NCBI GenBank assembly: GCA_019057375.1
Contig: DXJF01000047.1
Coordinates: forward strand, 1-32,740
Reading direction: 5' to 3'
DNA length: 32,740 nucleotides
Source of the DNA: Candidatus Heimdallarchaeota archaeon
GTDB taxonomy: Archaea > Asgardarchaeota > Heimdallarchaeia > Heimdallarchaeales > Heimdallarchaeaceae
Each line of letters starts with the position of its first letter. Position 1 is the first letter of the stretch. Below, piece after piece: positions 1 through 32,740 of this stretch. The position numbers were made by a program, and so were the translations under genes. The notes under the pieces were generated by a model. The model ran no database searches, had not been told where the DNA came from, and saw only the letters and a program-made list of their open reading frames with translations.

Positions 1-45
1 AACCGATCCAACCGATCCAACCGATCCAACCGATCCAACTGATCC
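1..45 (+). repeat. 9-bp tandem repeat AACCGATCC x4 plus AACTGATCC, encoding a (TDP)n linker; probably continues upstream of the window
   Basis: Directly visible; the period of 9 is in frame with the CDS above. Confidence 0.95.
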
Positions 46-151
46 AGGCAATTCAAACACTCTAACTCTTGATGCACCAAGAATGATTTCAACTATTCTA
101 AGCTTCATAAGCTTTGTAGCTCTTGTAACTTTAATTCGAAAAAGAAAGTAA
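2..151 (+). CDS. C-terminal fragment of a membrane-anchored surface protein (Thr-Asp-Pro linker, TM helix, basic tail; CTERM-like); 5' part lies outside the window
   Basis: Frame +2 reads TDPTDPTDPTDPTDPGNSNTLTLDAPRMISTILSFISFVALVTLIRKRK* (TAA 149-151). Not in the supplied ORF track because the start is outside the window. Confidence 0.8.
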   Translation, partial: TDPTDPTDPTDPTDPGNSNTLTLDAPRMISTILSFISFVALVTLIRKRK

Positions 152-161
152 GACTTTCTTT

Positions 162-1223
162 CTATTTTTTATTTATTTGGTTGATCAATTCTTCTTGATT
201 CAATATTCCTCTAGATGTAATATATCCTGTAATCAATTCTGGAGGAGTAATGTCGAAAGCTGGATTTAAAGCATCCGAACCGGGATTTGCAATTAAGACT
301 TCTCCTTCCTTACTTCTGATATATTTTACTTCATTCTCATCTCTAAATTCAATTTTAAAATCTTCAAAACTGTCTGATTCCAAATCTACAGTTGACCAAG
401 GGAAAGCAGAATAGAAAGGAATATTATGATATTTTGCAGCAATAGCTGCTGAATATGTTCCTATCTTATTAGAAATGGTCCCATCTTTTAGACATCTATC
501 AGCTCCTAAAATAACCTTATTGATTTTCCCTTTTGACATCAGGAAAGCAGCTGCTGAATCAGAAATAATTTGATGACTTATTCCTTCTTGTTCCAATTCC
601 CATCCAGTTATTTTCGCTCCTTGCAATCTAGGTCGGGTTTCATCAACAAAAACATGAATCTTTATCCCTTGATTGTGAGCATTGATAATAGGTCCTAGGG
701 CTGTTCCATAATCTATAGTAGCTAATGGTCCAGCATTACAATGAGTTAAAATGGTGTCCCCATCTTCAATTATTTCTACTCCCTTCTCCCTAATCAATCT
801 ACATTCTTCCAGTATTTGGTTAAATAACCTTTTAGCAGCTAGCAGGGTTTCATTAAAAGAGAAATTTGTCTCCAGTGCTGCTTGATAGACAAGAAAGGAG
901 TAATTTTTCAAATCTACAGCCGTTGGTCTGGTTGTTTGAATCATATCCAATTTTTCTTCAAGTTTTATTTTTTTATCACAAGAGGAAATGTTTTCGATTT
1001 CTTTAACTGCGAGAGCTGTAGCAAATGCAGCAGTTGCACCAATAGCTGGAGCTCCTCTCACTACCATTGTTTGAATAGCATCACAGATATCCTCAACATT
1101 AGTATAATTATTGAATTTAATCTCAAAAGGAATCAGCCTTTGGTCTATAAGAGTTAACCAATTTTTTTCTTCATTCCATTCAACTGATCTAATACCATCT
1201 AATCCTAAACTTTTAATTTTCAC
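162..1223 (-). CDS. mtnA: S-methyl-5-thioribose-1-phosphate isomerase (eIF-2B alpha-like family)
   Basis: Motifs LIDQRLIP, MVVRGAPAIG, RPTAVDL, THCNAGPLAT..YGTALG, ETRPRLQGAKIT.WEL, GADR, NKIGTY, NPAFDITP; GTG start. Confidence 0.88.
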   Translation of the reverse strand: MKIKSLGLDGIRSVEWNEEKNWLTLIDQRLIPFEIKFNNYTNVEDICDAIQTMVVRGAPAIGATAAFATALAVKEIENISSCDKKIKLEEKLDMIQTTRPTAVDLKNYSFLVYQAALETNFSFNETLLAAKRLFNQILEECRLIREKGVEIIEDGDTILTHCNAGPLATIDYGTALGPIINAHNQGIKIHVFVDETRPRLQGAKITGWELEQEGISHQIISDSAAAFLMSKGKINKVILGADRCLKDGTISNKIGTYSAAIAAKYHNIPFYSAFPWSTVDLESDSFEDFKIEFRDENEVKYIRSKEGEVLIANPGSDALNPAFDITPPELITGYITSRGILNQEELINQINKK

Positions 1224-1277
1224 AATAAAATTATAGCGAAAGCAGTATTAAAATTTTCATGAATAACTTCAAGATTT

Positions 1278-2147
1278 TTAATGATTTTTACCTTCAAATT
1301 TTGATAGATATTCCCTGATTGTTTCTACCATTACTTCTGTGTGAGTGTTTCTATTTGTTTTTAGGTCAATGTATGTGGAATTATCAATCATTTCAGCAAC
1401 TTTCCTAGTGATCTTCGCATCGTGCATCTTATCTCTTTCAGCTGCAATCAAAAGAACATGATTTTTTAATTTAGGAAAAATTTTCCAATATCTTTTATAA
1501 GCGAGTCTTAAGCCTAATCGCTTCCATCGTTTAGGATTTGCATCTTCAACAGTTCTGATATATTTAGCAGCTTGTTCTAGATCTTCTGATTTAGATTTAT
1601 TTATCCAGAAACGAATAATTGGTTTACCAATTGGCCAGAGAAAAGTTGGGGCAAAGGGTATCAGTTGTCTTAATACAGGAGGGACTTCAAACCTTCCAGG
1701 TGGAGCAAGAAGAACAGGCATAAACGGATTAAACATCTCTTCAACCATTCCATAAACAGCTGTAGTTGCACCTATACAAGATCCAAAAAGAACAAGTTTT
1801 GACTCATCAAGATTTAGATTGGTAATTGTATCCTTAATATCCAAAGCCATTCGATGCATACCAAGATCAGATTTTCTTGTAAAACCACTAGATCCCTTTT
1901 CTCTTGATTCGAAATAAACTACGTCAAAATCTTTCATTGCTTCTAAAAGATAATTATCCCATGCAGGAATTACTGTTCCCCATCCAGGCATAACAAATAA
2001 AGTATACCCATTTCTTTTATCTGTAGGTGCTTTTGTAGTGTAAACTCTAATTGTAGTATTATCTGACATCATCACATCAAGAGGTTTAGCTTCTTTTTCA
2101 AAATGGGAAACTAAAGGCAAAACATATTCTTTCTTTTTCTTATTCAT
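1278..2147 (-). CDS. alpha/beta-fold hydrolase with a Cys at the nucleophile elbow (GSCIG)
   Basis: Oxyanion-region MPGWG, elbow LFGSCIGA, candidate acid AERD and His NTHTE. ATG 2147 preferred over TTG 2153. Confidence 0.75.
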   Translation of the reverse strand: MNKKKKEYVLPLVSHFEKEAKPLDVMMSDNTTIRVYTTKAPTDKRNGYTLFVMPGWGTVIPAWDNYLLEAMKDFDVVYFESREKGSSGFTRKSDLGMHRMALDIKDTITNLNLDESKLVLFGSCIGATTAVYGMVEEMFNPFMPVLLAPPGRFEVPPVLRQLIPFAPTFLWPIGKPIIRFWINKSKSEDLEQAAKYIRTVEDANPKRWKRLGLRLAYKRYWKIFPKLKNHVLLIAAERDKMHDAKITRKVAEMIDNSTYIDLKTNRNTHTEVMVETIREYLSKFEGKNH

Positions 2148-2201
2148 TAACAATGAGAAAAAGTAGACATTTAAAAATCTTTCAAAAGAAAAAAGGAAAA
2201 T

Positions 2202-2702
2202 CTAGCGATTTCCTTGATAGAATTTAGAATCAATTGCTAGTACTGCAGCTAGTCCGAACAAAGGTTCTAAAGGTGGATATACATCTACTCTATAAGTATC
2301 CTTTATTCTGAATTTCTTATCCAGAGTAAAACCTATACTTCCATCTCTACTTACTGCATTAAATGACCACCCAATAATATCAGAAGCGGTATAGTGATTT
2401 TCAGCTAACATAACATCAAATTTTATACCACAGAATTTTATTATTGGGAATTCTATTTCTCCAATTAAGTTAGGACCTTGGGTAATTTTCCATCTATTTC
2501 CAAAAAGGAAATTTGATTTTACTTTAACTACTTCTTGACCTTGGAGATTCTCTATTATTATTGTAGGAGTCCAAGTAAACAATCGTCTTCTTGCAACAAA
2601 GATTTTATTCCCTGTAGCTATATCAATAATATCATAAGTTGCTCCTAAAGCAAGTATTCTTTGTGTTACTTTGAAACCAAATGGAGTGCCTGATTGTGCC
2701 AT
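2202..2702 (-). CDS. LURP-one/scramblase (tubby C-terminal-like) family protein, paralog 1
   Basis: Pattern YDIIDIATGNKIFVARRR, QEVVKVK, then a beta-rich body ending in a hydrophobic helix (LFGLAAVLAID), typical of the family. Confidence 0.65.
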   Translation of the reverse strand: MAQSGTPFGFKVTQRILALGATYDIIDIATGNKIFVARRRLFTWTPTIIIENLQGQEVVKVKSNFLFGNRWKITQGPNLIGEIEFPIIKFCGIKFDVMLAENHYTASDIIGWSFNAVSRDGSIGFTLDKKFRIKDTYRVDVYPPLEPLFGLAAVLAIDSKFYQGNR

Positions 2703-2758
2703 ATCTTATATAGGTTGATTCTATATTTTAAAAGTTGTGAAAAAGGAAACCAAGCGTT

Positions 2759-3478
2759 CTATAGGAGAAAAGGCTTTTTCCATATACCTTCATTTGACAT
2801 AAAGAAAGTAACTGAACCACTAGCTTCAACAAAAATGATTCTTTCAAAATCTGTAGAATACCTGTTGAAAAGACCTCTGCTTTCTGTGTAAGATACAAGT
2901 TGATAGATTACGAAATCTGGTCTTCTATTATCATCTTGAAAGATAGTTGCCAAAATGTTTTTTGCATCCTCTATAGTATAATCAGTTACATTCAAATTTT
3001 CATGTCTAGAGTAACTGATATATTCTTCTGTTATATTATCCCAATAGCTGAAATAAGTTCCTCCATTACCATTATCAAAGACTGTTTCTATCCAGTCTTC
3101 ATACTGTGCAGAACTATTAGCAACTCCAAGTATTGTACCATTATAGCTCAAAGTCATTCTTCTAGGCATCAACTCTGGGAAATCATAAACAGCTGAAATT
3201 CTAGCTTCTATTGATGAAATTATAAGTGAAATATTCACCAAAGCATTTTCAGGTGCATCATAAAGAAGATAAGTGATGTTCATGTTTTCAAAGAGATCAG
3301 AATTCACCCCTAAATTTTCTGTTTGATGTAAAAGCCCAAGTAAAGTGTCGCTTTGAGTATTGTATTCTATTGTAGTATTAAAGAAAATATCTGGAAAGAC
3401 AAAGATGTTAAGCAAAGACAGTGTAAACGCCAGTATCATCACTGAAGCAGTAGCAATTACTAAAGAGTCTCTTTTCAT
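2759..3478 (-). CDS. hypothetical protein with an N-terminal membrane anchor/signal helix
   Basis: Long ORF; MKRDSLVIATASVMILAFTLSLLNIFVF hydrophobic N-terminus, many N-x-S/T sequons. ATG 3478 preferred over 3514. Confidence 0.65.
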   Translation of the reverse strand: MKRDSLVIATASVMILAFTLSLLNIFVFPDIFFNTTIEYNTQSDTLLGLLHQTENLGVNSDLFENMNITYLLYDAPENALVNISLIISSIEARISAVYDFPELMPRRMTLSYNGTILGVANSSAQYEDWIETVFDNGNGGTYFSYWDNITEEYISYSRHENLNVTDYTIEDAKNILATIFQDDNRRPDFVIYQLVSYTESRGLFNRYSTDFERIIFVEASGSVTFFMSNEGIWKKPFLL

Positions 3479-3600
3479 TCTGAAGTAGATAAAACAAGGG
3501 ACATTATAAAACATTACGATTTATTTATTTTTGAATGTTGAGATATAATGCCGTACAATATAATATATAAAGGGTACATGAAACTGATAGAATGATTACA

Positions 3601-4434
3601 ATGGTTAAGATAACTTTTGTTAAAATAGGAAATATCACTCTAACAACATTAATTGACATAATGTTAGATGAGAGAGCTAGTAGAACAGATATTGAAGCTA
3701 CTGTCATAAGTTCATCAACAAAAATGAAGCTTGATGCTGTGGAAAGAATTTTTCCTTTAATAGACCAAGTTGAAACAGATCTTATGGTTATGATATCTCC
3801 AAATGCCAATGATAAAGGACCTCAATCAGTTATTGATAGATATAAAGACAAGTATCCACTTATCGTTGTTTCAGATGGTGGAGATAAAGAAGTGAGAGCA
3901 AAATGGAAAGAAGATGGCGTTGGCTATATTATTGTTCCATTTGATCCTATGATTGGTGCTAAAAGAGATTTTCTTGATGCAACAGAAATGTGTTTGTTCA
4001 ACGGATACATAATTACAGCTTTCAGTACTTGTGGAGTTTTTGCATATATCAATGAACTAATGGATGGTGTTATAGAACAACTAAAAGCTGGTGAAAAACC
4101 AAAATTACCCACACGCAATATGTCAGCCATAGGTGTAGCAACAACTTATCCATTTTCTAATGTTTATGCAAGACCTAAAGCGTTAGCTGCTTTAACATTA
4201 CTTCAACATGCAGCTAGTCTAAACGTAAATGGATGTTTTGTTGAAAAAGATAGAGAGAAAGCGTTGATTAAAGTTGCTGGAGCTCATGAAATGGTTAGAC
4301 AAGCTAGTCTTCTAGCTGATGAAGTCAGAGAATTAGAAAAAGCTACAGATCATTTGATTAGAACCCCACATGGTAAGGATGGAAAGATTCTGCACAAAGT
4401 ACACTTCTATGATGAAGCTCATGAAAAGAAATAA
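3601..4434 (+). CDS. mtd: F420-dependent methylenetetrahydromethanopterin dehydrogenase
   Basis: KIGNI, MLDERASRTDI, SPN...GP, DPMIGAKRDFLD.TEM..FN, F.NVYA..KA.AA, HE, RELEK..D...R.PH match the Mtd family. ATG 3601 (track start 3592); AT-rich TATA-like run about 30 nt upstream. Confidence 0.88.
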   Translation: MVKITFVKIGNITLTTLIDIMLDERASRTDIEATVISSSTKMKLDAVERIFPLIDQVETDLMVMISPNANDKGPQSVIDRYKDKYPLIVVSDGGDKEVRAKWKEDGVGYIIVPFDPMIGAKRDFLDATEMCLFNGYIITAFSTCGVFAYINELMDGVIEQLKAGEKPKLPTRNMSAIGVATTYPFSNVYARPKALAALTLLQHAASLNVNGCFVEKDREKALIKVAGAHEMVRQASLLADEVRELEKATDHLIRTPHGKDGKILHKVHFYDEAHEKK

Positions 4435-4471
4435 TTAAGCATCAGTTTTGCTTAGTTTTTTTTCTTTTTTT
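4435..4471 (+). terminator. hairpin plus long T-tract directly after the mtd stop
   Basis: TAAGCA(4436-41)/TGCTTA(4449-54) stem with a 7-nt loop, followed by a T-rich run. Confidence 0.55.
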
Positions 4472-4509
4472 CTAGATATCTTTTTATTTACCCTCAATAT
4501 TCTTTGTTA

Positions 4510-5154
4510 ATGCATATTACTTTGATTATTTTTCTAGTAATAATTTGCATACCTGTGGTTTGGTTGTTATTTGTTCTTACAGTTATGAAATTCATTCGAA
4601 AAATCTATCCTTTTCCTATACCTCAATTCTTTACTAATTTCATTGATAATCCAATTAGAAGAAAATTTTGGCAAAATCCAGACGAGATTGCTAAAAGAAT
4701 TGGAGCAAAACCTGGTGATGTAGTTGTAGAGATAGGACCTGGGAAAGGGAGTTACACTAAAGCTGTAGCAAGAAAGATTTTACCTGGTGGTAGAGTGTAC
4801 GCAATTGATTTACAAAAACCAATTATAGATAGATTTCAAAAAAAGTTGGATGAAGAAGGAATTACAAACATTTTTCCATCAATAGGTGATGCATACAATT
4901 TAGATTTTGATGATAATTCTGTTGATGTGATTTTCTTAATTACTTGTTTACCAGAGATCCCAGAACCTGTAAAAGTCCTGAAAGAATTTAAGAGAATACT
5001 GAAACCAAATGGTACTATTTCACTTTGTGAACTTTTTATTGATCCAGACTATCCATTACGTAAAACAGAAAAGAAGTGGAGTCAAGAAGCTGGTTTAATT
5101 CTTAAAGAAGAATTTGGGAATTGGTTTGCTTATCAGTTGAATTTTGGTAAGTAA
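4510..5154 (+). CDS. class I SAM-dependent methyltransferase with N-terminal TM helix
   Basis: Motif I VVEIGPGKGSYT, VYAIDLQ, DNSVDVIFL, LKEFKRILKPNG; hydrophobic first ~28 residues. Confidence 0.85.
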   Translation: MHITLIIFLVIICIPVVWLLFVLTVMKFIRKIYPFPIPQFFTNFIDNPIRRKFWQNPDEIAKRIGAKPGDVVVEIGPGKGSYTKAVARKILPGGRVYAIDLQKPIIDRFQKKLDEEGITNIFPSIGDAYNLDFDDNSVDVIFLITCLPEIPEPVKVLKEFKRILKPNGTISLCELFIDPDYPLRKTEKKWSQEAGLILKEEFGNWFAYQLNFGK

Positions 5155-5166
5155 TTTCTGATTTTT

Positions 5167-5694
5167 CTATGAGGTTGAAGCTGTTACTGTAGATACTGTT
5201 ACAGCGTGTTGAGCTCTTATTATTATATCGATGATAATAGAAGATAACATTGCAATCTCGGGTTGAAAGTTATCATAAACTTCAAGTGTATACTCACTGT
5301 GAAATATTCCAGTACTTCTTTCTAAATAGAAAACCAGATTTCCATGAATGTCTACAAACTGGTAAGAATACCCTTTTACTCTGGAACCAATGAATCGTCC
5401 TGATTCAGTATCAATATAAATTGAATCATCACATAATTTGTTAGAATAAGTCAAAGAAGCTATGTGGAAACCTTTCTTTTCAATTGTATAACCTAATTTC
5501 CAACTTGAAGTTTTTTTAGCTCTAATAATCTCTTTTCCTTCATAATCATATATGTAAATACTTTGCTTGAAAGCCCCATCCTTCTTAACAGAAAACATTT
5601 TCTTATTACTGGCAAGATCAACTATATCATATGATAATTTGAATATTGACAATTGTGGATAGATTGCAAATCCATAAGGTACTTTTTCCTTCAT
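5167..5694 (-). CDS. LURP-one/scramblase-like protein, paralog 2
   Basis: Shares the N-terminal PYGF, YDIVDL, KEIIRAKK and terminal helix (PEIAMLSSIIID) with the paralogs at 2202 and 5758. Confidence 0.6.
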   Translation of the reverse strand: MKEKVPYGFAIYPQLSIFKLSYDIVDLASNKKMFSVKKDGAFKQSIYIYDYEGKEIIRAKKTSSWKLGYTIEKKGFHIASLTYSNKLCDDSIYIDTESGRFIGSRVKGYSYQFVDIHGNLVFYLERSTGIFHSEYTLEVYDNFQPEIAMLSSIIIDIIIRAQHAVTVSTVTASTS

Positions 5695-5757
5695 CTAACC
5701 TAGAAAATGTACACAAGCTATTATATATCTAGTTAAAAAGAAGACATAACAATGTTA

Positions 5758-6294
5758 TTACATATGGTGATGTAAATGGGTGTTACCATCCGGCATCCTA
5801 TTTTTTTGTTGTTTCTGAGCAAGTTGATCAAGTAATGTAGCAATTAAAATTGCTATCTCAGGTTCAACACTCTCGTACACTTCTATAACTTTATTACTTC
5901 TAAATCCTTTGAAACCTTTGTATATTTCAAATGATACCTTCCCATTTTTCTCTACAAATTGAAAAGTTGAACCTATGAAACCTGATCCTAAGTATGTCTT
6001 TTTCTCCGTTTGAATCTCGTAATTAGTACTACAGCAGCTATTTGAATAGTTAAAGGTTGCATATCTTATGCCGTTTTTGAAGAATCTGTAAACGTTTGAT
6101 CTACTTGAAACTCTCTTTAAAACTAAAACATCCCTTCCTTTCAAATCTTGTAGATAGTACTCAGGTTTACGATTACCTACAATACTAACCTCAAAAACTG
6201 ATTCGCTTGATGATAAATCTCTAATCTCATACCAAGTTCTTGAAGATTCTTTAAAAAATATAACCTCAAAACCATATGGTTCTACTTTTGTCAT
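5758..6294 (-). CDS. LURP-one/scramblase-like protein, paralog 3
   Basis: PYGF, YEIRDL, YYLQDLKGRDVLVLKR, PEIAILIATLLD; tandem with paralog 2. Confidence 0.6.
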   Translation of the reverse strand: MTKVEPYGFEVIFFKESSRTWYEIRDLSSSESVFEVSIVGNRKPEYYLQDLKGRDVLVLKRVSSRSNVYRFFKNGIRYATFNYSNSCCSTNYEIQTEKKTYLGSGFIGSTFQFVEKNGKVSFEIYKGFKGFRSNKVIEVYESVEPEIAILIATLLDQLAQKQQKNRMPDGNTHLHHHM

Positions 6295-6350
6295 CTAAAA
6301 TATTTTCTTAAAATACAGTTAAAAATCTATCCAAATAAAAAATAAAGAAG

Positions 6351-7646
6351 TTAGGGATATACCCTGTTTCTTGTTCTTGGAAATGGTAATGTTTCCTGAA
6401 TTGCATCTAATCCACATAACCACCAAGTTAGTCTTTCAGCTCCAAGACCAAATCCAGAATGTGGAACAGAACCATACTTTCTAAGATCAATATACCAAGA
6501 ATAATCTTCAACTTCCCAGCCTTCTTCTTTAATACGTCTAATAAGTGTATCTAGAACGTCTTCTCTCTGACCACCAGTAATAAGTTCACCAAAACCTTCA
6601 GGTGCCATTAGATCAGCTGAATAACACCATTTTGGATCATCTTCATGTAGTTTTACGTAGAATGGTTTATGACTGGATGGATAGTCTCGAACAAAGAAAG
6701 GCTCACCTATAATTGTAGATAATGCTCTTTCCTCTTCTGTTTTCATATCTTCATCCCATTTCAAGTCAAAGCCGTTTTCATTCAAAGTATTGATTGCTTC
6801 TTTGTAACTTATTTTTTTGAAAGGAGCTTTGATAGTTTCAAGAACTGAAGTATCCCTTTTCAGCTCTTTGAATTCCTTAGCATTATGTTTGAGAACATAT
6901 TGAACAATGTAAGCTACTAGTTCTTCTTGGATTTTCATATTTCCTTCAAAGTCTACAAAAGCTTCTTCACCTTCAATATGCCAGAATTCGTTGACATGTC
7001 TTTTAGTTCTCATTTTTTCAGCTCTGAAACTGGGAGTTATCGCATAGACTTTTTCTAAACTATAAATGAGAGCTTCGAGATAAAGTTGAATACTTTGGCT
7101 GAGATAAGCTGTATGATCGAAATATTTCAAACTAAATAGTGTTGAACCTCCTTCACAAGCTGAACCTGTGAGAATAGGAGGAGTAGTCTCATAGAAATCA
7201 TTTTCAAAGAACCATTCTCTAGCTGCACGTAAAACCGAAGCTTTAACTTTCCAGACGTTAGTTGCTTTGTAGCTTCTTACAAACAAGTGAGTATTGTCTA
7301 ACATGAATTCCTTGCTTTGGTCTTTGGCAATAGGGAAGATTTCTCCTTTATGCATAATTGTGAAATTAGTTAATTTCACTTCAACATTATTTATTGCCCT
7401 ATTATCCTCTACTGGTTTACCTTCAACTGTAATATAATTCTCAATTGCAGCTTCACTTAACATATTCCAAGCTTCTGAAGTTAGTTGATTTTCAGATCCT
7501 ATGCATTGGATAATGCCAGAAGCGTCACGTAAAATGACAAAGATTTTATCTTTCATTTTACGGATTCGATAGACCCACCCGCGAAGTTTGATAGTATCTT
7601 CGCTAGGTGTAACTTTACTTGCGTAGATGAAAGTTTGTTTGGGCAT
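6351..7646 (-). CDS. asnS: asparagine--tRNA ligase (class IIb)
   Basis: OB-fold LRGWVYRIR...F..LRD.SG, motif 2 SFRAEK.RT.RH..EFWHIEGE, EL.TGGQRE, motif 3 PHSGFGLGAERL, PFPR. A non-discriminating AspRS is less likely but not excluded. Confidence 0.85.
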   Translation of the reverse strand: MPKQTFIYASKVTPSEDTIKLRGWVYRIRKMKDKIFVILRDASGIIQCIGSENQLTSEAWNMLSEAAIENYITVEGKPVEDNRAINNVEVKLTNFTIMHKGEIFPIAKDQSKEFMLDNTHLFVRSYKATNVWKVKASVLRAAREWFFENDFYETTPPILTGSACEGGSTLFSLKYFDHTAYLSQSIQLYLEALIYSLEKVYAITPSFRAEKMRTKRHVNEFWHIEGEEAFVDFEGNMKIQEELVAYIVQYVLKHNAKEFKELKRDTSVLETIKAPFKKISYKEAINTLNENGFDLKWDEDMKTEEERALSTIIGEPFFVRDYPSSHKPFYVKLHEDDPKWCYSADLMAPEGFGELITGGQREDVLDTLIRRIKEEGWEVEDYSWYIDLRKYGSVPHSGFGLGAERLTWWLCGLDAIQETLPFPRTRNRVYP

Positions 7647-7751
7647 GAATCAGCAGTTGTATGCGACTTTAAAAAGTTTTGAGGTTATTAACTTAATTTG
7701 GGTGATTAGTAAAATACAAACGTTTTAAAAGAAATTTTTGAACGAAAGTTG

Positions 7752-9146
7752 ATGAGAAAAGAGCGTCAGACTTTACTTGGTCTTATGTTATCCAGTTTTA
7801 TTATTAACTTAGGCTGGGGAGCTATTTTGCCCTTTATGGCTATTTATGCTGACCTCTTCTTCTATGATTTTGATTGGGGATTCATGACCCTTGATGTTAC
7901 AACTCAGATAGGTCTTCTAACTTCAGCAATGATGATTTCTAGAGCAATTTTAGCACCTGTTTTCGGAAAACTTAGTGATTCTGCTGGAAGAAAACCAGTT
8001 ATAGTAGTGGGTTTGGCAATGTATGTTTTTCTAACCTTTGGATTTGGTTTAGCTAAAGCTTTTTGGTCTCTCTTTCTTGTGAGATTTTTCCAAGGGGTAG
8101 CTTCTGCATTAGTATGGCCTGCTGCTGAATCAGCAATTGTAGATATATCTGAAGATGATAAGAGAGGGAGAAATTTAGGTTGGTTTATTCTATCTCAAAC
8201 CTTGGGGTGGGCAATAGGTCCATTCCTAGGTGGTGGATTGTTTTCTCTGTCGAAACTTATGGTAGGAAATGATGTTGGAGCTTTCCGAGTTACTTTTTTC
8301 CTTCTTGGAACATTATCCTTTCTATCGTTTTTAGCTTTCAATCTCATGGTAATAGATCCAAAAACAGGAACAGCTCGGATGAGTTTTAGAGAATTATGGA
8401 TTGCCCTTAAAGAAGTTGTCAAGACAACTGTGAAAATTAGATTTAGAGTGCCTTCACTATTTAAGCCTTCATTCTGGAAGGAAAGAACTAAAAGTCTGAA
8501 ATCAATTTATTTTCTAAGTTTTACGAATGGTTTCAATTTCGCAATGATCTTTCCAATACTTTCATTGTTTTTAGTAGATAGCTATGCATTAACTCCTGAA
8601 TTTATTGGTATTGTATTTGGAATATCTGGAATTGTAGGTGTTACATTTAATCCATTAGGCGGATATCTTGCAGATAAAACAAGTAAGAAACATCTTGTTG
8701 TTATATCAGGAATATTATCAGCGATTCTATTGTTCTTCTTAGGTTTTGAAATGGTTGTATATGCAATCATTGCTTTGTTTATAATTCGACAACTTGTCCA
8801 ACAGATTAACATGCCAGCATTTAGAGCTCTGCAAGCTGATTTAGTTGAAGATGAAAAACGAGGAATGGAATTTGGAAATGTTCAGATGTTCAACAATCTA
8901 GGTGCAGTTTTAGGACCTATAATCGGAGGTATTCTCTATGGTCGTTTTAGAGGTGCAATTCCCTTATGGTCAATTGGTAAGGTGAACATTTTTGGTCTAG
9001 AAGTTCTACTGATAATTACCACATCTATTATGATTCTTTCTGCTATGGTCATTTTCTTCTTTGTTAAGAAAGAAGACTTTGTTGTTAATGCAAAGCAAAT
9101 TAAAGAAGAAACTGATTTTATCAGTCCAAGGACCTCAAACGATTAA
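7752..9146 (+). CDS. MFS transporter (DHA1/TetA-like)
   Basis: Multiple hydrophobic helices; motif A FGKLSDSAGRKPV, RFFQG, second motif A GYLADKTSKK, GPIIGG. Confidence 0.9.
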   Translation: MRKERQTLLGLMLSSFIINLGWGAILPFMAIYADLFFYDFDWGFMTLDVTTQIGLLTSAMMISRAILAPVFGKLSDSAGRKPVIVVGLAMYVFLTFGFGLAKAFWSLFLVRFFQGVASALVWPAAESAIVDISEDDKRGRNLGWFILSQTLGWAIGPFLGGGLFSLSKLMVGNDVGAFRVTFFLLGTLSFLSFLAFNLMVIDPKTGTARMSFRELWIALKEVVKTTVKIRFRVPSLFKPSFWKERTKSLKSIYFLSFTNGFNFAMIFPILSLFLVDSYALTPEFIGIVFGISGIVGVTFNPLGGYLADKTSKKHLVVISGILSAILLFFLGFEMVVYAIIALFIIRQLVQQINMPAFRALQADLVEDEKRGMEFGNVQMFNNLGAVLGPIIGGILYGRFRGAIPLWSIGKVNIFGLEVLLIITTSIMILSAMVIFFFVKKEDFVVNAKQIKEETDFISPRTSND

Positions 9147-9237
9147 GGATTTGAAAAAAGAAAAATATTTTTTGAATATTCTGCTGGTTAAGAGTTAAAA
9201 TTAAATACTTCTTATCTTTTGTTATTTGTAGAACACA

Positions 9238-9996
9238 ATGTGTAGATTCTTCCTCAATATCGGACAAACTGTTTCTGAAAAAACTTTTGAAGAATATATT
9301 GGATCGTGTTCAGATTATGTAGGCGGAGCAAAACTAGAGGTTCATGAGAGAAATGAAACCAAACTAGAACAACACAAAGATGGGTACGGTTTTGCTTTTG
9401 TGAAAGATGATCATTTTGAGCTCAGAAGATTTCGTGAAGCTATTTTTGATCGTAACCCTATTGGAGAATTGAAAAAACTAGAGACAGATGTTCTTTTTGT
9501 ACATGCACGACAAGCATCACCTAATATCGAAGTCAATCTAAAAAACAATCATCCCTTCTACTGGTATAATGGGGATGAATATGTTTTTGGTCATAATGGT
9601 ACTATAAAGAGTCAAATCAAGAACTATGATGATAGGAAATTTTTCCTTAGAGGAAGCACAGACTCTGAAAAATATTTTTACTCTCTCCTTACAGAAATGG
9701 GTAAAAATGAATGGCAAATCAACAAACAACTGATTGATGACGTACTCGAATATTGGGATTATACTGCGGCAAATTTCATCTTGGTTTCTCCCAAGAAAGC
9801 TTGGGTAGGTGTATATTACAGAAAAGATCCACTTTATTTTACAATGAAGCTCTATAAGACTGAAGACTCAATAGTAGTTAGTTCAAGTGCTTTACCTTCG
9901 CTAGGCCCACCAACAGAGAGATTAAGAAATGGGGCATTAATCGAAATTGATGTAGAAAGCAAAAATTATTTCTATCTAAGTGAACTTAGAATTTAG
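9238..9996 (+). CDS. class II glutamine amidotransferase / Ntn-hydrolase (YafJ/EgtC/DUG3-like)
   Basis: N-terminal MCR (Cys2 nucleophile), HKDGYGFA, HARQAS, NNHPF, HNGTI, GSTDSEKYF. Confidence 0.88.
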   Translation: MCRFFLNIGQTVSEKTFEEYIGSCSDYVGGAKLEVHERNETKLEQHKDGYGFAFVKDDHFELRRFREAIFDRNPIGELKKLETDVLFVHARQASPNIEVNLKNNHPFYWYNGDEYVFGHNGTIKSQIKNYDDRKFFLRGSTDSEKYFYSLLTEMGKNEWQINKQLIDDVLEYWDYTAANFILVSPKKAWVGVYYRKDPLYFTMKLYKTEDSIVVSSSALPSLGPPTERLRNGALIEIDVESKNYFYLSELRI

Positions 9997-10013
9997 TAGG
10001 GATAGGATTAATA

Positions 10014-10601
10014 GTGTCAAATTCTGTAAAACCTGAAGAGATGCAATCAGGTTCTTCAAAAAAGAAAAAAAGTTTCAGCTATAGGGTTCGTATTTTTTCG
10101 ATGCAGTACTTAGTACATCATCCTTCTTGTGATAAATTTGACAATCATGTTTTTAGAATTGGTTCCTTATTCTTATGTGTAGGCTGTACTAGCGTTTTTC
10201 TAGCATTCATTTCTTATTCAGTAGTATTTTTTTCTATGCTGCCTTTCTTCACAAGCTTCCCTTATGCTAATGGAATATTTGCAGCTTTTGGGGTAGCAAT
10301 GGCATTAATACAAGTTTTTCTAAAACCAAACAACAAATTGATTAAAATTCTATTTAGATCTAGTTTAGGAATAGGATTAGGTGCATACACAGCTTTGATT
10401 GTTCAGGTTTCGAATCTATCCTCGCAAATAGGTTCTTTTACATTTTTAATTCAGATCGCACTTTTTCTACTATTGATACCTGGAGTGTTCCTTTACAATG
10501 TACTTAGAGGAGACTCACCATATTTAGAATGTAAAGAATGTTCTATTAAATACATAGAACCTTCCTGTGATTATAATACAGTAACTTTAGACGAGAACTA
10601 A
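10014..10601 (+). CDS. small polytopic membrane protein with Cys/His motifs (DUF2085-like)
   Basis: HHPSC...H.F.IG...LCVGC, about four TM segments, C-terminal CKEC..C; GTG start. Confidence 0.6.
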   Translation: MSNSVKPEEMQSGSSKKKKSFSYRVRIFSMQYLVHHPSCDKFDNHVFRIGSLFLCVGCTSVFLAFISYSVVFFSMLPFFTSFPYANGIFAAFGVAMALIQVFLKPNNKLIKILFRSSLGIGLGAYTALIVQVSNLSSQIGSFTFLIQIALFLLLIPGVFLYNVLRGDSPYLECKECSIKYIEPSCDYNTVTLDEN

Positions 10602-10689
10602 GATATTGAACGATGAATTCCCGATTTTCTATCTAATATTAACATTGATTTCCTATCAGTATCAAAAAATGAATACTCCTTCCAATAAG

Positions 10690-10925
10690 GTCCAGGAGAA
10701 AATTATAAAGTGTAAGACACAAAAACAGCAGCTTAACTTTCTTAGAGATTATTTGTCTCTTCTGCATTACAGTGTCTTTTTAAAGCCCCTCCCTTCTTGG
10801 AAACGTCTCCTACCAAGAAGAAGACCTTCTAGACAAGGTTGTTAGTAGCTCCTGAGAAACCACCAATACCTAATCCAAGAAGATGGCAATGGTGAAATCA
10901 TCTTCTCATACAATCTTACACTAAT
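10690..10925. ncRNA. candidate structured non-coding RNA of unknown family
   Basis: 446-bp gap between convergent stop codons containing at least eight complementary stem pairs (listed in findings). I could not match a known family; G-U extensions slightly favour the minus strand. Confidence 0.35.
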
Positions 10926-11047
10926 AGTTTTTGATGTTCCTGTTATATCAGAATTTACAGAAACATGAATTTTGAGCTTCTTCAGTTTACTCCTAATAAT
11001 TGCAGTTCTTGTTTATAATAAAAAACAAAAATAAGAAAGAATTTTAG

Positions 11048-12589
11048 TTATTCTTTCTTCTTCTTTCTTATCACAGTAGGTATCATTAACATCAGAGCAA
11101 AGGAGACAATCATTATGAGATTCGATGTGTAACTTGTTTTTTTTGGAAATTCAAGTGCTATAAAGGATAAAAGTATTTCATTGTTACCTTCAACAATTTC
11201 GTCTATAATATCGTTGATATCGATATTTATAGTCAAACTGTAAGTTCCAGGTTCAGAAACTGACCAAGTATATTGGAATTCATAAGATTCTCTCACGTTT
11301 AATGCAGGAATATCAAGAGTATGAAGAACACTAGTATCATTCTCTATAGTTGCCTCTGTTATTACAGAAATGTTTTGTTCCCCGATATTAGTTACTCTAA
11401 CACTTATTTGTTGCGTTTCATTATAATATTCTGAATACTTGTTTTGAACAACTTCTACTCGAAGGTCTGGTTTATCTTCTTTATTGAAAGTAAATTCATC
11501 TAATAAACTATAATCCATTCTGTAAGCTCTAAAGTCCAACTGATTGGGATATACATCCATCAATGTGAAATGATAAGTTGATTCTCCAATTACTGACTGG
11601 TTAATTCGATAAATTGGAAGGAAGGCATAAAGAGGAGCACCAACTGAACCTGCAATTACATAGGTGATATTGTTATTTATTAGTCTTTCATAGAAATGGT
11701 CGTGACCATTTATAACCATTGTAATGTTGTATTGTTCAAATATTGGGACTAATAAAGCTTTTATATCATCATAATCGCCCTCGTTATATCTTTGCGACGA
11801 AGCATAAGCTGGTCTGTGCATAAACACAATTTTCCAGGCATAGTCATTATGTGCTTGTAAATCTGTATGTAACCAGTTTATTTGTTCATCAAATGTTCCA
11901 CCATAATCAGGTACACAACTATGCAATCCTACAAAATGAATAGGTCCATAGTTAAAAGAATAATATTCTTCTTTTCCAGGAAATGCAAAATTATTATAGT
12001 AATTTGAATGGTTTTTTTCATGATTACCCTGTACTGACATAAAAGGAATTTCGTTCAAAAAAGTTCTAAAATCATAGAACCAATTATCCCATTGAGTTGC
12101 AACAAGACCAGAATCTACAAAATCTCCTGTGAATATGGCAAAATCTGCTGATATTTCTGACATTTGCCTTGCTGAAAATACTCTGTCTGCTCGATTGTGT
12201 CTTGAATCTCCTATACCAAAGAAGGTTGCATGGTCACCTATGTTTCCTGTTTTAATATCCAGATCTGTACCCCAACTCTTTCCATTACCAACTCTAAGAT
12301 GATATGCTGTATTAGGAGTTAGACCAGTTAGTTCCACTACGTGATGATATCCTGATGACCCTGTTTCCTCTAAACCATAAGTGCTATCGAGTCCATATTG
12401 AACAATAGACGAAGTGATTTCATCTGTTTTCCAACTTACTGTCATGGTCGTGCTAGTATCATTTTGCCAACTAAAATGTATTTGTTTGGGATAAATCTCT
12501 CCAGCTGATACTTGAAAGAACTGGATTGTAGCAGGCATTATGAAAATCAATATTAAGGTGAAAACCTGTAAATTTCTTTTAGTGTTCAT
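11048..12589 (-). CDS. secreted, membrane-anchored purple-acid-phosphatase-like metallophosphoesterase (FN3-like N-domain, CARDB-like domain, C-terminal TM and basic tail)
   Basis: Signal peptide; PKQIHFSW..TMTVSWKT; HVVELTGLTPNTAY; metal ligands GDSR, GDFV, GNHE, GHDHFYER; KPDLRV..VRVTNIG..EIVEGNN; tail MIPTVIRKKKKE. Confidence 0.88.
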   Translation of the reverse strand: MNTKRNLQVFTLILIFIMPATIQFFQVSAGEIYPKQIHFSWQNDTSTTMTVSWKTDEITSSIVQYGLDSTYGLEETGSSGYHHVVELTGLTPNTAYHLRVGNGKSWGTDLDIKTGNIGDHATFFGIGDSRHNRADRVFSARQMSEISADFAIFTGDFVDSGLVATQWDNWFYDFRTFLNEIPFMSVQGNHEKNHSNYYNNFAFPGKEEYYSFNYGPIHFVGLHSCVPDYGGTFDEQINWLHTDLQAHNDYAWKIVFMHRPAYASSQRYNEGDYDDIKALLVPIFEQYNITMVINGHDHFYERLINNNITYVIAGSVGAPLYAFLPIYRINQSVIGESTYHFTLMDVYPNQLDFRAYRMDYSLLDEFTFNKEDKPDLRVEVVQNKYSEYYNETQQISVRVTNIGEQNISVITEATIENDTSVLHTLDIPALNVRESYEFQYTWSVSEPGTYSLTINIDINDIIDEIVEGNNEILLSFIALEFPKKTSYTSNLIMIVSFALMLMIPTVIRKKKKE

Positions 12590-12697
12590 CAAATTTTAGA
12601 TAAATTTTAAACATTTTAAAGTTTACCTAGAAAATGAATTAATGAAGCTGAAATAGAAAAGAGATGCAAATACTTACTGTTTATACAAAATCTCATG

Positions 12698-12915
12698 AAA
12701 AAGTGCAAAATCTATAGTGATTGGATCTATTGCATTAATAACTTCATATCTAGTATGAGTACTACTTTGAGAATCTCCAAATCCCAGCAATTGAGCAAAA
12801 TTAACTTCTCTTCCAGTTCAGAAAGTACTGTCATCACTCCAAATTTGCTTTCTCCAGCTCAATAATAATACGTATCTGGAGTTAGTCTTGTAATATCCAC
12901 ATGATGACAATATCA
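12698..12915 (-). pseudogene. decayed fragment of a second purple-acid-phosphatase-like gene, paralogous to 11048-12589
   Basis: Minus strand reads *YCHHVDITRLTPDTYYY*AGESK / frameshift / WSDDSTF*TGREVNFAQLLGFGDSQSSTHTRYEVINAIDPITIDFALF. This is colinear with GYHHVVELTGLTPNTAYHLRVGNGKSWGTDLDIKTG...FFGIGDSR...SADFAIF in the intact neighbour. Confidence 0.8.
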
Positions 12916-12956
12916 ATGTTAAAAATAAAGAAACTCAAGAAGTGTGTGAATGAATG

Positions 12957-13124
12957 TTATTGTTGATTTCCCATTGTTGCTGAGGTTAATTTTCGTCTAA
13001 GCTTTCTATTGGAAATTCCTTTATTCAATTTTTGGATACCCCAGAAAATTAAACCAGATAAAAGTCCAAAGAAACCAATTACTATGAAAATACTAAATAT
13101 TGTTGGGATGAATATTGGAGCCAT
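12957..13124 (-). CDS. 55-aa single-pass membrane protein, below the ORF-track length cutoff
   Basis: MAPIFIPTIFSIFIVIGFFGLLSGLIFWGIQKLNKGISNRKLRRKLTSATMGNQQ*; AGGTG RBS 9 nt before the ATG; TM helix followed by a basic segment. Confidence 0.65.
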   Translation of the reverse strand: MAPIFIPTIFSIFIVIGFFGLLSGLIFWGIQKLNKGISNRKLRRKLTSATMGNQQ

Positions 13125-13192
13125 TGTATCTAACACCTACTCAAAGAAAATCTTATACATTTTTAAACTTTTATGTTGGAGAATTAAAGTCG

Positions 13193-13921
13193 TTAGTTTA
13201 GGATTGTCAAGCTATTAGATTCATCAATATGAACATCTAGTTGTATTTTATCTGATGATTCGAGTCTTAGCTCCCCTGTATTAGAAATACCTCTACATAA
13301 ATACACTTCAGATTTGTATGAGTGTTTTTTATTCATATTGATTGAGTTCGTATTAAACAAGGAAGTTATTTTCTCATAGTTTTCCTCCGTAACTAAATTA
13401 ACATATTCAAATATATATTCTGAAAGGATTCTAATGAATTCATTTTTTTGAATTTGGTTTCCAGTAGCTTCTTCTAAACATGTGGCTTTTAATTGTTCAA
13501 AAACTAGAGTATTTTCTTCTTTTAATTCAATATTAATTCCTATTCCCAAGAGTAAATATTCTGATTGTAAAGATACCAACTCGAGTAAAATTCCACCTAA
13601 TTTTCTGTTTTTGAAAACTAAGTCGTTTGGCCATTTTACTAAGATTTCAGTTCCGTATTTTTTCTTAATAGCTTGTTGAATAGCAAGAGCTGCAGCATAG
13701 TGCAAAAAACTAAATTGTCTGGGTTTCATTTTGGAAGATAATGGGAATGCAAAAGTTCCATAAAAACCTCCACTTGGTGAGAACCAGGCTGAATTCTGTC
13801 TTCCCCTCCCCTCTTCTTGTTGTTTAGCCACGACTAGAATTGGGTGATCTATATCATTCTTAAGATGCTCAATTATTGCATCCATTGTTGAAGATACTTT
13901 TTCATAATGAACAGTGTTCAT
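13193..13921 (-). CDS. birA: biotin--[acetyl-CoA-carboxylase] ligase without an N-terminal HTH
   Basis: SSTMD, AKQQ..GRGRQ..AWFSP.GG, VKWPNDL, KLGGIL, LGIGIN. Start uncertain (ATG 13921, GTG 13942 or TTG 13951). Confidence 0.92.
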   Translation of the reverse strand: MNTVHYEKVSSTMDAIIEHLKNDIDHPILVVAKQQEEGRGRQNSAWFSPSGGFYGTFAFPLSSKMKPRQFSFLHYAAALAIQQAIKKKYGTEILVKWPNDLVFKNRKLGGILLELVSLQSEYLLLGIGINIELKEENTLVFEQLKATCLEEATGNQIQKNEFIRILSEYIFEYVNLVTEENYEKITSLFNTNSINMNKKHSYKSEVYLCRGISNTGELRLESSDKIQLDVHIDESNSLTILN

Positions 13922-14037
13922 ATAACCTATTCTGTGTGTCACAAACCGCAACAGAATTGGTATGTTATAAAGCTTTTTTCATTATCTCGTCATAAAAGAA
14001 GATGTCGTTTTTATTCGACTCTCTATAAGTAATACTA
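13922..14037. promoter_or_regulatory. divergent promoter region between birA and the carboxyltransferase-megasynthase operon
   Basis: Short head-to-head gap; the minus strand has purine-rich GAAAAAAGC followed by TTTATAA (BRE/TATA-like, about 13965-13980). Confidence 0.45.
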
Positions 14038-15612
14038 ATGTATCTGAATCATAAGAATAGAGCTAGTGATAGAGAAAAAAAAATCTATTCTAAGCTCCAT
14101 GAGAAGAGAAAGAAAAGTTTGGAAGGAGGGGGAGAAAAGAAGGTAGAGAATCAACATAAGAAAGGTAAGCTTACAGCAAGAGAAAGAATTGAATTGCTTG
14201 TTGATGAGAACTCTTTTGTCGAATTGGATTCATTAGTTACACATCAATCTACAAAATTCAATCTTGAAAACAACAAACCATTAGGAGATGGAGTAGTAAC
14301 AGGTCATGCAACTATTGCTGAGAGACAAGTTTTCATTTACAGTCAAGATTTCACAGTTTTTGGGGGAAGTTTAGGGAGAGCTCAAGCAACAAAAATTTGC
14401 AAGTTAATGGAGCTAGCAATTAAAACTGGAAATCCAATACTTGGTATATTGGATTCAGGTGGAGCAAGAATTCAAGAAGGAGTTGCTTCATTAGCAGGTT
14501 ATGGTGATATCTTCTTTAGGAATATTCAAGCTTCTGGAGTGATCCCTCAGATTTCTATTATTCTAGGCCCATGTGCAGGAGGAGCGGTTTATTCGCCTGC
14601 TTTAACAGATTTTGTTTTAATGAATAAAGAAAATTCATTTATGTTTGTTACTGGTCCAGAAGTTGTAAAAGCTGTTACAGGGGAGGAAATATCTTTTTAC
14701 GATTTAGGTGGAAGTGAGGTCCATAGCAAGAAAACAGGTGTGAGTCATCTAGTTGGTGAAAGTGAAGAAGAAACTTTGGACCTAGCTAGAAAACTACTTT
14801 CTTATCTACCTTCAAACAATTTGAATGATCCTCCATTTGACCCAGAAGTAAGAGAAGAAAGTGAACAAACCTCGCTTCGCGAGCTAATACCAGATAAAGA
14901 GAATGAACCTTATGATATGAAAAGCATAATAGGAACAATTGTTGATTCTGATAGCCTTTTAGAATTGAATGAAGATTGGGCTAAAAACATCATAGTAGGC
15001 TTTGCTCGAATGCAAGGGTTTACTGTGGGGATTATTGCAAATCAACCTCTTTTCTTGGGAGGAGCAATTGATTATAATGCAGCAGATAAAGCTTCTCGAT
15101 TCATTCGTTTTTGTGATTCTTTCAATATTCCAATATTGACTTTTGTTGATGTTCCTGGTTTTCTTCCTGGTGTCAAACAAGAACATGAAGGAATAATCAG
15201 ACATGGTGCTAAGCTGCTCTATGCTTATTCAGAGGCAACCATTCCAAAGATTTCTATAATCGTACGAAAAGCATATGGGGGAGCTTACATAGTTATGAGT
15301 TCCAAGCACTTAGGAACAGACATTAATCTAGCATGGCCTTCAGCTCAGATAGCTGTTATGGGTGCAGAAGGGGCAGTTCGTATTCTATACAGAAACAGAC
15401 TAAAAGAAGAAGAACCTGAGAAAGTTCTTGAGGAATTCACCCATAAATTCAAAGAAGAATTCGCAAACCCCTACCAAGCTGCAGAATTAGGGTATATTGA
15501 CAAAGTAATTTTTCCTGAAGAAACGAGAAACGAAATCGTTGCTTCGTTACATTTGCTTCAAAATAAGAGAGAACAGTCTCCCAAAAGAAAACATGGAGTT
15601 TCTCCAGTTTAA
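14038..15612 (+). CDS. pccB: acyl-CoA (acetyl/propionyl-CoA) carboxylase carboxyltransferase subunit
   Basis: QHKKGKLTARERI, GDGVVTG, QDFTVFGGSLG, DSGGARIQEG, GPCAGGAVYSPALTD, TGPEVVK, DVPGFLPGVKQE..GIIRHGAKLLYAY, RKAYGGAY, KRKHG..PV. Confidence 0.93.
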   Translation: MYLNHKNRASDREKKIYSKLHEKRKKSLEGGGEKKVENQHKKGKLTARERIELLVDENSFVELDSLVTHQSTKFNLENNKPLGDGVVTGHATIAERQVFIYSQDFTVFGGSLGRAQATKICKLMELAIKTGNPILGILDSGGARIQEGVASLAGYGDIFFRNIQASGVIPQISIILGPCAGGAVYSPALTDFVLMNKENSFMFVTGPEVVKAVTGEEISFYDLGGSEVHSKKTGVSHLVGESEEETLDLARKLLSYLPSNNLNDPPFDPEVREESEQTSLRELIPDKENEPYDMKSIIGTIVDSDSLLELNEDWAKNIIVGFARMQGFTVGIIANQPLFLGGAIDYNAADKASRFIRFCDSFNIPILTFVDVPGFLPGVKQEHEGIIRHGAKLLYAYSEATIPKISIIVRKAYGGAYIVMSSKHLGTDINLAWPSAQIAVMGAEGAVRILYRNRLKEEEPEKVLEEFTHKFKEEFANPYQAAELGYIDKVIFPEETRNEIVASLHLLQNKREQSPKRKHGVSPV

Positions 15613-15622
15613 GGTGTTACAG

Positions 15623-18600
15623 ATGAAAACTAAGAAACAATTAGAAAAAGAACTTAGATTAAACGAAATAATCTGGGGTTATTCTCCAAAGGGAATTAGT
15701 AATCCCCAATTAGCTATTGAACTTTCATTGAATGGTGGAATTGGTTTAATCGATCTTGAAGGATTAGAAGAAAGTGTTTCGAAAGAAATAATTGAGACTT
15801 GTTCAAGTAAGATTCCTTCTGACAAACTATGGGGAGTTCGATTCCCCGATATAGAATCTTTATCTGTTCTGTCTGAAGTAGACTCAATACCTATTGGAAT
15901 TATAGCTTTTGAAATAGAACAAGAAGATTTAGTAAAACTAGTTTCAAAGCTTAAATGGAAAGTTGCTGAAGTTGTAAATTTAGATGAGGCTCAAGAAAGA
16001 ACAGACTGGGTAGATTTCTTTTTAGTAAAAGGGTTTGAATCAGGAGGGAAAATAAGTGATCAAACATCTTTTATTTTGATTCAAGAATTCAATAAAGCTG
16101 GATTTCCTTTTATTATTCAAGGAGGTTTTGGTGTCTACAACATAGTTACAGCTATAGTAGGGGGAGCACTAGGAGTAGTTCTAGAAGGACAACTTTTTCT
16201 TCTTCCTGAATGTCCCCTTAGTTCGTTGACCAAAGAATACCTCGAAAAGCTTGATGAGAACGATACATACATCGCAGGAGAAAGCTCTTCAAACAAATAC
16301 AGATTGATAGGTAAAATTGCTAATAATTCTATTCGAGAATTAAAGAAATTTGATAAAGAAAACTCTGATAAAGGAGAAGAAGGACTACTAGAATTTTTGA
16401 AACAACTCTCAAGTAAATCTCATTTCTTTAATTCAGAGGAAATGAAACATTCATTCTTGCCTTGTGATATAGGTTTAAGTTTTGCTCCCTTTATAAAAGA
16501 AATTTTCGATGATTTAAGATCATTTCTAACTGCAATTCAAGACATCATTCAAGACCAAATCAAAACAGTTTCGGCTAATTGGCCTTTTGAAGAAGAAAGC
16601 GAATTTGCAAAAAGTCTAGAAATTAAATTTCCTATCATTCAAGGTCCTATGGCCAATATTACAGATAAGACTGATTTTGCAATAAAAGTAGCAGAAGAAG
16701 GGGCATTGCCAGTTTTAGCTATGGGAGGACTATTAATAGAAGAAGCTGAAGAACTATTCGCAGAATTCAACTCGAAATTTCCTAAAAACCAGAATTATGC
16801 AGGAGGAATTATCGGTCTAGAGGTAATGAAAGAGAGACGAGAAGCTCATATATCTCTAATGGCTAAGAACAAAACTCCCATCTGTCTAATTGCTGCAGGA
16901 ACTATTCAACTAGCAACTAGAATTCAAAAAATGGGGATGAAAACTATCATTCATACTCCAGCTTTAAGCTTATTCAAAGAAGCTATAAAATATGGTCACA
17001 AACATGTTATTTTAGAAGGCTCTGAATGTGGGGGACACATAGGAATTTTTACATCTTTAACTCTCTGGGAATCAATTTTACAGTATCTCAGTAACAATGC
17101 AAATCAGATATCTGAAAAAATCAATATTGTATTTGCTGGTGGTATTGGAGATGAACTTGGAGCTGCTATGGTAGCTGGAATGGTTGGAAATCACCTAGAT
17201 CTGATAAATCCTGGGATTCAGATGGGGACAGCTTATCTTTTCACAGATGAGATTGTAAAAACAAAAGCTCTCACTTCATTATATCAAGAAAAACTTCTTG
17301 ATTCAAATATCACTAGAGTCATAGGTTCTACAGTTAATACACGTGCTCGTGTTATACCCTCTGAATTTGTATCTCAAACAATTGAAAATGAACGAATTTG
17401 GATTAAAGAAGGATTATCTATCAGAGAAAGAAAGAAACTCTACGAGAAAGATAATTTGGGAGCTCTCAGAATTGCTGCAAAAGCCGAGATTTGGAATGAA
17501 GATTATGTACCAGAAGGAGATTTAACACAATTTAACTTAGTTGATGAAAAAGACCATGTTTCTTTAGGATGTTTCATGGCAGGCGAAATTATCAGTTTGA
17601 AGCGCAATGTTGTTCAGATTAAAGATCTTCATTATGATATTGTAGTATCTGGAAAAGAACTATTCAGAAATACAAGAAATTCAATTGAAAGGATGTTAAC
17701 AAGAGATATAGTTAGTGATGTTCCAAAAATTCAAATTTCGGAATTATCATCAAAAAATAGAATCGCGATAGTTGGTTTAGGATGTATTTTTCCAGACTCT
17801 GCAAATATTAGTGAATACTGGGCTAATATAACTTCCAAAAAATATTCAATTACTGAGATTCCAGATTCAAGATGGGATAAAAACATCCATTTTGATGAAG
17901 ATAAAACAGCTCAAAATAAGAGCTATTCTAAAATAGGGGCTTTTGTAAAAGATTACAAGTTTAATTCTATCAATTATCGAATTCCACCTAAAATAGCAGA
18001 TAGTATGGATGAAGTTCAGAAATGGTCTCTTGACGCTGCAAAACAAGCTTTAGAAGATGCAGGTATCTCTACAGATGGAAAAAATAGACTTCCAATTGCA
18101 GTAATTATTGGTAATGCTTTAGGTGGGGAAAATCAAAGAACAACTAACAAAGGATTATTTGTTCCTGAATTCCTTTTTGAGCTAGAAAATAATGCGGTTT
18201 TCAAATCACTTGGTGAAGAAGAACAGAATTCTCTCTTACAAAATCTAAAAGAAAATTATGATGGGAAATATCCTTCAATTACTGAAGATTCAATGCCTGG
18301 AGAATTGTCCAATATTATATCCGGTCGTATTGCTAACGTGTTTAATCTTACAGGTAAGTCTATGACTACTGATGCAGCTTGTGCTTCAAGTATAGCTGCT
18401 TTAGATACAGCTATTAAATCATTAACATCTGGTGATTTCGATACAGCTTTGGTAGGTGGTGCAGATAGATCTATGGATATTGCTTCTTACGTAAAATTTA
18501 GTAAGATTGGAGCTCTCTCTGCAAAAGGTTCTTGTCCCTTTGATGAAAGTGCTGATGGTTTTGTTATGGGAGAAGGTGCAGGATTTATGGTCTTGAAAAG

Positions 18601-21600
18601 ATTGGAGGATGCTATTAGAGCTGAAAATAAAATATATGCTGTCATCCCAGCTATTGGTTCTTCTTCAGATGGTAAAGGGAAAAGTATAACCGCTCCAAAT
18701 CCAGTGGGACAAAAACAAGCTATTTCAATGGCTCTCCGATTAGCAGATTTAACAATAGATGAAGTAGATTACATTGAAGCTCATGGCACATCAACTATTG
18801 TAGGTGACGCTGTAGAATTAAATGTTCTAAAAGAAGTTTTTCAGAACCGTAAAAATACAAAAAAACTTGCAGTAGGTTCCATAAAAAGTCAAATAGGTCA
18901 TCTAAAGGCTGCAGCTGGAATTGCATCTCTGATAAAAACAGCACTTACCATCTATAATAAGATATTACCACCTTCAATAAACGTTCAAACACTTAACCCA
19001 AAAATTGATTGGGATAAATCAAAGTTAAAAATAAATAAAGAACCCATTGATTGGGGTGTAGAAAAAGGAATTCTTCGAAGAGCTGGAGTATCTGCTTTCG
19101 GTTTTGGTGGAACTAATTATCACACAATATTGGAAGAATATTCGTCTGAAAAAGTAAAATATATATTTGACGAAAGCCTTCTTCTTGTTGCTGAAACAAT
19201 TGATCTGACTTCCCCAAGTGAAATATCTCTTCAAAGTATTAAACCAAAATTAAGCTTCATGTTTACTGGACAAGGTAGTCAATATTTAGGCATGGCTAAA
19301 CATCTTTATGAAAATTCTTCAATTGTAGCTCAAACTTTTGAGAAAGCAGAAAAAATCTGGTTCAGTTATTATAGTTATAGTCTGAAGGAAATAATATTTG
19401 GTTCGGAGAAACTCTCTACTGAAGCTAATAAGAAAAGATTAACTGATACTAAATTTACTCAACCTGCTTTATTCATTGTAGATATAGCTATAGCACGACT
19501 CCTATCTGAAGAAGGTATACTACCTGATATTGTTTCTGGACATAGTCTAGGAGAATATGTGGCATTAGTGATCGCGGGTTCATTATCTTTCGAAGATGGA
19601 TTAAGGGCGGTGATAGAGCGCGGTAGAGCGATGAGTAGAGCAGGAAATACAGTGCCTGGTGCTATGGCAGCTGTGCTTGCTCCAATTGATATAGTGAAAG
19701 AAATAGTGAATGAAGTTAAAAAAACCTACTTGACTATTGCAAATTATAATTCAAAATCTCAAACAGTTGTTTCAGGTGATATTGAGAGTGTTGAGGAAAT
19801 ATTAGAGATATCTAAGAAGAGAGGAGTAAAAGCAATAAGACTTAATGTATCAACAGCATTTCACTCTCAAATTGTTAAAAATGTAGAAGAAGAAATGGAA
19901 AAAGTACTATCCAAAATAGAATTTAAACGCCCTTCTATTCCTGTTTTTAGTAATGTAACAAGCCTTCCATATCCAAATGATCCTTCATTAATGAGGAATC
20001 TTTTGGTGGAACAAATAAGTTCATCTGTACGATGGGTTGATGAAGTAGAAAACATGTATAAGGCAGGAGCTAGATATTTCGTTGAAGTTGGACCTAAGAA
20101 AGCATTGTTCTCTTTTGCTAAAGATATTCTCAAAGATAAGAATGACATAAACGTTTTCAATACTCTAAGTGCAAAGGATGATGATATTAATAAAATCAAA
20201 GATACAGTAAACAAAATCATTCAAGCTGGTTATGAAAACGGAGGAATAGATTTCAGTACTTTGGATCAAAGCTTTGAGCATTCTATAGTGCAAAAAGAGA
20301 TTCCAGTTTTTACTTCCAAAAAATCAGATTTTGAATCATTCATTCAAAGAAACCCAAGTTTGCTAGAAAATTTCTTGAAAACAGGACATGATATCTATAC
20401 TACTTATTTGGGTAAGTCTGAAGCACCAACTGAAACCAGAAGTGTTTCTTCTTTGAGTGAAGAATTAATTGGTATTACTGGAGTTGGAATAGGATTACCA
20501 GGAAAGAGTCAAAATGTATTTGATGACGAGAACATAGATTTGATTCTCTCTGGGCACAATTTCATCGATACTGTTGAAGATGAAATAAAGCAACAAATTC
20601 TTGATAAAAACATCAATCGATTAATAAAATCTCCTGATGGTTCAGCATCATTTGAAGAAATAAAAGATTTAACTCAAGTAATCAGTTTAGCTGGACAAAT
20701 AGGCAAATTTGATCCTATCAATGATTTTGGTCTAAATGAGAAATTTTTACAATCTCTAGACATCACGTTTACTCTTGCTATTTGTGCAGGTTTGGAAGCT
20801 TTAACTGATGCAGGAATTCCTTTAGTAAAATCATCAATAACTACTACTACAGGAAAGATTCTTGAGGGAGAATGGGCTCTTCCAGAGGAGTTGCAGGAAG
20901 AAACAGGGATCGTCTTTGCTTCAGCTTTTCCAGGGTATGATAATCTCATTAAAGAAATTAGTGAATATCAAGAATCTGGGGAAGAAAGAAGTTTCAGTCG
21001 AAATTTTCTATTCAAGATTCTTTCACTGGGGCATGCACAGTTTGCACAAATGATTAAGGCAAAAGGACCAAACACTCAAATAAATGCTGCTTGTGCTTCT
21101 ACTACTCAGGCAATTGGTATTGCAGAGGATTGGATTAAAACAGGTAGATGCAACAGAGTTATAGTTATCGCTGCAGATGATGCAGCTAGTGAGAACTTAC
21201 TTCCTTGGATTGGTTCAGGATTTTTGGTGGCTGGAGGAGTTACAACAGAAGGGGAAATAGAAAAAGCTGCACTGCCTTTTGGTAAAAATAGACATGGTCT
21301 GATTATTGGATCAGCAGCTGCAGGATTAATAATTGAAAAAGAATCTGCTTATGAAAAAAGAGGAGTTAAACCTATTGTCGACTTAATAGGTTCCCAATTT
21401 ACAAACAGTGCTTTCCATGGTTCTAGACTTGATGTTAAGAACATAACAAAAGCATTTGAGACTTTTATTGATAAAGTTGAGAAGAATTACAATATCTCAA
21501 GAAAGGAAATTGCAGAAAATGGTATCTTTGTTTCACATGAAACTTATACGCCTGCTCGAGGAGGTAGTGCTGAAGCTGAAATTGAAGCTCTAAAATCAGT

Positions 21601-24600
21601 ATTTGGAACAGATGTATCCAAGCTGATTATCGTAAATACAAAAGGTTATACTGGTCATGCAATGGGAGCTGGCGTGGAGGAATGCGTGGCTATAAAATCT
21701 ATGGAAAGAGGTATCATTCCACCTATTGCAAATTACTCCCAAATTGATTCAGCATTTAATGGTTTAAGCTTTTCAAAAGGAGAAAATAGAAGAGCTAAAT
21801 ATGCAATAAGACTAGCTGCAGGTTTTGGTTCTCAGATTGCTTTTACAGCATTTAGATTGAATACTCATGATGACCGATATGATCTGAATTATCACGAGAA
21901 TTGGCTGAATCAGCTGAATGGGAGTCTTGATAGCACATTTCTAGATGGTAGAGTTTTAAAGATGAGAACAAAACCAAGAAAGATAGATTCAACAGATGAA
22001 AAGCTTGGAAGGAAACCTGTACTTCATTCGGTAGGATCTGGCAATGTTCTTTCTGAACTAACCAATATTATTTCAGAGATAACTGGATATGAGTCTAATT
22101 TAATTGAAGCTGATATGCATTTAGAAGAGGATTTAGGGATTGATACTGTTAAGCAAGCTGAGATTTTTGGTATTATTAGAGATAAATGGGATCTTGAATT
22201 GGATGAAACACTTAGTCTTGCTGAATTTACATCACCAAACAAAATAGTGTCATATATTCTAGAGAAACTCCCACCAGATCATAAAGAAGAAAGTTCCAAG
22301 AAAACAGCTGTTTCTCAATCTATTGATGATTCTAGTCTTAATATGCGAATAAGAGAAATTATTTCAGAAACAACTGGATACGAACCAGATTTAATTGAAT
22401 ATGATATGGATTTAGAAGAAGATTTGGGAATTGATACTATCAAGCAAGCTGAAATCTTTGGGGATATACGAGAAATATATGACCTTCCTCTGGATGAAAC
22501 TGTAAGTTTAGCAGAATTCAAATCAATTCAAGATATAGCTAATTACGTCTCCAAGCATGCTGTAACTGATAGTACGATCTCAAAAGATGTGAAATCTGAT
22601 TTAGAAAAGAAAAAGTCAGTACAGATGGAGAGGGACGTTAGAATAGATAAAATAATTGTATCACCAGCTAGCTTAAACAAAGAAAAAGCTGAGAAACTAG
22701 ATCTATCAAATCTATCCACTCTAGTAATTAACCTTGAATCATCTCGAACAAACTCAATATTAGAGGAATTCTCGAAGAAGAATTTACAATATCATGAATA
22801 CAGTATTTTTAATGATTCACTTTCTGAACTGAAGGATAAGGAATTTGATTCCTTTGTTATAATTCTGCCTGATGAAAAATCCAAACCTGGTTATGTTGAC
22901 CAAGAGATTTACAATAATATGTTTAAGCTATTTCAATCACTTGAATTAAATTCAAATCAAAGAATAATAGCTATTTCTTCAGAGAAATTCTTTGGATATG
23001 AGTTAGATGCAATACCTATATCTGGAGGAATTTCTGGATTTGTTAAAACTCTTGGATTAGAATTTGAAATGAAGGTTAAGCATTTATATTCATCAAATAA
23101 CAAAGAAATTCTTCAAGAATTAGAGTATTGGGATAATTTTAAAGAAATATCTTACCAAAAGGGAATTAGATACACACTCGTTTCCTCAGAAATTACTGAT
23201 GTTGTTACTAAAACATCGAAACTTGATCTTAAAAACGATGATTTGCTTTTGGTTACGGGAGGAGGAAGAGGAATCACATTCAAATGCATTGAAGCTTTAT
23301 GTACTATCGTCAAACCTAAAGTTGCAATTATGGGAATTGAGGATATTTCCCATTGTACTCCTGAATTGTTAGCTCTTTCTGAGGAAGAATTAAAACAACA
23401 TAGGGAAAAAATGATTGAAAATCTGAAAGCTACAGAAGAAAAAGTTACTCCTGTCATGATTGAAAGAAAATGGAATAATTTTATTTTTGGCTTGGAAGTT
23501 TCGAAAAATCTCCTGAGACTAGAGAAGTTGAAAATTGAAGCACAATATCGAAGAGTTGATGTGACCAACCAGAAGGAAGTAGAAAAAGCTTTAGATGAAA
23601 TTGAAAAGCAAATGGAATCAAAAGTAACCCACATTGTTCATGGAGCAGGATTAGAAGAATCTAAATCCTTCAAGAATAAAAAATTCGATTTTTCTAGATT
23701 GATAGTATCAGTTAAGGTTGAAGGAATCTGGAATATCCTAAATTCTCTAGATAAAAGTAAGTTAAAGAGAGTTGTTTGCTTCACATCTATAGCAGGAAGA
23801 TTTGGTAACAGAGGACAAATAGACTATTCCTTTGCTAATGGTTATCTATCTCGTTTATGTTGGATGCTCAATCAACAAGGAATCCCAGCAATAGCGTGCG
23901 ATTGGAGTGCTTGGGGTGGAGTAGGGATGGCAACAAGAGGCTCAATAATGCAAATTCTAACCTCTTTTGGAATAAATCCCATACCTTTAGAAACTGGGAC
24001 TGAAGTATTTGTAAAACTATTTCTAAACAAGATTGGAAAGGAAGTTGTTGTATCAAATGGATTAGGACCATTCGAAGAAGTGCATATTCTAGATCAGCAA
24101 ATCTCAAACAAAAATTACCCTATGATAAATAATCTAGAGTATATCGATTCAAAATTCAGAGTATATCATACTTTATCCACAAATTCAGATCTATACATGC
24201 TGGATCATCAAATACAGGATGTACCAATCTTCCCAGGTGTGATGGGTTTGGAAATGTTTTCCGAAGTATACCATCTGATATCAAACTCAAAACCATTCAT
24301 CTTGAAAGAAATTGAGTTTTCATCTGCATTAAAACTTCCGAAAAACATGCCTAAGGACATCTTTGTTGAATATGATACTTCAAAAGAAGAGATGATTCTC
24401 AAATCTGTCTTCATTCCGAAAAACGATGAAAAATTAAGAAGAGAAATTGAACATTTCAAGTTAAATATTGGAAGCAAAGCAAAGAAAAGAAGGAAAAGAA
24501 AATCAAGCTTTCAACCTGAAGATTCAGAATTACACTTGATGTCAAAAGAGGAAATTTACGAAGTATTCTTCCATGGAAAAAGTTTCCAAGTTTTGGATAA

Positions 24601-25696
24601 ATTACTAGATGTTTCAAATGAAACTGCACTTACATTAGTTAAGATTCCAAAGGATGATTTGTTCTCTGAAAGTAAAAGTAAAGTGTTGATTAATCCTCGC
24701 ACGATAGAAGCAGCTTTACAAACTGCAGGGTTATATGATATAATCGTTAATAACGAATCTTCGTTACCATCTAATATTGCACAACTTTCAATATATAGCA
24801 ATAAACAACCACATCATATTAAATCAAAATTCATTGAGAAGGACACAAATTATAGCTATTTTGATGTTGAAGTGTTTGATGAAAAAGGACATCTAATCGC
24901 CCTTTTAGAAGGCTTAGGGATGATTCATATACAGTTTTCTTTCACTGAAAATCTTGAAAGAATAAAACAACTTCAGATACTGAAAGAATACTGGCAAATC
25001 TCAACTTCTTTTTCAGACAATATGATGAAAATCATCCCAACAGCAGCTGTTTCTAATTATCTAGATACTAAACCTAAGGTATTGATGAGATATTTATCTT
25101 CAGAAGAAAAATCGTCATTTGAGAGAAAGAAAAATGAAAAAAGGAAAATTGAATATCTTTCTGGAGTGATTGCTGCTAAGAAACTTATCAAAGATGTCTA
25201 TAAAGATGCAAAGGCTATTCAGACAACTGAAATAAGAAAAACAACTAAAGGGCAACCCTACATTTATGATAGGAAGAAGAAAGAGAAGAGCAAGCTGAAT
25301 CTTTCAATAACTCACTCTGGTGATTTTGCAATTGCTGCAATAGGGGATAGTCCTATAGGTATTGATATCGAAAAGATTGAAGAAAGAAGTGAATCTTTCT
25401 ACAAAGAAGCTTTTACAGAGAAAGAGAGAAATCAGATTTCCTCAAATGCTGAGTTAGGGACAGTGTACTGGACAATTAAAGAAGCTATTACCAAAGCTAT
25501 AGGTGAAGGATTGAATCTCAGTTTACATGATATTGAAATATCTTCAGATGAGAAGAAATCTTCTTACAAAATAGATTTTTCATCCAAGATTGCAGAATCC
25601 TTACCATATGATCCCAACTCCTTTGAAATAACCAATAAGAAATTCCAAAACTATGCTCTAAGTTATTGTGAGATTAAGACAGATGATGGAAAATGA
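15623..25696 (+). CDS. ~3357-aa iterative type I PKS/FAS-like megasynthase: ER(degenerate)-ER-KS-AT-KS-ACP-ACP-KR-DH-PPTase
   Basis: Uninterrupted 10-kb ORF; domain motifs are given in the sub-features. ATG 15623 follows an AGGTG RBS (15612-15616) that overlaps the pccB stop; the track start at 15539 overlaps pccB and is unlikely. Confidence 0.93.
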   Translation: MKTKKQLEKELRLNEIIWGYSPKGISNPQLAIELSLNGGIGLIDLEGLEESVSKEIIETCSSKIPSDKLWGVRFPDIESLSVLSEVDSIPIGIIAFEIEQEDLVKLVSKLKWKVAEVVNLDEAQERTDWVDFFLVKGFESGGKISDQTSFILIQEFNKAGFPFIIQGGFGVYNIVTAIVGGALGVVLEGQLFLLPECPLSSLTKEYLEKLDENDTYIAGESSSNKYRLIGKIANNSIRELKKFDKENSDKGEEGLLEFLKQLSSKSHFFNSEEMKHSFLPCDIGLSFAPFIKEIFDDLRSFLTAIQDIIQDQIKTVSANWPFEEESEFAKSLEIKFPIIQGPMANITDKTDFAIKVAEEGALPVLAMGGLLIEEAEELFAEFNSKFPKNQNYAGGIIGLEVMKERREAHISLMAKNKTPICLIAAGTIQLATRIQKMGMKTIIHTPALSLFKEAIKYGHKHVILEGSECGGHIGIFTSLTLWESILQYLSNNANQISEKINIVFAGGIGDELGAAMVAGMVGNHLDLINPGIQMGTAYLFTDEIVKTKALTSLYQEKLLDSNITRVIGSTVNTRARVIPSEFVSQTIENERIWIKEGLSIRERKKLYEKDNLGALRIAAKAEIWNEDYVPEGDLTQFNLVDEKDHVSLGCFMAGEIISLKRNVVQIKDLHYDIVVSGKELFRNTRNSIERMLTRDIVSDVPKIQISELSSKNRIAIVGLGCIFPDSANISEYWANITSKKYSITEIPDSRWDKNIHFDEDKTAQNKSYSKIGAFVKDYKFNSINYRIPPKIADSMDEVQKWSLDAAKQALEDAGISTDGKNRLPIAVIIGNALGGENQRTTNKGLFVPEFLFELENNAVFKSLGEEEQNSLLQNLKENYDGKYPSITEDSMPGELSNIISGRIANVFNLTGKSMTTDAACASSIAALDTAIKSLTSGDFDTALVGGADRSMDIASYVKFSKIGALSAKGSCPFDESADGFVMGEGAGFMVLKRLEDAIRAENKIYAVIPAIGSSSDGKGKSITAPNPVGQKQAISMALRLADLTIDEVDYIEAHGTSTIVGDAVELNVLKEVFQNRKNTKKLAVGSIKSQIGHLKAAAGIASLIKTALTIYNKILPPSINVQTLNPKIDWDKSKLKINKEPIDWGVEKGILRRAGVSAFGFGGTNYHTILEEYSSEKVKYIFDESLLLVAETIDLTSPSEISLQSIKPKLSFMFTGQGSQYLGMAKHLYENSSIVAQTFEKAEKIWFSYYSYSLKEIIFGSEKLSTEANKKRLTDTKFTQPALFIVDIAIARLLSEEGILPDIVSGHSLGEYVALVIAGSLSFEDGLRAVIERGRAMSRAGNTVPGAMAAVLAPIDIVKEIVNEVKKTYLTIANYNSKSQTVVSGDIESVEEILEISKKRGVKAIRLNVSTAFHSQIVKNVEEEMEKVLSKIEFKRPSIPVFSNVTSLPYPNDPSLMRNLLVEQISSSVRWVDEVENMYKAGARYFVEVGPKKALFSFAKDILKDKNDINVFNTLSAKDDDINKIKDTVNKIIQAGYENGGIDFSTLDQSFEHSIVQKEIPVFTSKKSDFESFIQRNPSLLENFLKTGHDIYTTYLGKSEAPTETRSVSSLSEELIGITGVGIGLPGKSQNVFDDENIDLILSGHNFIDTVEDEIKQQILDKNINRLIKSPDGSASFEEIKDLTQVISLAGQIGKFDPINDFGLNEKFLQSLDITFTLAICAGLEALTDAGIPLVKSSITTTTGKILEGEWALPEELQEETGIVFASAFPGYDNLIKEISEYQESGEERSFSRNFLFKILSLGHAQFAQMIKAKGPNTQINAACASTTQAIGIAEDWIKTGRCNRVIVIAADDAASENLLPWIGSGFLVAGGVTTEGEIEKAALPFGKNRHGLIIGSAAAGLIIEKESAYEKRGVKPIVDLIGSQFTNSAFHGSRLDVKNITKAFETFIDKVEKNYNISRKEIAENGIFVSHETYTPARGGSAEAEIEALKSVFGTDVSKLIIVNTKGYTGHAMGAGVEECVAIKSMERGIIPPIANYSQIDSAFNGLSFSKGENRRAKYAIRLAAGFGSQIAFTAFRLNTHDDRYDLNYHENWLNQLNGSLDSTFLDGRVLKMRTKPRKIDSTDEKLGRKPVLHSVGSGNVLSELTNIISEITGYESNLIEADMHLEEDLGIDTVKQAEIFGIIRDKWDLELDETLSLAEFTSPNKIVSYILEKLPPDHKEESSKKTAVSQSIDDSSLNMRIREIISETTGYEPDLIEYDMDLEEDLGIDTIKQAEIFGDIREIYDLPLDETVSLAEFKSIQDIANYVSKHAVTDSTISKDVKSDLEKKKSVQMERDVRIDKIIVSPASLNKEKAEKLDLSNLSTLVINLESSRTNSILEEFSKKNLQYHEYSIFNDSLSELKDKEFDSFVIILPDEKSKPGYVDQEIYNNMFKLFQSLELNSNQRIIAISSEKFFGYELDAIPISGGISGFVKTLGLEFEMKVKHLYSSNNKEILQELEYWDNFKEISYQKGIRYTLVSSEITDVVTKTSKLDLKNDDLLLVTGGGRGITFKCIEALCTIVKPKVAIMGIEDISHCTPELLALSEEELKQHREKMIENLKATEEKVTPVMIERKWNNFIFGLEVSKNLLRLEKLKIEAQYRRVDVTNQKEVEKALDEIEKQMESKVTHIVHGAGLEESKSFKNKKFDFSRLIVSVKVEGIWNILNSLDKSKLKRVVCFTSIAGRFGNRGQIDYSFANGYLSRLCWMLNQQGIPAIACDWSAWGGVGMATRGSIMQILTSFGINPIPLETGTEVFVKLFLNKIGKEVVVSNGLGPFEEVHILDQQISNKNYPMINNLEYIDSKFRVYHTLSTNSDLYMLDHQIQDVPIFPGVMGLEMFSEVYHLISNSKPFILKEIEFSSALKLPKNMPKDIFVEYDTSKEEMILKSVFIPKNDEKLRREIEHFKLNIGSKAKKRRKRKSSFQPEDSELHLMSKEEIYEVFFHGKSFQVLDKLLDVSNETALTLVKIPKDDLFSESKSKVLINPRTIEAALQTAGLYDIIVNNESSLPSNIAQLSIYSNKQPHHIKSKFIEKDTNYSYFDVEVFDEKGHLIALLEGLGMIHIQFSFTENLERIKQLQILKEYWQISTSFSDNMMKIIPTAAVSNYLDTKPKVLMRYLSSEEKSSFERKKNEKRKIEYLSGVIAAKKLIKDVYKDAKAIQTTEIRKTTKGQPYIYDRKKKEKSKLNLSITHSGDFAIAAIGDSPIGIDIEKIEERSESFYKEAFTEKERNQISSNAELGTVYWTIKEAITKAIGEGLNLSLHDIEISSDEKKSSYKIDFSSKIAESLPYDPNSFEITNKKFQNYALSYCEIKTDDGK
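15665..17650 (+). other. two tandem FMN-dependent TIM-barrel (FabK/PfaD/nitronate-monooxygenase-like) enoyl-reductase-type domains
   Basis: Copy 1: GGIGLID, KGFESGGK, PFIIQGGFG, GVVLEGQLFL. Copy 2: PIIQGPMANI, ILEGSECGGHIG, IVFAGGIGD, QMGTAYLFTDE. Boundaries approximate. Confidence 0.75.
17755..19140 (+). other. ketosynthase domain KS1 with intact Cys-His-His triad
   Basis: RIAIVGLGCIFP, DAACASS (Cys codon 18380), EAHGTST, KSQIGHLKAAAG, AGVSAFGFGGTNYH. Confidence 0.95.
19255..20150 (+). other. acyltransferase domain, probably malonyl-CoA-preferring
   Basis: FTGQGSQYLGM, TQPAL, GHSLGEY, ERGRAM, IANYNS..QTVVSG, VSTAFHS, FVEVGP. Confidence 0.93.
20460..21860 (+). other. second, divergent ketosynthase-like domain KS2
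   Basis: IGITGVGIGLPG, NTQINAACASTTQAI (Cys codon 21092), SHETYT, NTKGYTGHAMGAG, AAGFGSQ. Confidence 0.8.
22050..22550 (+). other. two tandem acyl carrier protein domains with LGIDT in place of LGIDS
   Basis: IISEITGYESNLIEADMHLEEDLGIDTVKQAEIFG and IISETTGYEPDLIEYDMDLEEDLGIDTIKQAEIFG; ACT codons at 22145 and 22436. Confidence 0.88.
22640..24060 (+). other. ketoreductase (structural plus catalytic SDR subdomains)
   Basis: GISGFVKTLGLE, LVTGGGRGITF, YRRVDVT, VHGAGL, VKVEG, FTSIAGRFGNRGQIDYSFAN, CDWSAWGGVGM. Confidence 0.9.
24120..24930 (+). other. PKS-type double-hotdog dehydratase
   Basis: LDHQIQDVPIFPGVMGLE (His motif), FFHGKSFQV, PRTIEAALQ (Glu at the usual Asp position). Confidence 0.8.
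25020..25693 (+). other. C-terminal Sfp-like 4'-phosphopantetheinyl transferase domain
   Basis: YLSSEE...RKIEYLSGVIAAKKL, GQP, NLSITHSGDFAIA, PIGIDIEKI, FTEKE, WTIKEAITKAIGEGL. Confidence 0.88.
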
Positions 25697-26511
25697 AAAT
25701 TGAATATACGGATATAAATTTTCGAAATGAAACAATTAACGGAGTTCTCTATCTGCCTGAAAGCAACCATCCTGTACCCTTAGTTATTCATCTTAATGGA
25801 ATGCCGGGTCTTGAACCTGAAAAAGAAGGTGAAAGGTTTGCTCAGGAACTAAATAGCATTGGAATAGCTTATTATGCCTTTGACTATACAGGTGTTAGAA
25901 ATAGTACTGGTTTGTTTGAATATTATTACTCTCAAGAAAATATTAATACAATAATTTCATATCTTGTTCACCATCCAAAAATTCTTCCTACAAAAATTGC
26001 TCTACTCGGGGAAAGTTTTGGAGGTGCTATGGCTATATGCCATGCAGCTAGAGACAACAGAATACGGTGTTTAGCCATAAGATCTCCTGTTTATGATACT
26101 GAAAAAATTCCACAGTTAAAGATATTTGATGGATTGTCTCTGATGTGGAGATTAAATAAACAAATACGTTTTCCTAAAGTGAATTTAAAATCGTTCTTCG
26201 AAAATCAATCTTCACATTATAATCCAGATAAACTAGTAGAACAGCTTAACTGTCCTATACGAATGATTACTGGTACTAAAGACGAGATTTTAGACGCAGA
26301 GGAAATTGAAAAGTGGTTCAAAAAACTCCCAGTAAATCTGGATAAAGATCTCCAAATTATTGAGAATGCTGATCACAATTTTTCAAACAAAGTCCATTTC
26401 CAAAAAATGAAAAATTATGTAATTGATTTTTTCAAGCAGCGTTTGATTAATCAGGAGAATTCTCAAACTCCAGAAGCTTCTGATCTTGTTCAACAAAGGT
26501 ATTTTCCTTAA
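25693..26511 (+). CDS. alpha/beta-fold hydrolase (candidate thioesterase or acyltransferase for the megasynthase)
   Basis: FDYTG, GESFGG nucleophile elbow, TGTKDE acid, ADHNF His. The ATG overlaps the megasynthase TGA (ATGA, 25693-25696). Confidence 0.85.
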   Translation: MKIEYTDINFRNETINGVLYLPESNHPVPLVIHLNGMPGLEPEKEGERFAQELNSIGIAYYAFDYTGVRNSTGLFEYYYSQENINTIISYLVHHPKILPTKIALLGESFGGAMAICHAARDNRIRCLAIRSPVYDTEKIPQLKIFDGLSLMWRLNKQIRFPKVNLKSFFENQSSHYNPDKLVEQLNCPIRMITGTKDEILDAEEIEKWFKKLPVNLDKDLQIIENADHNFSNKVHFQKMKNYVIDFFKQRLINQENSQTPEASDLVQQRYFP

Positions 26512-26932
26512 CACATATCTTTTTCACTTTTCCCTTATTTGGAGAGAAAATCCTATTTCGCATTTTCATTGCTTCTAAAATCATAAGTTCTTGATTTTTA
26601 CCCACAATATCTCCTTCTTTTACAAGTATTTGCGCGATTTTACCAGGAATTGGTGCTTTAAGGCTAATGTTTTTCTTCTCTTGAGAACCGTTGTTTATGC
26701 TTCGTTTTGGAATGAAAGGTTTAATAGAGATATCTACATTTTCACCGTCTATTGTGAAATCTTTAGATGAAACTTCTACTGTAAAAGTGTGATTATTTAC
26801 TGTAACTTTGTAAACAGAATTAATCTCTTGATCAACTGATGCAGAGAATATTTCTCCATCTATACTCAAGTCTCCATTAGGGAGGATTTCAAATATATAC
26901 TCATGGTCTCGATAAGTTACTCTCTTTTTCAA
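26447..26932 (-). CDS. accB: biotin carboxyl carrier protein
   Basis: LKAPIPGKI..ILVKEGD.V, LEAMKM biotinylation motif, GKVKKI.V; TTG start. Confidence 0.92.
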   Translation of the reverse strand: MKKRVTYRDHEYIFEILPNGDLSIDGEIFSASVDQEINSVYKVTVNNHTFTVEVSSKDFTIDGENVDISIKPFIPKRSINNGSQEKKNISLKAPIPGKIAQILVKEGDIVGKNQELMILEAMKMRNRIFSPNKGKVKKICVKENTFVEQDQKLLEFENSPD

Positions 26933-26947
26933 AATTAAAACACCAGT

Positions 26948-28450
26948 TTATAGATAATTTCTTTGCTGCTCACGCTTGCTTTGCTCTCTCCATCGGTTAG
27001 TTCCGTTTGATGTTTCATTTAATTTGATTGGTGAGAATTGCTGCTTTGATTTTTGGATGCTTTGAGTTTTCAAAATTGCTGCGAGTTTAAGTTTCTCATA
27101 ATGTAACAAGATTTCTGTAATCTTATTTTTCTCCAGAAAATCGGTTGTTATAATTCTCTGCTGAAATTCGGATGATGCGATGATAGCATTATGAAGAGCG
27201 ATGTTTGTGGTAACTCCGGAAATCGATAGTTCGTTCAGTGCTATTCTTGATTTAGTTATCGTATCATTTCGATTGTTACCTTTAACAATAAGCTTACCAA
27301 TTAAAGAATCATAATTATTTGGGAAAACATAGTCAGGATAAATAAAAGTATCAAAACGAACTTCATTTCCTCCAGGGATATTTAACCCGGTAATTCTTCC
27401 TGATTGAGGATAAAAGGATTTCAGAGGATCCTCTGCATTGATCCTAAATTCTATAGCATGCCCATTAAACTTTATATCTCTCTGATTTATTGATAATTCC
27501 TTGTTACTTGCTATCTTCAGCTGTTCTACAACTAAGTCAATTCCTGTGATCATTTCAGTAACTGGGTGTTCAACTTGAATTCTTGGATTAATCTCATTGA
27601 AGAAAATATCTCCATCTTTCCATAGAAACTCTGCTGTTCCAGCATTTCTATAGTCAAGCTTTTCAGCAAGATTGCAAATCTTCTCACCCAAGCTATTTCT
27701 TTTACGAACAGAAAGAAAGGATGGAGCTTCTTCAATGATTTTTTGATAAGAACGTTGGATGGAACATTCCCTATCTCCAATATGAATTGATTTATGATGA
27801 TTATCAGCTAGAAATTGTATTTCAACATGTCTAGGAGATGAAATATATCTCTCAATAAACACTTTATTATTTCCAAAGAATTTGTCAGCAATTGTTTGAC
27901 AACCTAACAAGCTTATTTCGAGAGCCTCTGGATTTTCAACAATCTCCATCCCTCTTCCTCCTCCACCGAAAGCTGCTTTTATGATAATTGGATATCCAAT
28001 ATTTTCACCAATTTTTTCTGCCTCAGATAGTGACGATACATAACCATCAGAACCAGGAATTGTTGGAATACCAATTTCCTTTGCTATTCTCTTTGATTCA
28101 ACCTTGTCGCCTAAATTCCTTAGAACGGAAGGAGAAGGTCCTACAAATATCATTCCTTCCTTCTCAACCCTTTCAGCAAAATCTGGGTTTTCGCTAAGAA
28201 AACCATAACCTGGATGGATTGCATCTGAATCAGAAGTTAATGCAATTTCAATTATTTTTTCTATATTCAGATAAGTTTCTTGTACCGTACCTTTGCCAAG
28301 GCTATATGCTTCATTGGCCATTTTTACATGGAGAGAAGTAGAGTCTTCTTTAGAAAAAATAACTATGCTTTTTAGGTTTAGTAAACGGCATGCTCGTATT
28401 ATCCGAACAGCTATTTCTCCACGATTGGCTATAAGCACAGTACCAAGCAT
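26948..28450 (-). CDS. accC: biotin carboxylase (ATP-grasp)
   Basis: VLIANRGEIAVRIIRAC, IHPGYGFLSEN, KAAFGGGGRGM, RECSIQR, EINPRIQVEHPVTE, EFRINAEDP, YDSLIGKLIV. Confidence 0.95.
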   Translation of the reverse strand: MLGTVLIANRGEIAVRIIRACRLLNLKSIVIFSKEDSTSLHVKMANEAYSLGKGTVQETYLNIEKIIEIALTSDSDAIHPGYGFLSENPDFAERVEKEGMIFVGPSPSVLRNLGDKVESKRIAKEIGIPTIPGSDGYVSSLSEAEKIGENIGYPIIIKAAFGGGGRGMEIVENPEALEISLLGCQTIADKFFGNNKVFIERYISSPRHVEIQFLADNHHKSIHIGDRECSIQRSYQKIIEEAPSFLSVRKRNSLGEKICNLAEKLDYRNAGTAEFLWKDGDIFFNEINPRIQVEHPVTEMITGIDLVVEQLKIASNKELSINQRDIKFNGHAIEFRINAEDPLKSFYPQSGRITGLNIPGGNEVRFDTFIYPDYVFPNNYDSLIGKLIVKGNNRNDTITKSRIALNELSISGVTTNIALHNAIIASSEFQQRIITTDFLEKNKITEILLHYEKLKLAAILKTQSIQKSKQQFSPIKLNETSNGTNRWREQSKREQQRNYL

Positions 28451-28473
28451 AGAGGTATAAGTCCTTTGACATT

Positions 28474-28481
28474 TATATAAA
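28474..28481 (-). promoter_or_regulatory. TATA box (TTTATATA) for accC-accB, probably a leaderless transcript
   Basis: Centred about 27 nt upstream of the accC ATG at 28450, the canonical archaeal spacing. Confidence 0.55.
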
Positions 28482-28537
28482 ATCTTTGTGTTTTATAGCC
28501 AAAAAATATGATTCTTGAAATAACTCGTAAAAGACTT

Positions 28538-29767
28538 CTAATCAATGAATTTAATGCTTCTATCAGAAGTTGTTGTTTTAGCTTTTAGCATGTTTTTCCA
28601 TCGTTCTGTTAAATTAATAAAGGCAGTTTCTGTACTATTATCTATTTCACAATTATCCTTTAATTGCAAGTTGAAGAATTCTAGATTCAAAGTTTTTTTA
28701 TCAAATTTAACCTCTATTCTACCAATGAGTTTACCTTGGAAAAGTAATGGGTAGACATAGTATCCCCACTTTCTATCTTTTGGAATTTTGTAAACTTCCC
28801 AGACATAATCAAAATTAAATACTTTCAGTGTTAAATCTCTGTCCCAAATTAATGGATCAAGCGGAGCTAGGGCTCTCATATTAACATCTAAGTCTTCTTT
28901 AAGAAAATCTTTCCAATTATAGGGAACAGCTATACCCCATTGTTCTCCTTCAGTTTTTAAGATGTGAGGACCCTTGTCAGCATAATTTGTTCTAAACCAT
29001 TCAGGTGAGATTCTTTTCCTTTTTCCAACAAATAAAGAACCAGGTTTTGTAATTGAAACCTTGCCTAGAGTAATCAAAGGATAAGATTTCTGTTTGATAA
29101 GAAATTTCTCATAATTAATTTCTTCATGTGTTAAATCTGTTTTTTCTAGTAATTCTGATTCGAAATATTCTTCAGTTAAATAGTAAATCTTTCTCCAGTT
29201 TTCATCTCTACCAGAAATAATAACTCTTCCTAGAATCCACAATATCTCAAGAGACATACCTGCAAGATTACTAGTTTTCCAAAAGGAGAAATCTGGTTTG
29301 ATATTAGCCATTTCTGCAATATCTGAAGCTTTTGAAGGTCCATTTTCTAGAAGGAATTTCACTGCTTCTTCAAGTATTCCTGAATGTATTTTTTCTACTT
29401 TCTCTAAACGAGATTGATAATATTTGTGTAAGTACTCTTTCTTCATTTGAGATAAAAATAAAGGAAAATGCTCTTTTGAAATAGCCATTAAGTTTGGGAA
29501 ATAAGCCTCAAAAACTAATTTATTTGGGTAAACTATTTTCTGAAATGTATCTATTTCATAATTTTTTATTCTGCTCTGAAAAAAAAGGTCATGATTCCTT
29601 CCTGCTGGATTCAAAGGATCGAGCTGAACCAATGCTTGTTGTTTGAAAACAGACTGTATATCATCTATACTCTCCCCTTGCCATTTATGAAGATGTGTAC
29701 CAACAACAGCAATCTGCTGCAATTCTTCCTTTGTCACTTCATGAATTTGAAATTCAGACATACTCAC
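28538..29767 (-). CDS. YcaQ/AlkZ-family (HTH_42) DNA glycosylase, interstrand-crosslink repair type
   Basis: VQLDPLNPAGRNHDLFFQSR, LAPLDPLIWDR, FDYVWEVY....RKWGYYVYPLL..GKLIGRIEVK. Confidence 0.85.
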   Translation of the reverse strand: MSMSEFQIHEVTKEELQQIAVVGTHLHKWQGESIDDIQSVFKQQALVQLDPLNPAGRNHDLFFQSRIKNYEIDTFQKIVYPNKLVFEAYFPNLMAISKEHFPLFLSQMKKEYLHKYYQSRLEKVEKIHSGILEEAVKFLLENGPSKASDIAEMANIKPDFSFWKTSNLAGMSLEILWILGRVIISGRDENWRKIYYLTEEYFESELLEKTDLTHEEINYEKFLIKQKSYPLITLGKVSITKPGSLFVGKRKRISPEWFRTNYADKGPHILKTEGEQWGIAVPYNWKDFLKEDLDVNMRALAPLDPLIWDRDLTLKVFNFDYVWEVYKIPKDRKWGYYVYPLLFQGKLIGRIEVKFDKKTLNLEFFNLQLKDNCEIDNSTETAFINLTERWKNMLKAKTTTSDRSIKFID

Positions 29768-29834
29768 ACCAGCGGACTAAGTTAATGATATGTCAGAAGA
29801 CATTTTTGATTATTTAAAGAAAATGGAAGATTAG

Positions 29835-31085
29835 CTAACTTACATGAAGAAAATAATCTAACTTTGTTTGCTTTTTAGTAAGATCATAGAGCTTGGAACG
29901 ATATTTCCAATGTTTGAGAGGATAATCAAACTTTTTCCCAGCAATCTCAAAAGCAGAATCTATGTTATCAAAAGTCATGTGTTTTTTCTTCATTGCTTCT
30001 CTTACAGCTAATCTGATTACCCAAACCCCAAGTGGGAATCTGTATTCATCAGAAATTTCTCTTAAAACTATTGCTTGAGATTGTCTCTTGATTTTAAGAA
30101 GATATTCAGTTACTCCTAATCTTGCTGCATAATAAGCACCAGTGATGTTTGAAGCATAATCTGTACGACCATTATATCCCTCCCAATCTTCAACTGCTAT
30201 ATCTTTATCACTAGGATTCATGAAAGCTCCTCTGAACCAAGTTTCGATCATTTCATAAGACCAAACATCAGGAATAAGAATAATGACAAATCTATTTCCA
30301 TAGAAGTTGTAGGTAAAAACTCTAAATTCTCCTAATTCAGGAAGAAGTTTTACCTTCTCTACATTTTGTTTTGAAAGAATATCGTCTACAGCTGTTATAC
30401 TCCATCTGGTAGGAACAAGTTTACGATTATCTTTTCGACCTATCATACCTGCTGAAAAGACTCTGGTAATAGTAGTTTCATCTAATTTCTCTTTTCCCAT
30501 ATAGGTTACAGCATCTGTAGCTAATAGATCTGTATCATAATAACTCCTTTCAATAGCATTAATTGGGGTTTGATTTTCTGTTATGTCCAATGTTTTTATA
30601 GGTACTATAGGTCCATGTGGCGCCATTCTCTCATCAAGACTTATTCTGGGAATAACCTTTCTTTCAAGTTGAACTTCTACATCAATAGCTTTTTTTCCTA
30701 AAAGCAATTCTTGACTTTTTTGAACAATATCAGAATCAAGAGGTCGTTTAACATTAATTTTAGCATGAGTTCTCATCAGAGAAATTCGCATTTTTACTAT
30801 ATCTTCTTGAGACTTCTTCAGCCAATTTCGAGAGTTATCAATGATATCAGAAGCAACTCTATTTGCAGTTAACATGGGACCTGCATTTATTCTAGGATAC
30901 CCTGTCCATCCAACAAAGAAGGAAGGGGGAGAAAAGGTTTCGTCAAGATTCTGGATTTTAGGCTGCTCAATACTGTATTGCTTTGACCAGTTTTGTAATA
31001 GAGGACATGATTTTCTCCCACATAAACCTCTAGAGGTTTTGCAAATTACACATAATTCGAAGTTCATGTCGGAATTATCATCCAT
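29835..31085 (-). CDS. nreA: Nre family archaeal DNA repair protein with C-terminal PIP box
   Basis: C..CK..RGLCG...CP, PPSFFVGW.GYP, RKLVPTRWSITAVD, WSYEMIE, GAYYAARL, PLGVWVIR, QTKLDYF. Confidence 0.9.
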   Translation of the reverse strand: MDDNSDMNFELCVICKTSRGLCGRKSCPLLQNWSKQYSIEQPKIQNLDETFSPPSFFVGWTGYPRINAGPMLTANRVASDIIDNSRNWLKKSQEDIVKMRISLMRTHAKINVKRPLDSDIVQKSQELLLGKKAIDVEVQLERKVIPRISLDERMAPHGPIVPIKTLDITENQTPINAIERSYYDTDLLATDAVTYMGKEKLDETTITRVFSAGMIGRKDNRKLVPTRWSITAVDDILSKQNVEKVKLLPELGEFRVFTYNFYGNRFVIILIPDVWSYEMIETWFRGAFMNPSDKDIAVEDWEGYNGRTDYASNITGAYYAARLGVTEYLLKIKRQSQAIVLREISDEYRFPLGVWVIRLAVREAMKKKHMTFDNIDSAFEIAGKKFDYPLKHWKYRSKLYDLTKKQTKLDYFLHVS

Positions 31086-31189
31086 GCTGGTCAGAGTAAC
31101 TGAATTTTTTTACTATTAAAAGCTGATGTAGATAAAATAATATTGAAAAAAGACAACACTTTTATTCTTCTTTACGACAAAATTATATT

Positions 31190-31777
31190 ATGAGCTATCT
31201 TGAGAATGAAATAGCTGATGATAATGTTCTAATCAAAGATTTAGATAAGCGTGAATTTGGTTCTAAATTGCTCTTCTTAGGTTTAGCTCAAACAGGTAAG
31301 ACTTCAATAATTCAGGTTGTTTTCGAAAATAAATCTCCTGAAACAACTTCTGAAATACCAGCAACTGTAGGAATAAGTAGAAAATTGGTAGATTTTTCAG
31401 ATATTTCTTTGAATATCTATGATGTAGGCGGACAAATAACCTATTTAGAAGAAGCTTTTGTTGATTTGCGCGAGAGTATATTCTCTAGAATTAAAGCTCT
31501 ATTTTTTGTAGTGGATACTTCCAGACAGGAAGATTTTGAAACAGCAAAGATGTATTTTAGAAGAGCTATTGGGAATCTTAATGAGTATAGCCCTGAAGGA
31601 AAGATTTTTGTTCTAGCTCACAAAATGGATTTAATTCCAGCTGAAGAAAGAGAGAAAGCAATTAGCTCTATAACTGAAATTTTTGAATTGGAAGATTATT
31701 CAGAAGTAGAAATACATGAAACTTCAATTTATGAGGAAACTTTAATGGATGCTGTAGAGAAAGCTCTTGGGATATAA
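31190..31777 (+). CDS. small GTPase, Gtr1/RagA-like (Asgard-type eukaryotic signature protein)
   Basis: G1 GLAQTGKTS, G2 T, G3 DVGGQ, G4 HKMD, G5 TSIY; HKMD and TSI match Rag GTPases. Confidence 0.8.
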   Translation: MSYLENEIADDNVLIKDLDKREFGSKLLFLGLAQTGKTSIIQVVFENKSPETTSEIPATVGISRKLVDFSDISLNIYDVGGQITYLEEAFVDLRESIFSRIKALFFVVDTSRQEDFETAKMYFRRAIGNLNEYSPEGKIFVLAHKMDLIPAEEREKAISSITEIFELEDYSEVEIHETSIYEETLMDAVEKALGI

Positions 31778-31824
31778 TATTGTCTATACGAATACTAAAA
31801 TAGTTATTTACAGTTTCTTGAGAT

Positions 31825-32232
31825 ATGCCAAAAGAACCAACTTATCCTATGTTATTCTTAAGAACAAATGATATGAAGAAAACTAGAAATTTCTATGAAA
31901 ATATACTCAAATTTCCAATCGCTTTAGAGCAGAGTGGATGTGTTGTATTTAAAATAGGCAAATATGGTTATTGGGGTTTCTGTAAAACAGAAAAAGAGAT
32001 AGAAAAACCTGAACAAGTTTGCTTAACATTAGTTGTTGAAACAAAAAAAGAAGTCGATGAATGGAATAAATATTTGATAGCAGAAAACGTTACACTAACA
32101 AGAGAACCTCAAGAAACAGCTCAATATAAAATTTACAACGCTTTCTATACTGATCCAACAGGATATACCTTAGAAATACAAGCTTTCGATAAGGATGGAA
32201 GACCAGTCGGGCATGATGATTTTGGAATATAA
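31825..32232 (+). CDS. VOC/glyoxalase family protein
   Basis: LFLRTNDMKKTRNFYENILKF, FYTDPTGYTLEIQ. Confidence 0.85.
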   Translation: MPKEPTYPMLFLRTNDMKKTRNFYENILKFPIALEQSGCVVFKIGKYGYWGFCKTEKEIEKPEQVCLTLVVETKKEVDEWNKYLIAENVTLTREPQETAQYKIYNAFYTDPTGYTLEIQAFDKDGRPVGHDDFGI

Positions 32233-32252
32233 TACACTTGTGAGTGATTAAA

Positions 32253-32648
32253 ATGACAAGAGTTACTGGAATAGGCGGAGTTTTTTTTAAATCAAAAAAT
32301 CCAGAGAAGCTCAAAGAATGGTATGTTAAACACCTAGGAGTTCCGGTTATTGAAGAAGGATCAGAAGAATCTTATATTATCTTTAACTGGGAAACGCAAG
32401 CAAACTGCAGGAAAAAGGGTTATACTCTCTGGGGACCTTTCAAAGAAGATTCCGATTATTTCAAACCCAGTAAGAAAAATTACATGCTCAACTTTACTGT
32501 AGATAACCTTGACAAAATACTCCAAACTTTGAAAGAAGATGGTGTCTATGTTTTCGAAGAGAGAGAAGAACATCAGGAAGGAAAATTTGGTTGGATTATG
32601 GATCCAGAGGGTAACAAAATAGAACTGTGGGAACCACCAGAAAGATAA
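32253..32648 (+). CDS. VOC/glyoxalase family protein
   Basis: RVTGIGGVFFKSKNPEKLKEWY..HLG, MLNFTVDNLD, GKFGWIMDPEGNKIELWEP. Confidence 0.88.
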   Translation: MTRVTGIGGVFFKSKNPEKLKEWYVKHLGVPVIEEGSEESYIIFNWETQANCRKKGYTLWGPFKEDSDYFKPSKKNYMLNFTVDNLDKILQTLKEDGVYVFEEREEHQEGKFGWIMDPEGNKIELWEPPER

Positions 32649-32701
32649 TATTCTTCTGTTTTTCTTATATTATAAAATTCCATGACTTATGGAATAAATT
32701 T

Positions 32702-32740
32702 TTAATACTTCATTTTCCTCTTAACTAAAGGTGTTATTAT
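32702..32740 (-). CDS. possible C-terminal tail of a minus-strand gene entering from beyond the window
   Basis: IITPLVKRKMKY*, a hydrophobic-then-basic tail; only 13 codons are visible. Confidence 0.3.
   Translation of the reverse strand: MITPLVKRKMKY

Follow-up and report, generated by a model that had tools for sequence, protein, structure and literature searches.

The window, which is the whole 32,740-nt stretch of DNA analysed here, contains at positions 13193-28450 a six-gene block that, judged from its sequence, probably encodes a native, vertically inherited, iterative and fully reducing type I fatty-acid-type synthase with its own dedicated supply of malonyl-CoA. The features of the block are as follows.

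13193..13951, minus strand: birA, biotin-protein ligase, 252 aa (PF03099, 69 bits; TIGR00121, 129.7 bits against a cut-off of 83.1)
13952..14037, unstranded: AT-rich 86-bp intergenic region between the divergent birA and CT genes, with TATA-like motifs (direct reading)
14038..15612, plus strand: acyl-CoA carboxylase carboxyltransferase (CT), PccB/AccB 12S type, 524 aa (PF01039, 625 bits)
15623..25696, plus strand: megasynthase, 3,357 aa by the NCBI gene call (Pfam and NCBIfam domain matches; same protein in independent assemblies)
15656..16573, plus strand: ER1, degenerate NMO/FabK-like TIM barrel (weak NMO match, 29 bits)
16574..17638, plus strand: ER2, FabK-type FMN enoyl reductase with GSECGGH (PF03060, 84 bits)
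17756..19159, plus strand: KS1, type I PKS/PfaA-like ketosynthase with DAACASS, EAHGTST and GHLKAAAG (PF00109, PF02801)
19247..20167, plus strand: AT, FabD-like malonyl transferase with GHSLGE and TAFHS (PF00698, 172 bits; TIGR00128 fabD, 243.9 against a cut-off of 260.9)
20576..22048, plus strand: KS2, divergent second ketosynthase with NAACAST, SHETYTP and NTKGYTGH (nearest PDB relatives are FabF enzymes, at only E-26)
22055..22549, plus strand: two tandem carrier (ACP) domains, 22055-22258 and 22346-22549 (PF00550)
22946..24088, plus strand: KR, ketoreductase with structural subdomain (PF08659, 96 bits, residues 2656-2793)
24116..24988, plus strand: DH, PKS-type double-hotdog dehydratase, not FabA-type (PF21089, PF14765)
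25046..25693, plus strand: C-terminal PPTase domain, Sfp-type (ACPS-type in Pfam), with GIDIE and WTIKEA (PF22624 and PF01648, 62 bits)
25693..26511, plus strand: alpha/beta hydrolase, 272 aa, with GESFG, Asp and His (Hydrolase_4, Peptidase_S9; sequence read directly)
26447..26932, minus strand: biotin carboxyl carrier protein, BCCP (PF00364, 62 bits; EAMKM motif by direct reading)
26948..28450, minus strand: biotin carboxylase (BC), AccC-type, 500 aa (PF00289, PF02786, PF02785; NF006367, 593.8 bits against a cut-off of 597)

The preliminary description had placed CT, BC, BCCP, BirA, a megasynthase with fused PPTase and a coupled hydrolase in this interval, and all were recovered there by Pfam and NCBIfam searches. 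The six genes fall into three groups that resemble transcription units (birA; CT-megasynthase-hydrolase; BC-BCCP). The intergenic region at 13952..14037 is presumed to be a candidate promoter, and a TATA-like TTTATATA was read directly ca. 25 nt upstream of the biotin carboxylase gene. The position of birA, divergent from the CT gene, is constant in every Asgard locus examined.

The megasynthase frame is open from 15539 to 25696 on the plus strand (ca. 3,380 codons), with the NCBI start at ATG 15623 and an alternative ATG at 15593; an unbroken frame of this length at 33% GC, intact in ca. 60 related genomes, is far beyond chance. Its domain order is ER1, ER2, KS, AT, second KS, two PP-binding domains, KR, PS-DH and PPTase, with KS at residues 740-1207, AT at 1237-1543 and KS2 at 1680-2170, followed by the two ACPs and KR. 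Every catalytic motif for a full reductive cycle is intact. No FAS or Pfa part reaches its NCBIfam equivalog cut-off, an observation that counts against the assignment as a fatty-acid-type synthase. ER2 aligns with the FabK structures 7l00, 5gvh and 2z6i, EG-E-GGHIG motif included, and its His is invariant across all ER-bearing homologues; at 100 bits against the FabK equivalog TIGR03151 (cut-off 453), its likeness to FabK is, on score, a family-level resemblance and not that of an equivalog. ER1 lacks the GGH histidine (GFESGGK), and its homologues vary at this position (K, M, I, L, R, S, W, E or F). KS1 has PfaA as its best NCBIfam match (TIGR02813, 823 bits against a cut-off of 1010.1) and PKS ketosynthases as its PDB matches, while the catalytic Cys, His, Lys and His of KS2 are invariant in a 12-sequence alignment of archaeal and bacterial proteins. 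A single KS match is found in the genome, and it lies within the block. The Pfam search of the block returned no FabA-family domain. Also to be set against the main reading is the observation that KS1, DH and the ACP-KR-DH-PPTase order are more PKS-/PfaA-like than FAS-like. Both carrier domains, the sole ones in the genome, have the sequence LGIDT, the Thr being encoded at 22145 and 22436, and neither has the Ser of the canonical (D/E)LGxDS phosphopantetheine site; there are two here, compared with two to five in Asgard relatives and five or six in bacterial relatives.

The genes flanking the megasynthase comprise the parts of a biotin-dependent acyl-CoA carboxylase: BC, BCCP with its EAMKM motif and a 12S-type CT, plus a BirA ligase scoring above its cut-off. 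The best PDB matches of the CT, at E-190, are PccB-type carboxyltransferases. In its motif KAYGGAYIVM an Ile stands where S. coelicolor PccB has D422, aligned with the mutated position of PDB entries 1xnw, 3iav, 3ib9 and 3ibb, and its best S. coelicolor match is the D422I mutant entry 1xnw; the same Ile is present in all archaeal cluster CTs. The biochemical meaning of this mutant reportedly goes back to Diacovich et al. in 2004. The CT thus has the hydrophobic replacement for Asp expected of an acetyl-CoA-accepting (AccB-like) enzyme, Ile being what we take to be the residue of such forms. This CT is the only one in the 89%-complete genome. In its 12S/PccB-type CT, its complete BC and BCCP domains and the specificity residue Ile, the set resembles the actinobacterial/archaeal three-subunit acyl-CoA carboxylases, from which it differs in that its subunits lie on either side of the megasynthase gene and are inherited together with that gene. 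Linkage of carboxylase and megasynthase genes extends through the entire family, Thermoplasmatota and most bacteria included, and in Loki-type families the CT occurs in 13/13 genomes with the megasynthase versus 2/136 without; PccB-type CTs of 53-59% identity are present without any megasynthase in other Asgard lineages.

The ATG of the alpha/beta hydrolase overlaps the megasynthase stop codon (ATGA), and the two genes are translationally coupled, a position unchanged in Loki- and Heimdall-type loci. Its PDB relatives are esterases and lipases, and it is a candidate, at the level of a guess, for the chain-release enzyme. The block had been described as holding every step to a released chain: the domains and motifs are present, but the statement is a domain-level one, the carriers bear Thr and the role of the hydrolase is guessed.

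Full-length homologues of the megasynthase (45-97% identity) occur in Asgard genomes, and the synteny survey proposed in the preliminary description located the same block in both Loki- and Heimdall-type genomes, some of them closed; among the contigs that carry it are ones of 4.36 Mb, 3.08 Mb and 930 kb. Nearly all genomes of Heimdallarchaeaceae and two sister families have the cluster, which is patchy in Loki-type families; patchiness at the level of the phylum (61/400 genomes) counts against the fatty-acid-type assignment. The megasynthase family is large and mostly bacterial. In a tree built from the KS1-AT-KS2 columns only, the Asgard enzymes with ER domains group in a single clade (SH-aLRT 98), sister to the other archaeal versions, and are therefore not a recent bacterial import; the best reading of the sequences is that the cluster is native and has probably been inherited vertically within Asgard. 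The earlier label 'bacterial-style' holds only with this reservation.

The enzyme family itself is not new. It entered the literature in 2011 under the name 'Type R' secondary lipid synthase, whose product was unknown; the hosts were Koribacter, Solibacter, Elusimicrobium and Roseiflexus, and the definition was a pfaA homologue of the order KS-MAT-second KS ('CLF')-tandem ACPs (3-6)-KR with a downstream PPTase gene; the Koribacter cluster includes an ACC gene, and archaea are unmentioned (Shulse and Allen, 2011, PLoS One 6:e20146, PMC3098273). A PKS was noted in a Heimdallarchaeota MAG in 2020 (PMC7472256), and GenBank already holds a homologue as the Lokiarchaeum protein KKK41857.1. Compared with the published description of Type R, the Asgard megasynthase shares the order KS-AT-KS2-ACPs-KR and a PPTase encoded with the synthase, though fused C-terminally; it differs in having two ACPs in place of 3-6, in its tandem ER-like/ER N-terminus, and in clustering with a three-subunit carboxylase, BirA and an alpha/beta hydrolase. 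In our 12-sequence archaeal and bacterial alignment, every member retains the catalytic Cys in the domain corresponding to the Type R 'CLF'. Acidobacteriota (including Bryobacteraceae) and Chloroflexota relatives have 43-48% KS2 identity and the same Thr-ACP motif, and relatives from Bryobacteraceae, Acidobacteriaceae and Chloroflexota group in the megasynthase family; a search directed at the named Type R strains, which covered proteins of up to 2,500 aa, did not recover them.

The bacterial PUFA synthases PfaA-E share with the Asgard system a PfaA-like KS1, tandem ACPs, KR and PKS-type DH, a FabK/PfaD-type FMN enoyl reductase and a dedicated Sfp-type PPTase. In contrast to Pfa, however, the megasynthase is all on one chain without the PfaC KS-CLF pair, its KS1 falls below the PfaA equivalog cut-off, it has no FabA-type DH/isomerase, its KS2 retains Cys, His, Lys and His where the PfaC chain-length factor is Cys-less, and its ACPs carry Thr where those of Pfa carry Ser. 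Enediyne PKSEs (SgcE/CalE8/DynE8 type) have a C-terminal ACP-KR-DH-PPTase order, act iteratively and have their chain released in trans by the product of a neighbouring gene; the C-terminal order is that of the megasynthase, for which iterative action and release in trans are likewise proposed, and which differs in having cis ER1, ER2 and KS2 domains, a dedicated ACC and an alpha/beta hydrolase as release candidate, where the PKSE partner is a hotdog thioesterase. Profile searches of the window found no enediyne cassette genes. The FMN TIM-barrel enoyl reductase and C-terminal PPTase are likewise features of the fungal/CMN type I FAS, a self-contained de novo synthase, from which the megasynthase is set apart by domain order and families: it has neither MPT nor a fungal-type DH, and its KS and AT are PKS/Pfa-like.

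In the pathway that we propose, BirA would biotinylate the lysine within EAMKM of BCCP, and BC, BCCP and CT would convert acetyl-CoA to malonyl-CoA, the CT having Ile at the position that may let PccB-type enzymes accept acetyl-CoA. The C-terminal PPTase would make both tandem carriers holo, apparently on Thr, and the FabD-like AT would load malonyl, and perhaps acetyl, groups. Priming and elongation may be divided between KS1 and KS2, each beta-keto group would be reduced by KR, the PKS-type DH and the FabK-type ER2, and ER1 would be a dead structural paralogue. After several rounds, the coupled alpha/beta hydrolase would release or transfer a largely saturated acyl chain.

The step on the carriers invites the objection that the megasynthase is an inactive relic whose Thr carriers cannot be phosphopantetheinylated. 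Ser is otherwise invariant as the phosphopantetheine site of carrier domains, and its replacement by Thr in both ACPs, which also counts against the main reading, favours this objection; we know of no demonstrated phosphopantetheinyl-threonine. A relic is nevertheless very unlikely. Thr occupies the site in 450/456 ACP copies of the family, archaeal and bacterial, against six with Ser, and a few tandem copies have Ser at this very position; the PPTase is fused to the megasynthase in all archaeal homologues and fused or adjacent in bacterial relatives; and the ca. 10-kb frame persists in ca. 60 Asgard genomes with its catalytic residues invariant. The chance that the cluster represents bacterial contamination or a MAG assembly chimera is close to nil, despite an estimated contamination of 4.95% in the MAG and the mostly bacterial membership of the family. 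The host was correctly recognised at the outset as an Asgard archaeon: it belongs to Heimdallarchaeaceae, the family of the completely sequenced relative Ca. Heimdallarchaeum aukensis, and the archaeal markers first reported in the window are borne out by profile scores (Mtd, 297 bits; Nre_N/Nre_C, 287 and 122 bits; Gtr1/RagA, 134 bits). GC content is uniform along the window (33%), the identical megasynthase protein is recorded on 32-55 kb contigs of several sources and independent assemblies, and the block sits among proteasome, exosome and ribosomal genes of closed or near-closed Asgard chromosomes. A chimeric contig, which the preliminary description named among the findings that would overturn it, is ruled out by the collinearity of the entire window, cluster and flanks, with three further assemblies from this genus, one of which has it on a 216-kb contig.

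The nature of the product is a further matter. It is less probable, but far from negligible, that what the enzyme produces is a specialised 'secondary lipid' or polyketide in place of bulk membrane fatty acids; examples would be a long chain that is unsaturated or bears hydroxy or keto groups, a precursor of olefins or a lipid used in signalling. The resemblance of KS1 to PfaA and PKS ketosynthases, the two predicted active KS domains and tandem ACPs reminiscent of PUFA synthases, the patchy occurrence in Loki-type families and the fact that the bacterial hosts, going by the named Type R hosts, possess their own FAS II all point in this direction, as does the cataloguing of the family as a secondary lipid synthase (PMC3098273). 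They are weighed against the invariant catalytic His of the cis ER, the lack of tailoring genes and of a FabA-type isomerising DH in the block (Pfam), the fact that the genome's only ACC and ACPs belong to the cluster, and its near-universality, beside universal PlsY and DegV, in Heimdallarchaeaceae and two sister families. Rather improbable is a role in non-membrane housekeeping, with chains made for protein or cofactor modification (e.g. octanoyl for lipoate) or as donors for other acyltransferases. To our knowledge, archaea otherwise have no de novo source of medium-chain acyl groups, and neither PlsX nor PlsC was found in this genome, both of which speak for such a role; yet a 3,357-aa enzyme with a dedicated ACC would be costly for trace products, and profile searches of the block found no lipoate- or lipoprotein-related gene.

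For the fatty-acid-type synthase that we favour, the genome, with three PlsY and 19 DegV/FakB genes, offers a conceivable onward route, in which a DegV/Dak2 kinase and PlsY might lead to acyl-glycerol-phosphate or ester lipids. That neither PlsX nor PlsC was found counts against the main reading, as does the lipidome of a cultured Loki-type Asgard, the sole one published and from a strain that may or may not carry the cluster, in which archaeal lipids only are reported (cited in PMC13400652). A link between the cluster and the lipid divide is accordingly hypothetical, strengthened by the PlsY and DegV genes and weakened by the missing PlsC and PlsX. With this cluster, fatty-acid synthesis by the closest archaeal relatives of eukaryotes becomes a testable question.

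The gene cluster that the preliminary description had placed at 13193-28450 is confirmed, with every component named there recovered by Pfam and NCBIfam, and its interpretation as an ACP-dependent de novo acyl-chain pathway remains the best reading at the level of sequence. The cluster is laid out as follows.

13193-13951, minus strand: BirA (Pfam, NCBIfam)
14038-15612, plus strand: PccB-type carboxyltransferase (CT; Pfam, NCBIfam)
15539-25696, plus strand: megasynthase, open frame (Pfam, NCBIfam)
25693-26511, plus strand: alpha/beta hydrolase, its ATG overlapping the megasynthase stop
26447-26932, minus strand: BCCP, EAMKM present
26948-28450, minus strand: biotin carboxylase (BC; Pfam, NCBIfam)

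The megasynthase probably starts at the ATG at 15623, ten bases past the CT stop, because the NCBI call on the same contig is 3,357 aa long. Its domains, with residue numbers referring to the 3,385-aa frame, are given below.

ER1, ~40-345: weak NMO match; GFESGGK
ER2, 346-700: FabK-like; GSECGGH aligned to the EG-E-GGHIG motif of FabK structures
KS1, 740-1207
AT, 1237-1543: FabD-like; GHSLGE and TAFHS
KS2, 1680-2170
ACP, two copies: tandem carriers between KS2 and KR
KR: after the tandem ACPs
DH: PKS-type double hotdog, between KR and PPTase
PPTase, 3170-3385: Sfp-type

The first of the two ER domains is a non-catalytic paralogue, because nine different residues occupy the position at which ER2 carries a His that is invariant among the homologues. 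The nearest relative of KS2 is FabF, at only E-26, and its Cys, His, Lys and His are kept, all of them being invariant in the archaeal-bacterial alignment. Domain searches found neither a FabA-type DH nor a cis thioesterase. At the homologous locus of Ca. Heimdallarchaeum aukensis PM71 (L029, 7427-15613; complete genome CP084166.1), the KS2-bearing frame is 2,729 aa long, versus 3,519 aa in a sister genome (G016), and the ER part occupies a frame of its own; a frameshift, a gene split or an error in sequencing may account for this.

The one serious oddity, and the main anomaly, lies in the carriers, both of which read LGIDT (Thr codons at 22145-22147 and 22436-22438). Across 121 archaeal and bacterial family proteins, 450 of 456 ACP copies have Thr at the carrier site and 6 have Ser, the latter standing in tandem with Thr copies. 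This conservation, together with the presence of a fused or adjacent PPTase throughout the family, argues that the carrier Thr is functionally used. We know of no phosphopantetheinyl-threonine carrier chemistry, and a literature search on conserved-Thr carriers returned no paper describing it. A near-universal carrier Thr, in a family with members in at least 570 species genomes, is a biochemical puzzle in its own right.

The window is one entire contig of 32,740 nt from a 3.47-Mb MAG (89% complete, 4.95% contamination), has a uniform GC content of 32-36% along its length and carries archaeal flanking genes (an aIF-2B-family protein, Mtd, AsnRS, NreA and a Gtr1/RagA-like GTPase). The possibility of an assembly chimera, raised in the preliminary description, is refuted by synteny with other assemblies, by which contig continuity was judged: all 24 window genes but one or two, cluster and flanks included, are collinear in three other same-genus assemblies, whose megasynthases are 95% (G024), 75% (G021) and 65% (G032, on a 216-kb contig) identical to that of the window. 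Ca. Heimdallarchaeum aukensis, whose genome is complete, also carries the cluster; since this is a same-family relative, the host is assigned as a Heimdallarchaeaceae archaeon, and entries in the protein's 90% cluster bear the names Heimdallarchaeota or Heimdallarchaeaceae.

Several smaller features of the window were also recorded. The Gtr1/RagA-like small GTPase gene (31190-31777; 134 bits) adjoins NreA, a position conserved in the genus. An MFS transporter gene (7749-9146) is shared with G021 but missing at the syntenic site of G024 and G032, and therefore represents a local indel within the genus. The adjacent small ORFs at 5167-5694 and 5758-6294, which have no Pfam match, both match one single ORF of G032 and are a tandem duplication. 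Rfam (gathering score) and tRNA scans of positions 1-32740, including the intergenic stretch 10690-10925, gave no matches and no tRNA genes.

Homologues were searched for with residues 1560-2260 of the megasynthase as the query. The enzyme was found in 61 of 400 genomes of the phylum, distributed among families as listed below.

Genomes with megasynthase, by family of the phylum
f1 (own family): 25/30
f2: 1/1
f3: 2/3
f4: 9/12
f7: 10/12
f5 (large, same class): 0/22
f19 (Loki-type): 3/14
f20 (Loki-type): 10/135

Three same-genus genomes scored as 'negative' are probably assembly gaps, because the cluster CT is still present in them. The survey of Asgard genomes for the same synteny, proposed earlier as a check, found the block BirA-CT-megasynthase-hydrolase-BCCP-BC again at several loci, namely on a 4.36-Mb Lokiarchaeota contig (with proteasome, SBDS, exosome and L37ae genes as neighbours), on a 930-kb Heimdallarchaeota contig, and at loci labelled Promethearchaeota and Hodarchaeota. 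Outside Asgard, a KS2 relative is encoded in at least 572 species genomes; the relatives in Thermoplasmatota and 'Methanobacteriota' are without ER and have the PPTase fused, and bacterial relatives occur in Acidobacteriota, Actinomycetota, Chloroflexota, Myxococcota and others. Carboxylase genes adjoin the megasynthase almost everywhere in the family, many bacterial members having a single-chain ACC that includes an ACC_central domain. At a Calditrichota bacterium locus (L018, 19118-24715), as at many bacterial loci, a eukaryote-like single-chain ACC (BC-BCCP-ACC_central-CT, 1,865 aa) lies directly downstream of the megasynthase; at L018 an acyl-CoA dehydrogenase-like gene is located upstream, in place of the ER of the Asgard enzyme.

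An unrooted IQ-TREE PMSF tree was built from the KS1-AT-KS2 core (52 rows and 1,542 columns, ER columns excluded). In it, the ER-bearing Asgard rows (20/20) are grouped on the same side of a branch with an SH-aLRT of 98 and are sister, with a support of 100, to an ER-less archaeal group; Loki-type sequences are nested within Heimdall-type sequences. The unrooted topology argues against a recent bacterial import of the Asgard megasynthase, and suggests that the ER fusion arose once and then spread into Loki-type lineages. The megasynthase of a contig labelled Candidatus Hodarchaeota archaeon DZ1B.338 (L032) is placed inside the Loki/Promethearchaeota subclade with full support, while no megasynthase occurs in f5, a large family of the same class; this reflects either a mislabelled MAG or transfer.

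With regard to extender supply, the CT aligns over its full length with PccB-type structures and has Ile where S. coelicolor PccB has D422; entries for the D422I, V, L and A mutants are conspicuous in the alignment, the first of these being the best S. coelicolor match. According to the PccB/AccB literature, a hydrophobic residue at this position admits acetyl-CoA, and the KAYGGAYIVM motif is common to all archaeal cluster-linked CTs. Given the CT residue and the FabD-like AT, the extender is likely to be malonyl-CoA. The cluster copy is the single CT of the host genome (an 89%-complete MAG), the two megasynthase ACPs are its only carrier domains, and a KS1 query of it gave no other match. In Loki-type families a CT is found in 13/13 genomes with the megasynthase versus 2/136 without, which indicates that the two were gained and lost together. 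A strict restriction of the carboxylase to megasynthase-bearing Asgard was rejected, PccB-type CTs having been found in megasynthase-free families. A second CT copy, 73-78% identical to that of the window, lies upstream of the cluster CT in some species of the genus (G032:C9 61164-62714 and 64457-66031; G025:C74 10881-12422 and 14107-15681; also G040:C149); the extra copy in G032 sits between BirA and the cluster CT, and the window has one CT.

The host's downstream genes are compatible with a route in which a free fatty acid is converted to an acyl-phosphate for use by PlsY. Three PlsY genes are present in the host genome (C65:102352-103062, C16:4109-4855 and C128:7981-8718), one of them preceded by an alpha/beta hydrolase and followed, 1.8 kb downstream, by DegV. 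A PlsY gene of Ca. Heimdallarchaeum aukensis (L029, 3-578) is immediately 5' of BirA-CT-megasynthase. PlsY is universal in the megasynthase-bearing families, and adjacent DegV-PlsY pairs are present in family f7. The host has 19 DegV/FakB-family matches, several in tandem (C64:34060; C57:40204-43257; C14:14414 and 22837; C150; C115; C65:104911; others). DegV is restricted to the class of the window (70/82 other class genomes versus 0/~317 outside) and is multi-copy in families with the megasynthase; the cluster-bearing Loki-type genomes have no DegV. No full-length FakA was found in the host genome, where Dak2 (DhaL-like) is represented only by two short, stand-alone proteins, 227 and 213 aa long (C132:64431-65114 and C99:15674-16315), which may partner the DegV proteins as kinases; Dak1/DhaK was not found there. 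Neither PlsX nor PlsC was found in this 89%-complete genome, nor did any PcrB-type GGGPS score above cut-off.

The DegV/Dak2/PlsY set fits the scavenging of exogenous fatty acids equally well. The full proposal, in which Heimdallarchaeia would make fatty acids de novo on Thr-linked phosphopantetheine and pass them via DegV (FakB-like), Dak2 and PlsY onto glycerol phosphate, is regarded as rather unlikely. PlsY and PlsC in Asgard archaea have already been published (PMC6737245; PMC13400652), PlsY takes G1P as well as G3P, and the sole Asgard lipidome may have overlooked ester lipids (PMC13400652).

The cluster represents an Asgard version of a family already catalogued but uncharacterised, the Type R secondary lipid synthases (KS-MAT-CLF-ACP(3-6)-KR plus PPTase), for which an ACC gene was noted in the Koribacter cluster, the product was unknown to the authors and archaea are absent from the paper (Shulse and Allen, 2011; PMC3098273). 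The named Type R strains were not among the matches of a search covering proteins up to 2,500 aa, whose matches were unnamed or MAG fragments. The genes have been publicly available for years, the Lokiarchaeum homologue KKK41857.1 having long been in GenBank under the label Pks15/1. A 2020 paper had already recorded a PKS in a Heimdallarchaeota MAG (PMC7472256). Literature searches on Asgard megasynthases, PUFA synthases and type I PKS found no description of this cluster, and no paper naming an ACC-linked megasynthase as a fatty-acid source.

Archaea are taught to be without ACP-dependent fatty-acid synthesis, and the origin of bacterial-type membranes in eukaryotes is an open problem of eukaryogenesis. 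If true, the full proposal would provide a native archaeal path to ester-linked lipids of bacterial and eukaryote type in the lineage closest to eukaryotes, as well as the first phosphopantetheinyl-threonine carrier chemistry. A conserved, apparently complete enzyme set is now defined in the archaeal family nearest the eukaryote-membrane question, with candidate downstream genes (PlsY, the expanded DegV family and Dak2) named in the same genomes, and the question of Asgard fatty-acid synthesis becomes a directly testable, six-gene experiment.
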